In this document: in pieces, positions 1-64,000 of the stretch
Layout of the letters: the number at the start of each line of letters is the position of its first letter
How positions within the stretch are numbered: the stretch's first letter is position 1
Source of the DNA: an uncultured Gemmatimonadaceae bacterium
GTDB lineage: Bacteria; Gemmatimonadota; Gemmatimonadetes; Gemmatimonadales; Gemmatimonadaceae
Length of the DNA stretch: 64,000 nt
Direction: 5' to 3'
Assembly: GCA_963761305.1 (NCBI GenBank)
Contig: CAVXGK010000001.1
Coordinates: forward strand, 960,001 to 1,024,000
Notes under the pieces: generated by a model
Told to the model about the DNA's origin: nothing
Databases searched by the model: none
The model's input: only the letters and a program-made list of their open reading frames with translations
Translations under genes and position numbers: made by a program

Positions 1-77
1 GCCCGCGCGTCGTCGCGCCGGCCTTCCCGGTCGGCGGTTTGCGCCTGCTGAATAAGGATGTCGACCGACGGCGTCAT
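1..77 (-). CDS. 5' end of a gene running off the window ([25 protein letters not shown]...), possibly a TPR-like N-terminus
   Basis: ATG at 77 on the minus strand, open to position 1; helical-looking peptide; divergent from the SBP gene. Confidence 0.5.
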
Positions 78-317
78 CTCACGCTGCGATCTCGGTTCTT
101 CGAGCCGATACTAGGGGACGAGAGACGCTCTCTTGCGCCCCTCCACGCTTAGTATCGGCCGAGCCAACCGAGTCCAAAGCACTGCCCCGTCGGGCTTGTG
201 CGGCGAGCGACTCGGGACTCGGCCGACACTCGGCACGGTTACAGGCAGTTCGCGTGTTTCGTCTTGGCTGTGCCCGGCCAGGTCGCCGGGTTGCCCACTT
301 CCATTTGTCGGTGGTCG

Positions 318-1412
318 ATGGCCCTCAAGCAGCGCTTCGCCCTCGCCGTCACGGTTGTCCTGGCCGCGTGCTCGCACGACGCGGCGCGAATCGTCACGCT
401 CGGCGCCGCGGGACCGTTCAGTCAGGCCTACGGCCTCGCCAACAAGCAAGGCATTCAACTCGCCGTCGAAGAGATCAACGCGAGTCCGGCGTGGGGAAGC
501 CATCGCCGCCTCTCGATCCAATTCGCCGACGATTCGGGCAGCGGTGCGCGCGCCAGCGCGGTCGCGCAGGAATTCGTCGACAGCCCGCGCATCGTCGCCG
601 TCGTCGGACACGTCAATTCGGGCGCGATGGTGTCGGCGGCTCACGTGTACGACAAGCACCTCGCCGCCGTCGCGACCACCGCGACGTCGCCCGCGCTCAC
701 GGGCATCTCGCCATGGGCGTTTCGCGTCATCCCCAGCGATTCCGCCAACGGGCAGGCGATCGCCCGCTTCGTCAACGCGCGCGGCCGCAAGCGCGCCGCG
801 GTGCTCTACGAGAACAATCCCTACGGGCGCGGACTCGCCGAGAACTTCAAGCGCGGATTCTCCGGACAGATCATCAGCATCGATCCGATCGGCGAGGATT
901 CGTCGCAGCGCTTCGAGCCCTACGTCACGTGGTACAAGAAAGAGCGGCCGGACATCGTCTTCGTCGCCGGCACCGACGCGTCCGGACTGGCGTTCCTCAA
1001 GGAAGTGCGGCGCCAGAATCTCGACGCCGACCTGGTCGGCGGCGACGGGTGGCAGACCGTCGCCCCGAGCGCGCTCGCCGAGGGCGTGTTCGTCGGCGCG
1101 CCGTTCAGCGCGCTCGACCCGCGTCCGGAAGTGCGAACGTTCGTCGCCGCATACACGAAAAAATTCAACGCCACGCCCGACGGCAACGCCGCACTCGCCT
1201 ACGACGCGACCAAACTCCTCGCGCACGCGGTCGAGGTGGTGGGGGCGGATCGCGTGAAGATTCGCGAGTATCTCGCGCACCTCACGGACGCCTCGGCGTT
1301 CCATGGCGTGACCGGACCGCTCCGCTTTCGCGAAGACGGCGACCCGGTGGGCAAGAGCATCGTGATGACGCGCATTCATCAGGGCACGATGCAGCTGGAG
1401 AGCGGCAAGTGA
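318..1412 (+). CDS. LivJ/LivK-type (periplasmic binding protein type 1) substrate-binding lipoprotein
   Basis: Lipobox VLAAC; family motifs [45 protein letters not shown]; start moved to ATG 318. Confidence 0.9.
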
Positions 1413-3118
1413 GGCTCATCGACCGCTCCCAGTTCAACTCGATTCGCGGACGCCTTTGGGTCGGGTTCGGCATCCTCGTCGGCATCCTGTTGCTGGCGGG
1501 ATTCGTGGCACGGCGGTCACTCACCGAGATGTCGACGCAGATCGCCGCGTCGTTGTCCGAAGTGGAAGCCGACGCCACGCTCACCAGCCAGGTCTCGGCC
1601 GACGTCGCGAAGACCATCGAGGCGGCGTCTCGCTACCTCGACACGCGCGACTCGTCGGCGGAGTCGGCGTTCCGGGCGTTCGGCTGGGCGGCGCACGAGG
1701 TTCAGCGTCAGATGAACAGCCGGCCGAATCAATCGACGGCGGAGGTCGCCGCGCTGGCAACGATCGACGGCAAGCTGTCCGAGATGGAGATCCGGTACGC
1801 GCTCGCGCACCGGCTGATAGATCTCAACCGCGCCGACGACGCGCGCGCCGCGGCCGGCGACGCACGCCGCTCGATCGACGAACTGCTCGCCGACATCGCC
1901 CTGCTCGGCCACATCAAGGCCGACAAGGTGGCGGCGGCGCGGTCGGACATCACGGCGGAAACGAGCCGGCGCTCCGAGCTCCTGCTCTCGATCATCGGCC
2001 TCGCGCTCGTGTTCGGCATCATCGTCGTAATGATCACCGTTCGCCACATCAGCGAGCCGCTCGACCTGCTCGTCGGTCACGCGCGCCGCCTGCGGGACGG
2101 TGATCTGGCGAGCCGCACGACCGAATCGATGCCGGGTGAGTTCAGCATCCTCGCCGCGGCGATGAATCAGACCGGCGAGTCGTTGTCGCAGGTCGTCGCC
2201 GTCGCCGCGCGCACGGCCGACGAGGTCTCGAGCTCGGCGCACGAGTTGGCGTCGGTGTCGGAGCAGATCTCGCTCTCGGCGGGCCAAATGGCGAGCGCGA
2301 TGACGGAAGTCTCACACGGCGCCGAGGCGCAGGTGCAGCAGCTTCGCTCGGTCGACGAGACGCTCCAAGTGATTCGCGAAGCGGCGACGGGCGTGAAAAA
2401 ACGCTCCGACGAGGTCACGCACCTCGCCCACAGCATCGAGGGTGCGGCGCACGCCAAGCGGATCGAGATCGAGCGGGCACTCGGCATTCTCGTGGACGTG
2501 AAGTCGAGCGTCGAGCGCGCGGCCGGCGAGATCGGGCACCTCAACGCGACCGTGAGCGACATCAACCGGTTCGTGCAGACGGTGAGTCAGATCGCCGATC
2601 AGACGAACCTGCTGGCGCTGAATGCCGCGATCGAGGCGGCGCGCGCCGGCGAGGCCGGTCGCGGATTCGCCGTCGTCGCCGACGAGGTTCGCAAGCTCGC
2701 CGAGCAGTCGCAGCGCGCTGCCGACGACATCGTGCAGATGACGTCGGTGGTCACGGCGCGCGTGACGAGCAGCGCGGCGGCGATGGAGTCGAGCGCCAGC
2801 CGCGTGATCGAGATCGAACGCGTGTCGCGCGACATCGACGCGGCCCTGCACACGATCAGCGACGCCGCGGAACGCACGCGCGTCGCCGCCGTCGGCGTCA
2901 CCGGCGCCGCCGAGGCCAACGCCTCGGCGGTCAACCACGCCGCGGTGAGCCTCGAGTCGATCGCCAAGACGGCCGAAGGCCACGCCGCCGCCGCGCAGCA
3001 AGTGAACGCGTCGACGCAGGAACAGAGCGCGGCCTGCGAGCAGATGACGTCGGCGTCGAACGTGCTGCTCGCCGGTTCGACGCAGTTGCGAGAGCTGGTG
3101 GGAGTGCTGAAGACTTAA
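1409..3118 (+). CDS. methyl-accepting chemotaxis protein (TM-periplasmic domain-TM-HAMP-signalling domain)
   Basis: [38 protein letters not shown] hairpin-tip motif; two TM helices; GTG start overlaps the upstream TGA (GTGA). Confidence 0.95.
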
Positions 3119-3246
3119 GCGGACGGGTGGACCGGTGGACCGGAACGGCTGACGGCGAAAAAGAAGACGTCTGACGTCAGATATCTGACATCAGACGTCC
3201 GACTTCTCGCGTTCCACCTGTCCACGCGTCCACCCGTCCACCCGCT
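3119..3246. repeat. REP-like palindromic element built from short tandem units, between convergent genes
   Basis: GGACGGGT/GGACCGGT units on the left and inverted GTCCACCC units on the right; inner GACGTCTGACGTCAGAT-ATCTGACATCAGACGTC near-palindrome. Confidence 0.75.
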
Positions 3247-5034
3247 CTACTGGCGACACCTTGCCTTCGGATCGCCGACCGGGTGGTCCACCTTCGGCCG
3301 GTGGTCGAGATCGGCGACGTAGGTGCCCAGGTCGTACATGAAGTTGCCGATCTTCGCCATGTGCGGATAGTCGATGTACTCCGGCTCATCCGTCACCTGG
3401 TGGTAGTCGCCGTGGAGACCGGTCGTCACGAACACGATCGGAATTCCATAACGAGCATAGTTGAAGTGGTCGCTCCGACAGTAGATGTTCTCGGGGTGGC
3501 CGTTGGCGTCGTACTGGTAGTCGAACGTGAACGGTTTGGCGAGCTTCTTGTTCTGCGCCTCGACGATGTCCCCCAGCTCGGTCGACACGCGCCGCCCGCC
3601 GACGAGCTGCACGTAGGTCGGCCCGCCCTCGAACAAGTCGCTCGCCGCGCCGCGCCCGACCATGTCCATGTTCAGCTGCGCCACGATCGAATCGCGCGGC
3701 ACCGGCGGATGGTCGGTGATGTACTGCGACCCCCACAGACCCTTCTCCTCGCCGACGTGCCACACGAACAACATCGACCGCTTCGTGTTCGGCTTCGACT
3801 TGGCGAACTTCTCGGCGATCTCGAGCAGCGTCACCGTACCCGAGCCGTCGTCGTCGGCGCCGTTGCTGATCGAGTCGAGCCGGATCCCGCCGTTCACCTT
3901 CCGCACGCTGTCCAGGTTGATGTGGATCGCGGCGATCTGCGCGTTGAGTGAATCGAGGTGCGACTGCTGCGCCGGCGTGGCCGCCGAGCATTCCGCCTGC
4001 AGGCGTCCGCCGCAGATGTGATTCTCGAGGTTGTAGAGCGCGATGTGCTCGCGGATCGGATACGCCGCCTGGGCGTAGAGGTGCAGCGAGTCGTGGTCGA
4101 TCGGCGGACCCTGGCGAATGCCGATGTGATCGTTGTGCGCGCCCATCGCGACCCACTCGTTCTTGAGCTTGGCGTCGTGGCCCGGATACCCGGCGACGAC
4201 GTTGCGCGCCGGAGCCGCCTCGTCGACGAACTTCACGTGGAAGGTCGCCGTCTTGCCCGTCGCTCCCTTGGCCATGCCGTCGAGCGACGCACCGAGCAGC
4301 TGCTCCGCGGCCGCGCGCGTCACCGTGATCTGCGGCGCCAGCGCCGGACTGTCGGCCTCAGGCTTGAGCTGCACGTCGCCTTCGCGCGGGTGCAGCGCGT
4401 TGCGCACCTGAGCGTCGTTGAGCTGGTCGGCGATCGTGATCTGCCCGAGGGCGGCGTCCGCGATCCCGCCGCCCGCGTTTCCGCCGCGACCGCCACGACC
4501 TCCGCCACCGGCAAATCCGCCACGCCCGCGGCCGAACCCCGCCGGTGCGCGATACGCGATCACCTTGCCCTTCACCGCGCCGGCCGTGAGGCCGGCCGTC
4601 GTGTCGCCCAGCGCTCCACCATAGATGATGGGCGCATCGGGGAGCGACGCGACGTTTCCGCGTCCGGTCGCGATGAAATCCGTGCCCGCCTTGAGCGTCA
4701 CACCAGGCACCGTGATCGTCGAGCTCGGGTCGAGTGAGCGTCGGATCACCGGCACGTTCTGGAAGTAGGTGCCGTTGTCGCCCATCGGCACGAGGCCGAG
4801 CGCCTTGACCTGCGCGGCGATGTAGTCGGTGGCCCGCACGTGGCCGCGCGTACCCGTCTCGCGGCCTTCCATGGAGTCGGCCGCGTAGATGTAGAGCCGC
4901 GTCTCGAGGTCCGCCGCAGTGATCGCCGCCGTCGTGGGCTGCGGCTTGTGCGTGGTTGGCTGCGTCTTGGGGTTCTGCGCCGTCAACACCATTGGTGCGA
5001 CGATCGCGCCCGCCAAGAATCGGAATGATTTCAC
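3247..5034 (-). CDS. M28 family zinc peptidase, secreted, with PA-like insert
   Basis: GRETGTRG, GAHNDH, NGADDDGSG, GEEKGLWGS, NMDMVGR, RSDH, DYHQVTDE; signal peptide from GTG at 5034. Confidence 0.92.
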   Translation of the reverse strand: MKSFRFLAGAIVAPMVLTAQNPKTQPTTHKPQPTTAAITAADLETRLYIYAADSMEGRETGTRGHVRATDYIAAQVKALGLVPMGDNGTYFQNVPVIRRSLDPSSTITVPGVTLKAGTDFIATGRGNVASLPDAPIIYGGALGDTTAGLTAGAVKGKVIAYRAPAGFGRGRGGFAGGGGRGGRGGNAGGGIADAALGQITIADQLNDAQVRNALHPREGDVQLKPEADSPALAPQITVTRAAAEQLLGASLDGMAKGATGKTATFHVKFVDEAAPARNVVAGYPGHDAKLKNEWVAMGAHNDHIGIRQGPPIDHDSLHLYAQAAYPIREHIALYNLENHICGGRLQAECSAATPAQQSHLDSLNAQIAAIHINLDSVRKVNGGIRLDSISNGADDDGSGTVTLLEIAEKFAKSKPNTKRSMLFVWHVGEEKGLWGSQYITDHPPVPRDSIVAQLNMDMVGRGAASDLFEGGPTYVQLVGGRRVSTELGDIVEAQNKKLAKPFTFDYQYDANGHPENIYCRSDHFNYARYGIPIVFVTTGLHGDYHQVTDEPEYIDYPHMAKIGNFMYDLGTYVADLDHRPKVDHPVGDPKARCRQ

Positions 5035-5195
5035 GTGTGTCTCGCGTTGGGGAGGTAGCCTTTCGCTCTTTCTACGTCCCAAAATCTGTCCCCGCTGTCA
5101 GGGTCGCCGCCATTGCCGTCGCGCCGCCGAGCGTCGACTTTCTGAGCGGGATCCGGCGCAGCGTGCGCCCGGGATTCCACTCCCTGCCAACGACC

Positions 5196-6317
5196 ATGCG
5201 CATCGAAACCCTCGCCGTTCACGCCGGCCATGACGTCGATCCTTCGACCGCCGCCGTGACGCCGCCGATTCACCTCTCCACGACCTTCGCACGCGAGGCC
5301 GACGGCAGCTATCGCGCCGGCTTCCTCTACTCGCGCTACACGAACCCCAATCGCGCGGCGCTCGAGCGGTGCCTGACCGAGTTGGAAGGCGGTGCCGCCG
5401 CGGCGGCGTTCGCGTCGGGATCGGCGGCCACGATGACGCTGCTGCAAGCGGTCGAGCCGGGCTCGCACGTCATCATCCCCGACGACGCCTACTTCGGCAC
5501 GATCAAGCTCGCGCGCGACGTCCTGGGCCCCTGGGGCCTCGAGCTGTCGATCGTCGACATGACCGACCTCCAGCGCGTGCGCGACGCGATGCGCCCGAAC
5601 ACGCGACTGCTCTGGGTCGAGACGCCGTCGAACCCGTTGCTCCGCGTCGTCGACATCGCCGCCGTGAGCGCGATCGCGCACGCACGCGGCGCGTTGTGCG
5701 CGGTCGACAACACGTGGGGCACGCCGGTGCTTCAGCGGCCGCTCGACCTCGGGGCCGACGTCGCCATGCACGCTACCACGAAATACCTCGGCGGCCACAG
5801 CGACGTGCTCGGCGGCATTCTCGTGTTTCGTGAGAGCGGGGATCTCCACCAGAAGATCTCGTCCATTCAGATGACCGGCGGCGCGGTGCCGTCACCGTTC
5901 GAGTGCTGGCTCACGCTGCGCGGCATCCGCACGCTGCCGATCCGCGTGCACGCGCAGAGCGCGAGCGCGGCGTCCCTGGCCGCGTTCCTCGAGCAGCATC
6001 CGTGCGTCGAAGCCGTGCACTACCCCGGGCTCGCGTCGCATCCGGCGCACGGCATCGCCGCGAAGCAGATGTCGGAGTTCGGCGGCATGCTGTCGGTCCA
6101 GGCCGGGAAGGATCGCGCGCAGTCGCTCGCCATCGCGGGACGTCTTCGCCTGTTCACGCAGGCGACGAGCCTCGGCGGCACGGAGAGCCTCGTCGAGCAT
6201 CGAGCGTCGGTCGAAGGACCGGGGACGCGAGCGCCCGAGAATCTGCTGCGCGTGTCGGTCGGGCTCGAGCACGTGGACGATCTGAAAGCCGACTTCGACC
6301 AGGCCCTCCGCGGCTGA
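5196..6317 (+). CDS. cystathionine gamma-synthase/lyase family PLP enzyme (MetB/MetC-like)
   Basis: [37 protein letters not shown] (PLP lysine), [16 protein letters not shown]. Confidence 0.93.
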
Positions 6318-6997
6318 TGCGGAAGGCGGTGTTGCTGCTGAGCGGGGGATTGGACTCGACGACGCTGCTCGCTGTCGCGCGTCGCGACGGCTACGACGTC
6401 CACGCGATGACTTTCCGCTACGGGCAGCGACACGCGAGCGAGATCGAAGCGGCGCGTCGGGTCGCGGCGCACTTCCACGTGCGCGACCACGTGATCGCCG
6501 ACATCGATCTGCGCACGTTCGGCGGATCGGCCCTCACCAGCGATGCGATCGACGTGCCCCGTGACCGCGACGTGCGCGAGGCGGGCGTGCCGGTGACGTA
6601 CGTGCCCGCGCGGAACACGATCTTTCTCTCTTTTGCATTGGCGTGGGCCGAAGTGCTCGGCGCCGCGGACATATTTATCGGTGTGAACGCCCTCGATTAT
6701 TCGGGCTACCCCGATTGCCGGCCCGAGTACATCCAGGCGTTCGAGACAATGGCGAATTTGGCTACGCGCGCCGGCGTCGAGGACAGTCTCCGTCTTCGGA
6801 TCCGCGCCCCGCTGATCGACCTGACGAAAGCCGAAATCATTCGACTCGGTATCTCCCTCGGCGTCGACTATTCGGTGACACAGAGTTGCTATGACCCCGA
6901 TTCCACCGGCGCCGCCTGCGGTCACTGCGACGCTTGCCAGTTGCGTCTGAAAGGCTTTTCCGAAGCCGGCATCGAAGACCCGGCCCGGTATTCCTAA
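6317..6997 (+). CDS. queC: 7-cyano-7-deazaguanine synthase
   Basis: SGGLDS PP-loop, YGQRH, YVPARN, GYPDCR, SCY...CGHCDAC; ATG overlaps the upstream TGA. Confidence 0.96.
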
Positions 6998-7009
6998 CTC
7001 GCCATTTTT

Positions 7010-7055
7010 CCGGTCCACCCGTCCACCCGTCCACCCGTCCACCCGTCCACCCGTC
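7010..7055. repeat. tandem octamer (GTCCACCC) x5 between queC and queE
   Basis: Directly visible; same unit as at 3119-3246. Confidence 0.85.
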
Positions 7056-7057
7056 TG

Positions 7058-7693
7058 TTGTACTCCGTCAAAGAAATCTTCTACACGCTTCAGGGCGAAG
7101 GCGCCAACACCGGGCGCGCGGCCGTGTTTTGCCGTTTCGCCGGCTGCAACCTGTGGACGGGGCGCGAGACCGATCGCGCGTCGGCGATTTGCGATTTCTG
7201 TGATACCGATTTCGTCGGCATCGGGCCCGACGGTGGCAAGTTCGAGACGGCCGAGGCGCTCGCCGATGCGGTCGCCTCGCGATGGCCGAGCGGGGGGGGC
7301 GGCGAGGGAAAGCCGTTCGTCGTCTGCACGGGCGGCGAGCCGCTGCTTCAGCTCGACGCTGCGGCGATCGACGCGCTTCACGCCCGCGGCTTCCTCGTCG
7401 CCGTCGAAACAAACGGGACCGTCGAACCGCCGGCCGGTCTGGATTGGATTTGCGTGAGCCCCAAAGCGCGCGCGCCACTGGTGCTGCGCCGCGGGCACGA
7501 GCTCAAGCTGGTGTTTCCGCAGCCGCACCTCGACCCCGGCGTCTTCGAGGCGCTCGCGTTCGGCGAATTCTTCCTCCAGCCGATGGATGGGCCGGCCGTT
7601 TTAGAGAATACTCGAGCCGCGCTCGACTACTGCCTGGCGCACCCGCGCTGGAGGCTCAGCCTGCAGACTCACAAAGCGTTGCACATTCGGTGA
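7058..7693 (+). CDS. queE: 7-carboxy-7-deazaguanine synthase, Cx14CxxC-type radical SAM
   Basis: EIFYTLQGEG, C-NLWTGRETDRASAI-CDFC (Cx14CxxC), TGGEPLLQ, ETNG, SPK, LSLQTHK; TTG start. Confidence 0.96.
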   Translation: MYSVKEIFYTLQGEGANTGRAAVFCRFAGCNLWTGRETDRASAICDFCDTDFVGIGPDGGKFETAEALADAVASRWPSGGGGEGKPFVVCTGGEPLLQLDAAAIDALHARGFLVAVETNGTVEPPAGLDWICVSPKARAPLVLRRGHELKLVFPQPHLDPGVFEALAFGEFFLQPMDGPAVLENTRAALDYCLAHPRWRLSLQTHKALHIR

Positions 7694-7785
7694 TGCGATT
7701 TGTGGCACCACACAGCCCAAGTGCGTTGCAACTCATGCGTGGAAATGCTGCCTGAACCGCTCTGGACGACCCTTAACTCATGTGG

Positions 7786-7814
7786 TTGACCGAAGGCCGG
7801 TCAGGGGGTAAACT
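7786..7814 (+). promoter_or_regulatory. sigma70-type promoter for the NlpC/P60 gene
   Basis: TTGACC-17 nt-TAAACT, ending 26 nt upstream of ATG 7841. Confidence 0.65.
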
Positions 7815-7840
7815 GACCGAGACTTTTCCCCGTTGAGCGC

Positions 7841-8446
7841 ATGAACCCATCGTCGCCAAACCGATTCGCACACGTGAAGGTCGCGCTCGTCGCGATCTCC
7901 ATGGCGTTCGCGTCGGCGATGCCGGCGATGGCGCAGGATACAAAGACGATCGAGGTGAAGCCGTTCGAGGTCAAGCCGCTCGTCGCGATCAGCAACTCAG
8001 CGCAGACGATGCGCGATTCCATTGTCGCGATGGCCCGCGCGCAGATCGGCACGAAGTACAAATTCGGCGGCGTGTCGCCGGAAAAAGGCTTCGATTGCAG
8101 TGGCCTCGTGCAGTTCGTGATGTCGGCGCTCAACCTCGACGTGCCGCGTACGGCTCGCCAGCAAGCGAAGGCCGGTCTGGCCGTCAAGCGCGATACAACT
8201 CAGCTGCTGCCGGGCGATCTGCTCACGTTCGGCAAGGGCAAGAAGGGCGCGGTGAGCCACGTCGGCATCTATGTCGGCGACGGCCGCTTCGTCCAGGCGA
8301 GCAGCGCCGCGGGTCGGGTCATCGAGACGCCGCTCGATCGGGCGCCGTCACCGCGCATCAAGGTGTGGCGCGGCGTGCGTCGCATCCTCGTGGACGACAG
8401 TACCGCGGCGAACGCGCCCGCGGTCGCCGTCAAGAGCGGCAACTAG
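7841..8446 (+). CDS. NlpC/P60 (C40) cell-wall endopeptidase, secreted
   Basis: YKFGG, GFDCSGLV (catalytic Cys), PGDLLTF, SHVGIYVG; signal peptide. Confidence 0.93.
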   Translation: MNPSSPNRFAHVKVALVAISMAFASAMPAMAQDTKTIEVKPFEVKPLVAISNSAQTMRDSIVAMARAQIGTKYKFGGVSPEKGFDCSGLVQFVMSALNLDVPRTARQQAKAGLAVKRDTTQLLPGDLLTFGKGKKGAVSHVGIYVGDGRFVQASSAAGRVIETPLDRAPSPRIKVWRGVRRILVDDSTAANAPAVAVKSGN

Positions 8447-9612
8447 AACCCTCCTCCTCCGCCGTCACCCTTCCGAATCGGAATGATTCGGGAGCGCAGG
8501 TGGCCGGTCGAATCGACTCGAACGCCGGTGCGCGGAAAATCCAGCGCGCTGAGTGAGTCGACCAACGTCCACGCACGATGTGTCGAATCAGGGCGAAACA
8601 CGCCGGGCCACAGCTGCATTGTCGGACGCAGCTCGGCGTCCGACACGTGCCCGACTGAGTCGATCGTCGCGCACGCGATCGCCCCGCGGTTTGTCGGCTC
8701 GTGCATGCCGAACGGTCCATACGTGAGCAGATTGCCGAGCGAGTAGAACACGAGGCGGTCGCCGTGCCATTCGGCCGCGCGCAGCACGTGCGGGCCGTGA
8801 CCGACGACGAGCGTCGCGCCGCCGGCAAAGGCCGCGTCGGCGAAGCCAACGGGATTGCCGCGGTTCATTCCGAGAAATCGCTCCGTCGCGTTGTGCGTCC
8901 GCTGCGCCGCCGGACCCTCGGCGCCGAGGTGCATGGTGACGATCACGATCGCATAGCGATCGGCGGCGCGGCGCACACTGCGACGAACGGCCGCGAGGTC
9001 GCGAGCGTCGGGCGCGTCCGAGTCGGTGTGAAATCCGAGTATCGCGATCGTGTCGCCCGACGGGAGCGAGATCGGCGTGGCGATCGTATCGCTGCCGGTG
9101 ACGAGAATTTCCGCGGCGTTGAGTCGCGCGATCGTGGTGTCGTGTCCCGCTTCGCCGGCGTCGTGCGAGTGATTGTTCGCCACGTTTCCGACGAGCACCG
9201 CGTTGCTGTCCACGGCGCGCCGCAGCGCTTTCGCCGCACTCGGCGGCTGCCGAAACGCGTAGCAGTTCTTCGAGTGCTTGCTGCATTTCTCCGGCGCGGG
9301 CCCAGAGCCGATCGCGCCTTCGATGTTCAGCAGCACGACGTCGGCGCCGGCGACCAGCGGTGTGAGTTGCGACGCCAGGCTGTCGGGCAGCGGGCTCTGC
9401 CGATAGACGTATCGAAGCGTGTCGCCGGCGAGTCGCGCCCACTTCGGATCGAGGTTGTTGCCGAGGGTGACGTCACCGCCGGCGCAGAAGCGCACGGGCC
9501 GATGGACCGCCTGCCCGCTCACCCGTGACGCGTCGATGAGCAGGACGAAAAGGCTGGCGAGCACGACCGCGGCGGTGGCAGACCGCCGAACGAGCCCTGA
9601 GGGCCGGGTCAT
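8443..9612 (-). CDS. CapA/PGA_cap family metallophosphatase-fold protein
   Basis: GGDV, NIEG, ANNHSHDAG, MHLGAE, GHGPHV, YSLGN; N-terminal signal/TM; start taken as MTRPSG. Confidence 0.88.
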   Translation of the reverse strand: MTRPSGLVRRSATAAVVLASLFVLLIDASRVSGQAVHRPVRFCAGGDVTLGNNLDPKWARLAGDTLRYVYRQSPLPDSLASQLTPLVAGADVVLLNIEGAIGSGPAPEKCSKHSKNCYAFRQPPSAAKALRRAVDSNAVLVGNVANNHSHDAGEAGHDTTIARLNAAEILVTGSDTIATPISLPSGDTIAILGFHTDSDAPDARDLAAVRRSVRRAADRYAIVIVTMHLGAEGPAAQRTHNATERFLGMNRGNPVGFADAAFAGGATLVVGHGPHVLRAAEWHGDRLVFYSLGNLLTYGPFGMHEPTNRGAIACATIDSVGHVSDAELRPTMQLWPGVFRPDSTHRAWTLVDSLSALDFPRTGVRVDSTGHLRSRIIPIRKGDGGGGGF

Positions 9613-9693
9613 GAGACAGCAACCTATTCCGCGATGTCGCTGTCTCATAGGGTCTGAAACCCCGATCGGCTGGCGTCCGTCTGGATGTTCGCT

Positions 9694-9812
9694 TGTGGGA
9701 CGGCAAGTCCCACAGACGAGCAGGTGCCGGTCGAGAGAGAGATTCGCAGGGCGCCGCAACCTTTTGTTTGGTATCGGTTTAGAAGGTGCGTCAGGGCGGC
9801 ATGGACCTTCCA
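9694..9812 (+). promoter_or_regulatory. candidate sigma54 promoter with upstream palindrome and IHF-like site
   Basis: TGTGGGAC-N5-GTCCCACA (9694-9714); AT-rich CAACCTTTTGTTT; GG-CATGGACCTT-CC at 9798-9811 (the -12 element is CC, not GC). Confidence 0.4.
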
Positions 9813-9871
9813 TTGGCGACCGGAGTTGGCAGGCCATCTTCCACCCCGTTCCCACCGCTCGAGACGGCCCC

Positions 9872-11128
9872 TTGGACATCAAACGCGAACCACCCAAAAA
9901 GACCAAGAAGATTGTCGGAGCAAGCATCGGCCTCGTGGCCATCGTTGCCGTGACTGTCGCGATCAGCCGTCTCAGGCCGGCCGCTCCGCCTGTCGAACGC
10001 GGCACCCTCTGGATCGACTCGGTCAAGCGCGGGTCGATGACGCGCGACGTCAACGCACCGGGCACTCTCGAGCCGGAATACGTTCGCAACGTCACGGCGC
10101 TGACGAGCGGTCGCGTCGAGGAGCTCCCGGTGCAGCCGGGCGTTCCCGTGACGTCGAAGACGTTGCTCGTCGTGCTCGACAATCCAGACGTGCGGCTCCA
10201 ACTGCTCACCGACCAACAGGCCCTCAGCAGCGCGTACTCCGGGCTGGCGACGCTCAAGACGTCGCTGAGTCAGCAGCTCCTCGCGCAGCAAGGCGTGATT
10301 GCGAACATGCAGACGCAGCTCAACGCAGCGATCCGCTTGGCGGCGGTTCAGGACTCGCTCGCCAGCAAGAAGCTCGCGTCGCCCAACGACGTTGCCGCCG
10401 CGCGCGACGGAGCCGACGAGCTGAGGCTGCGCTCGGACATCGAGAAGAAGAAGCTCGAGGAGATGCAGGCGTCGGAGAAGCAGCAGATCGACCTCCAACA
10501 GCAGCAGATCGAAGGACTCAAGGCGATCCTCAAGGATCAACAGGATCGACTCGAGTCGATGCGCGTGACCGCGCCCGAAGCGGGACTGCTGCAGACGCTC
10601 GGCAATCCGCCGCTCGAGCTCGGACAGTACGTGAACGCGGGCACCACGCTCGCGCGCGTCGTGCAGCCCGGCCGACTCAAGGCCGTGCTCCGCGTGCCCG
10701 AAACGCAGGCGGTCGAAATCGTGCCCGGCCTCCCGGCGACGATCGACTTGCACAACAACACCATCGTGAAGGGCCGCGTGACGCGCACCGATCCGTCATC
10801 GGTCGCCGGAACCGTCACCGTCGAAGTGCGGATCGAAGACTCGCTGCCACCCGGCACGCGCTCCGATCTCGCCGTCGACGGAACGATTCAGCTCGAGCGG
10901 TTGAACGACGTCCTCTTCGTCGCTCGGCCGGGCTTCGGCCAGCCGGGCAACTCCGTCGGCATCTTCCGCGTCATCCCGAATTCCGGCGAGGCAGAACGGA
11001 TCACCGTGCAGTTGGGCCGCGCCTCGGTCAACACGATCGAGATCAAGAGCGGCGCAAAGGTCGGCGACAGTTTGATCGTGAACGACATGACGCAGTTCGA
11101 CGCAACGAACCGAGTACGCATCAAGTAG
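9872..11128 (+). CDS. efflux periplasmic adaptor (HlyD/MacA-like membrane fusion protein)
   Basis: MDIKREPPKK + TM; lipoyl/barrel halves (SGRVEELPVQPG, VTAPEAG) flanking a long coiled coil; TTG start inferred. Confidence 0.88.
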   Translation: MDIKREPPKKTKKIVGASIGLVAIVAVTVAISRLRPAAPPVERGTLWIDSVKRGSMTRDVNAPGTLEPEYVRNVTALTSGRVEELPVQPGVPVTSKTLLVVLDNPDVRLQLLTDQQALSSAYSGLATLKTSLSQQLLAQQGVIANMQTQLNAAIRLAAVQDSLASKKLASPNDVAAARDGADELRLRSDIEKKKLEEMQASEKQQIDLQQQQIEGLKAILKDQQDRLESMRVTAPEAGLLQTLGNPPLELGQYVNAGTTLARVVQPGRLKAVLRVPETQAVEIVPGLPATIDLHNNTIVKGRVTRTDPSSVAGTVTVEVRIEDSLPPGTRSDLAVDGTIQLERLNDVLFVARPGFGQPGNSVGIFRVIPNSGEAERITVQLGRASVNTIEIKSGAKVGDSLIVNDMTQFDATNRVRIK

Positions 11129-11182
11129 GCGCGTCCGCGCCGCATAGAGAGTTCCTCCCTCCACCTCACCCGCGAGCATCCC

Positions 11183-11938
<756 letters not shown>

Positions 11939-12022
11939 TCCCGATTCACAATTGCAGTACGCCTCGCGGGGCCGGTCATACCGGTCCCCGCCGAAGGCGC
12001 GCCGGTTAACTTAGGAGTCACT

Positions 12023-12778
12023 ATGGCCTTCTTCACCAAGCCAGCCCCCACGGTCACTCGCGACGCGCCTCAGCCGCCCATCGTCGGGCCGGTCATCGCG
12101 ATGCGCAACGTCGAGAAGGTCTTCGAGACCGCCGCCGGCCGAACGTACGTGCTGCGCCGCATCCAGACCGAGATTCAGCCCGGCGAGTTCGTGTCCATCA
12201 TGGGACCGTCGGGCGCCGGCAAGTCGACGCTGCTCGCGATCCTCGGCATGCTCGACAGTGCGTGGGCGGGCGAGTTCTTCTTCCTCGGCCATCCGGTTCA
12301 CGCCATGAACCACAAGCAGCGCGTGGCGCTCAACAAGGAGCACATCGGGTTCGTCTTTCAGCAGTACCACCTGATCGACGATCTCACCGTGTCCGAAAAC
12401 CTCGACATCCCGCTCTCGTATCGCAACGTGAAGAAGTCGGAGCGGGAAGCGATCGTCGCCGACACGCTCGACCGCTTCGGGATGGTCGGCAAGAAGGATC
12501 TGTATCCGCGGCAGCTTTCTGGTGGGCAACAACAGTTGGTCGGTGTGGCGCGGGCGGTCATCGCCAAGCCTCGCCTCATTCTCGCGGACGAGCCCACGGG
12601 CAACCTGCATTCGAGCCAGGGCCGCGAGATCATGGAATTGTTCACGAAGTTGAATCAGGCGGGCGCGACGATCATCCAGGTGACGCACTCCGAGGAGAAC
12701 GCGAAGTACGGCAACCGGATCATCGAATTGAAAGACGGGTGGATCACCGGGAGCGAAGGGCCCGTCACCCACAGCTGA
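12023..12778 (+). CDS. second ABC transporter ATP-binding protein (LolD/MacB-NBD type)
   Basis: [40 protein letters not shown]. Confidence 0.95.
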
Positions 12779-12826
12779 GCCGGAGACAGCGCGCCATCCG
12801 GAATCGAGCAACGCTCCGCGCGTCGT

Positions 12827-14142
12827 TCAGAACGTCACGCGCGTTCGAAAACCCAGCAGCCAGATCAGGTCTTGCGCCGGTTTCACCGCCGGATTGAGAA
12901 CGAGTTGAAGGTCCGGCGACAGCGCGAGATTGTCCGTCAGGTGAAAGCGATAGAAAATCTCGTGCGTCTGTTGGTCGCGGAGCGCGCGATTCGAGGGCCG
13001 TGCCACCCGCTGCCGACGCCGAAGAGATCGGACGGATATCGCGGCGGCCGCCAGCCGAAGCCCGCGCTCAGGTTCGCGTCGGTGAAGAAACCGACCGACG
13101 CGCCGCCGCGCAGAAAGACGAGGAAATCGGACCCGACCTTGGTGCTCGCGTTGAACGCGACGCCGTTCGCTTGCGGCGAGCCGGGCTGCTCGTTCGTGAA
13201 CCAGCCGACGATGTGAAAATTTGCCGCATCCATCGGCCCGCGCGCCTGAATCGGAACGCCCTGATGCGCGAGCACCGACCACCCGAGATCAAGATGGAAG
13301 AAATGCTCGCCGGTCTTGAAGAAATCGTCGATCGTGAGACCGGTGTCGTCGCTGTTGGCGGTGTACATGCCGCCCTGCACGTAGTAGCCCTTGCCGGTGA
13401 AGGGAAACCACGCCGCTACCGCGCCGAAGCCGCGCAGCGGAGACGCAATCGTCGGGCTCGTTGAAAACGTCTGATTGAAGAACTGGCGGTTGTCGTCGAA
13501 AAACGGATACGGGTTGACGAAGTTCGGCGCGAACACCTTGCCGATCGCGCACTGAGAACGATTGTCGGCCAGATTCTGCCGCAGGTAGAACTGCGTGACG
13601 CCGAGGTCGAACTGGCCCCACGTCGCCGCCGTGGGCACGATCGATCCCGCCGCCAACCCCGCGCGCAACGGCGGGAGCTCCGTGCCGAGCGGGCGGCGAT
13701 CTTCGACGACCATGTCGAAGTTCAGCGCGTTCGGCTTGCCGCGGTTCCACAGTGCCCAGTTCACGTTCAGCGTGAACTTACCGCCGACCGCATTCGGTTC
13801 GTCGACGGGGCTGGTCGAGTAGTTCTGTCCCAGAGCGCCGTACGACCCTCCGACCGCCAAGCCGACTGAGTCCTCGAAGGCCTGCTTCGCCTTGAACCAT
13901 CCGGCCAGCAGCGAGGGCATGCGAACATGTCCGACCTTGGGCGCCTCGTCCTCGGTCAGGTCGCCCTGGCCGGAGAGCGTCCCGTCGAGAAGATCGACGT
14001 AGTTCGTATCGGGCTTCGGCGCGCGGACGGTCGATTCGGCGAGACGTGGCTCGGGCGTCGTCGGCGCCGCGGGCCCGCCCGCGCACGCCGCCAAACCGAA
14101 ACCCGCCGCGAGCAGTCCGACGTCCCGCGAGAGACGACGCAC
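12827..14142 (-). pseudogene. OprB-like carbohydrate porin, frameshifted near 13003
   Basis: ORF 12937..14142 reads as porin to DLFGVGSGW; the natural end (ARPSNRALRDQQTHEIFYRFHLTDNLALSPDLQL...GFRTRVTF) is in another frame; adding one G in GGGTGG|CACGG restores it. Confidence 0.75.
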
Positions 14143-14148
14143 GGGTTG

Positions 14149-15789
14149 CTAGCCGGACCACGTCGGAAGATCGCCGCCGCGCACGACAAGAAACGGATCG
14201 CGCCAGCGCCCCGGCGTTTTCGACAGCTTGGCGAGTGGCGCCAAACGTCGAGCCTTGCCGTACGGCGTCGGCGCCTCCGCGACCTCGGGGGCGATCATTC
14301 GATGCTCCGGCGCCATCGCGTCGAACTCTGTCGTCGGGAAGAATCCGAGACTCGCGTACCACATCGCGGCGCGAGAGAGGCTCACGCGCACGTGATAGCT
14401 CCCGCCCTCCCGCGCACGTCGTCGCAACGCGACCATCGCGCCGGCGGCACCGAGGTAGCCGGCGATGTAGTCGTTGAGGACGAGCGTCGGCGGAAACGAA
14501 GGCTCATTCGGCAGGCCCGACGGCATCGCGTAGCTCTCGGAAAACGCCGGATGTCCGCCGCCACCTTCGGCCATGGTGAAGCCGGTGACGGTGAGCGCTT
14601 CCATGTCGAAGCCGGCGCGGTGGTGCCAGGGCCCATCTCAACTGAACGCGCGGAGAGAGACGTAGATGATCCCCGGTCGCAGCTTCGCAACCTCTTCCAC
14701 ACCGAACCCGAGCTTCTCGATTGCTCGCCCGCTGAAGCTCTCGATGAAGACGTCTGCCTTGGGAACGAGCGCCGCAAGCGCAGTCGTGTCATCCGACTTC
14801 GTGAGGTCGAGGAACGTCGAGCGCATTCCGACGCTGGTGTCGGCCCACGGGATCGGATGCTCGAAAGACTGATCGCGCGCGACATGCAGGATGGTCGCAT
14901 CGTGCTCGGCGAGTGCACGCGCCACAACCGAACCGGCGATGACATGCGTCAACGCGAATGCATTCACGCCCGAGAGCGGAGCACGTGGGCTCGGCGCGTA
15001 TGGAATCGGCGGCGCGTCGCCGATCTTGACGATCTCGATCACCGGAGTGGCGGCTAGATGCCGGCCCTCGGGTTCCTGCAGCCATTCCTGCGCCGTGCGA
15101 TGAATGCCAGCGACCACTCGCTGCGCGGCCATTGCGCTCTCGAGCTCAGCGGCGTTCCACTTCTTGATGGCTTGCGCGATCGCGTCGCGCTTCGGCGGAA
15201 TGCCGAGAAGCTCGAGCGCTCGATCGTTGAGATGCGGATACGCGGCTGAGATCGTGACGTATCGCCCATCCTTCGTCTCGAAGATCGCAAAGGAGAACGG
15301 ATTGCCGAGTCCCCACGGCGCTTGATACCAGCGGCCGTTGATGCCCGGCACGAACGTGAAGCTCGCGGGGATGGGATCGTCGCGCGGAATGAGACCCGCC
15401 ATCTGCTTCTGCTTCAGCACGAGCGCGATGATCGGATTCACGTTGTACACGGCTTCCCGAAGGTCGACGTGAACGTTCTGCCCCTGTCCGGTTCGGTCCT
15501 TCCAAATCGACGCCGCGCCAACACCGACTGCGGCGGCCGGAATCGCCATGCTCGTTGCGATTCGGAAATGGCTCCGGAGGATTGGATCGCGTCCCGTGAA
15601 CGTGACGCTCCCTCCTCCGTCCGAAGGCGAGCAACCGAGGTCGTGCATGAACGATGCGAACTGTGAATCGATGTCGCCGTCCGGCGACCCGGCCCCGGCA
15701 ACTAGACCGCGTGTCGCCTCGCGCGAAACCGCCGCTCCGATCGCCGCGCTACTCGCGATCGCGAGGAACTCCCGTCGATCGATGGTCAT
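14149..15789 (-). pseudogene. family III CoA-transferase (CaiB/BaiF-like) interrupted by an in-frame TGA at 14638-14640
   Basis: FETKDGRYV, LTHVIAG, ADVFIESF, PGIIYVSLRAFS*DGPWHHRAGFD, LNDYIAGYL, REGGSYHVRVSL; both ORF halves are in the same frame; GGAGG RBS before ATG 15789. Confidence 0.8.
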
Positions 15790-15949
15790 CGCTGACCTCC
15801 GCTGAGTTCGCGCAGCTCGCTTCGCTGATCCTGCCAACGAAAAGCCGAGTCCATTCGACCCGTGACGCTACGCCGGCGCAGAGTCGGCAGGGATTGGGCG
15901 AAGGCCGTATCGGTGCGCTAAACTTTTTTTCACGCCAGGCGATCTCGAG

Positions 15950-17719
15950 TCACGACGCCGCGCGAACGTCCACCCGCTCGGGCACGCCGAGACCGATGCG
16001 ACCCGAGGAATCAGCACCCACTGTGTGGACGTAGAAATACGTCGCGCCATCCTCCGATGACGGCATCACCGCCGAAGGCGCGGAGAGAATCAGCACGTCG
16101 CCGCACTGGCCCATCCAATCGATGTGGCGATGACCGTGCATGACCACGGCGCGAGTGCCGACCCGCTGCAAGCGACGCGCGAACCAGTTCCCGTTGATCA
16201 GCGTCGTCCCGATGCGCTCGGCGATCGAATGGCCGAGCTTGGGATGCTCGACGATGTGATGGTGCAAGGCGACGATCCAGCACGCGCGCGGGAACGCGCG
16301 CATCGCGACGTCGAGCGCGTGAGCTTCTTCGGCCGCCACGAGCCCGAGCGCGTTCGTGAACGAGAAATGGGTCTCGGCGTTGGAATTCAGCACGATGACG
16401 CCGAGCCCGTCGTCGCGTGCAGGCGGCCGCACCATCGGAAACGCGGCGGACCACGCCTCGCCGCTCACCTTGCCGAGCCGGCGGGAACCGCTGTCCGCGA
16501 AACCCGCGATGTCCTCTGCCTGTGGTGCGAGCGCACGGTCGAGCGACTCGCCCATGCGGCCTTCTTTCTCGTCGACGACACGAACTCGCGTTCCCTGTAG
16601 CGCCGCCAGCGCCGACAGCGTGCGCACCTCGCGGAGACGCTTCTTCGGACTCGTCGGCAGATCGAGACGCGCCGGATTCGCGCGATCGATGATGTTCACG
16701 TCGTGATTCCCCGGCAGCGCGACGACGAGTGGTTCCAGACGCGGAAAACCGGCGAACACGTCGAGCAGCTCGCTCCACTCGGCGGACGTGCCGGCGTCGG
16801 TGAGGTCTCCGGTGATGACGACGGCGTCGAGCGGGTCGCGGCGATGGATCGCGTCGAGTCGTTCGAGCGCGACGATGAGCGCGTCGTTGCCGCGCGTCCC
16901 GGCGCGTCCGCTGCCGAGTCGAAACCCGTAGCGTTCGCCGACGACGTGAATGTCCGAGAGATGCGCGACGCGCCACGAACGCACGAAGTCGCCGGGCGGA
17001 TGAAAGGCGACGAGCTCTCGCGGCTGGGGCATCGTCGCGTCGGCCATTCCCCACACCAGCGCGGCGATCGCGAGATACGCCGTCGCGACCGCCGTCGCGT
17101 TCGCGAGCGCGGTGAGGAAAAGCCAATGCGGCGTTCGAAAATCGGAAAGCGAGCCGACCCAGTGCGTCGCCGGCCAGACCAGACGCAGCACGACCAGCGC
17201 GAGCGCACAGATGATCACGCCGGAGACCGCCGACGCCGCGGCGCGTCCGCGCATGCGCGTCGTCTCGCTCGCGGCGGCACCCGTCAGACGACTCGACAAA
17301 TGGAGGAGGAGCTCACGCCACGCCACGTAGCCGGGCTGTATCGCCATCGCGTTCAGCGACCAGAAGCTGCGCTCGACGACGCGGAACAGCGATCGGCCGC
17401 CGAACCAGGCCAGCGCGAGGAGCGCGACGAGGAAGAGCAACGCGCCCGCTCCGGTCGCTCCCGGCGTCGTCGCGAGCTTGCGGGCCCAGATCGTCGCGAT
17501 GATCGGCGCGAGGCCCAGCAGCACAGCCGGCACGACGATCAACATCACCAGCGCGACGGCCATCTTCGGAAGGCTGACTTCGGCGAGCAGATTGCCCGCG
17601 ATCGCGAGGAGCGAGCGCCGCTCCGGGCTCGACTCGTCGGTCTCGACATCGCCGCCGCGCGGGTCGACGAGCGGGGGCCGGCGACGGTCGAGTGTTCTCA
17701 CGCGCGCCGCGCTCGACAT
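15950..17719 (-). CDS. membrane-anchored calcineurin-like metallophosphoesterase
   Basis: About four N-terminal TM segments, then SDIH, GDLTD, PGNHD, LHHH, HGHRH; start uncertain. Confidence 0.85.
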   Translation of the reverse strand: MSSAARVRTLDRRRPPLVDPRGGDVETDESSPERRSLLAIAGNLLAEVSLPKMAVALVMLIVVPAVLLGLAPIIATIWARKLATTPGATGAGALLFLVALLALAWFGGRSLFRVVERSFWSLNAMAIQPGYVAWRELLLHLSSRLTGAAASETTRMRGRAAASAVSGVIICALALVVLRLVWPATHWVGSLSDFRTPHWLFLTALANATAVATAYLAIAALVWGMADATMPQPRELVAFHPPGDFVRSWRVAHLSDIHVVGERYGFRLGSGRAGTRGNDALIVALERLDAIHRRDPLDAVVITGDLTDAGTSAEWSELLDVFAGFPRLEPLVVALPGNHDVNIIDRANPARLDLPTSPKKRLREVRTLSALAALQGTRVRVVDEKEGRMGESLDRALAPQAEDIAGFADSGSRRLGKVSGEAWSAAFPMVRPPARDDGLGVIVLNSNAETHFSFTNALGLVAAEEAHALDVAMRAFPRACWIVALHHHIVEHPKLGHSIAERIGTTLINGNWFARRLQRVGTRAVVMHGHRHIDWMGQCGDVLILSAPSAVMPSSEDGATYFYVHTVGADSSGRIGLGVPERVDVRAAS

Positions 17720-17819
17720 GCGCACGAGGGGTCGCAAGATATGTGCGTCCTGTGCGCTCGTTCGGCCTTGTCGCGGCGACGCCTCCAATAGTAGGGTTTC
17801 TCCTCGACTATTTTCCGCC

Positions 17820-19208
17820 ATGCGAGCGGAATCAGCCGTCCCGGTCCCCTCCCCGCAGATTCTCGTCGCCGACGATCAGGCGGACGTGCTCGAAGCGTTG
17901 CGCCTGTTGCTCAAGGGGCACGGCTACGACGTTCACACCGTCAACTCGCCGAGCGCCGCGCTCGCCGCACTCGAGCGCCGCGACTTCGACGCGATGCTGC
18001 TCGACATGAACTACGCGCGCGATACGACGTCGGGCAAAGAAGGGCTCGACCTGCTCGCCTCGCTCCAGACGCTCGAGCCCAACATGCCGGTCGTCGTCAT
18101 GACCGCGTGGGGGAGCATCGACAACGCGGTCGAAGCGATGCGCCGCGGCGCGCGCGACTACGTCGAGAAGCCGTGGGACAACGCCCGACTCGTCTCGATG
18201 CTCGGCGTGCAGGTGGAGCTCGGCCGCGCGCTGCGGCGGGCGCAGCGGCTCGAGTCGGAGAATCGCCTGCTGCGGCGCGACCATCTGCCGCAGATGATCG
18301 CCGAATCGCCGAAGATGAAGCCGATCGTGCAGCTCATGGAGCGCATCGGTCCGTCGGATGCGAACGTGCTGATCACGGGCGAACACGGCACGGGCAAGGA
18401 GCTCGTGGCGCAGTGGCTGCACGCGGCATCGGCCCGCGCCGCGCGGTCGTTCATCGCCGTGAACCTGGGCGGGCTGTCGGAGGGCGTATTCGAGAGCGAA
18501 CTGTTCGGCCACGTGCGCGGCGCGTTCACCGACGCGAAGACCGACCGCGTCGGCCGGTTCGAGCTGGCCGACGGCGGCACGATCTTCCTCGACGAGATCG
18601 GCACCGTGCCGCTCGGGCTTCAGTCGAAGTTGCTCCGCATGCTGCAGACGGGCGACGTCGAGCGCGTCGGGTCCTCGAAGGCGCGGCACGTCGACGCGCG
18701 TGTCATCTCGGCGACGAACGCGAACCTCCAGCAGGAGGTCGCTGAAGGGCGGTTCCGCGAAGACCTGCTGTTCCGGCTCAACACGATCGAGGTCAGCCTG
18801 CCGCCGCTGCGCGACCGCCGTGAGGACATTCCGGCGCTGGCCGCGCACTTCCTCCGCCGCCACGCGACGCGGTATCACAAGGCGCTTGGCGGATTCGACG
18901 CGGGCGGCATGCAGGCGCTCCTCTCGCACGGGTGGCCCGGCAACATCCGCGAGCTGGACCACGCGGTGGAGCGCGCCGTGCTCATGGCGCCAGGCGACCA
19001 GGTGCGCGCGTCGGACCTCGGCCTGCGCCCCGCGGGCGGGGGCGGGGGGCCGGCGCCGCGGCTGGACGAGCTGCCGCTCGAAGACGTCGAGAAAATGCTC
19101 ATTCAGAAAGCGCTATCGCGATACGACGGCAACGTCAGTCGCGCCGCCCAAGCCCTCGGCCTGTCGCGGAGCGCGCTCTACCGGCGCATCGCGTCGCATG
19201 GCCTCTAG
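17820..19208 (+). CDS. sigma54-dependent NtrC-family response regulator (REC-AAA-Fis HTH)
   Basis: VADD, LLDMN, GEHGTGKE, ESELFGH, GAFTDA, FLDEI, FREDL, WPGNIREL, AAQALGLSRSALYRR. Confidence 0.96.
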   Translation: MRAESAVPVPSPQILVADDQADVLEALRLLLKGHGYDVHTVNSPSAALAALERRDFDAMLLDMNYARDTTSGKEGLDLLASLQTLEPNMPVVVMTAWGSIDNAVEAMRRGARDYVEKPWDNARLVSMLGVQVELGRALRRAQRLESENRLLRRDHLPQMIAESPKMKPIVQLMERIGPSDANVLITGEHGTGKELVAQWLHAASARAARSFIAVNLGGLSEGVFESELFGHVRGAFTDAKTDRVGRFELADGGTIFLDEIGTVPLGLQSKLLRMLQTGDVERVGSSKARHVDARVISATNANLQQEVAEGRFREDLLFRLNTIEVSLPPLRDRREDIPALAAHFLRRHATRYHKALGGFDAGGMQALLSHGWPGNIRELDHAVERAVLMAPGDQVRASDLGLRPAGGGGGPAPRLDELPLEDVEKMLIQKALSRYDGNVSRAAQALGLSRSALYRRIASHGL

Positions 19209-20598
19209 GCGCCGCACGCCGCCGGCGGGGAGCACCACGCCAGCCACGCGGCCGTCGTCCGACCAGCCGCCCCGCGAGCCGCATCACGAGCGCCTGATCT
19301 TCCGCCTCGCGCTCCTCGCCGGCTTTCCGGGCGTGGCGGTCTCGATGGTCCTGTTGTGGCGCGGCGAGTTCAGCCCGAGCGTGCGCTGGACCCTCGGCCT
19401 CGTCGTCGTCGGCACGTGGCTCGCCTTGGCGGTCGTGTTGCGCGAGCGAGTCGTGCGGCCGCTGCAAACGCTCTCCAACATGCTGGCCGCGCTGCGCGAG
19501 GGCGACTACTCGATCCGTGCCCGCGGCGCCGACCGCGACGACGCGTTGGGCCTGGCGTTCATGGAATCGAACCTCCTCGGCGAGACGCTGCGCGCGCAGC
19601 GGCTCGGCGCGATGGAGGCGACGGCGCTGCTGCGCACCGTCATGGCGGAGATCGACGTCGCCGTGTTCGCGTTCGACGACGCCGAGCGCTTGCGTCTCGT
19701 GAATCGCGCCGGCGAGCGGCTGCTCGCGCAACCGGCCGAGCGGTTGCTGGGGCGGACCTCGGAGCAGGTCGTACTCATCGACGTGCTCGAAGGAGCGTCG
19801 CCGCGCACGATGGACGTCACGTTCGCCGGCGGATCGGGGCGATGGGAAGTGCGGCGCGGATCGTTCCGACAGGACGGGCGACCACACACGCTGCTCGTGC
19901 TCTCCGACGTGAGCCGCACCCTGCGCGAAGAAGAGCTGCAAGCGTGGCAGCGCATCGTTCGCGTGCTGAGCCACGAGATCAACAACTCCCTCGCGCCGAT
20001 CCGCTCGATCACGGACACGCTGCTGTCGCTCCTCGACCGGCCGACGCGCACCGAAGACGCCGACGAAGATCTGCGGCGTGGACTCACCGTCATCGGCGGG
20101 CGCTCCGAAGGGCTCGTGCGATTCATGTCGGCGTACGCGCGTCTCGCCAAGCTTCCGGCGCCGAACAAGGCGCCGCTCGACGTCGGCGCATGGATCCGGC
20201 GAGTCGCGTCGCTCGAGACGCGGGTGCCGATCCGAGTCGTCGCCGGACCCGCCGCCACGCTCGAGGCGGACGGAGACCAGCTCGACCAGCTCCTGATCAA
20301 TCTCGTTCGCAACGCGGCCGACGCCTCGCTCGAGACCCATGGCGACGTGCGGATCCGCTGGTCGCGTCGCAACGGCACCCTCTCGCTGATGGTCGAGGAT
20401 GAAGGTCCGGGGCTGGCCAGCGCCTCAAACCTGTTCGTTCCGTTCTTTACGACCAAGCCGCAGGGTTCGGGCATTGGCCTGGTGCTGTCGCGGCAGATCG
20501 CCGAGGCGCATGGCGGGTCGCTCTCGTTGGCGAACCGGACCGACCGGCGCGGATGCATCGCGACGGTGCGGTTCGAGCTCGGTCCGCCAGCCGTCTGA
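19198..20598 (+). CDS. sensor histidine kinase (2TM-HAMP-PAS-HisKA-HATPase)
   Basis: LSHEINNSL H-box, NLVRNA, DEGPG, FVPFFTTK, GSGIGL; overlaps the regulator stop. Confidence 0.95.
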   Translation: MASRRRTPPAGSTTPATRPSSDQPPREPHHERLIFRLALLAGFPGVAVSMVLLWRGEFSPSVRWTLGLVVVGTWLALAVVLRERVVRPLQTLSNMLAALREGDYSIRARGADRDDALGLAFMESNLLGETLRAQRLGAMEATALLRTVMAEIDVAVFAFDDAERLRLVNRAGERLLAQPAERLLGRTSEQVVLIDVLEGASPRTMDVTFAGGSGRWEVRRGSFRQDGRPHTLLVLSDVSRTLREEELQAWQRIVRVLSHEINNSLAPIRSITDTLLSLLDRPTRTEDADEDLRRGLTVIGGRSEGLVRFMSAYARLAKLPAPNKAPLDVGAWIRRVASLETRVPIRVVAGPAATLEADGDQLDQLLINLVRNAADASLETHGDVRIRWSRRNGTLSLMVEDEGPGLASASNLFVPFFTTKPQGSGIGLVLSRQIAEAHGGSLSLANRTDRRGCIATVRFELGPPAV

Positions 20599-20644
20599 CG
20601 AACCCAAGCGGTCCCGCGAGCGATTCGCCATTGGCCTTTCGGCA

Positions 20645-20660
20645 CGGCATGACCTATGCT
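20645..20660 (+). promoter_or_regulatory. sigma54 -24/-12 promoter candidate for barrel gene 1
   Basis: CGG-CATGACCTAT-GCT (GG-N10-GC). Confidence 0.6.
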
Positions 20661-20670
20661 TGAGTACGTT

Positions 20671-20773
20671 GTCGTGCCGCGACGGAGAACCGTCGATCGG
20701 AGCGACGCGAGAGCGACGTTCCGCCCAGCTATCGTCCGCGGGGGCCTGTGAGGACGGATCAGGGGAGCGAGCC
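20671..20773 (+). ncRNA. candidate structured 5' leader, copy 1
   Basis: Three stems shared with the leaders at ~21805-21922 and ~22997-23118. Confidence 0.5.
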
Positions 20774-21628
20774 ATGGATCGACGACAGATCACCACATTG
20801 TTGGCCGCCGCCGCGGCGCTGAGCGCGCTCGGGACGACCATCCTAGCCGCGCAGGACACAACGAGAACCGGTCCGCGATCGACACGGACAATCCCAATAA
20901 GGAAGGAGGCGGCGGGCGAGATCGCGAAGCCGATTCACGACACCGTGACGGTGTACCGCACGGACACACTTCGCCTCACGACGCCACCCGTCACGGTTCA
21001 CGACACGGTGACGCGAACCAACACGGTTACGGTCACTCACACGGACACCGTCACACTCACGCCCGTCGCGCCGCCGGTTCGGCTGCCGAACGGTATGTAC
21101 ATGGGCCTGAGCGCCGGCCTGAGCGCGCCGAACGGCGCGTTGTTCAACCCGAACAACACCGGGCCGAGCGCGCAGTTTCAGCTCGGTTGGCAGGACGCGC
21201 TGAAGGTGTTGGGCCTGCGTGGCGACGTGAACTGGACCTCGCCGGGCCAGGATGCCGGCTTCGTTCATTTCCCCAGCTCGCCCCACGGACAGATCTTCAA
21301 CTTCAGCCTGGACGCCAAGGCGCAGCTCCCGTATCTGCACCACACGTTCGGCGCGAGCCACCTGTTCTCGCTGTACGCGATCGGCGGCTACACACACACG
21401 ATGTTCAAGAACGTCGGCCTGCGCGTCGATTCACCGCCGGGTACGCTGCTCTTCGCGCCCGCCAATGATTCGTGGTCGAATCAGAACGGTTGGAACGCCG
21501 GCGGCGGCGCGTCGCTGATGTGGGGCCGGACGGAACTGTTCGCCGAGTCTCGCGTGCTCGCGTTCACGCCGGATAACGCGCCGATGGCTCGGCAGATGCC
21601 CTTCATGCTCGGGCTGAACTGGTACTAA
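20774..21628 (+). CDS. outer-membrane beta-barrel protein, paralog 1
   Basis: Signal peptide (LAA-QDT), DTV-rich N-terminal segment, alternating beta-strand pattern, GWNAGGG, C-terminal aromatic NWY. Confidence 0.8.
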   Translation: MDRRQITTLLAAAAALSALGTTILAAQDTTRTGPRSTRTIPIRKEAAGEIAKPIHDTVTVYRTDTLRLTTPPVTVHDTVTRTNTVTVTHTDTVTLTPVAPPVRLPNGMYMGLSAGLSAPNGALFNPNNTGPSAQFQLGWQDALKVLGLRGDVNWTSPGQDAGFVHFPSSPHGQIFNFSLDAKAQLPYLHHTFGASHLFSLYAIGGYTHTMFKNVGLRVDSPPGTLLFAPANDSWSNQNGWNAGGGASLMWGRTELFAESRVLAFTPDNAPMARQMPFMLGLNWY

Positions 21629-21680
21629 CCGCCGAATCGATTCGGGACGACGAGACCGTCGTCCCGCCGCGCGGACGAGA

Positions 21681-21720
21681 GGACAGCGACCAGTTCGTTC
21701 GGGTCGCTGTCCTTTTTTTT
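21681..21720 (+). terminator. rho-independent terminator
   Basis: GGACAGCGACC/GGTCGCTGTCC 11-bp stem followed by T8. Confidence 0.9.
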
Positions 21721-21778
21721 GTCGACATGCTTCCGTCTGCTCGAGGCGATTTCGAGAACCTTTACGATTCGGGTATCT

Positions 21779-21794
21779 CGGCACGGCCCCTGCC
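21779..21794 (+). promoter_or_regulatory. sigma54 -24/-12 promoter candidate for barrel gene 2
   Basis: CGG-CACGGCCCCT-GCC (GG-N10-GC with the GGCACG core). Confidence 0.65.
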
Positions 21795-21804
21795 CTGGAC
21801 TGCG

Positions 21805-21922
21805 GCGGTGCCGCGACGATTTCAGTCGCCCGGAATGTTGACGAGCACTCTCGCTCGAGCACGTTCCGCCCGGGAGCCGTCCCCGTGGGGCGAGTCGAGG
21901 ACGGTGGAGAGGAGGAGACACA
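21805..21922 (+). ncRNA. candidate structured 5' leader, copy 2
   Basis: Stems GCGAC/GTCGC, CGGAATGT/ACGTTCCG, CCGTCC/GGACGG just upstream of the AGGAGG RBS. Confidence 0.55.
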
Positions 21923-22888
21923 ATGTTGAAGGGTCATGCGTTCGTCCTCGCTGCCGGCGCGGCGTTAATTGCGCTCGACGCGTCGGCGTCTCTAGCGCAG
22001 GACACAACTCGCGCTCGTCCGCATTCGACGAAGCGCATCTCGGTGAAGAAGGAAAGCGGCGAAGTCGCGCCGATGCCGAGAGTCGACACGGTGACGATTT
22101 TCCGCACCGACACGATGTCCATCACGCGTATCGATACCGTGACGCAAACGAACACGGTCGTACGCACGGATACGTTGGTGCAGACGATCACCCGGCCGAT
22201 TCCCGCGTCCGGTAACTGGTACGGCGGGTTTGCTGCCGGCGTGGCGGTGCCGGCCGGCGGTCTGCAGAACTTGAACGAAACCGGTGGTACAGGCCAGTTG
22301 CAGTTCGGTTATCAGCCCGTGCACAGCATTTTGGGAGGGCGCATCGACGCCTCGTACTCGCGCTTCCGCCGACCGTTCGGTTTCGCGGATGACAACTTCG
22401 CGGTTGCGACGCCGTTGCTCGGCTTCACGAACGTCTTCACCCGCCAGCCTGACATCTGGAACTTCAACCTCAACCTGAAGGTCCAGGTCCCGGGAGTCGA
22501 AGGCTGGTTCGGTCATGCAGTCACCTTCCAGCCATACCTGATCGGCGGCGGCGGTTTCGCAACCTACGATCACCTGCCGGTCGAGTTCAGCGACGGATCG
22601 TTCCTCATCGTCCGCAATGGATTCGTGCAAACGACGAACGGCATCATCGTCAACGGCCTGAGCGTGGACAATTTCGACACCGGTTGGCACACGAGTTGGG
22701 GTTGGAACGCCGGCGGCGGTTTGGCGTGGCGCTTCGGACACCAGGAGCTGTTCGTGGAGTCACGCGTGCTCGGGTTCAACACGAGCCGCAACGACTTCTT
22801 CAACAACACGAACATCAACGGCATCGACTTGCCCAGCTTCCGGTCGGCACGTCAGGTCCCGATCGTCTTCGGCATGAACTGGTATTAA
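21923..22888 (+). CDS. outer-membrane beta-barrel protein, paralog 2
   Basis: Signal peptide (SLA-QDT), DT[VML] repeats, beta-strands, C-terminal GMNWY; strong RBS. Confidence 0.85.
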   Translation: MLKGHAFVLAAGAALIALDASASLAQDTTRARPHSTKRISVKKESGEVAPMPRVDTVTIFRTDTMSITRIDTVTQTNTVVRTDTLVQTITRPIPASGNWYGGFAAGVAVPAGGLQNLNETGGTGQLQFGYQPVHSILGGRIDASYSRFRRPFGFADDNFAVATPLLGFTNVFTRQPDIWNFNLNLKVQVPGVEGWFGHAVTFQPYLIGGGGFATYDHLPVEFSDGSFLIVRNGFVQTTNGIIVNGLSVDNFDTGWHTSWGWNAGGGLAWRFGHQELFVESRVLGFNTSRNDFFNNTNINGIDLPSFRSARQVPIVFGMNWY

Positions 22889-22926
22889 TGGATCAGGCAG
22901 TAGTAGTCAGTTAGGACAGAACGGTC

Positions 22927-22973
22927 GCGGCAGGCTGGGCGCTTCGGATGGTTCCGGCGCATCAACCTGCCGC
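22927..22973 (+). terminator. stem-loop after barrel gene 2 (no clear U-tract)
   Basis: GCGGCAGG.../...CCTGCCGC; homologous to 24118-24169. Confidence 0.5.
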
Positions 22974-22996
22974 GTCGCTGCCCCTGCCCTGGACTG

Positions 22997-23118
22997 CGAC
23001 GGTGCCGCGACGATTTTGAGTCGCTCGGAATGTGTAGACGAGCACGATCGCTTGAGCACGTTTCGCCCGGAGGCCGTCCGCGGGGGCGAGTTGAGGACGG
23101 TGGAGAGGAGGAGACACA
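22997..23118 (+). ncRNA. candidate structured 5' leader, copy 3
   Basis: Same three stems; substitutions keep pairing as G-U. Confidence 0.55.
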
Positions 23119-24060
23119 ATGTTGAAGGGTCATGCGTTCGTCCTCGCTGCCGGCGCGGCGTTCATTGCGCTCGACGCATCGGCGTCTCTAGCGCAGGACA
23201 CAACTCACGCTCGTCCGCATTCGACGAAGCGCATCTCGGTGAAGAAGGAAAGCGGCGAAGTCGCGCCGATGCCGAGAGTCGACACGGTGACGATTTTCCG
23301 CACCGACACGATGTCCATCACGCGCGTCGACACCGTGACGCAGACGAACACGGTCGTACGCACCGATACGCTGGTGCAGACGATCACCCGGCCGATTCCC
23401 GTGGTCGGCAACTTCTACGGCGGATTCGCCGCCGGCGTCACCGTTCCGTCCGGAGGGCTCGATGTACTGAACGAGACCGGCGGCACGGGCCAGTTGCAGT
23501 TCGGCTGGCAACCCGTCCACAGCATCCTTGGCGCGCGCCTCGACGGGTCGTACTCGCGGTATCGCCGGGCATTCGGCTTCGACGACAACTTTGCCGTCGC
23601 CACGCCGTTGCTCAACTTCACGAACGTCGACACCCGCGAACCGAACATCTGGAACTTCAATCTCGATCTGAAAGTCCAGATCCCGGGTATCGAGAGCGCG
23701 TTCGGTCATGCGGTCACGTTCCAGCCGTACCTCCTGGGCGGCGGCGGGTTCGTCACCTATGATCACCTGCCCCTTCAGACGCGCGACGGGGCGTTCATCG
23801 TAGCTCGCAATGGAATCCTCCAGACGTCGAACGGCGTGATTCTCACCGGCGTCACGGTGGACAATTTCGACACCGGTTGGCACACGGATTGGGGTTGGAA
23901 CGCTGGTGGCGGACTCGCTTGGCGCTTCGCGAACAAGGAGCTCTTTGTCGAGTCGCGCGTGCTCGGCTTCAATGCCCATTCCATCAACAACGTCTTCCCG
24001 AACGTCAGCTTCCGTTCGGCGCGCCAGGTTCCGATCGTCTTCGGTATGAACTTCTATTAA
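23119..24060 (+). CDS. outer-membrane beta-barrel protein, paralog 3
   Basis: N-terminal ~93 aa almost identical to paralog 2; C-terminal GMNFY. Confidence 0.85.
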   Translation: MLKGHAFVLAAGAAFIALDASASLAQDTTHARPHSTKRISVKKESGEVAPMPRVDTVTIFRTDTMSITRVDTVTQTNTVVRTDTLVQTITRPIPVVGNFYGGFAAGVTVPSGGLDVLNETGGTGQLQFGWQPVHSILGARLDGSYSRYRRAFGFDDNFAVATPLLNFTNVDTREPNIWNFNLDLKVQIPGIESAFGHAVTFQPYLLGGGGFVTYDHLPLQTRDGAFIVARNGILQTSNGVILTGVTVDNFDTGWHTDWGWNAGGGLAWRFANKELFVESRVLGFNAHSINNVFPNVSFRSARQVPIVFGMNFY

Positions 24061-24117
24061 TCGATCGCGCGATGAGCGCGAGGTACCGCTAGACCGTGGT
24101 TCGCAGGCACAAATTTC

Positions 24118-24170
24118 GCGGCAGGCTGGGCTGTTCGGTGAAGCACCGACGCATCAGCCTGCCGCGTTTT
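24118..24170 (+). terminator. probable rho-independent terminator
   Basis: GCGGCAGGCTG/CAGCCTGCCGC stem followed by GTTTT. Confidence 0.65.
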
Positions 24171-24276
24171 GCGCTTCAGCGTACGTTACTCATGGAACGG
24201 ATTTGGCATTTTGAACGGTTACCATAGATCGAGCGCTGCGTTTCCCGCGCTGAATTACCGCCGACATCCCACATCC

Positions 24277-25116
24277 ATGAGTAGGATATTGAAGTCTCGA
24301 TGGATCGCCACGCTTCCGGCGGCGATCCTTTTTGTCATTTCGTCTCAAGCCCACGCACAAGGCCGGCATCCACGCTCGGAAGCCGCCAAACGCCTGTGGC
24401 ACCCATCCAAGGACTCGACCGCCGCAATCGACGACTCCGACGACGTCGCGCTTCACTTCGATTCCCGCGCCGACAGCCTGTCGTGGCTGCGCGGCCGCGA
24501 CCTCGCCCATAAATCGTCAGGCCTTCGTCTCGTCGTCTCGCTCCAGGAGCGCCACCTCTGGGCGATCGCCGGACACGACACGCTGCTGAGCGCACCGGTT
24601 GCCGTGGCCAAAGGAACGACCCTCGAGTATGGAAGCCAGAGCTGGCATTTCACTACGCCGCGCGGCGTCCGCACCGTACTCGAGAAAAGCGCCGACCCCG
24701 TCTGGCAGCCGCCCGAGTGGCTCTATGCCGAAACCGCGGTCGAGAACGATCTCAAACTCGCGCATCTGAACTACGGCCAGCGCATCCATCTCTCCGACGG
24801 ACGGCTTCTCACCATCGTCGACGGGTCCGCCGGCATCATCGACACCGACGGCTCGTTCGGCGAGCTGCCGACCGACGAACACATCGTCTTCGGCAACACG
24901 CTCTACATGCCGCCGATGGGCTCGAAGAACCGCAAAGTCGAGGGCGAGCTCGGCAAGTACAAGCTCAGCCTCGGTGACGGGTACCTGTTGCACGGCACGC
25001 CCGACAAGCAATCGATCGGCATGGCGGCAACGCACGGCTGTATCCGCCTGCGCGACGAAGACATCGAGTGGCTGTACGACAACGTCCCGGTTGGGACGAA
25101 GGTGTACATCTTCTGA
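24277..25116 (+). CDS. L,D-transpeptidase (YkuD/ErfK family)
   Basis: VVSLQER, APVAVA, TPRG, YLLHGT...ATHGCIRL, VPVGTKVYI; signal peptide. Confidence 0.92.
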   Translation: MSRILKSRWIATLPAAILFVISSQAHAQGRHPRSEAAKRLWHPSKDSTAAIDDSDDVALHFDSRADSLSWLRGRDLAHKSSGLRLVVSLQERHLWAIAGHDTLLSAPVAVAKGTTLEYGSQSWHFTTPRGVRTVLEKSADPVWQPPEWLYAETAVENDLKLAHLNYGQRIHLSDGRLLTIVDGSAGIIDTDGSFGELPTDEHIVFGNTLYMPPMGSKNRKVEGELGKYKLSLGDGYLLHGTPDKQSIGMAATHGCIRLRDEDIEWLYDNVPVGTKVYIF

Positions 25117-25156
25117 CGGGTGGACCGGTGCACCGGTGAACGGATCACTCGAATGG

Positions 25157-25189
25157 AAAGAGCCCCGCGAATGGCGGGGCTCTTTGTTT
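25157..25189. terminator. bidirectional terminator between convergent genes
   Basis: AAAGAGCCCCGC/GCGGGGCTCTTT. Confidence 0.85.
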
Positions 25190-25317
25190 CTCCTGGCGCT
25201 CTAACTTCAATGCCTCTGTCCGCTCGGCTCCCGCTTCGCTAGCCGGAAGAGTCGGCGGAGGCCGTCAGGAGACCGTCATGAGAGATCTTACTGGACTGCC
25301 ACGGAACGGCTGAGACG

Positions 25318-25836
25318 CTATTGCTTCGCGATCTGGCCGCGGATCTCGCCGCCGCCGTTTTGGGTCGTGTGAACGTTGGCGTACGTGAGGCCGGCGAACA
25401 GAAGCTTCTTGAGCGAATCTCCATTGATCGTGTTCGTGAGCTGTGTCGCGGCGGTCAGCGTCGTAGTCCCGTGTGCCGTGCCGAGGGTCGCCCCGGTCGT
25501 GAACGTTGCACCCGCCAGCGTCCCAAAGTTGAGGATCGGGCTGGCAGTGACGGTCGTCGTCGAGGGGCCGTGGATGTGGCCGAGAGTCACGTTGGACGTG
25601 AGGCCGGTAAAGGTCACGTCGTAGGTGAATACGTTCGTCGACGTGTCGAGCGTCGCAACAAAGGTCCCGCTGCCCGACGAGTTCGTCGGCGGTACCTCGC
25701 CGCTCGGCACCAGCGTCGCCTTGAACGTGACGATCTTCGATGCCGGGGTGGTCGTCGGAGTGTCGTTGCTGCTGCCGCACGCGATGAGAATCGCGGACGT
25801 CGTCAGCGTCAGAACCGCAAGAGTACGCTTCGTCAT
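25318..25836 (-). CDS. CHRD-domain lipoprotein
   Basis: Lipobox LIAC; EVPP, GHIHGP, YANVHTTQNGGGEIRGQI; RBS GGAGGAG. Confidence 0.92.
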   Translation of the reverse strand: MTKRTLAVLTLTTSAILIACGSSNDTPTTTPASKIVTFKATLVPSGEVPPTNSSGSGTFVATLDTSTNVFTYDVTFTGLTSNVTLGHIHGPSTTTVTASPILNFGTLAGATFTTGATLGTAHGTTTLTAATQLTNTINGDSLKKLLFAGLTYANVHTTQNGGGEIRGQIAKQ

Positions 25837-26034
25837 GGTGATGCTCCTCCATTCCTGCTGGTGGATGTGCGGGATACTCGACCACGAGCGTCCTGCCGCG
25901 CCAGCCAGGAATCCCAAGCCGTCAAGCTCGGTTCCTCTCTTTCGAGCATATGCGTCCCCATAACGAACCGGGGCGCGCCGGATTCATCCGCCGCGCCCCG
26001 CTCGCTTCCATTGCCGCGTTGCTGCTCTGTTGTG

Positions 26035-27126
26035 CTATCGCGGTGCGATCAACCGATCTCCGACGGCGATGATCACGAATTCGTCACGACGATTTTGTTT
26101 CCAGCAGTCTTCGTCGTGTCCCTGACACACCGGTCTCTCTTCGCCATTGCTCGCCACGTCGATGCGGCCGGCGTCGATGCCGTGATCGATCAAATACTTC
26201 CGCGTCGCCTGCGCGCGACGCATGCCGAGCGCCAGGTTGTACTCGTCCGACCCACGCTCGTCGGCGTTGCCCTCGATGCGGATGCGCACCGCGGGATTCG
26301 CTCGGAGCACCGGAATCTTGGCGTCGAGAATCGCGCGCTGATCGCCGCGCAGATCCGACTGATCGAAGTCGAAGTACACTGCCGCGAGGAGCGCCTCACG
26401 CGCACGATTCACCGCGTTGACCGAGTCGGTGTTCGGTCCTGTCGGAGCGATACGCGCCGGAGGCGGCGTCGGCTCGGGGCGCGGTGGCGGAGCTTGGCGC
26501 TGCGGCGGCGGCGGCTGCCCTGCGACGGTCGGCGGTGAAGGAGCGCTTGAGTTGCCGAGCAGCCAGCTGAGCCCCGCTCTGATCTGAAGATTCGTCGATC
26601 GCGCCGCGGCGTCATTCACCCCCGACACGGGCGGAAATCCGAATGTGGCAGCCGTCGGATTCTCGACGTACTCCACGATCCCGTCGAGTCTGAGCGCCAG
26701 CGAATTCGTGAAATGCAGTCGAAGGCCGCCGCCGAACGGTGCCGAAAAATCAGAGTGCGATGCGAAGCGCTGCCCACCCGCCCCAGCTTCGAGGATCAAG
26801 TCGTGGGTCTGCCCCGCGAACCCGAACGGGAGGTTGAAGTTGATCTGCCCGTCGAACGTCTGAACCGAGCTCGTTCCACTCGCGCGCGGCGCCTGATTGT
26901 TGAACGACGCCGCTGAGAAGGTCCCCTCGAGCTCGAATCGGCGATTCAGGAAGATTCCGAGGCGTCCGCCGAGTCCGAAACCGTCGTCGGTGTGCCACGC
27001 TTCGTCGGCCCGCGTGAACTGGCCGAACACCCCGACCTCGGTCGTGCCGAATTTTTGGGCGGCGGCCTCGGCCGACGCAATACACACGAGAAGGAAGCTG
27101 GCCACAGCCAAACGCTGCATGCGCAT
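26035..27126 (-). CDS. OmpA-family protein: N-terminal beta-barrel, Pro-rich linker, Pal-like C-terminal domain
   Basis: VYFDFDQS, IEGNADERGSDEYNLALGMRRA, SNGEERP, QNRRDEF. Confidence 0.9.
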   Translation of the reverse strand: MRMQRLAVASFLLVCIASAEAAAQKFGTTEVGVFGQFTRADEAWHTDDGFGLGGRLGIFLNRRFELEGTFSAASFNNQAPRASGTSSVQTFDGQINFNLPFGFAGQTHDLILEAGAGGQRFASHSDFSAPFGGGLRLHFTNSLALRLDGIVEYVENPTAATFGFPPVSGVNDAAARSTNLQIRAGLSWLLGNSSAPSPPTVAGQPPPPQRQAPPPRPEPTPPPARIAPTGPNTDSVNAVNRAREALLAAVYFDFDQSDLRGDQRAILDAKIPVLRANPAVRIRIEGNADERGSDEYNLALGMRRAQATRKYLIDHGIDAGRIDVASNGEERPVCQGHDEDCWKQNRRDEFVIIAVGDRLIAPR

Positions 27127-27391
27127 GCGACGTCCTCTCCGGATTTGAAGTTGGTTCTGCGCCGATACAATCTAAAGCGAACGAGCTCTGCCGGACGGTT
27201 TCCGCTCCGGTTCCGGTGACCCCACCTGATTGATTTGGGCCGCCTCATACCTCGACACACCGACGCACTCAGCGGATATTCCCGCCTCGTCGTTCGTATC
27301 CCGGCTGCACGCAGCGGCCCGACTCAGCCTACCCCACCCCCATCCCCACTCCCAGCCGTTCGTGAGACCCGAGGCGAGGAGCACGGTCCAC

Positions 27392-29116
27392 ATGCCGAAC
27401 AGTCGCGTTCCAATCACTGCGATACTCGCGTTGATCGCGGGCGTCGCCCCATCCATTGCGTCCGCCCAGCTCGCGGCGAATCGCGAGCGCAACGCGCCGA
27501 GCGCGTACGCGATCACCAATGCGAGAATCGTCACCGGTGCCGGCGCCGCGGTGGATCGCGGGACGATCGTCGTGCGCAACGGCGTGATCGTCGCCGTCGG
27601 CGCGAGCGTGCAGGCGCCGGCCGACGCGCGCGTCATCGACGGGAACGGGCTCACCGTCTACCCGGGCATCATCGACGCAAACAGCAGCCTTGCACTCGGC
27701 GGCGGCGCGCCGGACGTCGTGGCCGAGGCGGGACGCGGGGGGCGAGGCGGTGGCCGAGGCACGGCGCCAACGCAGCAGGGCGCGCCCGCCGGCGCGCCGA
27801 ACTCGCTGCACCCGATCGGCCTTCAGCCGGAGCTGACGGCCGTCGACCTGCTTCACGCCGACGAGGATGCACTGGCCGGACCGCACAGCGCCGGGATCAC
27901 GGCCGCGCTCACGGTGTCGGCCACCGGCATCTTTCGCGGCGAGTCGGCGGTGATCAACCTCGCCGGTTCGTCGGCGCAGGCGATGCTCATCAAGGCTCCA
28001 GTGGCCGAGCACATCGGCTTCACGCCGTCGCGCGGGGGCGGGTATCCGAATTCGCTCATGGGCGTGTTCGCCGCGTTGCGGCAGATGCTGCTCGACGCGC
28101 AGCACTACGCTGCCGAGCAGGCCGCGTACGCCAAGAACCCGCACGGCATGCGCCGCCCCGAGCCCGATCCGTCGCTCGACGCGCTTCAGGCCGTGCTCCA
28201 GCGACAGATTCCGGTCGTGATGGAAGCGTCGTCCAAGCGCGAGATCGAACGCGCGTTGGATCTGGCGAAGGAATTCAACTTCCGCCCGATCATCGCCGGC
28301 GGCGAAGAGGCCGACCAGGTCGCGGCGAGGCTCAAGGCCGAAAACGTGCCGGTGCTGCTCTCGCTCAATTTCCCACGCCGGCCGCAGGCGTCGGCCGACG
28401 CGGATCCCGAGCCGCTTCGCACGCTCCGCGCGCGCGTCGATGCGCCGAAACTCGCCTCGAAGCTGCAGGCCGCGGGCGTGAAGTTCGCGTTCGAGGACGG
28501 CGGGCTCGCGACGTGGTCCGACTACCTCGGCAACGCGAGCCGCTCGGTGGAGAGCGGACTCACGGCCGACCAGGCGATTCGCGCGCTCACACTCACGCCG
28601 GCCGAGATTCTCGGCGTCAACGACCGCCTGGGCACGATCGAGGCGGGCAAGGTGGCGAATCTCACCCTGACGCGCGGCGATCTCTTCACCGGCCGCGTGA
28701 CGCAGATCTTCATCGACGGCACACCGATCGAGGCACGCGCACCGGCGGCCGGCGGCGCCGCCTCGCTCGCCAGCGGCACGTGGACGATCACGATCACGAC
28801 CGACGAGGGCGAAAAGCCGGTGACGCTCACGCTCCAGCAGGTCGGCGACCAGCTGCGCGGCACGGTCCAGGGCTCGCTCGGCAGTTCACAGATTTCTAAT
28901 GGGTCGATCGGGGCGGCGGGCGATGTCCAGTTCACCGCGTCGCTCACGATGAGCTCCGGTACGGAGGAAGGGCGGTTCAGCGGCACGATCGACGGCAACC
29001 TGATGCGCGGCACGGTGTCGGTGGTCGGGCATCCGTCGTCGACGTTCGTCGGTTCGAAACCCGACGCCGCGCAGGGCGGCGGACGGCGGGGACGGCCGCC
29101 GGGGGGGGGCAGATGA
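27392..29116 (+). CDS. secreted amidohydrolase-fold protein (no HxH motif) with an extra C-terminal beta domain
   Basis: AITNARIV, VYPGIIDANSS, ALTLTPAEILGVNDRLGTIEAGKVAN; RBS AGGAG. Confidence 0.85.
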   Translation: MPNSRVPITAILALIAGVAPSIASAQLAANRERNAPSAYAITNARIVTGAGAAVDRGTIVVRNGVIVAVGASVQAPADARVIDGNGLTVYPGIIDANSSLALGGGAPDVVAEAGRGGRGGGRGTAPTQQGAPAGAPNSLHPIGLQPELTAVDLLHADEDALAGPHSAGITAALTVSATGIFRGESAVINLAGSSAQAMLIKAPVAEHIGFTPSRGGGYPNSLMGVFAALRQMLLDAQHYAAEQAAYAKNPHGMRRPEPDPSLDALQAVLQRQIPVVMEASSKREIERALDLAKEFNFRPIIAGGEEADQVAARLKAENVPVLLSLNFPRRPQASADADPEPLRTLRARVDAPKLASKLQAAGVKFAFEDGGLATWSDYLGNASRSVESGLTADQAIRALTLTPAEILGVNDRLGTIEAGKVANLTLTRGDLFTGRVTQIFIDGTPIEARAPAAGGAASLASGTWTITITTDEGEKPVTLTLQQVGDQLRGTVQGSLGSSQISNGSIGAAGDVQFTASLTMSSGTEEGRFSGTIDGNLMRGTVSVVGHPSSTFVGSKPDAAQGGGRRGRPPGGGR

Positions 29117-29163
29117 GCGCGCGACACGGCGACCGACCTTCCGGATCATTCTTCGAGACATTC

Positions 29164-30519
29164 ATGTCCAATCTTCCATTCGCCATCTTGCTCGCGGCCG
29201 CGGTATCGGCCGGTGCCCAACAGGCTCCCGCCGCGGCGGCCGCGAAACCGGCAGCGACGCTCATCAAGAACGCGACGGTTCTCACCGTCACCAAAGGGAC
29301 GCTCGAGAACACCGACGTCTTGCTGCAGAACGGCAAGATCGCGCAGATCGGCAAGAACCTCTCGGCGCCGGCCGGCGCGAACGTCATCGACGCGAGCGGC
29401 AAGTACGTGATGCCGGGGATCATCGATCCGCACTCGCACACGATGATCGACGCCGTCAACGAGGGCTCGCTTTCGGTGACGTCGATGGTGCGCATTCGCG
29501 ACGTGCTCAACCCGACCGACGTCAACATCTATCGCCAGCTTGCCGGCGGCGTGACCACGATCAACGTGTTGCACGGCTCGGCGAACACGATCGGCGGACA
29601 GAACGCGGTGGTGAAGCTTAAGTGGGGCCGCGACGCCGATGAAATGCTGTTCCCCGGCGCGATGCCCGGCATCAAGTTCGCGCTCGGCGAAAACGTGACG
29701 CAGAAGAACGGGCAGACGGCGGCCCAGGCCCAGGGTCGCGCGCTGCGGTACCCGGCGACGCGCATGGGTCAGGAAGAGGTGCTCCGCGACGCGTTCACGC
29801 GGGCCCGCGACTACAAGGCGTCGTGGGACGACTACACCGCGAAGGTGAAGGCCGGGGATAAGACCGCGGTCGCGCCGGATCGGGATCTCGAGCTCGAGCC
29901 GCTCGTCGAGGTGCTCGAGGGCAAGCGGTTCGTGCACGCGCACTCGTACCGCGCCGATGAAATGCTCATGCTGATGAACGTCGCCAAGGAGTTCGGCTTC
30001 ACGGTGAAGACGCTCCAGCACGGCTTGGAGGGATACAAGATCGCCTCCGAGATCGCGCAGGCCGGCACGGGACTGTCGACGTTCGCCGACGAGTGGTCGT
30101 ACAAGGTCGAAGCGTACGACGCGATTCCTTACAACACGGCGATTCTCATGCGGCACGGCGTCGTCGCCACGGTGAACTCCGACTCCGACGAGCGCGCGCG
30201 GCGGCTCAACATCGACGCCGCGAAGATGATGCGCTACGGCGGACTCACCGAGGACGAGGCGCTCAAGACGATCACCTACAACGGCGCCGTGCAGCTCGGC
30301 GTGCAGGACAAGGTCGGATCGATCGAGATCGGCAAGGACGCCGACGTGGTGATCTGGTCGGGCGATCCGCTCAGCGTGTACTCGACCGCCGAGACGACGT
30401 TCATCGACGGGGAAATTTTCTTCGACAAGAAGCTGGACGCGGCGATGCGGGATCAGGCGGCCAAGGAGCGCGCAGCGCTCGAGGCGGCCGACCGCGGCCG
30501 CCGTTCCGTGATTCCTTGA
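29164..30519 (+). CDS. secreted metal-dependent amidohydrolase (HxH intact)
   Basis: PGIIDPHSH, KFALGEN, HSYR, QHG, NSD, GSIEIGKDADVVIW; alternative start at 29113. Confidence 0.9.
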   Translation: MSNLPFAILLAAAVSAGAQQAPAAAAAKPAATLIKNATVLTVTKGTLENTDVLLQNGKIAQIGKNLSAPAGANVIDASGKYVMPGIIDPHSHTMIDAVNEGSLSVTSMVRIRDVLNPTDVNIYRQLAGGVTTINVLHGSANTIGGQNAVVKLKWGRDADEMLFPGAMPGIKFALGENVTQKNGQTAAQAQGRALRYPATRMGQEEVLRDAFTRARDYKASWDDYTAKVKAGDKTAVAPDRDLELEPLVEVLEGKRFVHAHSYRADEMLMLMNVAKEFGFTVKTLQHGLEGYKIASEIAQAGTGLSTFADEWSYKVEAYDAIPYNTAILMRHGVVATVNSDSDERARRLNIDAAKMMRYGGLTEDEALKTITYNGAVQLGVQDKVGSIEIGKDADVVIWSGDPLSVYSTAETTFIDGEIFFDKKLDAAMRDQAAKERAALEAADRGRRSVIP

Positions 30520-30529
30520 GGCGACATCC

Positions 30530-31897
30530 GTGAACATCACTCTCATTAGAAAACTGACAATGCGGCCTGCGGCCGTCGTCCTCGCGGGCGCCGCCGTGGC
30601 GGCGCTGCCGATGCTGGCGCACGCCCAGCTCGGCTCGTTCAACCCCAACCCCGGGCCCCAGGGGACGTTCGCGATCCGCGGGGGCACCGTCGTCACGGTG
30701 AGCGGCGCCGAGATTCCGAACGGCACCGTCGTGATCAGCGGCGGGAAGATCACCGCGGTGGGCGCGAACGTGCAGGTCCCGGCGAACGCACAGGTGATCG
30801 ACGCCAAGGGGCTGATGGTCTATCCCGGAATGATCGAGACCGGATCGAGCATCGGGCTCTCGGAGATCGGACAAGGCGCCGTCGCGACGGTCGACATTCA
30901 AGAGGTCGGATCGTTCAACCCGAACGCGCAGGCGTTCTATGGCATCGATCCGCACAGCGCGCACATCGGCGTCGCGCGCGTCGTCGGCATCACGACGGTC
31001 GTGTCTCGTCCGACGGGCGGCATTCTCTCGGGCCAGGCGGCGTTGATGAATCTCGCCGGCGACACGCCGCCGAAGATGGCCGTCATCCCGAGGCTCGCCC
31101 TCGTCGTTGAACTGCCGCGCTCGGGGTTCGGTGGACGCGGCTTCGCCCGCGCGGCCGCGCTCCAGCAGGGCGCGCCGGCCGACGCCAATCGCGTGCGACA
31201 GGCGCAGATGGATTCGCTCCGCAAGTTGCTGCGCGACGCCGACGCCTACGCGAGGGCGCAGGACGCGTACACCAAGGACAAGTCGATCCCGCGGCCCGCG
31301 CACGACGTGGTGCTCGAATCGATGGTGCCCGCGGTGCGCGGACAGATGCCGGTGATCTTCCCCGCCGATCGCGCGAACGACATTCGTGACGCGGTGACCT
31401 TCGCCGAGGAGATGCATCTCAAGCCGATCATCATGGGCGGCGAGCAGGCGGTGGATGTGGCGGCGTTCCTCAAGCAGCACAACGTGCCGGTGGTCGTCAC
31501 CGCGGTCATGCACCTTCCGTCGCGCGAGGACGATCCGTTCGATGTGAACTATTCAATTCCCGCCAAGCTTGCGGCGGCGGGCGTGACGTTCGCGATCTCG
31601 ACGGGCGACAAGGGCTCCGAGGTTCGCACGCTGCCGTACAACGCCGGCATGGCCGCCGCGCACGGCCTATCCAAGACGGACGCGCTCAAGTCGGTCACGC
31701 TCTGGCCGGCGCAGATCTTCGGCGTCGGCGACCGGATGGGCTCGATCGACGTGGGCAAGATGGCGAACATCGTCGTCACGACCGGCGACCTGCTCGAAGC
31801 CAAGACGGACACGAAATACCTGTTCATCGACGGGCGCAACGTGCCGCTCGACACCAAGCACACGCAGCTGAACGCTCAGTTCAAGGACCGGCCGTAA
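30530..31897 (+). CDS. secreted amidohydrolase-fold protein (no HxH motif)
   Basis: VYPGMIETGSS, VTLWPAQIFGVGDRMGSIDVGKMAN; start at 30530 (GTG) or 30560. Confidence 0.88.
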   Translation: MNITLIRKLTMRPAAVVLAGAAVAALPMLAHAQLGSFNPNPGPQGTFAIRGGTVVTVSGAEIPNGTVVISGGKITAVGANVQVPANAQVIDAKGLMVYPGMIETGSSIGLSEIGQGAVATVDIQEVGSFNPNAQAFYGIDPHSAHIGVARVVGITTVVSRPTGGILSGQAALMNLAGDTPPKMAVIPRLALVVELPRSGFGGRGFARAAALQQGAPADANRVRQAQMDSLRKLLRDADAYARAQDAYTKDKSIPRPAHDVVLESMVPAVRGQMPVIFPADRANDIRDAVTFAEEMHLKPIIMGGEQAVDVAAFLKQHNVPVVVTAVMHLPSREDDPFDVNYSIPAKLAAAGVTFAISTGDKGSEVRTLPYNAGMAAAHGLSKTDALKSVTLWPAQIFGVGDRMGSIDVGKMANIVVTTGDLLEAKTDTKYLFIDGRNVPLDTKHTQLNAQFKDRP

Positions 31898-31911
31898 AAG
31901 GGGCGAAGCCG

Positions 31912-32865
31912 CTAGCGCTCCTCGGCGCGCGGCGGCACAGAGTTGCCGCCGTCGATCAAGAACTTCCACGTGCCGTCTTTCTGGCGTTTCCAGACGGTGA
32001 GGTACTTGCCCATCCGCTGAACCGCGGCGCCCGACGCGCCGCGGCCGGTGGATGTCGACTCGCCGACCGTGAAGCCGAGGTCGCGCGACGCGGAGACCCA
32101 CGCGAATACCGGCTGCCGCACCAGCGACGATTGGGCGGCGCGCGCGTTGAGGAATTCCTCGATGGCATCGGGGCCGATGACCAGCTGCGGATCGCCGAAG
32201 ACGATGCCCTCCGGATCGACCGTGTTCGAGAATGCGAACGCGACCCCCATGCGGTACGAGAGGTCCGAGAAAACGCTGTCGGCGGCGCGGAGCTTAGCGC
32301 GTTCCTCGGCGTCGGCCTTCGACAGCCGTGTAGGCGGTGCTTCCGGCGGCGCGACGTCGCCGTCTCCACTTCGCGCCGCGTGCTCACGCGTCGGCGGCGA
32401 CGATGTGGGACCGTTCACCTCCGAGTAGGCGGCGATCCGCCACGGCCCGCGGCGGTCTCGCTCCCAGAATGCGATATAGCGACCGACGCGGGGCGTCGCG
32501 GCGGGCGTGGCGCGGACGGCGACGCCGAACGTGTACGCCGCGCGGAGGTCGTCCGATATGCCGCCGCCGAGCGGCTGCCATGACAATCGCGCTCCGGCCG
32601 GCTCGACGGTAGCGCTGAAGACGGCGCGCGCCGCGTCGATTCCGACCGCGATCGGCGCCCCGGCGCGGAGATACACGACGTTCGTGTCGAGCAATGAAGT
32701 GATTCCGTCCGGGAAGCCGTGCACGGCGACGCTGTCGGTGCGCGCTTCGTCGATGCGGAACAGACTGTCGCGAGCCGGCGCGCGCGCCGGCTCGGGGGTC
32801 GTGTTTCCGCCGTGAAGAGTGCATCCGCACAACGCGACGGACGCGATCGCCGTGGTTGCCCGCAT
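31912..32865 (-). CDS. lipoprotein with two NTF2/DUF4440-like domains
   Basis: Lipobox LCGC; two repeats ending GRYIAFWER...PWRI and GKYLTVWKRQKDGTWKFLIDGG. Confidence 0.8.
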   Translation of the reverse strand: MRATTAIASVALCGCTLHGGNTTPEPARAPARDSLFRIDEARTDSVAVHGFPDGITSLLDTNVVYLRAGAPIAVGIDAARAVFSATVEPAGARLSWQPLGGGISDDLRAAYTFGVAVRATPAATPRVGRYIAFWERDRRGPWRIAAYSEVNGPTSSPPTREHAARSGDGDVAPPEAPPTRLSKADAEERAKLRAADSVFSDLSYRMGVAFAFSNTVDPEGIVFGDPQLVIGPDAIEEFLNARAAQSSLVRQPVFAWVSASRDLGFTVGESTSTGRGASGAAVQRMGKYLTVWKRQKDGTWKFLIDGGNSVPPRAEER

Positions 32866-32950
32866 TGCCAAGACGCTACGGCGACCGGTCGTCACCCGCC
32901 AGACCTGCATCGGCTCGTCACAGCGTGCGCTGCGGCGACGCCGGCTTGCG

Positions 32951-33319
32951 TCAGGTCGTTGCGTCGCCACGTCGCAAGCGTGGGGCGACTCGAACCGCCG
33001 TGCCATAACAGAGCACCTCGGTCACGCCGTCCATGATTTCCGTCGCGTCGTAGCGCACGGCGATCATCGCATTGCCTCCCATCGCGCGACAATGGTCGAT
33101 GGCCGCCGCGAATGCGTCGGCTCTCGCTCGCTCGCACAGGTCCGTGAGTATCGAAATGTCTCCACCCAAAAGCATCTGAAGCTTGGCCCCGAGGCGGCCG
33201 ATCACCGACCGAGACCGCACGATGATACCCCGGACGACACCGAACGTCTGCGTCACGTCGTAGCCGTCGATGACGTTCGACGTGGTCGTGATGAAATCGA
33301 CGCCTGGCAAGCTTGGCAT
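32951..33319 (-). CDS. YbjQ/UPF0145 family protein
   Basis: ITTTSNVIDG, GVVRGIIVRSRS, GGNAMIAVRYDATEI, EVLCYGTAV. Confidence 0.92.
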   Translation of the reverse strand: MPSLPGVDFITTTSNVIDGYDVTQTFGVVRGIIVRSRSVIGRLGAKLQMLLGGDISILTDLCERARADAFAAAIDHCRAMGGNAMIAVRYDATEIMDGVTEVLCYGTAVRVAPRLRRGDATT

Positions 33320-33433
33320 GACGTTCCTCTGGTTGTGGGCGCGCACGAATCAGCAACCGACACCGCGAGCGGACAAGACCCTATCCCGTGCGGCGACCAG
33401 AGCTTAGCTTCGTGGGACGTGTTTCCCGCCTGA

Positions 33434-34435
33434 ATGGACCTGCTCGAACGCCTTCAACTCTCGCTAGGTGACGCCTACCGCATCGAGCGCGAGCTCAAGG
33501 GTGGGGCGATGTCGCGCGTGTTCGTCGCGAGCGACACCACGCTCGGCCGAACGGTCGTCATCAAGACGCTGCCGCCGGCCCTCACAGCGGGTCTGAGCAC
33601 GGAGCGTTTTCGCCGGGAGATCCGGCTGCTGGCCGCCCTGACGCACCCGAACATCGTGCCGATTCTCTCGGCGGGTGAGCGCGACGGGCTGCTGTACTAC
33701 ATCATGCCGTACATCACGGCCGAGTCGCTGCGAGCGCGGCTGATTCGCGAGCCGACGCTCGCCCTGCCCGATGCGCTCAACGTGGCGATCGAGATCGCCG
33801 AAGCGCTCGATTACGCGCACCGGCAGGGCATCGTCCACCGCGACATCAAGCCCGAGAACATTCTTCTCGCCGACAACCACGCGATCATCTCCGACTTCGG
33901 CATCGCGCGGGCCATCTCGCGCGCCGGCGAGGGCGAGCGGCTCACGGCGATGGGCATGTCGGTCGGCACGCCGGGCTACATGAGCCCCGAGCAGGCGGCC
34001 GGTGAGCTCGACGTTGACGGCCGCGCCGACACGTACGCGCTCGGCTGCGTCCTGTACGAGATGGTCGCGGGTTCGCCGCCGTTCACCGGAAAGAGCGCCG
34101 CCGCTGTGATCGCGGCGCACATGGCGACGCCGGTGCCGTCGGTGCGCGCCGTTCGCTCGACGGCGCCGCAGAAGCTCGACGAAGTGCTCAACCGGGCGAT
34201 GGCGAAGTCACCCGAGGAGCGCTACGCGACCGCCGCGGCGTTCGTGCAAGCGCTGCGCGCCGTCGAAGCGCGGACGCGTCGCCCCGTCATCTCGCGGACG
34301 CCGGTCCCCGCGCCGACGCCGACGGCGATGCCCGTCGTGCAGGCGCCGGCGAGCCGGACGCCGTGGTACTTCGTTGCCGGCGCCGTCGTCGTGATCGCCG
34401 CGCTGGTGGCCGCGCTCGCGATCCGATCCCGCTGA
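33434..34435 (+). CDS. Hanks-type Ser/Thr kinase ending in a single TM helix
   Basis: GGAMSRVF, VVIK, HRDIKPEN, DFGIA, GTPGYMSPEQ; C-terminal WYFVAGAVVVIAALVAALAI. Confidence 0.93.
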   Translation: MDLLERLQLSLGDAYRIERELKGGAMSRVFVASDTTLGRTVVIKTLPPALTAGLSTERFRREIRLLAALTHPNIVPILSAGERDGLLYYIMPYITAESLRARLIREPTLALPDALNVAIEIAEALDYAHRQGIVHRDIKPENILLADNHAIISDFGIARAISRAGEGERLTAMGMSVGTPGYMSPEQAAGELDVDGRADTYALGCVLYEMVAGSPPFTGKSAAAVIAAHMATPVPSVRAVRSTAPQKLDEVLNRAMAKSPEERYATAAAFVQALRAVEARTRRPVISRTPVPAPTPTAMPVVQAPASRTPWYFVAGAVVVIAALVAALAIRSR

Positions 34436-34447
34436 GCGGCGCGAGCC

Positions 34448-35623
34448 TTATTGCGACGCCGTGACCGGCGCCGCGAGCACCGTCCGGAACACGTCGACCG
34501 CCTTCTTCATCTGCGGCATCGTACCGACGGAGATGCGCGCGTAGTTCGCGAGTGACGGGAAGGCGCGGCCGATCGCCACCTTGTGCTTCACGCACTCGAG
34601 CTTGAACGCGTGTGCGTCGCGCCGGATGTCGACCATCATGAAGTTGGCGTCGGCGGCAGGCACCGTGTACCCGGCGCTCTCAAAGAACGAGCGCGTGAAG
34701 GCGCGTGCCTCCTCGTTCCGGTGCTGCTCCGAGGCCACGTGTGCGCCGTCGCCGACCGTCGCCGCGATGGCGGCGAGCGCGAGTTGGTTGACGTTCGAGC
34801 CGAGGAGCCACCGCCCCATCAACTTGAGCGTGTCCGGCTGGCCGATCGCGTACCCGGCGCGGAGCCCGGCCATGCCGAAGACTTTCGAAAATGTACGCGT
34901 GACGACGACGCGCGGATTGGCCAGCGCGATGGGGATCGCTGTCCGGTAGGACTTGGACGCGACGTATTCGTGATAGGCTTCGTCGACCAGAATCACGGTC
35001 TCCGGCGACGCGCGATTCACTGCCTCGACGAACGACGCCACGTCGTCCCCGCCATGCACGCTCGCCGTGGGGTTGTTCGGATTGCAGAAGTACACGAGTC
35101 CGGCGCCGCGCGACGCGGCGACGATGGCGTCGAGATCGAGCCTGAGCTTGCCGTCGACGGGAGGCGCAACCACGGGATGCTGGAGGAACCGCGCAAAGTT
35201 GGTCGGCGCCTCGAAGGTCGGTTCTGGGGCAACGAGCGCCCGATCGGGGGTCGTGAACGCCATGACGGCCGCGCGAAGCAGCTCGCCGGACCCGCATCCG
35301 AGTATGACGCTCGACGGCGCTACGCCGCGCGCCTTGGCGATCATCGCGATGGCGTCGTCTTCTTCCTTGACCGGGTATCGGTTGGCGTGGCCGAACGCGT
35401 TCGACACCGCGTCGAGCGCGCGGCGGCCGGGGCCATTCGGGTTCTCGTTGCTGTCGATCCGGATCATTCCCGGTGCCGAGGCGAGCAAGCGGTCGGCGCG
35501 TCGCTCGGGTTGGCCTTGAGCCAGGAGCGCCTCGTGGCCCTGCCACCGAATGAGTGGCGCCGTGAGCAGACCGGCGGTCCCTGCTCCGAGGCTGGCGACG
35601 AACGAACGGCGCGACACGGACAT
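34448..35623 (-). CDS. HisC-like class I/II PLP aminotransferase with twin-arginine N-terminus
   Basis: SNENPNGP, NPNNPT, DEAY, RTFSKVFGMAGLRAGY, RISVGT; MSVSRRSFV. Confidence 0.9.
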   Translation of the reverse strand: MSVSRRSFVASLGAGTAGLLTAPLIRWQGHEALLAQGQPERRADRLLASAPGMIRIDSNENPNGPGRRALDAVSNAFGHANRYPVKEEDDAIAMIAKARGVAPSSVILGCGSGELLRAAVMAFTTPDRALVAPEPTFEAPTNFARFLQHPVVAPPVDGKLRLDLDAIVAASRGAGLVYFCNPNNPTASVHGGDDVASFVEAVNRASPETVILVDEAYHEYVASKSYRTAIPIALANPRVVVTRTFSKVFGMAGLRAGYAIGQPDTLKLMGRWLLGSNVNQLALAAIAATVGDGAHVASEQHRNEEARAFTRSFFESAGYTVPAADANFMMVDIRRDAHAFKLECVKHKVAIGRAFPSLANYARISVGTMPQMKKAVDVFRTVLAAPVTASQ

Positions 35624-35774
35624 GGCGAGGCTCCCGATGGAGGCTTGGCCGAGTATAGCGCGGTTCGGCCGCCTGCACCACGGGCGGGCGAATCGACCGG
35701 ATTTCGGCGGGTAGTATGCGTATCGGCGACGTCGTGTTGCAGTTCCGATGTGTGCCTTGGATCACTCTTTTGCA

Positions 35775-35790
35775 GGGCACGACTTCTGCG
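35775..35790 (+). promoter_or_regulatory. sigma54 -24/-12 promoter candidate for the FHA-kinase-Ig operon
   Basis: GG-CACGACTTCT-GC at 35776-35789, about 95 nt before ATG 35886. Confidence 0.55.
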
Positions 35791-35885
35791 GCCGATGAGT
35801 CCGCGCAACAGGGTAGACTCCTGCAGTGCGAACGTGTATTTCACTACAGTTGCGTTGGGTTTCTCTCGGGAGTCGTCGCGGAGTC

Positions 35886-36578
35886 ATGTTCGGTGCCCTC
35901 GTCGTCGGTCTGCTGGTTTCCGCGCTCGCGGCCGGAGCGATCGCCATCGTGAGAGCCTGGTATCAAAGCCGGGGGGCGCGCGCGCGTGACGTTTTCCCGT
36001 TGCTCGTGATCCCTCATTCGACAACGCACGTGGAGCCGATGATCGGCCCCGACACGTTTTCGCCGGTGCAGGCCGCGCCCGTGCGTGCCGCGAACGGCTC
36101 GCGCCCGCTGCGTTCGCCGGGACGTCCGGCCGCTGGTGAAACGCTCGTGTTCGACGACGCGCGCTTCGCCGACGTCAATGCCGTGCCGGTGCGCGGCGCC
36201 AATTCCGAGACGGTGAGGTTCCTGCGGCCCGGCGAAGAACAGATTCAGATTCTCCCCGGGCGTCTGGAAGTGCTGGCGGGCGAGCCGGGCCATCGCGAGA
36301 TCCGATTCGTGCGCTCCCCCGGCGAGCCGGCGGAGCTCATCCTCGGACGCGACCCCGGCCCGTCGCCGCATGCGATCGCGCTGCACTCCGACACAGTCAG
36401 CCGCCGCCATGCGCGATTCGCGTTTGCTGATGGGCGCTGGTCGGTGACGAACCTGTCGCGCACCAACCCGGTGGTCGTGAACGACGAACGAATGCACGAC
36501 GACTCGATCGAACGTCCGCTCGCCGACGGCGACCGCCTCGAACTCGGCGAAGTCGTCCTGCGGTTCCGCGCGCGGTAG
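35886..36578 (+). CDS. membrane-anchored FHA-domain protein
   Basis: N-terminal TM; LILGRD, VSRRHA, NLSRTNPVVVN, LADGDRLELGEV. Confidence 0.9.
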   Translation: MFGALVVGLLVSALAAGAIAIVRAWYQSRGARARDVFPLLVIPHSTTHVEPMIGPDTFSPVQAAPVRAANGSRPLRSPGRPAAGETLVFDDARFADVNAVPVRGANSETVRFLRPGEEQIQILPGRLEVLAGEPGHREIRFVRSPGEPAELILGRDPGPSPHAIALHSDTVSRRHARFAFADGRWSVTNLSRTNPVVVNDERMHDDSIERPLADGDRLELGEVVLRFRAR

Positions 36579-36627
36579 CGCGCCGTCCGCCCATGAACGT
36601 GGCCGTCGTCCCCGCCCTTCGCGATCG

Positions 36628-39342
36628 ATGACCAACGACCGTGCTTCGCCAGGCCTGTCGGCCCTCGAACCCGCCTACGAGATCATCCGCGAGATCGGAC
36701 GCGGCGGGACGTCGGTCGTGTACCTCGCGCAGGAGCGCGCGACGCGGGCCGAGGTGGCGATCAAGCTCATTCGCGCGAAGTACGTCGCTGATGAAGAGGC
36801 GCTGGGCCGCTTCGCGCGCGAAGCCCGATTCCTGGAGCGCCTGGTGCATCCCAACATCGTGCGCGTCCGCGACGTGCTCGAGCTCGGTGATGCCGGGCTC
36901 GCCATCGTCATGGCGCACGTGCCGGGGCGCACGCTCAAGGAATTGATTCGCCAGGAAGGCCGGCTCACGGCCGAACGCACGGAACGGTTCACGCGCGACA
37001 TCGCCCGAGCCCTCGGCGCCGCGCACGCGATGGGAATCGTCCACCGCGACGTGAAGCCGGAAAACGTATTCGTGGACGCCGACGACCGTCCGCTGTTGGC
37101 CGACTTCGGCCTGGCGCGGTCGATGAGCAGCGATTCACAGCTCACGATGGCGGGGGTCGCGATCGGCACGCCGGCGTACATGCCGCCGGAACAGATCGAG
37201 GGCGCGACGCTCGACGCGCGCGGCGACGTCTACAGCCTCGGGCTCGTCGCGTGGGAGATGCTTTCGGGCCGTCGGCCGTGGGAGGGTGAAAGCCTCTACG
37301 CGGTGCTCTACCACCAGCGGTACGAGCAGTTGCCCGACGTGCGGGATCTCCGCGATGACGTTCCCGATTCGCTCGCTGACACCATCGCGGTGGCAATCGA
37401 AAAGCATCCGTCGATGCGCTGGCAGAACGCGACGCAGATGATCGAAGCGCTCGACGGCGCCGCGCCGCCGCAACGCTCACCGCGCCGGCCGCAGCCGTCG
37501 TCCGACACTGTGCGCTTCATGCGCCCGTCGGCCGCGGCGCTCAAGGTCGACTCCTGGATCAGCGAGCCGCCGCCGGCCGCCACGGCGCATCCACCGCCGC
37601 CGCTTTCGCCGCCGCGCGGCACAGCACCCGTCGCCGGGCGCGGCGCCGTTCCGGTCGTCGAGCTCGGCCCCGCCTCGTTTCCGCCGGGAGCGGCGCGGCC
37701 GCGGCATGACACGGTCACGCCGAACACGTTCGCCGCGCTCGCGGCGGAGCTCGACGCGCAGGACGAAGTGCCGGTCTCGCGGTCGCGACGACGCTACGTC
37801 ATCGCCTTCGGCGGAATCGCCGCACTGGCCACGCTCGGCGTCGTCGCCGTCAACGTGCAAGGCCGCTCGAGCGATGCTCACCGCTTGCCGGTTCTCGTCC
37901 AACGCGACTTCGCGATCAACGATTCCGCCGGCAGGGCGCTGCCCCAAACGAAACCGGCCGTCACGCCGCCGGCCGATTCGGTCGACTCGAGCGCAATGGC
38001 TCCGCAGGTCGCTCCGGCGCCGAGCGTCGCGTCGTCGAATGAGGCGCCGCCACAACTGCCCGAAACGCGGAAGTCGCCGCCGCCGACGCATCTCCCGGCG
38101 TCGACGTCCGACCGGCCCGGCAAGACTGTCGCGACGGCGGCGACCGACACGAAACCCGCGGACAAGAAAACGGCGACGACGTCCGGCGAAACCGTCCGAG
38201 ACAAATCGACCCCCAAGCCGCCCGACAAGCCTGTCGCGAAACCGATCGACAATCCGGCGCCGGCGGTCGATCCGCCGGTCGTCAGCCCGCGAGTGACCGT
38301 CGCCGCGGGCGGATTGCATTCGTGCATGCTCAACGCCGACGGCCGCGCCTACTGCTGGGGTGGCAACGATCGCGGACAACTCGGCGCCGGCGGAGCCAAT
38401 TCGGTGGCGACGCCGCTGGCGGTGTCGGGAGACGTCCGATTCACGATGATCGCGACCGGACTCTCGCACAGTTGCGCCGTCGCGCGCGGCGGCGGTGCGT
38501 GGTGCTGGGGCGAGAACGAGCGCGGCCAGCTGGGCGACCGGACGACGATGGCACATCAGGCGCCGATGCGCGTGGCGGACATTCGCATGTTCACGGCGAT
38601 CAGCGTCGGCGCGGCGCACAGTTGCGCACTCGACAGCCAAGGCGAGGCGTGGTGCTGGGGCTCGAACGCCCACGGACAGCTGGGGTCCGACGGCACGACC
38701 GTCGAGATCGGCGCGTCGACGCTCACTTCCGGCGACCATCACTTCAACAGCATTTCGCTCGGTTGGAATTTCAGCTGCGCGCTCGACACGGGCCATGCGT
38801 ACTGTTGGGGCGAGAACGCCAACGGACAACTCGGCGATGGGTCGATCACCGAGCATCGCGTTCCGACCGCGGTGGCGGGCGGGCTGACGTTCAAATCGAT
38901 CGCGACCGGCGCCACGCATGCCTGCGGCATCACGCAGAGCGGCGAAGCGTATTGCTGGGGGAACAACGTCGGCGGGCAGTTGGGCGACGGCACGCGCGTG
39001 GGCCATGAGACGCCGGCCGCCGTGAAGACGTCGCTCCGATTCGTGACGATCGCCGCGGGCGCGCTGCACACGTGCGCGCTGACGGCGGACGGCGGGGCGT
39101 TTTGTTGGGGACGGGACAACTACGGCCAGCTCGGCAACGGGGCGATGTCCCAGGACTCCATGGAGCCGGTGCGCGTGGCCGGCGACCACGCGTTCGCCAC
39201 GGTGCACGCGTTCGGATCGCACACCTGCGGAACGACGGCAGCCGGCGATCTGTTTTGCTGGGGCTACAATCTCGACGGCCAGCTGGGCGACGGCTCGCGG
39301 GTGAATCGGTCGAAGCCCGCGTACGTCGAACCGCCCGGCTGA
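36628..39342 (+). CDS. receptor-type Ser/Thr kinase: kinase, TM, Pro/Thr-rich stalk, RCC1-repeat beta-propeller
   Basis: GRGGTSVV, VAIK, HRDVKPEN, DFG, GTPAYMPPEQ; TM YVIAFGGIAALATLGVVAV; seven HxC...CWGxNxxGQLG repeats. Confidence 0.93.
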   Translation: MTNDRASPGLSALEPAYEIIREIGRGGTSVVYLAQERATRAEVAIKLIRAKYVADEEALGRFAREARFLERLVHPNIVRVRDVLELGDAGLAIVMAHVPGRTLKELIRQEGRLTAERTERFTRDIARALGAAHAMGIVHRDVKPENVFVDADDRPLLADFGLARSMSSDSQLTMAGVAIGTPAYMPPEQIEGATLDARGDVYSLGLVAWEMLSGRRPWEGESLYAVLYHQRYEQLPDVRDLRDDVPDSLADTIAVAIEKHPSMRWQNATQMIEALDGAAPPQRSPRRPQPSSDTVRFMRPSAAALKVDSWISEPPPAATAHPPPPLSPPRGTAPVAGRGAVPVVELGPASFPPGAARPRHDTVTPNTFAALAAELDAQDEVPVSRSRRRYVIAFGGIAALATLGVVAVNVQGRSSDAHRLPVLVQRDFAINDSAGRALPQTKPAVTPPADSVDSSAMAPQVAPAPSVASSNEAPPQLPETRKSPPPTHLPASTSDRPGKTVATAATDTKPADKKTATTSGETVRDKSTPKPPDKPVAKPIDNPAPAVDPPVVSPRVTVAAGGLHSCMLNADGRAYCWGGNDRGQLGAGGANSVATPLAVSGDVRFTMIATGLSHSCAVARGGGAWCWGENERGQLGDRTTMAHQAPMRVADIRMFTAISVGAAHSCALDSQGEAWCWGSNAHGQLGSDGTTVEIGASTLTSGDHHFNSISLGWNFSCALDTGHAYCWGENANGQLGDGSITEHRVPTAVAGGLTFKSIATGATHACGITQSGEAYCWGNNVGGQLGDGTRVGHETPAAVKTSLRFVTIAAGALHTCALTADGGAFCWGRDNYGQLGNGAMSQDSMEPVRVAGDHAFATVHAFGSHTCGTTAAGDLFCWGYNLDGQLGDGSRVNRSKPAYVEPPG

Positions 39343-41288
39343 TGCAGGCCAGCGTCGCCGGTAAGGCTTCCATCACGCCTGCCGTTCGACGAGCCGCCAC
39401 GTGGCTCGTCGGAATCGTGGTGGCCGGTTGCACGAGTGTGCAGACCGACACCGTGAACGGCGGCACGGTCGCTTCCGTTTCGGTCGCGCCGCCGACGACC
39501 ACGTTGTCGCTCGGATCGCAGGTCCCACTGCAAGCCGTGGTGCAGGACGCATCGGGCAACCCGGTCACCGGGGCGGACGTCTTCTGGTCCGTCCGCGATC
39601 CGAACATCGCGACGGTTTCCAGCGTGGGCGTCGTGACCGGCCTCGCGCTCGGCTCGACGCAGGTCGCGGCCAGCTCGAACGGCAAGTCGGGCATCGCCAC
39701 GATCACCGTGCAGAAGACGCCGGTGGCGAGCGTCGTCGTCACGCCGCCCCACGTCGACGCCGCGCCGGGCGTGCACACGCCCCTCACCGCGACGGCGTAC
39801 GACGCGGCGCAGAATCCGTTGACCGACCGCGTGATCACGTGGAGCACGAGCAGCGCGAGCGTCGCGACGGTCGACGCCAACGGCATGATGATCGCCGTCG
39901 GCCCGGGCAACGCGACGATCACGGCGACCTCGGAAGGCAAGAGCGGCACGGCGACGGTGACCGTGTCGCAGGCGCCCGTGGCGACGGTGGCGGTGACGCC
40001 AAGTCCGCTCTCGATGTCGGTGGGTCAATCGACGCAGCTCACGGCCACGCTCAAGGATGCGCAGGGCAACATCCTGAACGGCCGCGCCGTCACCTGGTCC
40101 AGCTCGAACTCCGGGGTCGCGACGGTGTCGGCCCAAGGTCTGGTGACAGCGGTCGCCGCGGGCGCCACGACGATCACGGCGACCAGCGAAACCAAGACGG
40201 GCAGCGACGCGGTGACGATCTCCAACGTGGCCGTCGGCTCGGTCGTCGTGCAGCCGCAGGGGCCGACGATCTTGCAGGGCACGAACGTGCAGCTCAGCGC
40301 GACGGTCCGCGACGTCAACGGCAACATCGTCACGGACCGCGTCGTGACCTGGACGTCGGCCAACACCTCAGTGGCGACGGTTTCGACGTCCGGAGTCGTG
40401 ACTGGCATAGGTTCCGGACAAGTCACGATCACCGCCACCAGCGAGGGCAAATCTGGAACGACGTCGGTCACCGTGACGCCGATCCCGGTCGCGAGCGTCG
40501 CGATTCAGCCGCCGAGCCCTGATACAGTGTTCATCGGCTACACGGCGCAGCTGACCGCCGTGACGAAAGACTCGGCGGGGGCAACCCTCCTCGGTCGGAC
40601 GATCGTCTGGCATTCCGACAACCCCGCGATCGCGACGATCGACGCGACCGGTCTCGTTACGGGTGTCGCCGCGTCGACGACGACGATCACGGCGACGAGC
40701 GAAGGCAAGACTGGATCCGCAACGCTAGTTTCCATGAAGGCGCCCGTAGGAAGCGTGGTCATCGCCCCGACAGTCGACTCGGTGACCGCCGCGGTCACGG
40801 CGCAGTTCACGGCCACCATCCGGGACGCGAAGGGCACGATCGTGACTGACCGGGCGATCAGCTGGAGCAGCAACCAGCCGACGCTCGTCAACGTCGCGCC
40901 GAACAACAATCCGACGGTGGTCGTTTCCGCAAGGAACAAGTCTCTGGGGCAAGTACTGATCATCGCCGCATCCGAGACGAAGGCCGATACGGCAACGGTG
41001 AACGTCATCGACGCCGTGGCGACGGTTCAGGTCACACCGATGAACCCGAACCTCAGTCTTGCGAGCAATCCGACCGTCCAACTCACCGCCACGTGCAGGG
41101 ACATGGCCAATACCGTCGTGACGGGTCGCACGATCAAATGGAGTTCGGCCAATCCAGCCATCGCGACGGTCGACGCGAATGGGCTGGTGACGGCGAAGAG
41201 CGTGGGCATGGTGCAGATCACGGCCACCCCTGTCTTCGACGTCGCCGGCGTGGCATCTCCGCCGGTCACGGTCAAGGTCACACCCTGA
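39342..41288 (+). CDS. lipoprotein with 7 bacterial Ig-like (Big_2-type) domains
   Basis: Lipobox VVAGC; ~85-aa repeats V.V.P...TW.S....ATV...G.V...G..TITATSEGK; ATG overlaps the kinase TGA. Confidence 0.9.
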   Translation: MQASVAGKASITPAVRRAATWLVGIVVAGCTSVQTDTVNGGTVASVSVAPPTTTLSLGSQVPLQAVVQDASGNPVTGADVFWSVRDPNIATVSSVGVVTGLALGSTQVAASSNGKSGIATITVQKTPVASVVVTPPHVDAAPGVHTPLTATAYDAAQNPLTDRVITWSTSSASVATVDANGMMIAVGPGNATITATSEGKSGTATVTVSQAPVATVAVTPSPLSMSVGQSTQLTATLKDAQGNILNGRAVTWSSSNSGVATVSAQGLVTAVAAGATTITATSETKTGSDAVTISNVAVGSVVVQPQGPTILQGTNVQLSATVRDVNGNIVTDRVVTWTSANTSVATVSTSGVVTGIGSGQVTITATSEGKSGTTSVTVTPIPVASVAIQPPSPDTVFIGYTAQLTAVTKDSAGATLLGRTIVWHSDNPAIATIDATGLVTGVAASTTTITATSEGKTGSATLVSMKAPVGSVVIAPTVDSVTAAVTAQFTATIRDAKGTIVTDRAISWSSNQPTLVNVAPNNNPTVVVSARNKSLGQVLIIAASETKADTATVNVIDAVATVQVTPMNPNLSLASNPTVQLTATCRDMANTVVTGRTIKWSSANPAIATVDANGLVTAKSVGMVQITATPVFDVAGVASPPVTVKVTP

Positions 41289-41289
41289 G

Positions 41290-44200
41290 ATGAGCTCCCG
41301 TCCGCGGGTGCATCAGCGTTTTCTGAAGCCCGCGGTACGACGGGCCGCCGCGTGGGCCGTGCTCATCGCGGTCGCCGCGTGCAGCCTCACGACGGAAGCC
41401 GTCCCCACGACCGACGTCGCGTCCGTCTCGGTCACGCCACCGACGATGACGCTGTCGGTCGGAGGGCAGGTTCCGCTGCAGGCGTTCGTGGAAGATGCGT
41501 TGGGGAAGCCGGTCGCGGGAACCAGCGTGTTCTGGTCCGTTCAGAATCCGACCATCGCCACGGTTTCGAGCACCGGCGTGGTGACCGGCATGGCAGTCGG
41601 ATCCACCGAGGTCTCGGCGAGCGCGAACGGCAAGTCGGGCATCGCGACGATCACCGTGCAGAAGGCACCGGTGGCGAGCGTCGTCGTCACACCGCCCCAC
41701 GTCGACGCCGCGCCGGGCGTGCACACGCCGCTCACCGCGACGGCGTACGACGCGGCGCAGAATGCGTTGACCGACCGCGCATTCACGTGGAGCACGAGCA
41801 ACGCGAGCGTCGCGACGGTCGACGCCAACGGCGTGATGATCGCCGTCGGCCAGGGCAGCGCGACGATCACGGCGACGTCGGAAGGAAAGATCGGCACGGC
41901 GACTGTCACCGTCTCGCAGGCGCCCGTGGCGACGGTGGCGGTGACGCCAAGTCCGCTCTCGATGTCGGTGGGTCAATCGACGCAGCTCACGGCCACGCTC
42001 GAGGACGCGCAAGGCAACGTCTTGAACGGACGTGTGGTGACCTGGTCCACGTCCAACTCCAACGTCGCCCTCGTCTCCTCGCAAGGAATGGTGACGGCCG
42101 TGGCGCAGGGAGCGGCGACGATCACCGCGACGAGTGAAGGCACCAGCGGCACGGCGTCGCTCACCGTCTCGAACGTGGCGGTCGGCTCGGTCACGGTGCA
42201 GCCGCAATCTCCGTCGATCCAGCAAGGGTCGAACGTGCAGCTCAGCGCCACGATTCGCGACGTGAACGGCGTGATCGTCACCGATCGCGTCATCACGTGG
42301 ACGTCGGGCAACGCGGCCGTGGCGACCGTGTCGAGTACCGGCGTCGTGACGGGAACAGGCGCGGGATCGGCGACGATCACCGCGACATGCGAAGGCAAAT
42401 CCGGCAGCTCGACGGTGACCGTGTCGCTGGTCCCCGTCGGAAGTGTGAGCGTGGCGCCGACGCCGGTGACGATTCGCATCAGCGGGACGACGACGCTCAT
42501 CGCCACCGTCAAGGACGTGAACGGCCTCGTCGTCACGAATCGCGGCGTGACCTGGTCGTCGAGCACTCCGGGTGTGGCGACTGTGTCGGCGGCGGGTGAA
42601 GTGACAGGCGTCGCGCTGGGCACGACGACGATCACGGCGACGAGCGAGACGAAGAGCGGCACGGCGTCCGTCACGGTGACCAACATTCCGGTCGGCAGCA
42701 TAACGCTGGCGCCGCTCACGAAGGGCTTGCTCGTCACGCAGACGGTGACGCTCACACCAACGGTCAAGGACAGTACGGGCGCCGTGGTGACCGACCGCCC
42801 GTTGACGTGGGGCTCGAGCGCGACGGGCGTGGCGACTGTATCGTCGGCCGGCGTGGTGACCGCGATCGCGCCGGGCACGGCGACCATCTCCGCGACGGCC
42901 GAAGGAAAAAGCGGGTCGAGCACGATCACCGTGTCGCCGATCCCAGTCGGCATCGTCGTCGTCACGCCGCCGTCTGACAGTCTCGCGGTCAACGGAACCA
43001 TTCAGCTCACGGCGACGACGGAAGATTCGGTCGGCGGGGTGCTCACCGGTCGCGTCGTGACATGGGGATCGAGCAACCCGGCCGCGGCCACTGTTTCGGC
43101 GACCGGACTGGTCACCGCGACAGCGAACGCCGGCGCGACGACGATCACCGCGACGAGCGAAGGCAAGAGCGGCACGTCGGCGATCACCGTGTACGTGCCC
43201 GTGGCGACGGTGACGGTCGCGCCACCGACGGCGACGATCTTCCTGGCGCAGACGCAGGCGTACACCGCGACGACGAAGGATGCGGGCGGGAACGTCCTCA
43301 CCGGACGGAAGGTGACGTGGGCCTCGGGCAATCCGAGCGTCGCCGCGGTGAACAGCACGTCGGGCGTGGCGACGGCGGCCGGACCGGGAACAACCACGAT
43401 CACGGCGACGAGCGAAGGCAAGTCGGGAACGGCGTCGCTCACGGTGCTGGTGCCGGTGGCGAACGTTCTCGTCGCTCCGCCGAGCGACAGCCTCGTGGTC
43501 AACGGAACCATTCAGCTCACGGCGACGCCGGTGGATTCGGTCGGTGGCGTGCTCACCGGTCGGACGGTCACGTGGGGATCGAGCAACCCGGCGGCGGCCA
43601 CGGTCTCGGCGACCGGCTTGGTCACGGCGGGCGCGAACGCCGGCACGACGACGATCACCGCGACGAGCGAAGGCAAGAGCGGCACCTCGGCGATCACGGT
43701 CTACGTTCCGGTGGCGACGGTCACGGTCACACCGACGCCAGTGAACCTGTTCGTGACGCAGACGCAGCAGTTCACCGCGACGACGAAGGACGCGGGCGGG
43801 AACGTCCTCACCGGCCGCAAGGTGACGTGGGGCTCGAGCAGTCCGCTCGTCGCGAGCGTGAGCACGTCGGGGCTCGCGACGGCGCTGCTCGTCGGGACGA
43901 CGACGATCACCGCGACGAGCGAAGGCAAGTCGGGCACTGCGACGCTGAACGTGGCGCTCGTGCCAGTGGCTACCGTGCACGTCAATCCGACGACGGACAG
44001 CCTGGTGGTCAACGGAACCATTCAGCTCACCGCGACGACGCTGGATTCGGTCGGCGGCACGCTTACCGGTCGCACGATCACGTGGGGATCGAGCAACCCG
44101 GCGGCAGCCACGGTCTCGGCGACAGGCCTCGTCACGGCCGGTGCGAACCCCGGCACGACGACGATCACGGCGACGAGCGAAGGCAAGAGCGGGACGTCGG

Positions 44201-45777
44201 CGATCACGGTGTACATCCCTGTCGCTTCGGTGACGGTCGCGCCGCCATCGGCGACCATTCTTCCGACACAGACACAGACGTTCACGGCGACAACGAAGGA
44301 CGTTGGCGGGAACGTCCTCACGGGCCGGCTCGTGACTTGGGGCTCGAGTGTTCCAGGTGTCGCGACGGTGAACTCGTCGGGAGTCGCGACGGCGGTCGGT
44401 CAGGGAACGACGACCATCACGGCGTCGAGCGAGGGCAAATCAGGAACGGCGTCGCTGACCGTGCTCGTACCGGTGGCGAACGTTCTCGTCTCTCCGACGA
44501 GTGATAGCCTCGTCGTCAACGGCAGCATTCAGCTGACGGCGACGCCGGTGGACGCGGGCAACAATCCGCTGGCCGGACGCACCGTGACGTGGGGCTCGAG
44601 CAACCCGGCCGCGGCCACGGTCTCGGCGACGGGCGTCGTCACCGCGACGGGAAACCCCGGCACGACGACCATCACCGCGACGAGTGAGGGCAAGAGCGGG
44701 ACGTCGGTGATCACCGTGTATGTCCCCGTCGCATCCGTGACCGTCGCGCCGCCCACGTCGAGCGTGACGGTCGGGAACACGACGACTCTCACGGCGACGA
44801 CGCTGGATGCGTCGAGCAACCCACTCACGGGACGGCTGATCACGTGGAACTCGCTGAACCCGACCGTGGCGACTGTTTCACCGACCGGGCTCGTCACCGT
44901 CGTGGGCCGAGGGACGGCGACGATCACGGCGACGAGCGAGGGCAAGTCGGGATCGGCGACGGTCACCGGCACCGCGGCGAGCGTGACGGTTGCTCCGGCG
45001 CCAACGACAACTTTCGTCACCGGCACCGTGACGTTGACGGCGACGGCGCTCGACGCTCACGGCGTGGCGCTTCCAGGTGTTCCAGCAACGGCGTTCGCCT
45101 GGTCGTCGGATGGTCCCGGATTCGCGACGGTGTCGACGAGCGGCGTCGTGACTGGCGTGGCGCTCGGCAGCGCGAACATCAGCGCGCAGATCGACGGCAA
45201 ATCCGGCGCGTCGACAGTGACGGTTCTCGCACCGCCGGTTGCGAGCGTGACCATCTCACCCCACGGCGCGACGATCTTCACAGGCGGCTCCGTTCCACTC
45301 ACCGCCGTGGTGAAAGACGTCAACGGGACCGACGTCACCGCCGGTCACCCTCCGGTGTGGTCGTCGACGGTTCCATCGGTCGCCTCGGTGACGGCGGCCG
45401 GCGTCGTGTTTGCGGCCGGACCGGGAACGACACAGATCACCGCCACGACTGACGGAAAGAGTGACACAGTGACCGTCACGGTTCTTGCGACCGTGGCAAG
45501 CATCACGATCACGCCGGCCGGCGACGTTACCATCGGTACGCCTGTGACACTCACGGCGAACTTGTTCGACGCGGCGCACAATCCGATCACCGGCCGATCC
45601 GTGACGTGGTCGATCAGCGTTGGCAGTACAATTGCGACGCTCACGCCGAGTGGGAACACCGCGCAAATCGCCGGCATTCTCGCGCAGACGGGGGTGACCA
45701 TCACGGCTTCATTGGTACCGCTCACCGGCGAGACCCCGCCGCCGCCCGGAACCCTCTCAGTCAACATCGTACCGTAG
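41290..45777 (+). CDS. lipoprotein with 17 bacterial Ig-like (Big_2-type) domains
   Basis: Lipobox VAAC; 17 Trp-centred repeats counted; no other domain. Confidence 0.92.
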   Translation: MSSRPRVHQRFLKPAVRRAAAWAVLIAVAACSLTTEAVPTTDVASVSVTPPTMTLSVGGQVPLQAFVEDALGKPVAGTSVFWSVQNPTIATVSSTGVVTGMAVGSTEVSASANGKSGIATITVQKAPVASVVVTPPHVDAAPGVHTPLTATAYDAAQNALTDRAFTWSTSNASVATVDANGVMIAVGQGSATITATSEGKIGTATVTVSQAPVATVAVTPSPLSMSVGQSTQLTATLEDAQGNVLNGRVVTWSTSNSNVALVSSQGMVTAVAQGAATITATSEGTSGTASLTVSNVAVGSVTVQPQSPSIQQGSNVQLSATIRDVNGVIVTDRVITWTSGNAAVATVSSTGVVTGTGAGSATITATCEGKSGSSTVTVSLVPVGSVSVAPTPVTIRISGTTTLIATVKDVNGLVVTNRGVTWSSSTPGVATVSAAGEVTGVALGTTTITATSETKSGTASVTVTNIPVGSITLAPLTKGLLVTQTVTLTPTVKDSTGAVVTDRPLTWGSSATGVATVSSAGVVTAIAPGTATISATAEGKSGSSTITVSPIPVGIVVVTPPSDSLAVNGTIQLTATTEDSVGGVLTGRVVTWGSSNPAAATVSATGLVTATANAGATTITATSEGKSGTSAITVYVPVATVTVAPPTATIFLAQTQAYTATTKDAGGNVLTGRKVTWASGNPSVAAVNSTSGVATAAGPGTTTITATSEGKSGTASLTVLVPVANVLVAPPSDSLVVNGTIQLTATPVDSVGGVLTGRTVTWGSSNPAAATVSATGLVTAGANAGTTTITATSEGKSGTSAITVYVPVATVTVTPTPVNLFVTQTQQFTATTKDAGGNVLTGRKVTWGSSSPLVASVSTSGLATALLVGTTTITATSEGKSGTATLNVALVPVATVHVNPTTDSLVVNGTIQLTATTLDSVGGTLTGRTITWGSSNPAAATVSATGLVTAGANPGTTTITATSEGKSGTSAITVYIPVASVTVAPPSATILPTQTQTFTATTKDVGGNVLTGRLVTWGSSVPGVATVNSSGVATAVGQGTTTITASSEGKSGTASLTVLVPVANVLVSPTSDSLVVNGSIQLTATPVDAGNNPLAGRTVTWGSSNPAAATVSATGVVTATGNPGTTTITATSEGKSGTSVITVYVPVASVTVAPPTSSVTVGNTTTLTATTLDASSNPLTGRLITWNSLNPTVATVSPTGLVTVVGRGTATITATSEGKSGSATVTGTAASVTVAPAPTTTFVTGTVTLTATALDAHGVALPGVPATAFAWSSDGPGFATVSTSGVVTGVALGSANISAQIDGKSGASTVTVLAPPVASVTISPHGATIFTGGSVPLTAVVKDVNGTDVTAGHPPVWSSTVPSVASVTAAGVVFAAGPGTTQITATTDGKSDTVTVTVLATVASITITPAGDVTIGTPVTLTANLFDAAHNPITGRSVTWSISVGSTIATLTPSGNTAQIAGILAQTGVTITASLVPLTGETPPPPGTLSVNIVP
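42940..44970 (+). repeat. intragenic tandem repeat of a two-domain unit (~510 bp x4)
   Basis: AACGGAACCATTCAGCTC at 42991, 43501 and 44011; variant at 44518. Confidence 0.85.
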
Positions 45778-45782
45778 CTGTC

Positions 45783-46877
45783 ATGAGTATTCGATCATTG
45801 GCCGCGCTCGGCGCGACGCTCGTTCCTCTCGCCATCCAGGCGCAGGCGCCGATTCCCAAGGAGCCGCTCAAGCAGCGGCCCGTCGTCGTGCGAATGCGCT
45901 CCGCGTGCAGCGGTGCCGTCGCCCAAACGTCATCGCCGACGGACGCTCAGCGTCGCGAAGCTCGCGACATGGCGCAGGCGGCGCGACAGTCGGCGATCCT
46001 CGGCGACACGGCCGCTGCGCTCAGCCAATTGCGCGGCGCGGCAGGCCTCGATCCCACCGACGCGAATCTCGCCTTCGAGCTGGCGCGCGCATACGAGAGC
46101 GCGGGCGCTCTCGCGAACGCCGCGTCGGAGTACTGCCGATTTCTGTCGCTTGCGCCGAACGCTTCCGAAGCATCCGAGGTCCGCACGCACGTCGCCGCGA
46201 TCGCGCCGCCCAAGCCCGACACGATCGTCACCGTCGAAGGGAACGCGTTCAAACGCGGCGTCGACGCGTACGGCAAGGACCAGCTCCCCGAAGCCGAGGC
46301 GTCGTTCGGCACGGTGATCAAGATCGATTCCACCTCGGCCGACGCGTTTTACGATCGCGCGGTCGTCCGCGCGGCACAGGAGCGGCGCGGCGACGCTGCC
46401 GACGACTTCGAACACTATTTGCGGATTCGCCCGGAAGCGGCCGACCGTGCCGGCGTCGTGGCGCGCATCAACGAGTTGCGCGCCGTGGGCCTCTCGGCCT
46501 CGGAAGCGTTCGGACTCGGCGTCGTCCTTCCGGGCGGCGGCCAGTTCTACACCCGGCGCCCGATCCGCGGAATGCTGTCGCTGATCGCGGTAGGCGGAGC
46601 GGCGGGGATCGCGCTGGTGTCCAAGACGACGACGACGACGAAGACACTGTCGGCCACAGACCCGTTCGGCAACCGCTACAACTACACGGTTCCCGTGCCG
46701 AACAAGTCGCGACCATACCTCATCCCGGGCCTGGCCGCCGCCGGCGGCATCGCGTTGGCCAGTGCGATCGACGCGGCCCTCTACGCGCACAACGTGCGTG
46801 CGGGCACCGGCTTGTCCGTCTCGCTCGTGCCGAGTGCCGGCGGCGTCGGCGTGTTCGCGTCGCTCAGGGTTCCCTGA
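45783..46877 (+). CDS. secreted TPR protein with C-terminal hydrophobic PGGGQFY segment
   Basis: Signal peptide; TPR-like helices (LDPTDANLAFELARAYE, AFYDRAVV, FEHYLRIRP); C-terminal hydrophobic helices and a terminal beta-strand. Confidence 0.82.
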   Translation: MSIRSLAALGATLVPLAIQAQAPIPKEPLKQRPVVVRMRSACSGAVAQTSSPTDAQRREARDMAQAARQSAILGDTAAALSQLRGAAGLDPTDANLAFELARAYESAGALANAASEYCRFLSLAPNASEASEVRTHVAAIAPPKPDTIVTVEGNAFKRGVDAYGKDQLPEAEASFGTVIKIDSTSADAFYDRAVVRAAQERRGDAADDFEHYLRIRPEAADRAGVVARINELRAVGLSASEAFGLGVVLPGGGQFYTRRPIRGMLSLIAVGGAAGIALVSKTTTTTKTLSATDPFGNRYNYTVPVPNKSRPYLIPGLAAAGGIALASAIDAALYAHNVRAGTGLSVSLVPSAGGVGVFASLRVP

Positions 46878-46990
46878 CGCGCGTCCCGCGGCGGTCTCGT
46901 CAGTTAGGCGATCGCGTGGAGCGAATCGTCAACGACGACGAGGGATCGCCGTAAACTGGATCAGCTCTTGCGGAGGGGTCTTCTCCTTCT

Positions 46991-49660
46991 GTGAGGGAGA
47001 AGAGCTTGCCTCGGGCGCGGCGCGGAATGGTTTGGATCGCGGCGACGATCGTGGCGGCGTGCAGCGCGGCAACGGACGTCGCGACTACGGCCAACGTCGC
47101 GACCGTGTCGATCGCGCCGCCGTCGACCACTGTGTCGATCGGCTCGCAGATTCCGCTTCAGGCGCTCGTCCAGGATCCCGGCGGGAAGACGATCCCCGCG
47201 ACGGACGTTTTCTGGTCCATCCAGGACTCCAGCATCGCGACGATCTCCAGTACCGGGGTCGTAACCGCGGTCGCACTCGGATCGACGCAGGTCGCGGCGA
47301 GTGTGAATGGCAAGTCGGGAATCGCCACGATCACCGTCGAGAAGACCCCGGTGGCAAGTGTGGTCGTCGCGCCCCCGCACGTGGATGCCGCGCCGGGCGC
47401 GCACACGCAGCTCGCGGCTGTCACGTATGACGCCGCGCAGAGTCCGCTCCCCGGCCGCGCCGTCACGTGGAGCACCAGCAACGCCGCCGTCGCCACGGTC
47501 GATGCGAATGGCATGGTGTCCGCCTTGAGTCCGGGCACCGCGACGATCACCGCCATGTCGGAGACCAAGACCGGTCTCGCGATCATTACGGTCTCGCAAG
47601 CCGCCGTCGCGAACGTGGCGGTGACGCCGAGTCCGCTGTCGATGTCGGTCGGCCAGACGACGCAGTTGACGGCCACGCTCAAGGACACCGTGGGCAACGT
47701 GCTGAATGCACGCGTGGTCGTGTGGTCCAGCGCCAACCCCGCGGTGGCCACGGTTTCATCGCAAGGCGTGTTGACGGCGATCTCGACCGGTCGTGCGACG
47801 ATCACCGCCACGAGCGAAGGCCGGAGCGGTACCGCCGACGTCACGATCACGAACGTGCCCGTCGGCTCGGTGACGATTCAGCCACAGGCACCATCGGTCG
47901 TGATCGGAACGAACGTGCAACTCAGCACGATCGTTCGCGACGCGAATGGCGACATCGTCACCGATCGCGTGGTGACGTGGGCGTCGAGCAATCCTGCGTC
48001 GGCGACGGTGTCGACGTCCGGCGTCGTGACGGGTGTTTCCGTTGGCAGCGCCACCATCACGGCGACGAGCGAAGGAAAATCCGCGACGACCATCGCCACG
48101 GTCATTCCGGTGCCGATCGGCAGCGTCACCGTCTCGCCGGCGACGGCGAGCACGCACATCGGATCGACGACGACTCTCACGGCCACCGTCAAAGATCAAA
48201 ACGGGACGGTGGTGACGAATCACATAGTCACCTGGACATCGAGTAACCCAGCCGTCGCCACGGTCGCGGGCGGTGTCGTCACCGGCGTCGCGCTCGGCAC
48301 CGCGACGATCACCGCGACGAGCGACGGAAGAAGCGGGACGGCGTCGGTGACCGTAGCGGGATTGCCCGTCGGCAGCGTGACCGTCGCACCGGCGAGCAAG
48401 GCGATGCTCGTCGCGCAGAATTTCGCGCTGTCCGTGACCGTGAAAGATTCAATCGGCGGCGTCGTCACCGATCGGCCTGTGTCGTGGAGCTCGAGCAATG
48501 CGAGCGTCGCGACCGTGTCGGCGTCGGGCGTCGTGACGGCCGTTGCCCCTGGCTCGGCGACGATCACCGCCACGAGCGAGACGAAGAGCGGCACCAGCGC
48601 GATCACAGTGTCGCCGGTGCCGGTGAGCTTCGTCGTCGTTCAACCGCCGCGCGATACGATGTTCGCCAGCACGACGTTCCAATTGACGGCGCAGACACAG
48701 GATTCCGTTCACGGTGTTCTCACCGGCAGAACCGTGACCTGGACGACGAACAACGCGTCGGTCGCCACCGTGTCGTCGACAGGAGTCGTCACCGCGACGT
48801 CCACCGGCGGCAACGCCACGATCACGGCCACCAGCGAGGGAAAGAGCGGCACGTCGGCGATCACCGTAGTCGTTCCGATCGCGACGGTCGCTGTCACGCC
48901 GGCGACCAAGAGCATCCTCGCCGGGGACACCGCGCCGTTCGCGGCGACGGTCAAGGACGCGCTGGGCAACGTTCTCAACGGCCGCGTCCTGCTCTGGAGC
49001 TCGAGCAACCCCGGTGTCGCCACCGTCTCGCCGACCGGAACAGCGACTGGCACCGGCGTCGGCGTCACGACCATCACCGCCACGGCGCCGCTCGAGGGGA
49101 AATCGGGCAGCGCGACGCTGACCGTCAACGCCGCTTCAGTCAGCGTGACGCCGTCACCGGACTCCGCGTACATCGGGCAGACGGCGACGCTGACTGCGAC
49201 GGCCAAAGACAAGAACGGGAATCCGGTGCCGGCGCAGGGCTTCAGCTGGAGTTCGACCAACTCTGGCGTCGCCACCGTGTCGCAAGCGGGGCTGGTGACC
49301 GCTGTAGCCGCGGGCTCGGCGAACATCGTCGCCACGCTCACCGGTCAATCCGGCCAAGCCACCTTCAAGGTCCTCGCGCCGGTGGCAACCGTCACCGTGT
49401 CTCCGTCGAATCCACCGGCGATCGCGACCGGCAAGAACGTGGCGCTGCAAGCGGCGCTCAAGGATGCGTCGAACGCCCCTATTGGCCCGGGTCGCGTGGT
49501 CACGTGGTCGACCAACGACACCAGCGGCATCGTCACCATCACACCGACGGCGGGGACCTACAACGCGACGGTGAGAGGCAACAAGGTTGGTACCGTCACC
49601 ATCACGGCGACCAGCGAGGGCAGGACGGGAACGGCGACCGTTACCGTGACGAAGAACTGA
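46991..49660 (+). CDS. lipoprotein with 10 bacterial Ig-like (Big_2-type) domains
   Basis: Lipobox IVAAC; 10 repeats; first four colinear with those of the other two Ig proteins. Confidence 0.9.
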   Translation: MREKSLPRARRGMVWIAATIVAACSAATDVATTANVATVSIAPPSTTVSIGSQIPLQALVQDPGGKTIPATDVFWSIQDSSIATISSTGVVTAVALGSTQVAASVNGKSGIATITVEKTPVASVVVAPPHVDAAPGAHTQLAAVTYDAAQSPLPGRAVTWSTSNAAVATVDANGMVSALSPGTATITAMSETKTGLAIITVSQAAVANVAVTPSPLSMSVGQTTQLTATLKDTVGNVLNARVVVWSSANPAVATVSSQGVLTAISTGRATITATSEGRSGTADVTITNVPVGSVTIQPQAPSVVIGTNVQLSTIVRDANGDIVTDRVVTWASSNPASATVSTSGVVTGVSVGSATITATSEGKSATTIATVIPVPIGSVTVSPATASTHIGSTTTLTATVKDQNGTVVTNHIVTWTSSNPAVATVAGGVVTGVALGTATITATSDGRSGTASVTVAGLPVGSVTVAPASKAMLVAQNFALSVTVKDSIGGVVTDRPVSWSSSNASVATVSASGVVTAVAPGSATITATSETKSGTSAITVSPVPVSFVVVQPPRDTMFASTTFQLTAQTQDSVHGVLTGRTVTWTTNNASVATVSSTGVVTATSTGGNATITATSEGKSGTSAITVVVPIATVAVTPATKSILAGDTAPFAATVKDALGNVLNGRVLLWSSSNPGVATVSPTGTATGTGVGVTTITATAPLEGKSGSATLTVNAASVSVTPSPDSAYIGQTATLTATAKDKNGNPVPAQGFSWSSTNSGVATVSQAGLVTAVAAGSANIVATLTGQSGQATFKVLAPVATVTVSPSNPPAIATGKNVALQAALKDASNAPIGPGRVVTWSTNDTSGIVTITPTAGTYNATVRGNKVGTVTITATSEGRTGTATVTVTKN

Positions 49661-49704
49661 GGCCGTGCGAGCAATTACGAAGCGGACGGCGCTTCGCTCG
49701 GCGC

Positions 49705-50826
49705 TCAGGGGCGGACGTCGGGATGGAGCGTGAGGCGCTGCACGCGCCAGTTGAGCAGCTCGGCGACGTACAGCTCGTTCTCCGACGGACACGCGATCTC
49801 GTGAATCCATCCGAATTGCTTCGGCGCCTTCCCCGCTTCGCCGAGCACGCCGAGGACCTTGCCGTCGAGTGAGAGTTTGTAGATACGGCCAGGCACGGCG
49901 TCGGCGCTATAGAGCACCTGATTCGGACCCGGCGTGATGCAGATCGCCCATGGCGCACCCGACACGGCGAGCGGATTCGAGTTCGGCGACGGCATGGCGC
50001 CCAACATTACGTTGGGCGTTTTATCGAACGGCACATCGATCGTGAATTGGCGCTGGAAGTTGCCGTCCGAGTCGAACACCTGGATGCGGCGGTTCGTGCG
50101 GTCGGCGACGTACACGTTGCCGTGGTCGTCGCTGGCGATGGAATGCAGGACGTTGAACTGTCCCTGCCCCGACCCGCGCTCGCCCCACGTTTTCACCCAG
50201 CGTCCGTCCTTGTCGATTTTCACGACGCGCGAGTTGTTGTAGCCGTCGGCGACGAAGATGTCGCCGGCCGCGTCCCAGGTGACGTCGGTCGGACGGTTGA
50301 ACGTTCCCCACCCCGGGCGCGGGATCGCGCCGGGGGCGGTCTCCGTCGGCGCCTCGACGGCTTCGGCGCGGCGGCCGAGCACCATGAGCACGCGTCCCGC
50401 CGGGTTGAACTCCATGATCATGTTCGAGCCTTCGTCGGTCGCCCAGAGGTTGCCGCTCTTGTCGATGCGGACCGTATGGGCGAACGCGAATCCGTAGAGA
50501 TCCTTGCCGATCTCCCGGATGAACGCGCCGTCGGGACCGAACTCGAACAGTTGCGACGCGGCCTCGCCGCGCAGTGTGCTCCGACTCCCGGTGCGCGAGA
50601 AGACGTAGAGGTGCTTGCGCGCATCCATCGTCACGCCGGCGACTTCACCGAGGTAGAAATTCGGCGGCAGCTTGAGAAAATCGGTGCTGGCGTCGAAGCG
50701 GATTTCGGGAACGGGCTGCTGGGAGTTGGCGACGTTCGGCATCGCGTCGAGACCGGACAGCACGCTCAGCGCGGCGGCGGACCGCAGAGTCATCGAGAGG
50801 GATAGGGGGCGCATGGGAGCTATCAT
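49705..50826 (-). CDS. NHL-repeat beta-propeller, peptidyl-alpha-hydroxyglycine alpha-amidating lyase-like
   Basis: AHTVRID, FNRPTDV, VADGYNNSRV, GQFNVLHSI, VADRTNRRIQVF; signal peptide. Confidence 0.88.
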   Translation of the reverse strand: MIAPMRPLSLSMTLRSAAALSVLSGLDAMPNVANSQQPVPEIRFDASTDFLKLPPNFYLGEVAGVTMDARKHLYVFSRTGSRSTLRGEAASQLFEFGPDGAFIREIGKDLYGFAFAHTVRIDKSGNLWATDEGSNMIMEFNPAGRVLMVLGRRAEAVEAPTETAPGAIPRPGWGTFNRPTDVTWDAAGDIFVADGYNNSRVVKIDKDGRWVKTWGERGSGQGQFNVLHSIASDDHGNVYVADRTNRRIQVFDSDGNFQRQFTIDVPFDKTPNVMLGAMPSPNSNPLAVSGAPWAICITPGPNQVLYSADAVPGRIYKLSLDGKVLGVLGEAGKAPKQFGWIHEIACPSENELYVAELLNWRVQRLTLHPDVRP

Positions 50827-50899
50827 GCGGGCATCCGTACTTGCCGGTCAAGCGAGGTAGTTCTTCCTCCCTCCCCAAGAACAACGAAACGGAGACAAC

Positions 50900-51109
50900 A
50901 GCCCCTCTACTTGGGTCTTATCGCCGACCCGTGTTTCGGGTACCTCGGCAGTTTCGGGAAACACCCGAAAACGTCATGCGAGCGTCATTCATGACGCTCG
51001 CATGACGCGGCTTGTCGATAAACGCTCTCGATTGAGAGTTTACAAAACGTATCAGAACGACACTGGTACCCGAAATGGCAGTCGGCGATAAGACCCAAGT
51101 AGGAGGGCT
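50900..51109. other. multi-hairpin palindromic element (ncRNA or non-autonomous REP/MITE-like element)
   Basis: 22-bp perfect inverted repeat 50907-50928/51081-51102 plus 11-bp 50934-50944/51065-51075, enclosing three hairpins. Confidence 0.75.
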
Positions 51110-51941
51110 CGCGTCGCCAAAGTCCTCGCTGGTCGCCGGGCCAATGCGAAAGGGGGCGAATTGAGGGGATGCGAGCCTCGCCATCTGGGTCCCGTTCCTG
51201 ACGCCGTCGTCTTGAGCTTTGAGCGACCGTTTTTTCGGTCACCCGACATTTCCAACCGGCCACCGCACTTTTCCATTCTCGCGCGACGGCCCGAGTTCGC
51301 CCGCCAAACGCCGTTTCCTCTCGCCGACGCGACAATTCCGGCCGGCCACCGCAATTTGCCGATCGCGTCAGGCGAGTTTGCCCAGACGGGCAGCCGACTT
51401 TACCGACTGGTCAACGAACCGGTCGTAGTACGCGGCGAACGGGTCACAACGGACGGCGAACCCGACGCACCGACCTCTCATCGTGAGGCCGGGTCGGACG
51501 ACTCGTCGCCCCGGCCAACTGACCTGACGCAGGGCACAGCTCAGTGGTCGTCCCGCCCCTTCGGCCGCACTGATCGGCCAGTTCGCCCCCGCGCGCGTCA
51601 AGCGAATTGCAGACCTGTCATGGATTTGCTTTTTCTCCCGCTCCACCTGATGCGTCGTTCCGGAAAGCGCAGCGTACGGCTCGCGCGCTCGCGTTGTCTC
51701 GCGGGCATTTTGACCAGGCCGAAGGGCAATCCATCCAACGACTCGGCAGGATGACGCGCCCACATAAGCGCTTTTCTTCTCCCGGTTAACAGGCGACCGA
51801 CCCTGACGATCGGCCGGCGGAGAATGGCTGCCCGAGCTGTTGGCCGTAGCGGAGTAGTGTTAGCCATCGACAGTCGGCCGTCAGCGGCAGGCCGTCGCCC
51901 GCGGAGGATCTCCCGTCAGCCAAAGGCCGAGGATCTTTCAG

Positions 51942-52595
51942 ATGAAGGTTGTCGTATTCGGTGCTACAGGAATGATCGGCCAGGGTGTTCTACGCGAGTG
52001 TCTGCTCGACCCCGGCTTGGATCACGTGTTGACCATCGGCCGCACGCCGACCGGACGGCCGGAGGCGAAACTCCACGATCTCGTCGTGCCGAATCTCCAC
52101 GACCTCTCAGCCGTCGAGTCCCAGCTCGCCGGATTCGATGCGTGCTTCTTCTGCCTCGGCGTCTCGGCTGTTGGCATGACGGAGGAGCAATACTCGCGGA
52201 TCACGTACGACCTCACGCTGTCGGTCGCGAACCTGCTGGCTCGTCTCGATCCGGCGATGACGTTCATCTACGTCTCCGCGGCGGGCGCGTCGTCGAGCGA
52301 GCAAGGCGCGATGTGGGCGCGCGTGCGCGGCCGCACGGAGAACGCGCTCTTCCGCTTGCCGCTTCGCGCGTACGTGTTCCGGCCGGCCCTCATTCGGCCG
52401 CTGCACGGCATCAAATCGCGGACGCGGCTCTACAACGCGGTCTACGTGACGATGGCGCCGGTGATGCCACTCCTCGGCCGGCTCTTTCCCGCGCACGTCA
52501 CGACGACGGAGCAGATCGGACTCGCGATGCTACGCGTGGCGCGTGAGGGATTTCCGCGAAAGATTCTTCACACGGCGGACATCAACTCGCTCTAG
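51942..52595 (+). CDS. NAD(P)-binding Rossmann-fold epimerase/SDR-like protein
   Basis: MKVVVFGATGMIGQG, DACFFCLG, MWARVRGRTEN, FRPA. Confidence 0.9.
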   Translation: MKVVVFGATGMIGQGVLRECLLDPGLDHVLTIGRTPTGRPEAKLHDLVVPNLHDLSAVESQLAGFDACFFCLGVSAVGMTEEQYSRITYDLTLSVANLLARLDPAMTFIYVSAAGASSSEQGAMWARVRGRTENALFRLPLRAYVFRPALIRPLHGIKSRTRLYNAVYVTMAPVMPLLGRLFPAHVTTTEQIGLAMLRVAREGFPRKILHTADINSL

Positions 52596-52605
52596 CGCCG
52601 CGGCG

Positions 52606-53124
52606 TCAGACCTCTTCGCTCTGGCGCCGCGTCGACCCGCTGGCGCGCGCGGTCTCCGAGCTGCGCCAACTGTCGGGCGTCGGTGGGATCATGTGTTTCG
52701 CTTCCATGCGACCCACGATCAACAGCGTGAAATACGTGAAGGCCGCCAGCACGATCGCGATCTCGGCATGGCCCAGTCCCACGCAGGCGCCGATCGCGGC
52801 GGTGGACCAGATGCTCGCCGCCGTCGCCGTGCCGCGAACCCGGTCGTTGGCCTTGAGGATCGTGCCGCCACCGATGAAGCCGACGCCCGTGACGAGACCT
52901 TGAATGACGTACATCACCGCCACGGAGCCCGGCGGAAACTCGGACGTCGCGAGGAGCACCAGGCCGCACGCGCCGAGCGCGACGATCGGAAACGTGCGCA
53001 GCCCCGCGCTCATGTCGTGCAACTCGCGCTCGCGCGCGATGGGCAGCGTCAACGCCAAGGCCAGCGCCATCCGCACCACGGCGGCGAGCATCAGCGAGAG
53101 ATCGAAACTCATTCCAATGGACAT
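52606..53124 (-). CDS. MgtC/SapB family membrane protein
   Basis: ERE...AGLRTF, GVGFIGGGTI, VRGTATAASIW; start at 53124 or 53112. Confidence 0.9.
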   Translation of the reverse strand: MSIGMSFDLSLMLAAVVRMALALALTLPIARERELHDMSAGLRTFPIVALGACGLVLLATSEFPPGSVAVMYVIQGLVTGVGFIGGGTILKANDRVRGTATAASIWSTAAIGACVGLGHAEIAIVLAAFTYFTLLIVGRMEAKHMIPPTPDSWRSSETARASGSTRRQSEEV

Positions 53125-53250
53125 GTCGGCGGGGTTGAACCGCATTCAACCTGTTCCGCGAGGGCGGACCAAGGAAGGGCCCTGTTCGGAGGTCGTCGCG
53201 GTGCCTATCGTAGAGTCATGATTGCCATGTACAAGGTGTTGCAACGCGGG

Positions 53251-53457
53251 ATGACGCGGGAAAACAAGCTCGGAGCCTTGTTGGCCATCCTGACTTGTCC
53301 ATGTCACGTCGTAATGCTCGGGTTCGTACTGACCGGAACGGTCGTCGGTACCTGGCTTCTCGCGGTCCGCGCCTATGTCATTCTCGCGTTCTCGCTGCTT
53401 TTCCTGCTTGGACTCTGGCTCATGATGCGGCCGGATCCTGCCTGTCGTCTCGACTAG
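53251..53457 (+). CDS. small MerE-like metal-transport membrane protein (68 aa)
   Basis: LAILTCPCHV motif (MerE has LTCPCHL) plus hydrophobic helices; it is the tail of the long ORF 52543..53457; start could be 53218, 53227 or 53251. Confidence 0.75.
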   Translation: MTRENKLGALLAILTCPCHVVMLGFVLTGTVVGTWLLAVRAYVILAFSLLFLLGLWLMMRPDPACRLD

Positions 53458-53467
53458 ACCCCTCGAC

Positions 53468-56400
53468 ATGACCACCATTCGCCGACTTCTCCGCCCGGCC
53501 GCGGTGTCAGTTGCCGCGCTCACGTTCGCCGGTTCCGCCCGTGCCCAAACCGGCGGCGGTCCGGTCGACCCACGGGTGTACTCCGCGCTAACCTGGCGAA
53601 ACCTCGGGCCCTTCCGTGGCGGACGAGTCGCGGCGGTGAGCGGCGCGATCGGACAGCCGGGCGTGTTCTACATCGGGTTGCCCGCCGCGGGTGTGTGGAA
53701 GACCACGAGCGCGGGGCAGACCTGGTTCCCGATCTTCGACGCGATCAAGGACGTCTCGTCGATCGGCTCCGTCGACGTCGCGCCGTCCGATCCGAACATC
53801 ATTTACGTCGGCACAGGCGACATCATCACCGGTGGATCCATCAACGAGGGCAACGGCGTCTACAAGTCGACCGACGCCGGGCGAACCTGGCGTCACCTGG
53901 GGCTCGACGCAACGAAGCAGATCCCGTCGATGTCCGTGGACCCGCACGATCCGAAGGTCGTGCTGCTGGCGGCGCAAGGGAACGTGCACGCAAAGACGCA
54001 TGAGCGCGGCGTGTACCGTAGCACCGACGGCGGGACGACGTGGACGCAGACGCTCTTCGTCGACGACAGCACCGGCGCGCAGAAGATCTCGCGCGCCTTC
54101 GACACGCCGAACACCGTCTTTGCGACGACGGTCGCGCACTACGCTCCGCCGCCGCCGGCGACTGGCGCAGGAGGAGGAGTCGGCGGCGGCGGGCGCGGCG
54201 GTCCGCAAGCGGGACCGACGAGCACGAAGCTCTTCAAGTCGACCGACGGCGGCGCCACGTGGACCGAGATCTCCGGGAACGGGCTTCCGGCGCGCCTCAC
54301 CGGGAAGCTGTGGGTCGCCGTCGCCAACAACTCCAACGCGCAGCGCGTGTACGTGATCGGCGATGCGGGCCTCTACCGCTCCGACGACGGCGGCGCGACG
54401 TGGCACCAGATGGCTGCCGACGATGAGAGAATTCGTAACGGGCAGGGTGGCTACAACTGCGGCGTCTACGTCGACCCGCAGAACCCCGACGTCGTCTACA
54501 CGCTCAACACGGCAAGCTACAAGTCCACCGACGGCGGCAAGACGTTCACTGGTTTCAAGGGGGCGCCGGGCGGGGACGATCCGCAGCAGATGTGGATCGA
54601 TCCGACCAACGGCCAGCGCATGCTGTTCGGCTACGACCAGGGCGCGATCGTCTCGCTCGACGGCGGCGGTACGTGGAGCTCGTGGTACAACCAATCGACC
54701 GAGCAGATCTACCACCTGTCGATCGACAACTCGGTTCCCTACTGGGTCTATGGCACGCAGCAGGACGCCGGCGCCATCCGCACCCGTATCCGCGGCAACC
54801 TGGGCGCGATCACGCCGCTGGACTGGAACCCCGTCTCGGGCTGGGAATGGGGCACGATCGTCCCCGACCCGCTCGACCCGAATACGGTCTACGCCAGCGG
54901 CTCGGGCATTTTGAAGATCTCGTATCCGGGCGAGCAGTGGATCAACGTGAGCCCGGCAATCGATGCCTCGCGGCAGCTGCGTACGACGAGCGACCAGCCG
55001 CTCGTGTTCGCGCCATGGAACAAGCACATGCTCATCGCCGCATTCCAGTCGGTGTGGACGACGATCGACGGCGGCGCGCACTGGACCTCGATCAGCCCCG
55101 ACCTCGCCATGCGCTCCGACGCGCCGCGCCCGGCGAACGGCGGACCTCCGGTGGGCGGCGCGATTCAATCGATGCGCGCGTCGACCGTGGGCACGGGCAC
55201 GATCTGGGTCGGCACCAACAATGGACTCATCAAGGTCACGCACGACGGCGGCAAAACCTGGTCGGACGCGAGCATTCCGGGAATTCCCAGCGTGCAGCGC
55301 GCCGAAGTGCTGAGCGTCGAACCGTCGCACTTCGACGCCGCCGAAGCGTACGCCGTGCTCGGCCTCTATCGCCTCGGCGACTACACACCGTACGTCTTTC
55401 GCACGCGCGACTCGGGGAAATCGTGGACCCGCATCACCGAGGGACTCGCGACCAATCAGCCGAGTGGCAGCTTCGCGCGCGTCGTGCGGAACGACCCGCA
55501 GCGCAGAGGGCTGCTGTTCGCCGGCACGGAGAGCGGCATGTACGTGTCGTTCGACGACGGCGACCATTGGTCGACGCTGTCGCTCAACCTGCCGACGACG
55601 TCCAATCGCGATATCGCGCTCAAGGACAACGACATCGTCGTCTCGACCTACGGTCGTGGCTTCTGGGTGATCGACGACTACTCGATGCTTCGCCAGGTCT
55701 CGTCGAACACGGCGAGCGAGGCCGCGCACCTGTTCAAGCCGGGTGACGTGATTCGCGCGCGGCGCAACGTCGGCGCCGACACGCCCTTCCCGCCCGAGGT
55801 GCCGCACGCGCTCAACCCGGCGGAAGGCGTGCAGATCGACTACTGGCTGGCGCAGGCAGCGCGCGGCGACGTCACGCTCGACGTGCTCGACGCGTCGGGC
55901 GCTCTCGTGCGCCACATGACGAGTGCGGCGGTGGCCCCCGTGTCCGAAGCGGCGCGTCCTCCCGAGCCGAACTTCTGGATCGCTCCTCCGACGTCGATTC
56001 CCGCGATCGTCGGCGGCAATCGCACACATTGGGATCTCCGCTACGATCCGCCCAACTCGTTCGCGCACTCGTTCGAGATCAATGCGAATCCCGGTCAGAC
56101 ACCGCCATCGCCCGAGGGTCCGGTGGCGATTCCGGGCACGTACACGCTCAAGCTCACCGTCGACGGCAGGAGCTATTCGCAGACCGTGTGGATCAAGCCC
56201 GATCCGCACTCTCCGGCGCCCGTCGCGGCGATCGCCGCGCAGCACGCGCTGCAGATGAAGCTCCTGCAGGGAATCAACGTGTCGTTCGACGGGCGGCGCA
56301 CTGCACAGGAGCTGCGCGACGCCCTGCATCCGCCGGCCAGCAGCACATCCGAAGCCGCGGCAAGAGCCAACGCACTCGCCGCGCAGCTCGACACGATCAT

Positions 56401-56680
56401 CGGCGGGAACGGTGGCGGTCGGGGACGTGGACGCGGCGGTCAGGGCGGACTGCCGAACTTCCAGGCGCTCAATGGCGCGTTCGTCGCGCAGCTCAACGCG
56501 CAGGACCTCGGCGACTTGGCGCCGACATCGGCGACGCTCGCGGCGTTCGGCGCGAGCTGTCGCGACTTGTCGAAAGCGGTGGCTACACTGGAGAAAATCG
56601 AGGCTGGGGCCGCGGCGCTGAAGACAGCCGCGGATGCGATCGATATTCCTCGCGGCGGCCTCAAGCCGCCTGTGTGCTAG
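53468..56680 (+). CDS. large secreted BNR/Asp-box (VPS10/GH74-like) beta-propeller protein
   Basis: WRNLGPFRGGRV; many SxDGGxTW Asp-boxes; STYGRGFW; PGTYTLKL Ig-like tail. Confidence 0.9.
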   Translation: MTTIRRLLRPAAVSVAALTFAGSARAQTGGGPVDPRVYSALTWRNLGPFRGGRVAAVSGAIGQPGVFYIGLPAAGVWKTTSAGQTWFPIFDAIKDVSSIGSVDVAPSDPNIIYVGTGDIITGGSINEGNGVYKSTDAGRTWRHLGLDATKQIPSMSVDPHDPKVVLLAAQGNVHAKTHERGVYRSTDGGTTWTQTLFVDDSTGAQKISRAFDTPNTVFATTVAHYAPPPPATGAGGGVGGGGRGGPQAGPTSTKLFKSTDGGATWTEISGNGLPARLTGKLWVAVANNSNAQRVYVIGDAGLYRSDDGGATWHQMAADDERIRNGQGGYNCGVYVDPQNPDVVYTLNTASYKSTDGGKTFTGFKGAPGGDDPQQMWIDPTNGQRMLFGYDQGAIVSLDGGGTWSSWYNQSTEQIYHLSIDNSVPYWVYGTQQDAGAIRTRIRGNLGAITPLDWNPVSGWEWGTIVPDPLDPNTVYASGSGILKISYPGEQWINVSPAIDASRQLRTTSDQPLVFAPWNKHMLIAAFQSVWTTIDGGAHWTSISPDLAMRSDAPRPANGGPPVGGAIQSMRASTVGTGTIWVGTNNGLIKVTHDGGKTWSDASIPGIPSVQRAEVLSVEPSHFDAAEAYAVLGLYRLGDYTPYVFRTRDSGKSWTRITEGLATNQPSGSFARVVRNDPQRRGLLFAGTESGMYVSFDDGDHWSTLSLNLPTTSNRDIALKDNDIVVSTYGRGFWVIDDYSMLRQVSSNTASEAAHLFKPGDVIRARRNVGADTPFPPEVPHALNPAEGVQIDYWLAQAARGDVTLDVLDASGALVRHMTSAAVAPVSEAARPPEPNFWIAPPTSIPAIVGGNRTHWDLRYDPPNSFAHSFEINANPGQTPPSPEGPVAIPGTYTLKLTVDGRSYSQTVWIKPDPHSPAPVAAIAAQHALQMKLLQGINVSFDGRRTAQELRDALHPPASSTSEAAARANALAAQLDTIIGGNGGGRGRGRGGQGGLPNFQALNGAFVAQLNAQDLGDLAPTSATLAAFGASCRDLSKAVATLEKIEAGAAALKTAADAIDIPRGGLKPPVC

Positions 56681-56743
56681 GGAGCGGCGAGTAAACGGCG
56701 AACCCCGAATCTCAGAACGTCATGTCGATGCTCAACGCTGAGA

Positions 56744-58222
56744 CTACCGCCAGGTCCCCCCGAGCGCCTTGTACAACTCCACCGCCGCCGTCAGCTCGCC
56801 GAGCTGCGCCTGACTCAGCGCCAGCTCGGCGCTGAAGAGGCTTCGCTGCGCGTCGAGCAGATCGAGATACGACGACAATCCGGCGTCGTACCTCGACTCG
56901 GCGAGGCTGAGCGCCTGCCGCAACGCGCGCGCCTGGGTCGCTTGCGCCACGGCCTCGTCACGCGCGAAGCGGACGCCGGCGAGCGCGTCGTTCGCTTCGC
57001 GCACGGCGTTGAGCGCGGTTGACTCGTACGACGCACGCGATTGATCGGCCCGCGCCCGTGCCTGCGCCGACTGGTTCGACAGCCGGCCGTTGTCGAACAA
57101 CGGAAATGAAACTCCGGCGAACAGCTGGTAGACGTGCGTATTGTCGGCGAACACGTTGTTCGGCAGACCCGCCTGTGTGCCGAGCGACCCGACGATGCTG
57201 ACCGTCGGCAGGCGAGCCGCGTCGGCCACCCCGATGCGCGCATGCGCCGCGGCGTAGTTGCGCTCGGCCTGTTGCACGTCGGGTCGGCGCGCGAGGAGAC
57301 CGGCGGGAATCGAGTCGGGGATCTGAAGCGCCTCGACCGCCGCGGCCAGCGTGCCGCGCCGCGGAATCGCCGTCGGGCCTTCGCCGAGGAGCACGTTGAG
57401 ATTGTGCTCGGTGACGGCGGTGGCGCGCTCGCTCTGCGCGAGCGTCACTGCAGGCGCGGCAACCTGCGCCTCGAACTGACGTACGTCGAGCTCCGAGGTG
57501 AGTCCTTCCGAGTATCGCGCACGCGCCACGTCGAGCGTGGATTGGCGCGAGCTGAGCGTCCGCTCGGCGATCAGCCGCTCCTGATCCAACTCGAGCAGCT
57601 GGAGATAGCTCGACGCCACGTTGCTGACGAGCGACAGCACCGTCGCGCGCTCCGCCGCTTCCTCGGCGCCGAGGTCGGCGGAAGCAGCGCGAACGCCGTT
57701 CCGGAGTCGGCCCCAGAAGTCGAGCTCCCATGCGAGATCCGAGGTGAAGCGCGCCGCGCGATAGGCGGTCGGCGGAAACGATCCGATCACGACCTGGTTC
57801 GTGCTCTCGGAGCCGTTGAGCGTGAGCGACGGAGCGAGCGGCGACCTGGCCACGCCCACCGCCGCTCGAAATTCGCGAACGCGCGCCTCGGCCACCCGGA
57901 GGTCGCGATTCTGTTCGAGCGCGACGTGGACGAGCCGCACGAGCGTCGTGTCGCGAAGAAGATCGAGCCAGGCGACCGCCGCCGTCGAGTCGGTCACGGC
58001 AAGACGGCGCACCGCCGGTACCGCGGCGATGCGTGCCGTGTCGGCGCGGCGCGCCGCGGCGAGCGAATCGAAGAACGCGCGCGACGAGTCGCTCGTTCGC
58101 GCGACCCCGATCTTGTCCTTCGAACTGACGACGGTCTCGGGCACGTAGCGCGGGCCGGCAAGGCAGCCCAGACCGAAGACCATGGGCACCGTCGCGAGAA
58201 CTACCCCGACGCGGCGCTTCAT
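56744..58222 (-). CDS. RND outer-membrane factor lipoprotein (OprM/NodT family)
   Basis: Lipobox GLGC; ALEQNRDL, WELDFWGR, LLARRPDV, LYKALGG. Confidence 0.94.
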   Translation of the reverse strand: MKRRVGVVLATVPMVFGLGCLAGPRYVPETVVSSKDKIGVARTSDSSRAFFDSLAAARRADTARIAAVPAVRRLAVTDSTAAVAWLDLLRDTTLVRLVHVALEQNRDLRVAEARVREFRAAVGVARSPLAPSLTLNGSESTNQVVIGSFPPTAYRAARFTSDLAWELDFWGRLRNGVRAASADLGAEEAAERATVLSLVSNVASSYLQLLELDQERLIAERTLSSRQSTLDVARARYSEGLTSELDVRQFEAQVAAPAVTLAQSERATAVTEHNLNVLLGEGPTAIPRRGTLAAAVEALQIPDSIPAGLLARRPDVQQAERNYAAAHARIGVADAARLPTVSIVGSLGTQAGLPNNVFADNTHVYQLFAGVSFPLFDNGRLSNQSAQARARADQSRASYESTALNAVREANDALAGVRFARDEAVAQATQARALRQALSLAESRYDAGLSSYLDLLDAQRSLFSAELALSQAQLGELTAAVELYKALGGTWR

Positions 58223-61200
58223 GCGCGCTCCGTCGTCGGCGCGGCGACGGGCTCTCGTTCCGCTGCACCGGACCGTCCTTCCGCCAACCCGCGAATGATT
58301 CGGAAGAAGAGCGGGATGAAGAAGATGCCGACCGTCGTGGCGAACAACATGCCCGCGAACACGCCCGTGCCGATCGAGTGGCGGCTCACCGCGCCCGCAC
58401 CGCTCGCCAGCATCAGCGGCAGCACGCCGAGGATGAACGCGAACGACGTCATCAGAATTGGCCGCAGTCGTTCGCGCGCCGCTTCGACCGCCGCCTGTCG
58501 TATGCTCATGCCGTGCGCGCGCAACTCGTTCGCGAACTCGACGATCAGAATCGCGTTCTTCGCCGCGAGACCGACGACGGTGATCAAGCCGACCTGGAAG
58601 TAGATGTCGTTCGGCTGGTGTCGGACCCAGATGCCGAGCAGCGCGCCGAGCACACCGAACGGAACGCCGAACAAGACGGCGAACGGCACCGACCAGCTCT
58701 CATACTGCGCCGCGAGCACGAGGAACACGAGCACGAGGCCGAGCGCGAACACGAGCGCCGCGTCGCCGCTCGACGCGCGTTCTTGAAAGGACTGGCCGGA
58801 GTACGACACGCCGAGGCCCGCCGACCCGAATTGGTTGGCGATGAGATCGTCGACCTGGTGCAACAGCTCGCCGGTACTGTGCCCGGCCTTGGGCGTTCCC
58901 GTAAACTGAGCCGAGGTGAACCCGTTGAACCGCGGCACCACCGTCGGCGCGCTACGGAAGCTCACCGTCGTCACGGCCGACACCGGGACCATCGTGTTGT
59001 TTGCGCCGCGCACGTAGAGCTTTCCGATGTCGGTCGGCGTCTGGCGGAATTGCGGCAGCGCGAGCGCCTGCACGCGATACGTCTTGCCCTGAAGGTTGAA
59101 GTCGTTGATGTAGAGCGACGACAGGTTCGCCTGGAGCGTCGCGAACAAATCGGTGAGGTTGATCCCGCGCGCCTTGGCCGCCGTGCGATCGACGGTCACG
59201 TAGACCTGCGGGACCGCGGCGCGGAACGTCGTGTTGAGCGCACCCGCCGCCGGCAGTTGGTTCACCGCCTGCCGGAATTCGTTCACGTGCTGTGCGAAGG
59301 TGCGAATGTCCTGCCCGTTCCGGTTCTGCAGATTGATTTCGACGCCGGCGGTGATGCCGAGTCCCGGCACCTCCGGCAAGTTGAAGCCGAACGCGTTGGC
59401 ATCGGGCAGCCCGAACAGCTTGCGGTTGATGCGGCCAGCGAGCGAATCCAGCGCGTCGTGCGGCGAGCGTTCGTCCCACGGCTTCACGTTGAGAAAGACC
59501 GTCGCGCCGTTGGTCGCGTTCGACTGCGTGAGCAGATCGAGTCCGACGAGCGCCACGATGTTCTTCACCGCCGGCTCGGCGCGCAGGATTTTTTCGATCG
59601 ACGCGACCGTGGCTTCCGTACGCTGCAGCGACGCCGCGTCGGGCAGCTGCACCGAGAGCGCCATGTAGCCCTTGTCTTCCGTCGGAATGAACGCCGTCGG
59701 AATGCGGCGCCAGAAGACGCCCGCCAGCCCGACGATGATCAGAAACACAGCGACCCAGATCGGCGGACGCCGAATCACGGAACTCACCGCCCCGACGTAA
59801 CCGTTCGTCGCGCGCGTGAACAGGCGGTTGAACCACCCGAAGAATCCGGTCGTATGCGTCACCTCGGACTCCGTGAGCAGCAGCGCGCAGAGCGCCGGCG
59901 TCAGCGTGAGCGCGACGATGCCCGACAGCACGACGGCGATCACGATCGTCATCGCGAACTGCTTGAATAGCTCGCCCGTCACACCGCCGATGAATGCCAC
60001 CGGCACGAACACGGAGCACAGCACGAGCACGATCGCGACGAGCGCGCTGCCCACCTGACGAATCGCCTTGTCGGCAGCGAGTCGCGGCGGAAGGCCCTCG
60101 CTCGCCATGATGCGTTCGACGTTCTCGATCACGACGATCGCGTCGTCGACGACGATGCCGATCGCCAGCACGAGCCCGAACAGCGTGAGCACGTTGATCG
60201 ACATCCCGAAGGCGAGCAGACCGAGGAACGTACCGATGACGCTCACTGGCACGGCGAGCATCGGGATCAACGTGGCGCGCCAGCTCTGCAAGAACAAAAA
60301 GACGACCAGCGTCACGAGGATCATCGCCTCGACGAGCGTGATCGTGACCTCGTGAATCGACGCGCTGACGAACGGCGTCGTGTCGAACGGCAGGGCCCAG
60401 TGCACGCCCTTGGGAAATCCGGTCTGCATCTCGTTCAACCGATCGACCACAGCCTCCTTCACCGCGAGCGCGTTGGCGCCGGGCCGCATGTACAGCAGCA
60501 CGAATGCCGTCGGCACGCCGTTGAGCCGGCCCTCGAGGTCGTAGCTGCGCGCGCCGAGTGAGGCATGCCCGACGTCCCGTAACCGTATCACCGAACCGTC
60601 CGGCCGCGCGCGGATCACGATGTCGTTGAACTCGTCGGGCGTCTGCAATCGGCCGATCGTCGTGATCGGCAGCGTAAGCTGCGTGCCCGGCGGCGACGGC
60701 TCGGCGCCGAGTCGGCCCGCCGGATTCGTCGCGTTCTGCTCGCGCACCGCAGCGGCGATGTCGCTGACCGTGAGGCCCAACTGTGCCATCTTGTCGGGGT
60801 CGAGCTGGAGAAGCATCGAGAAATCGCGCGCCGGGAACGGCGTCGCGTCGCCCACGCCCGTCACCCGCTTCAGCTCGTCCACGACGTTGACCTTCATGTA
60901 GTTCGCGAGATACGTCGCGTCGTAACGCGGATCGTCCGACTGCAGCGCGACCACGGCGAGGATGTCGGTGTTCGCCTTGAGGATCGTGATGCCGTTCGTG
61001 CGCACCGCGTCGGGCAGCTGCGGCTCGGCCAGCTTCTCGGCGTTCTGCACGTCGACCGCGGCGAGATCCTGGTTGCGCGAGACGTCGAACGTCACGTTGA
61101 TCGTCGTCGAGCCGTCGCTGGCGTTCGACGACGCGTAGTAGAGCATGCCCTGGAGTCCGGCGAGCTGTTCCTCGATCGGCGCGGCCACCGCCTGCGCCGC

Positions 61201-61377
61201 GTCTTCCGACGACGCGCCGGGGAAATTCGTCTGGATGCGCACGGCCGGCGGCGTGATCTGCGGATACCGCGTCACCGGCAGCAGGTGAATCGCGAACAGG
61301 CCGAGCAGCGTGATGACGATCGAGATCACGGCGCCGAAGATCGGGCGCCGGATGAAGAAGTAGCGCGGCTCCGTCAT
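58219..61377 (-). CDS. HAE1-family RND efflux permease (AcrB/MexB-like)
   Basis: FFIRRPIF, YPQITPP, GIVVDDAIVVIENVER, LAAKNAILIVEFA, RLRPILMTS; ATG overlaps the MFP TGA. Confidence 0.96.
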   Translation of the reverse strand: MTEPRYFFIRRPIFGAVISIVITLLGLFAIHLLPVTRYPQITPPAVRIQTNFPGASSEDAAQAVAAPIEEQLAGLQGMLYYASSNASDGSTTINVTFDVSRNQDLAAVDVQNAEKLAEPQLPDAVRTNGITILKANTDILAVVALQSDDPRYDATYLANYMKVNVVDELKRVTGVGDATPFPARDFSMLLQLDPDKMAQLGLTVSDIAAAVREQNATNPAGRLGAEPSPPGTQLTLPITTIGRLQTPDEFNDIVIRARPDGSVIRLRDVGHASLGARSYDLEGRLNGVPTAFVLLYMRPGANALAVKEAVVDRLNEMQTGFPKGVHWALPFDTTPFVSASIHEVTITLVEAMILVTLVVFLFLQSWRATLIPMLAVPVSVIGTFLGLLAFGMSINVLTLFGLVLAIGIVVDDAIVVIENVERIMASEGLPPRLAADKAIRQVGSALVAIVLVLCSVFVPVAFIGGVTGELFKQFAMTIVIAVVLSGIVALTLTPALCALLLTESEVTHTTGFFGWFNRLFTRATNGYVGAVSSVIRRPPIWVAVFLIIVGLAGVFWRRIPTAFIPTEDKGYMALSVQLPDAASLQRTEATVASIEKILRAEPAVKNIVALVGLDLLTQSNATNGATVFLNVKPWDERSPHDALDSLAGRINRKLFGLPDANAFGFNLPEVPGLGITAGVEINLQNRNGQDIRTFAQHVNEFRQAVNQLPAAGALNTTFRAAVPQVYVTVDRTAAKARGINLTDLFATLQANLSSLYINDFNLQGKTYRVQALALPQFRQTPTDIGKLYVRGANNTMVPVSAVTTVSFRSAPTVVPRFNGFTSAQFTGTPKAGHSTGELLHQVDDLIANQFGSAGLGVSYSGQSFQERASSGDAALVFALGLVLVFLVLAAQYESWSVPFAVLFGVPFGVLGALLGIWVRHQPNDIYFQVGLITVVGLAAKNAILIVEFANELRAHGMSIRQAAVEAARERLRPILMTSFAFILGVLPLMLASGAGAVSRHSIGTGVFAGMLFATTVGIFFIPLFFRIIRGLAEGRSGAAEREPVAAPTTERA

Positions 61378-62513
61378 CGTGAGACTGCGGCTGATTTGGT
61401 GCTGTCGGCGAGCGGCATCGGTTTCACGACGCGTCCGGGCGCCACTTTCTGCGTCCCCTCGACGATCACGCGATCGCCGGCCGACAAGCCGGAGTCGATG
61501 ATCCAGAGCGAGCCGCTCCACGGTCCTGTCTGTACGTCGCGCGCGGTCACCGTGTCGCCAGTGCCGACGACGTACACGTACTGCCGACCCATTCCCTGCA
61601 TCACCGCACGCTGGGGCACGGCAAGCGCCGCGGCGCGAGTGAATCCCTCGAGCCGCACGCGCACGAACTGACCCGGCAACAGGCGGCGATCCGGATTGGC
61701 GAACGTGGCGCGGAACTCCTCCGTGCCGCTCGCCGAATCGAGCGACGGCGCGATGAAGTCGAGGCGACCGGTGCGCGGCAACAGCGAGCTGTCCGGCATC
61801 ACCACGCGCACGGCGAGGTTGCTTCCGGGACGAATCAACGCGCCGGCGCGCGGATCGCGCTCCCACGTCGCCAACTGTTGCGACGACGGATGAAAAGTCA
61901 CGTAGACCGGATCGAGCTCGTCGATCGTCGTCAGCAGGTCGCCCGCGCCCGTCACGCGCGCACCCAACTCCAACCGCGCTCGCCCGACCTGTCCGTTGAT
62001 CTCGGCGCGGATCACGCAGTCGTCGAGATCTTTCTTGGCGGCGTCGACCGCCGCCTGCGACGACTCGAGCTCCGAGCGCGCATTGTCCACGTCCTGCTGC
62101 GCCACGGCGTGCTTCGGGATGAGCGGTTCGAGTCGCGCGACGGTGCGCTTCGCGTTGTCGAGCCGCGCCAGCGCGCTCCGATACGCGGCGTCGTACTTCA
62201 CCGTATCGAGCTTGTAGAGGATTTGGCCCTTCGCGACGACGGCGCCTTCGGTGAACGCGCGTTCGACGATGATGCCCTCGACGCGCGAGCGAACCTCGAT
62301 GCGACGATAGGGCTGCACCTGCGCGCCCAGCTCGTACGGTTCGGCGATCGTCGCGGGAGAAACGGTGACGATGCTGACCTGCGGTGGGGGCGGCGCGGCC
62401 TGACCTTGCTGCTGTACGCCTGGACCGGCGGCCTTCGTGCAACCGCCGAGGAACACAAGACCGATGAGGATCGAAGCGAGCGTGCTCGCTCGCCGATTAT
62501 GCGCAATGATCAC
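61374..62513 (-). CDS. RND periplasmic adaptor (AcrA/MexA-like) lipoprotein
   Basis: Lipobox LGGC; EVRSRVEG, IRAEING, LDPVYVTF, LLPGQFVRV, VPQRAV. Confidence 0.94.
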   Translation of the reverse strand: MIIAHNRRASTLASILIGLVFLGGCTKAAGPGVQQQGQAAPPPPQVSIVTVSPATIAEPYELGAQVQPYRRIEVRSRVEGIIVERAFTEGAVVAKGQILYKLDTVKYDAAYRSALARLDNAKRTVARLEPLIPKHAVAQQDVDNARSELESSQAAVDAAKKDLDDCVIRAEINGQVGRARLELGARVTGAGDLLTTIDELDPVYVTFHPSSQQLATWERDPRAGALIRPGSNLAVRVVMPDSSLLPRTGRLDFIAPSLDSASGTEEFRATFANPDRRLLPGQFVRVRLEGFTRAAALAVPQRAVMQGMGRQYVYVVGTGDTVTARDVQTGPWSGSLWIIDSGLSAGDRVIVEGTQKVAPGRVVKPMPLADSTKSAAVSR

Positions 62514-62607
62514 TGCACCAAGGGCTGGCGTCGGGGAGACCTACAGGGAGTACCTGTAAGATGAACCCCGACACCAGCCCAAGGGAGCGCGCTGGGACGA
62601 ACGGTTC

Positions 62608-64000
62608 CTACCAGATCCTGGCGCGGAGGTTGTCGGGCCGAACCATCGTGTCGCCTTCCTTACAGCCCCACGCGGCCTTGAACTCCGGCATGTTCGACAG
62701 CGGGCCGTCGACGCGCCATTTGCCCGGCGAATGCGCGTCGGTCTTGATCTGCTGAAGCACCGCTTCGTCGCGCGACAGGCCGCGCCAGATCTGCGCCCAC
62801 GCCAGGAAGAACCGCTGCTCCGGCGTAAACCCGTCGATCTTCGCGTGCGGCTTGCCGGCAATCGCCTTCTCCATCGCGTAGTACGCGACAGTCAGGCCGC
62901 CGAGATCGGCGATGTTCTCGCCGAGCGTCTGCCGGCCGTTCACGTGCGACGCGCTGTCGACGACTGTATATGCGTTGAACTGGTCGACGACGAGCTGCGC
63001 GGCGGCCTTGTACTTGGCCGCGTCCTCCGGCGTCCACCAGTCACGCAGATTGCCCTGCCCGTCGAACTGACGGCCCGAGTCGTCGAAGCCATGCGTCATC
63101 TCGTGGCCGATCACCGCGCCGAGGGCGCCGTAGTTCACGGCGTCGTCGGCGTTCGGATCGAAGAACGGCGGCTGGAGAATGCCTGCCGGGAACTGGATCT
63201 GGTTGAGCGTCGAGCTGTACGACGCGTTCACCGTCGGCGGCGTCATGCTCCACTCGGTGCGATCGGGCGCCTTCCCCAATCGCGCCCACGTACGCGCCGC
63301 GTTCCACTCGGCCACGGCGTGCTGGTTGGCGTAGAACGAGCCCGCGTTGACGGAGAGCGTCGAGTAGTCGCGCCACTTGTCGGGATACGCGACCTTGCGC
63401 ATGAAAGCGTTGAGCTTGGCGACGGCCTGCGTCTTCGTCTCGCTGCTCATCCAGTCGAGCCCGTTGATTCGGTCGCGCAGCGCCGAAACGAGGTTGTCGA
63501 CCATCTTGGCGGCGCGGGCCTTGGCTTCGGGAGAGAAGTTGCGCTTGATCCAGTCCTGGCCGACCGCTTCGCCGAGCGCGCCGTTGGTGCCGGTCGCGCA
63601 CTGCTTGCCGCGCCTTTCCTGTTGCTTGACGCCCGTGGTGACCTGTTGCCAACGGAACGCTTCGTTCCGGAACGGCGTGCTCAGTGAACCCATCGCGCCG
63701 CTCTCGACGTGCCAGCGGAGATACGCCTTCCAGTCGTCGACGGGCGTGGCCGCCACGAGCGAGTCGAGCGCTTTGAAGAAGCTCGGCGCGCGGACGTTCA
63801 CGTCGCCCGCGTAGCTCGCGCGGCGCTGCTGGAGGTAGCGCGCCCAGTTCAAGTGCGGCGTCGTCGTCTGGAAATCGGCCACGGACATCTTGTGGTACGT
63901 CGCGACCGGGTCGCGCATGTCGGCCTGCGGAATGGTGATCTTGGCGATCGCCGTCTCGAGGGCGAGGATCGAGTGCGCGTTCGCCGACGCCTGCGCCGAG
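62608..64000 (-). CDS. M13 family (neprilysin/PepO-like) metallopeptidase, 5' end outside the window
   Basis: VNASY, FPAGILQPPF, NYGALGAVIGHEMTHGFDD, GENIADLGG, HSPGKWRV. Confidence 0.95.
   Translation of the reverse strand, partial: SAQASANAHSILALETAIAKITIPQADMRDPVATYHKMSVADFQTTTPHLNWARYLQQRRASYAGDVNVRAPSFFKALDSLVAATPVDDWKAYLRWHVESGAMGSLSTPFRNEAFRWQQVTTGVKQQERRGKQCATGTNGALGEAVGQDWIKRNFSPEAKARAAKMVDNLVSALRDRINGLDWMSSETKTQAVAKLNAFMRKVAYPDKWRDYSTLSVNAGSFYANQHAVAEWNAARTWARLGKAPDRTEWSMTPPTVNASYSSTLNQIQFPAGILQPPFFDPNADDAVNYGALGAVIGHEMTHGFDDSGRQFDGQGNLRDWWTPEDAAKYKAAAQLVVDQFNAYTVVDSASHVNGRQTLGENIADLGGLTVAYYAMEKAIAGKPHAKIDGFTPEQRFFLAWAQIWRGLSRDEAVLQQIKTDAHSPGKWRVDGPLSNMPEFKAAWGCKEGDTMVRPDNLRARIW

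Follow-up and report, generated by a model that had tools for sequence, protein, structure and literature searches.

Three clustered barrel genes of the window (the whole 64,000-nt stretch of Gemmatimonadaceae DNA analysed here) are each preceded by a leader that, judging from sequence comparison, is apparently a real structured RNA motif, so far undescribed, for which a double pseudoknot is predicted. The position of this motif, its conservation, its association with one gene family and the covariation of its stems P2 and P3 at the helix level are established by comparison of loci; from there we infer the functional steps. It is a new motif with good support, from a family of bacteria that has received little study. 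Its compact fold is predicted to combine a double pseudoknot and a four-way junction, and its size (~90 nt) allows direct transcription and testing. The original prediction of an undescribed cis-regulatory RNA or mRNA-stabilising leader stands, since neither the Rfam search, nor the covariation analysis, nor the position of the predicted transcription start speaks against it; the function itself is predicted.

Three leaders share a start sequence and three stems

Leader copy 1 (20671–20773, forward strand, as for the boxes, leaders and barrel genes below and the hairpins starting at 21681, 22925 and 24117; 69.7 bits with model R1) lies behind a sigma54-type -24/-12 box (GG-N10-GC, 20645–20659; predicted +1 at ~20671) and ahead of barrel gene 1 (20774–21628, 284 aa). 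It comprises the 5' strand of K1 (20676–20678), P1 (20680–20695), P2 (20698–20723), the 5' strand of K2 (20724–20727; CCCA, 3 bp only) and P3 (20732–20737/20752–20757), whose loop carries the partner strands for K2 (20739–20742) and K1 (20743–20745). A G+C-rich hairpin directly follows the stop codon of gene 1 (21629–21680), ahead of a terminator-like hairpin with a U-run (21681–21720, fold -22.7 kcal/mol) that a simple scan missed. Similar CGAC/GTCG hairpins also follow the stop in loci L004, L139 and L157.

Copy 2 (21805–21922, R1 82.3 bits) has its own sigma54-type box (21779–21793, predicted +1 at ~21805). Its elements are the 5' GCC (21810–21812), P1 (21814–21828), P2 (21831–21868), the junction (21869–21873) and P3 (21876–21882/21899–21905, loop 21883–21891); the pairing predicted for K2 is G-U or bulged. 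Barrel gene 2 (21923–22888, 321 aa) is followed by a hairpin (22925–22975; repeats D13 and D14) that is a copy of the one behind gene 3, without its U-run. Copy 3 (22999–23118, R1 87.8 bits) lacks a -24 box of its own and contains GCC (23004–23006), P1 (23008–23023), P2 (23026–23065), the junction (23066–23070) and P3 (23073–23079/23095–23101, loop 23080–23087). It precedes barrel gene 3 (23119–24060, 313 aa), a tandem duplicate of gene 2 that is followed by a terminator-like hairpin with a short U-run (24117–24170).

The shared start sequence and the stems P1 to P3 listed in the original prediction are all present: GTGCCGCGACG is common to the three leaders, starting at 20674, 21808 and 23002. 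Copy 1 indeed stands ahead of a much more diverged paralog: identity is 30–34% between gene 1 and either of the others, and 80% between genes 2 and 3. Genome-wide, these three copies are the only ones (nhmmer E 5e-19 to 7e-33; next match E 0.76). Taken singly, the leaders show no excess of stability over shuffled sequences (z -0.47, +1.07 and -0.51), so that the evidence for the motif is comparative.

A sigma54-type box precedes the stems at a fixed distance

GG-N10-GC is the consensus of sigma54 promoters, and rpoN is present in the genome. Such a box lies ahead of 139 of 146 leaders; among the other seven are three false pattern picks. The distance from box to P1 is 21–22 nt in 127 of these 139 leaders (background 18/3000), which places the predicted start upstream of the stems and P1 at +10 or +11. 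This agrees with the proposal that conservation begins about where a sigma54 transcript would start, and not with a start downstream of the stems. A leader general to sigma54 transcripts is ruled out, because P1 follows only 2 of the 27 such boxes in the genome.

In copy 3 the -12 half is kept and the -24 half is replaced by the U-less hairpin; by its sequence, this copy arose via tandem duplication with a breakpoint in the promoter (22925–22998). As it has no -24 box of its own, its leader is probably internal to a transcript. The same type of junction is also found in L002, L003 and L009. A diverged leader on the reverse strand of L014 (1183–1273), devoid of promoter box, keeps the whole motif, and the motif may therefore work inside a transcript.

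P2 and P3 covary at the level of the helix

A set of 122 distinct leaders, of which hardly any had served to train the first model, was aligned with a fit to the structure; 95.4% of its cells pair, a value that none of 500 shuffles matches and that falls to 24–69% in slid controls. Ten of the 18 pairs change on both sides. We then set the data against a tree-aware null, on 105 rows remaining once 5'-truncated rows and one weak row were dropped. The pairing observed was reached by 0/500 simulations for P2, 10/500 for P3 and 47/500 for P1, and double changes on the same branch number 17 against 6.1 expected in P2 and 5 against 1.1 in P3. On these alignments P2 and P3 covary beyond the tree-aware null at helix level. 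The per-pair G-test with a tree-based null (105 rows, 3789 pairs) gives no pair below E 1; five of its 12 top pairs are proposed ones, the best at E ~5. The covariation that the original prediction called for is therefore found for P2 and P3 as helices and for no single pair.

Disparities appear between the stems. The length of P2 is 18–82 nt in the 105-row set, where it folds as a hairpin (median z -2.9), and 0 to ~190 nt across all loci. Inserts in P2 of well over 100 nt occur in L137, L239, L267 and L261 and might hold a structure of their own. P1 is almost invariant, with an A-U to G-C change in two loci of one genus; its C-G, G-C and C-G pairs are fixed in 43/43 cases across genera and its spacer varies. 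The fixed sequence of P1, of K2 and of the top of P3 suggests tertiary or protein contacts. None of the unpaired positions of the leader is invariant. A coding extension was rejected: leaders use all three frames and contain stops in 54 of 146 cases.

Two pseudoknots are predicted in a shifted register

The GCCC that follows P2 had been proposed to pair with GGGC in the P3 loop. The window allows such a pairing; the conserved register is a different one, in which two pseudoknots are predicted. In other genera, CCCG/CGGG pairs in 61 of 63 cells as compared with 52 of 63 for GCCC/GGGC (within the genus the columns are too invariant for such counts to separate the registers). The G of GCCC is there the closing base of P2, and is replaced by U-A in three loci; belonging to P2, it leads us to reject the GCCC/GGGC register.

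K2 is thus predicted, from the aligned sequences, between the junction CCCG and the CGGG of the P3 loop. It changes from C-G to U-A in L259, to G-U in L023 and by a matched deletion in L200. The CCCG/CGGG register frees a GGC for pairing with the 5' GCC, the predicted K1. In K1, C-G changes to U-A in L258, and both strands are lost together in L238 and L241, which have no P2. The U-A swaps in L259 and L258 are the one clean compensatory change of each knot. In other genera 36 of 48 cells of K1 pair, and L159/L167 break it; it is less well supported than K2 by the alignment. In the model of the fold, K2 and P3 would together make an H-type pseudoknot whose first and second loops are short, and K1 would close a four-way junction K1-P1-P2-K2.

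The motif accompanies one family of barrel genes

Within the genus, the motif and the barrel gene are each present in 28 of the 30 other genomes, and both are missing from the same two. Scanning 185,579 species genomes for the pattern returned 45 stretches, 31 of them at 77 bits or more and the other 14 at 35 bits or less. The high-scoring stretches are labelled Gemmatimonad (29), "bacterium" (one) and Vicinamibacterales (one); the low-scoring ones, in other phyla, were dismissed on their score. The Vicinamibacterales label belongs to a 7-kb contig (L048) on which leader, box and gene all occur (88 bits), a case of misbinning or transfer. A metagenome scan added 79 further loci. A tally of 93/201 takes in two unpublished genomes, of which every other claim is independent.

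The motif was also seen in other genera, upstream of distant homologues. With a second model (E<1e-3) it was found in 15 of 150 other genomes of the family, covering ten genera besides that of the window; eight of these 15 genomes had served to train this model. The matches new to it (L251, L254, L258–L261, L267 and L269) all lie ahead of the same barrel gene family. Outside the family, 150 genomes sampled from the class and 150 from the phylum gave weak matches only. Weak matches were inspected in L105–L114 and L262, and rejected as lacking the motif or the gene; this inspection left out L115–L123 and L273. Wherever it was found, the motif precedes a gene of the OmpA/NspA-like barrel family.

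Close paralogues in L131–L136 and L017 have the same promoter box and no motif, hence the motif is dispensable for expression. Reductions to P1 only occur in L224, L225, L227, L228, L237 and L240, L238 and L241 combine P1 with an H-type pseudoknot without P2 or K1, and L221 has P1 with a remodelled 3' half. Reduced forms retain a hairpin at the P1 position, which is the simplest conserved remnant. Natural variants of this kind, lacking P2, lacking K1 or reduced to P1, map the modules of the motif.

Barrel proteins and neighbouring genes

A Pfam search of the barrel proteins gave no match. For the product of gene 1, a signal peptide, a Thr/Val-rich stalk of low confidence and an eight-stranded OmpA/NspA-like barrel are predicted (AlphaFold, mean pLDDT 65.7, 24-sequence alignment); with Foldseek the barrel model is closest to NspA (E 3e-7), followed by OmpA, Ail and OmpX. 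Homologues that carry a name are mostly labelled Gemmatimonadaceae. A YkuD L,D-transpeptidase gene (24169–25116) follows the barrel cluster, and one is also present in 22 of 25 barrel loci of distant genera (L222–L246). L,D-transpeptidases tether barrel N-termini to peptidoglycan; by analogy, the Thr/Val-rich stalk could be such a tether. Directly upstream of the cluster lies a sigma54 activator and histidine kinase pair (17478–20598), whose kinase adjoins most loci of the genus; this pair may drive the sigma54-type promoters.

Contig ends and ribonucleases

To look at 5' ends we collected 48 contigs, of a library type that is not given, with an end at most 1500 nt upstream of the gene match. 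Of these, 27 begin over 10 nt ahead of P1, none within the 10 nt directly before it, 16 in the leader and five in the gene. Several terminate in terminator hairpins and so look transcript-derived. The first C of P1 is the exact start of six of the 16 leader-internal contigs (~6e-7 under a uniform model, n=15), and nine of the 16 also span a second leader, which is intact. Small shares of the RNA runs X1 and X2, consisting of contigs only and uninformative on 5' ends, show no end pile-up. Libraries commonly lose ~10 nt from the 5' ends of cDNA. The boundary at P1 is probably such a loss and possibly a processing site; we take it to support a start upstream of the stems and to be a weak lead for processing.

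RNase E/G is present, and an RNase J model exceeds its cut-off in none of the 31 genomes of the genus, on which ground trimming by RNase J was rejected. RNase E and RppH require single-stranded 5' ends, two or three unpaired nt being sufficient for RppH of B. subtilis (excerpts of PMC3997798).

Function of the leader

The reading we tentatively favour, somewhat more doubtful than probable, is that the leader is an mRNA stabiliser whose predicted double pseudoknot would tie up the 5' end. The knot would leave little single-stranded 5' RNA for the entry of pyrophosphohydrolase or RNase E, and would end ~16–26 nt ahead of the ATG, so that the Shine-Dalgarno (SD) sequence would stay free. The leader would then act like the ompA 5' UTR, but through a tertiary fold. 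We prefer it because the leaders hold no terminator, no conserved anti-SD switch, no invariant unpaired base and no coding sequence, because P1 is the remnant kept by reduced forms, and in view of the RNase E/RppH requirement and the ompA precedent. Several points go against a stabiliser. In the modelled fold ~5 nt at the predicted 5' end are unpaired; the fixed P1, K2 and top of P3 exceed the needs of a passive stabiliser; motif-less paralogues share the box, and K1 is broken in L159/L167; copy 3 and one L014 copy keep the motif without a promoter box.

The excess of fixed pairs (P1 43/43 across genera) would be accounted for if the leader were the site of an RNA-binding protein controlling translation or decay of barrel mRNAs, an explanation that we hold to be unlikely. 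It agrees with an H-type pseudoknot beside the SD and with one gene family everywhere, and it has precedents in the rpsO/S15 and T4 gene 32 pseudoknot operators, which bind the RNA-binding product of their own gene (excerpts of PMC3985624 and PMC535899); however, the neighbourhood encodes no candidate for such a protein, the genes that follow the leaders code for membrane barrels, the knot does not extend to the SD and no alternative fold is conserved. Another rival is an orphan riboswitch: barrel expression would be tuned through a metabolite or ion bound by the knotted core. The 5' UTR position, a conserved core of several pseudoknots beside a P2 that varies freely and the single gene family would suit it. 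Yet leaders contain neither an invariant unpaired nucleotide nor a terminator; no conserved anti-SD partner was found, with none above 0.3 in 87 of 149 leaders (pseudoknot-free folding); blocking the K1/K2 strands leaves SD opening unaffected (0.57 vs 0.58; of 149 leaders, 51 open better and 49 worse); and the distribution is narrow. A riboswitch appears distinctly improbable.

The contig boundary raises the idea of a self-cleaving or processing element, cut between a purine and the first C of P1 and giving a stable, hairpin-capped mRNA, probably with a 5'-OH; we see a slim chance for it. Besides the six of 16 contigs starting at that C and the empty 10 nt before it, a glmS-like strand order, the lack of RNase J for trimming and a G+C-rich cut site, unlike usual RNase E sites, speak for cleavage. 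The unstated library type, the common loss at cDNA ends, the second leader crossed intact by nine of 16 contigs and the lack of an invariant unpaired base for catalysis speak against it, as does a site 3' of K1 whereas glmS cuts 5' of P2.2. We give the same slim chance to the full version, a new class of small self-cleaving or self-processing RNA of glmS-like double-pseudoknot topology that would remove its own first 10 nt and leave a hairpin-capped mRNA resistant to RNase E. Least of all do we believe in a DNA element (a palindromic operator downstream of the promoter) or a mere residue of duplication, already largely refuted by the covariation in the alignments. The inverted repeat that P1 makes at +10 hardly varies and single copies are not unusually stable, as such an element would have it; but the P1 spacer varies, changes in P2 and P3 are G-U-tolerant and compensatory, P2 ranges from 0 to ~190 nt, and the non-coding leader has been retained in genera with proteins that match only at E 1e-20 to 1e-40.

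If true, a pseudoknotted bacterial 5' stabiliser or a ribozyme class of this kind would be new to RNA biology and a useful expression part; a self-cleaving leader would be a natural ribozyme insulator that raises rather than lowers expression.

Comparison with known RNAs

The original prediction had recognised no known riboswitch, and Rfam 15 agrees: no match on the window leaders (best E 2.6) and, on 8 loci of the genus and 10 distant ones, nothing that overlaps a leader at a meaningful score. A sub-threshold sX6 match (L012:2234–2407; 34.6 bits, gathering 40) between two barrel genes is probably a terminator. In the literature outside subscription journals, as far as it is open to search, we found no description of a Gemmatimonad RNA motif, riboswitch or covariation, and four consensus strings led to one unrelated paper only. 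The main text of preprint 10.64898/2026.10.21.760802 names neither the taxon nor the barrels; the motif could be among its 1.5 million clusters.

The cores of HDV, twister, pistol and hammerhead ribozymes were compared by eye and rejected. HDV ribozymes have the nested order P1/P2/P3/P1.1/P4; the ~15 nt inside the last stem of the leader are, by eye, too few for P3-L3-P1-P4. HDV-like P1 starts with G+1 (excerpt of PMC8495972). An exoribonuclease-resistant RNA was discarded, as no host 5'-3' exoribonuclease was found for it to block (RNase J model over cut-off in 0/31 genus genomes).

The core of glmS is a P2.2-P1-P2.1-P2 double pseudoknot (residue numbering in an excerpt of PMC7125110). Within what that excerpt covers, its strand order is that of the predicted K1/K2/P3: a 5' strand, a hairpin, a junction strand and a closing stem whose loop pairs with both. 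Unlike glmS, the leader has an extra hairpin (P2), a loop of 0–1 nt that leaves no room for the GlcN6P cofactor pocket and no invariant unpaired G, and its candidate 5' end flanks the 5' strand on the opposite side. Membership fails on sequence, loop size, gene context (barrel genes downstream, not glmS) and Rfam, and the leader is therefore not glmS.

The rpsO and T4 gene 32 operators likewise have an H-type pseudoknot near the SD; the gene behind the present leader makes a membrane barrel, and no binder of the leader is known. Orphan riboswitch candidates known through comparative genomics share a conserved 5' UTR motif, a variable stem and one gene family; the leader differs from them in having no Rfam 15 match, no expression platform found and a restriction to one bacterial family among the searched genomes.

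The ompA 5' UTR uses simple stem-loops. In E. coli it is likewise structured, with a 5'-proximal hairpin, on the mRNA of an eight-stranded barrel in an RNase E organism, and is a known mRNA stabiliser (excerpt of PMC7509114). Examined for an ompA-type 5' end, the leader has P1 at +10/+11 of the predicted start, a K1 that would pair +6 to +8, and contigs ending at P1. What sets it apart from ompA is its two predicted pseudoknots, its sigma54-type promoter and its strong sequence conservation.

Follow-up and report, generated by a model that had tools for sequence, protein, structure and literature searches.

A conserved gene cluster of Gemmatimonadota with a predicted kinase-FHA signalling path across the cell envelope

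Trans-envelope signalling by a kinase and an FHA protein is known in two-membrane bacteria mainly as a trigger of type VI secretion. In Acidovorax, the outer-membrane protein TssW binds PpkA, which phosphorylates Fha (PMC12607579), and the TagQ/TagR-PpkA-PppA-Fha1 pathway of Pseudomonas is described in PMC13713981 with membrane damage as its trigger. According to PMC12077195, the phosphorylated juxtamembrane segment of PknB binds FhaA; the FHA domain of DgcB is described as binding its own pT14 tail with the +3 residue in the pocket (PMC6733907), and the seven-bladed propeller of CRINKLY4 as having one disulfide per blade (10.1101/2020.08.10.245050). The cluster presented here would work like TssW/TagQR-PpkA-Fha or PknB-FhaA but from other parts, and it is a member of neither. 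From its genes, their domains and order, the promoter box, the shared threonine motif and their conservation, all of which were observed directly, we infer that four parts form a sigma54-controlled signalling path across the envelope, in which lipoprotein rods and a TPR protein cluster the kinase and the phosphorylated kinase tail recruits the FHA protein; we consider this reading somewhat probable. The role of the gene set is likely to be the inward transmission of a signal received at the cell surface. Because no effector gene was seen to travel with the cluster, we regard as the most likely output a scaffold at the membrane by which the rods themselves would be placed or regulated.

Gene order and conservation of the cluster

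The window is the whole stretch of 64,000 nucleotides that was analysed. Six co-oriented genes on its + strand (35886-49660) encode, in order, the TM-FHA protein, the kinase-RCC1 protein, Ig lipoprotein A, Ig lipoprotein B, the TPR protein and Ig lipoprotein C. The junctions are 49 nt, a TGA/ATG overlap at 39342, 1 nt, 5 nt and 113 nt, so the ORF coordinates reproduce the compact arrangement of overlaps and short gaps described in the earlier note. A terminator scan found 5 where 6.8 were expected, none of them inside a gene junction, and a sigma70 promoter scan gave 0 sites. In 4 soil runs, DNA contigs together account for most of the stretch, but in pieces that never span it, and they have no bearing on expression.

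The conserved unit consists of four genes, namely those for the TM-FHA protein, the kinase-TM-stalk-RCC1 protein, one Ig lipoprotein and the TPR protein. All four parts are present in 29/51 loci anchored on the TPR protein (most others are cut by locus ends), in 21/30 anchored on the FHA protein (3 of these in permuted order) and in 10/14 long metagenome loci; of 60 relatives surveyed, 20 genomes are positive, and 19 of these have both the FHA and the TPR protein. The homologs are thus not scattered without conserved synteny, the outcome that the earlier note had named as counting against its reading. A first single-protein GTDB scan had returned no matches. The cluster is patchy (18/30 genomes of the genus, 0/125 in a sister family), and its parts are not obligately linked, because the FHA protein and kinase occur without the TPR protein in 3 loci and the FHA protein alone in 4, 2 of which are on short contigs. 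Two loci first taken as a TPR protein and rod without kinase (L088 and L094) were dropped and are probably truncated, since three loci of the same kind turned out to carry the full cluster in permuted order.

It is quite unlikely that the kinase/FHA pair and the lipoprotein/TPR pair are physically unconnected and share a sigma54 operon only through need under the same condition. Either half is found alone in a few loci, and there are 57 Hanks kinases in the genome, as well as several Big_2-RCC1 lipoproteins encoded outside the cluster, as such a reading would have it; against this, the four genes remain next to one another in different families, reordered or not, and no other neighbour is kept across families.

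Like the type VI secretion Thr-phosphorylation pathway, the cluster combines an inner-membrane Hanks kinase that has an exported domain with an FHA partner, encodes alongside them a lipoprotein or membrane partner of the outer envelope and includes a PP2C phosphatase in some loci, where it lies between the FHA and kinase genes (3 loci) or is fused to FHA (2 loci). Unlike that pathway, the cluster lacks type VI secretion genes, the FHA protein is membrane-anchored, the ectodomain is an RCC1 propeller, and the partners are Ig rods and a TPR-DUF5683-like protein. The sheath gene VipB was not found in this genome (93% complete), and its presence in 4/21 cassette-bearing vs 5/40 other genomes gives no obligate link to type VI secretion. 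An obligate link to Tad pili was likewise rejected (RcpC in 7/21 positive vs 6/40 other genomes), and FlhA/SctV gave nothing above cut-off in this genome. The same signalling logic would appear to recur across Gemmatimonadota, free of type VI secretion and from different parts.

Lipoprotein rods and the TPR membrane protein

Ig lipoproteins A (39342..41288, + strand; 648 aa; lipobox Cys30), B (41290..45777, + strand; 1495 aa; lipobox Cys31) and C (46991..49660, + strand; 889 aa; lipobox Cys24) contain 7, 17 and 10 Big_2 domains, respectively; these counts, made with a profile built from the locus, coincide with those of the earlier note. Each array begins directly after the lipobox Cys and runs to the C-terminus, and neither a head domain nor a beta-barrel was found in any of the three with this profile. 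Domains 7-13 of Ig-B are tandem copies of a two-domain unit, in which alternate domains are 69-88% identical and the DNA period is 510 nt. Ig-C is a clade-specific extra paralogue, and TTG 47006 is an alternative start for it with a better ribosome-binding site. The suggestion that rods of three lengths are a design feature did not survive the comparison of loci: 9/14 complete loci of close relatives have one rod, rods range from 2 to 22 repeats, with short ones of 2-6 domains, and three loci (L081, L082 and L084) have none. The three rods here are instead a paralogue expansion within one clade; 8/18 inner branches of the rod tree are open, and the tree was not used for ordering events.

As in the Leptospira Lig proteins and intimin/invasin, the rods are tandem Big_2 arrays, the profile matching LigA/LigB and intimin, and the Lig proteins share their lipoprotein anchor; unlike those adhesins, they have no head or beta-barrel, are encoded with a kinase and have position-specific domains 1-2. 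The distinctness of the first domain fades in distant loci and is partly present in unrelated lipoproteins. Distant rods retain an N-terminal Big_2 domain followed by TIG, Big_1/invasin or DUF11 arrays of up to 3,247 aa. In the preferred signalling path, the rods would be lipid-anchored in the outer membrane, with the first one or two domains recognised and the remainder serving as a spacer of free length.

The rods might instead never leave the periplasm and act there as tethers or rulers; the kinase would then signal that the membranes are damaged or have separated, in the manner of TagQR-PpkA. The existence of 2-6-domain rods, the rodless loci and the membrane-damage trigger of TagQR-PpkA are in keeping with this. 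However, rods of 17-22 Ig domains would measure ~70-90 nm, whereas the periplasm is some 15-25 nm wide, their length varies more freely than that of a ruler, and the cluster is patchily distributed, which leaves such an envelope-integrity sensor rather improbable.

The TPR membrane protein (45783..46877, + strand; 364 aa; TPR by Pfam) has a signal peptide, TPR helices in which a pair of Cys residues is invariant, and a C-terminal domain with PGxGQxY, two mildly hydrophobic helices and a long beta-hairpin. This domain resembles DUF5683, DUF6677, TM2 and Borrelia P13, with an Atlas cosine of 0.87-0.90 that serves as a lead only. Sub-threshold matches to DUF5683 are seen in 47/54 members (E up to 0.1, best 9.8e-5; 13.9 bits in this protein, cut-off 26.7). 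A profile of the domain found no solved relative, which is no proof of a new fold, and fold searches with the model of the protein (pLDDT 85.5) returned TPR proteins only and barely probed the C-terminal domain. In the signalling path favoured here, the TPR protein would hold the rods and offer a periplasmic TPR surface, which gives a context for an uncharacterised DUF5683-like membrane domain.

The direction of control could also be reversed. The TPR protein would then oligomerise into a helical pore in the outer membrane that serves to export the Ig rods or display them as adhesins, and the kinase and FHA protein would set the place and time of this step without sensing contact. The C-terminal helices are indeed only mildly hydrophobic (Kyte-Doolittle maxima mostly 1.3-2.3, vs 2.3-3.6 for most of the FHA membrane helices) and resemble DUF5683 and P13, the latter listed as an outer-membrane pore family in PMC4827864; the distant rods, with a common N-terminal Big_2 domain before varied arrays, also look like cargo with a shared export signal. 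Yet the TPR gene is retained in the 3 rodless loci, the rods of this locus lack an adhesive head, and proteins that are not part of the cluster also have the C-terminal domain, which is fused to Ig or TPR in 5/62 metagenome loci without an upstream rod or propeller and adjoins a different kinase in 2 loci. These outside occurrences fit a general membrane anchor no less well than a dedicated exporter. Inside-out control is regarded as unlikely.

Kinase, FHA protein and a shared threonine motif

The Hanks Ser/Thr receptor kinase (36628..39342, + strand; 904 aa) matches Pkinase at E 2.9e-50 together with 7 RCC1 repeats (Pfam). The kinase domain (12-275), with intact catalytic motifs, is followed by a cytoplasmic tail, a single TM helix near 389, a 143-residue stalk rich in Pro/Ala/Ser/Thr and a seven-bladed RCC1-like propeller (554-904). 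Its 14 Cys residues form one pair per blade and the cytoplasmic part has none, which fits an exported propeller; blades 6-7 show additional orthologue-specific conservation. The Stk1/PknB family model NF033483 gives 278.8 (cut-off 450) over the kinase part only, with RCC1 repeats in place of PASTA. As in plant CRINKLY4/ACR4, a receptor Ser/Thr kinase bears a seven-bladed ectodomain with a cysteine pair, in the plant protein described as a disulfide (10.1101/2020.08.10.245050), in each blade, although the topology is opposite and the cysteine-rich domain is absent. The propeller profile matches the CRINKLY4 type at E 9e-19, but UVR8, HERC and RCC1 score far higher, so the likeness is an architectural parallel and no demonstration of kinship. 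An RCC1 homologue search returned mostly multi-propeller proteins and added little. In the proposed path, the disulfide-bonded propeller on its stalk would bind the rod/TPR complex, causing the kinase to cluster and become active; a bacterial RCC1/CRINKLY4-like ectodomain would thereby gain a candidate ligand.

The TM-FHA protein (35886..36578, + strand; 230 aa; ATG start; PF00498 at E 2e-12) comprises an N-terminal membrane helix, a variable linker and an FHA domain with an intact pThr pocket, in which G/R, S/R/H and S/T/N are invariant in 70/70 aligned rows. The ORF is already open from GTG 35826, upstream of ATG 35886. Mycobacterial FhaB has the same TM-FHA architecture, and the mycobacterial PknB-FHA genes are linked with a phosphatase, as are some of the clusters described here. 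The protein scores 31.5 bits against TagH/Fha1 TIGR03354 (cut-off 120.25) and 27.8 against the FhaB/FipA equivalog NF049868 (cut-off 125), and so falls below both. The best structural match of its model is the FHA domain of Bdellovibrio DgcB (Z 15.9, rmsd 1.7 over 99 residues), with GarA and MDC1 tied within about 1 Z.

A putative docking motif, [DE]T[VIL]RFxRP, first described here, is common to the kinase tail and the FHA linker and occurs in none of the rest of the 4205 predicted proteins. In the kinase, DTVRFMRP (37504..37527, + strand) contains Thr294 in the juxtamembrane segment and is a predicted FHA docking site; it forms a conserved island within a divergent linker (13/13 aligned). 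T-x-x-[FVLI]-x-R is found in 31/31 kinase tails (shuffle mean 2.7), and T-x-x-[FY]-x-R in 15/25 distant tails, being absent in 10/25 (shuffle mean 0.4); only 1 of the genome's 52 kinase tails has the motif. The kinase-tail motif is likely to be a phospho-Thr docking site, and the coupling of kinase and FHA protein proposed earlier gains support, at the level of sequence, from the motif and its conservation. This resembles PknB-FhaA/FhaB-PstP, where a juxtamembrane Thr docks an FHA domain according to PMC12077195; unlike that system, the cluster has no PASTA domains or cell-wall genes, is patchy rather than universal and lies below the NCBIfam cut-offs.

In the FHA linker, ETVRFLRP (36207..36230, + strand) holds Thr109, a predicted self-tail phosphosite with Phe112 at +3, N-terminal to the intact pocket; Thr is present in 63/70 rows. 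The segment lies 14 residues from the FHA domain, vs 18 in DgcB, and in the unphosphorylated model is a two-residue strand, placed with low confidence (pLDDT about 53). The top structural matches recall the self-tail switches DgcB, GarA and OdhI as described in PMC6733907, as does the setting of the Thr, a short way ahead of the domain and with a hydrophobic residue at +3, whereas here no enzyme domain is attached, the motif also occurs in the cognate kinase, and distant lineages have lost the copy in the FHA protein. T-x-x-F-x-R is found in 26/35 linkers. The role of Thr109 is probably lineage-specific, because Ser replaces the Thr in 8/35 linkers and the motif is missing in 28/32 distant proteins (present in 4/32).

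In the favoured path, Thr294 would be phosphorylated and dock in the pocket of the FHA domain, Phe being the +3 residue; in this lineage Thr109 may compete for the same pocket and thereby either shut it or link FHA proteins one to the next in a focus, and PP2C would reset the switch. This offers a named triple of kinase, substrate and reader with two specific threonines. The same parts could make up a stand-alone touch receptor. Surface rods, tunable in length, would tug on the TPR protein as their anchor in the outer membrane, the CRINKLY4-like kinase would read this across the periplasm, and the shared motif would let FHA proteins polymerise and form a focus at the membrane where contact is made, all independently of a secretion system; we think this full version doubtful.

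Upstream region and sigma54-type box

A sigma54-type -24/-12 box, GGCA-N7-TGC (35776..35789, + strand), precedes the TM-FHA gene with GG-N10-GC spacing and in its orientation. The bare GG-N10-GC pattern occurs 92,031 times in the genome and is uninformative alone; it is conservation that makes the box real. It is kept in 35/38 upstream regions (0-3/38 for wrong-spacing controls) and in 11/29 distant loci (controls 0-2), more distant relatives having the form GGAA-N7-TGC. Genome-wide, GGCA-N7-TGC is intergenic in 148/405 occurrences vs 111/755 and 123/989 for wrong spacings; GGAA-N7-TGC shows no enrichment between genes in this genome (100/572 vs 98/508 and 85/568), and genome-wide support is therefore restricted to the GGCA form. 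With RpoN and 11 activators encoded in the genome, the sigma54 control suggested by the earlier note stands as a predicted promoter. An FHA-type sigma54 activator was rejected; read by eye, the genome's other two FHA proteins are of other kinds, one an FHA-GAF-cyclase-like protein and one encoded beside a PP2C-like gene.

Just upstream of the box, a TGTG-N8-TCAC element (35751..35766, + strand), which we tentatively take, as a weak candidate, to be CRP/FNR-like, was noticed on visual inspection of an alignment of the 6 closest upstream regions. A second conserved non-coding element, GT[AG]GAC-N~15-GTGTAT (35812..35846, + strand), is present by eye in 12/13 upstream regions and in 6/30 of the wider upstream set.

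Gene order and Ig rods of the locus

The TM-FHA gene (window positions 35886-36578) is followed by the genes for the kinase (36628-39342), the Ig lipoproteins Ig-A (39342-41288) and Ig-B (41290-45777), the TPR protein (45783-46877), and Ig-C (46991-49660), with successive junctions of 49 nt, a TGA/ATG overlap, 1 nt, 5 nt, and 113 nt. A locus-derived profile counted 7, 17, and 10 Ig domains in rods A, B, and C, respectively; the six genes of the earlier note were all recovered with these coordinates, junctions, and repeat numbers. The source genome (G000) is 5.2 Mb in size, with 66% GC and 93% completeness, and those relatives of its proteins that carry a name belong to Gemmatimonadaceae. The kinase has intact catalytic motifs, a single membrane helix near residue 389, and an ectodomain in which a Pro/Ala/Ser/Thr stalk of 143 residues carries seven RCC1 blades. 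Because each blade contains one pair of cysteines and the cytoplasmic part contains none, the composition fits an exported propeller. The propeller profile matches the ectodomains of plant CRINKLY4, in which every blade is reported to contain a single disulfide (10.1101/2020.08.10.245050); UVR8 and HERC score higher.

In each rod, the lipobox cysteine immediately precedes the Ig array, and a head domain is absent after all three arrays. Domains 1 to 4 are 68-90% identical among the rods and mostly 50-72% identical to single-copy orthologues, so that rods A, B, and C are paralogues; rod B was lengthened as a two-domain unit duplicated in tandem. Six close relatives, and likewise some distant loci, have more than one rod gene. 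Domain 1 carries position-specific residues that are missing from the distal repeats. This distinctness is pronounced among close relatives and faint among distant ones, and in part it is seen generally in lipoprotein-proximal domains. The distant rods begin with a Big_2 domain and continue with TIG, Big_1/invasin, or DUF11 arrays, reaching 3,247 aa. Specificity therefore seems to reside at the anchored end, and length would be free. Regulated export or display of the rods, as an alternative to the outside-in signaling proposed below, is considered unlikely. Big_2-RCC1 fusion proteins occur elsewhere in G000 (C1:695552-697528, C2:1158032-1159414, and C2:1333621-1335408).

Nearby, the gene at 33434-34435 (+ strand) encodes a Hanks kinase of 333 aa that has a membrane helix at its C-terminus but lacks an ectodomain, and it is separated from the FHA gene by an aminotransferase gene (34448-35623, - strand); in three compared genomes (G025, G003, and G021), its orthologue lies immediately 5' of the FHA gene. 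It is possibly an accessory kinase of the module. Downstream lie genes for a Vps10/BNR-repeat protein (53468-56680) and for an RND pump plus outer-membrane efflux protein (56744-62442), all of them ordinary.

Conservation of the four-part unit and its putative promoter

Full-length TPR and FHA homologues were found in 19 and 20 of 60 relatives, respectively, with both in 19 genomes; the positive relatives are confined to one family (20/36, versus 0/24 in two other families). FHA, kinase-RCC1, Ig, and TPR genes are consecutive at 14 of the 19 TPR loci, the other five being incomplete, and nine of the 14 complete loci, all from close relatives, have a single rod gene. A GTDB scan yielded 51 TPR-anchored loci, almost all titled Gemmatimonadota: 29 with all four parts, 14 compatible and cut by an end, 3 without any rod, 2 with the rod 3' of the TPR gene, and 3 of other architecture. 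So that anchoring was not tied to one gene, 301 phylum genomes were searched with an FHA profile, which gave 34 matches (a tally that includes the unpublished G199, counted nowhere else), with 28/70 in the source family and 0/125 in a sister family. Thirty of the 33 matches outside G000 were examined as loci. The complete set of parts is present in 21, of which 3 are arranged as TPR-Ig-FHA-kinase; another 2 are truncated, 3 combine FHA with a kinase but lack the TPR protein, and 4 show only FHA, two of these on short contigs. In metagenomes, the rod is 5' of the TPR gene in 57 of 62 loci having enough upstream DNA, and all four parts occur in 10 of 14 long loci; the four locus sets (relatives, GTDB, FHA-anchored, and metagenome) partly overlap and share descent, and their counts are not additive. 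The synteny that the earlier note proposed to compare across Gemmatimonadota is thus kept, and no conserved neighbor beyond the four parts was found across families in the cluster loci compared.

Three loci carry a PP2C phosphatase gene between FHA and kinase, and in two (L113 and L124) the phosphatase forms a single protein with TM-FHA; two further loci have only a PP2C motif. Two FHA genes per cluster occur in L081, L084, L086, and L096, where the linker Thr is replaced by Ser and the kinase Thr motif is kept, and also in L108, L111, and L114. Many frameshifts break cluster genes in L035 (G024), L049 (G022), L083, and L096, which may represent assembly error or decay; L083, a full cluster, has an Acidobacteriota title. 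Automatically named kinase-RCC1 clusters in the Atlas come from Gemmatimonadota and Bacillota.

The sigma54-type box claimed for the putative operon is conserved. GG[AC]A-N7-TGC, a pattern defined after the sites had been inspected, is found in sense orientation in 35 of the 38 regions that precede FHA (other spacings, 0, 2, 3, and 0; antisense, 1) and in 11 of 29 distant regions (controls, 0-2). In G000, which encodes RpoN and 11 activators, GGCA-N7-TGC is intergenic in 148/405 cases versus 111/755 and 123/989 for wrong spacings; GGAA-N7-TGC has no comparable intergenic enrichment there. Just upstream of the box is a possible CRP-like element. Co-regulation of the parts without contact between them would be a very improbable account of the module. 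A receiver-domain sigma54 activator is encoded 17 kb upstream (17478-19208, +), and two further intergenic GGCAYG-N5-TGC boxes (20646 and 21780) precede genes lacking a strong Pfam match.

Shared threonine motif and proposed signaling

The kinase juxtamembrane tail contains DTVRFMRP (Thr294), and the FHA linker contains ETVRFLRP (Thr109). Among 4205 genes of G000 predicted with our own caller, [DE]T[VIL]RFxRP is present in just these two proteins, from which it was derived, so that the count expresses exclusivity and not probability. The tail motif is a conserved island inside a divergent linker. T-x-x-[FVLI]-x-R occurs in 31/31 kinase tails (shuffles: mean, 2.7; maximum, 7) and in 27/35 FHA linkers, the remaining 8 having Ser. 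Among 52 kinase tails examined in G000, T-x-x-F-x-R is present only in that of the cluster kinase. Since the distant set (one duplicate locus omitted) keeps T-x-x-[FY]-x-R in 15/25 kinases but in 4/32 FHA proteins, the kinase copy is older and more widespread than the FHA copy. G000 has 57 Hanks kinases versus only 3 FHA proteins.

The FHA pocket residues are invariant (70/70 rows). The FHA model is closest to DgcB (Z-score = 15.9, RMSD = 1.7, 99 residues); GarA and MDC1 match nearly as well. The Thr109 tail is placed with low confidence (pLDDT about 53). PMC6733907 reports that the FHA domain of DgcB binds the pT14 tail of the same protein, with the residue at +3 lying in a pocket, and PMC12077195 describes binding of the phosphorylated juxtamembrane segment of PknB to FhaA. 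We lean slightly toward outside-in signaling, in which the rods and TPR protein would cluster the RCC1 propeller, the clustered kinase would autophosphorylate, pThr294 would recruit TM-FHA, pThr109 would tune it in the lineage of G000, and PP2C would reset the switch. Damage sensing by the module is decidedly doubtful. Since VipB was not found in G000 (93% complete) and is present in only 4/21 cassette-bearing genomes, T6SS was ruled out as the output; an obligate link to Tad pili was also rejected.

The module works like TssW-PpkA-Fha (PMC12607579) and TagQR-PpkA-Fha1 (PMC13713981), but falls outside both, and it likewise failed as a member of PknB-FhaA/B. The earlier note did not recognize the combination as a named system, and no description was found in the main texts of open-licence PMC and bioRxiv, although mention elsewhere is possible; a PEGA/TPR/kinase search of these sources returned nothing relevant. 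The module is real, conserved, and apparently undescribed, and would be a new variant of kinase-FHA trans-envelope signaling.

The TPR protein and related architectures

The TPR protein has a signal peptide and TPR helices with a Cys pair invariant in 110/110 rows. Its C-terminal domain comprises PGxGQxY, a helix, a long β-hairpin, a further helix, and, except in 7 homologues, a terminal hairpin. Below-cutoff matches link this domain to DUF5683 (47/54 members), on which no relevant literature was found in open-licence PMC and bioRxiv, and to DUF6677 (35). Atlas leads were TM2 and Borrelia P13, which a table in PMC4827864 lists as an outer-membrane pore family. Because the C-terminal helices are less hydrophobic than the membrane helix of the FHA protein, an outer-membrane or oligomeric location would suit them.

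The domain is also found outside the cluster, fused to Ig/TPR. Non-cluster proteins of ~690 aa (L196:6357-8438, L208, L209, L210, and L225) combine an unnamed N-terminal domain, Big_1, TPR, and a DUF5683-like C-terminal domain. In a second architecture (L098:190-3600 and L100:4746-8071), a zinc-ribbon kinase with a membrane helix adjoins a secreted protein that combines a single Big_2 domain with a DUF5683-like C-terminal domain.
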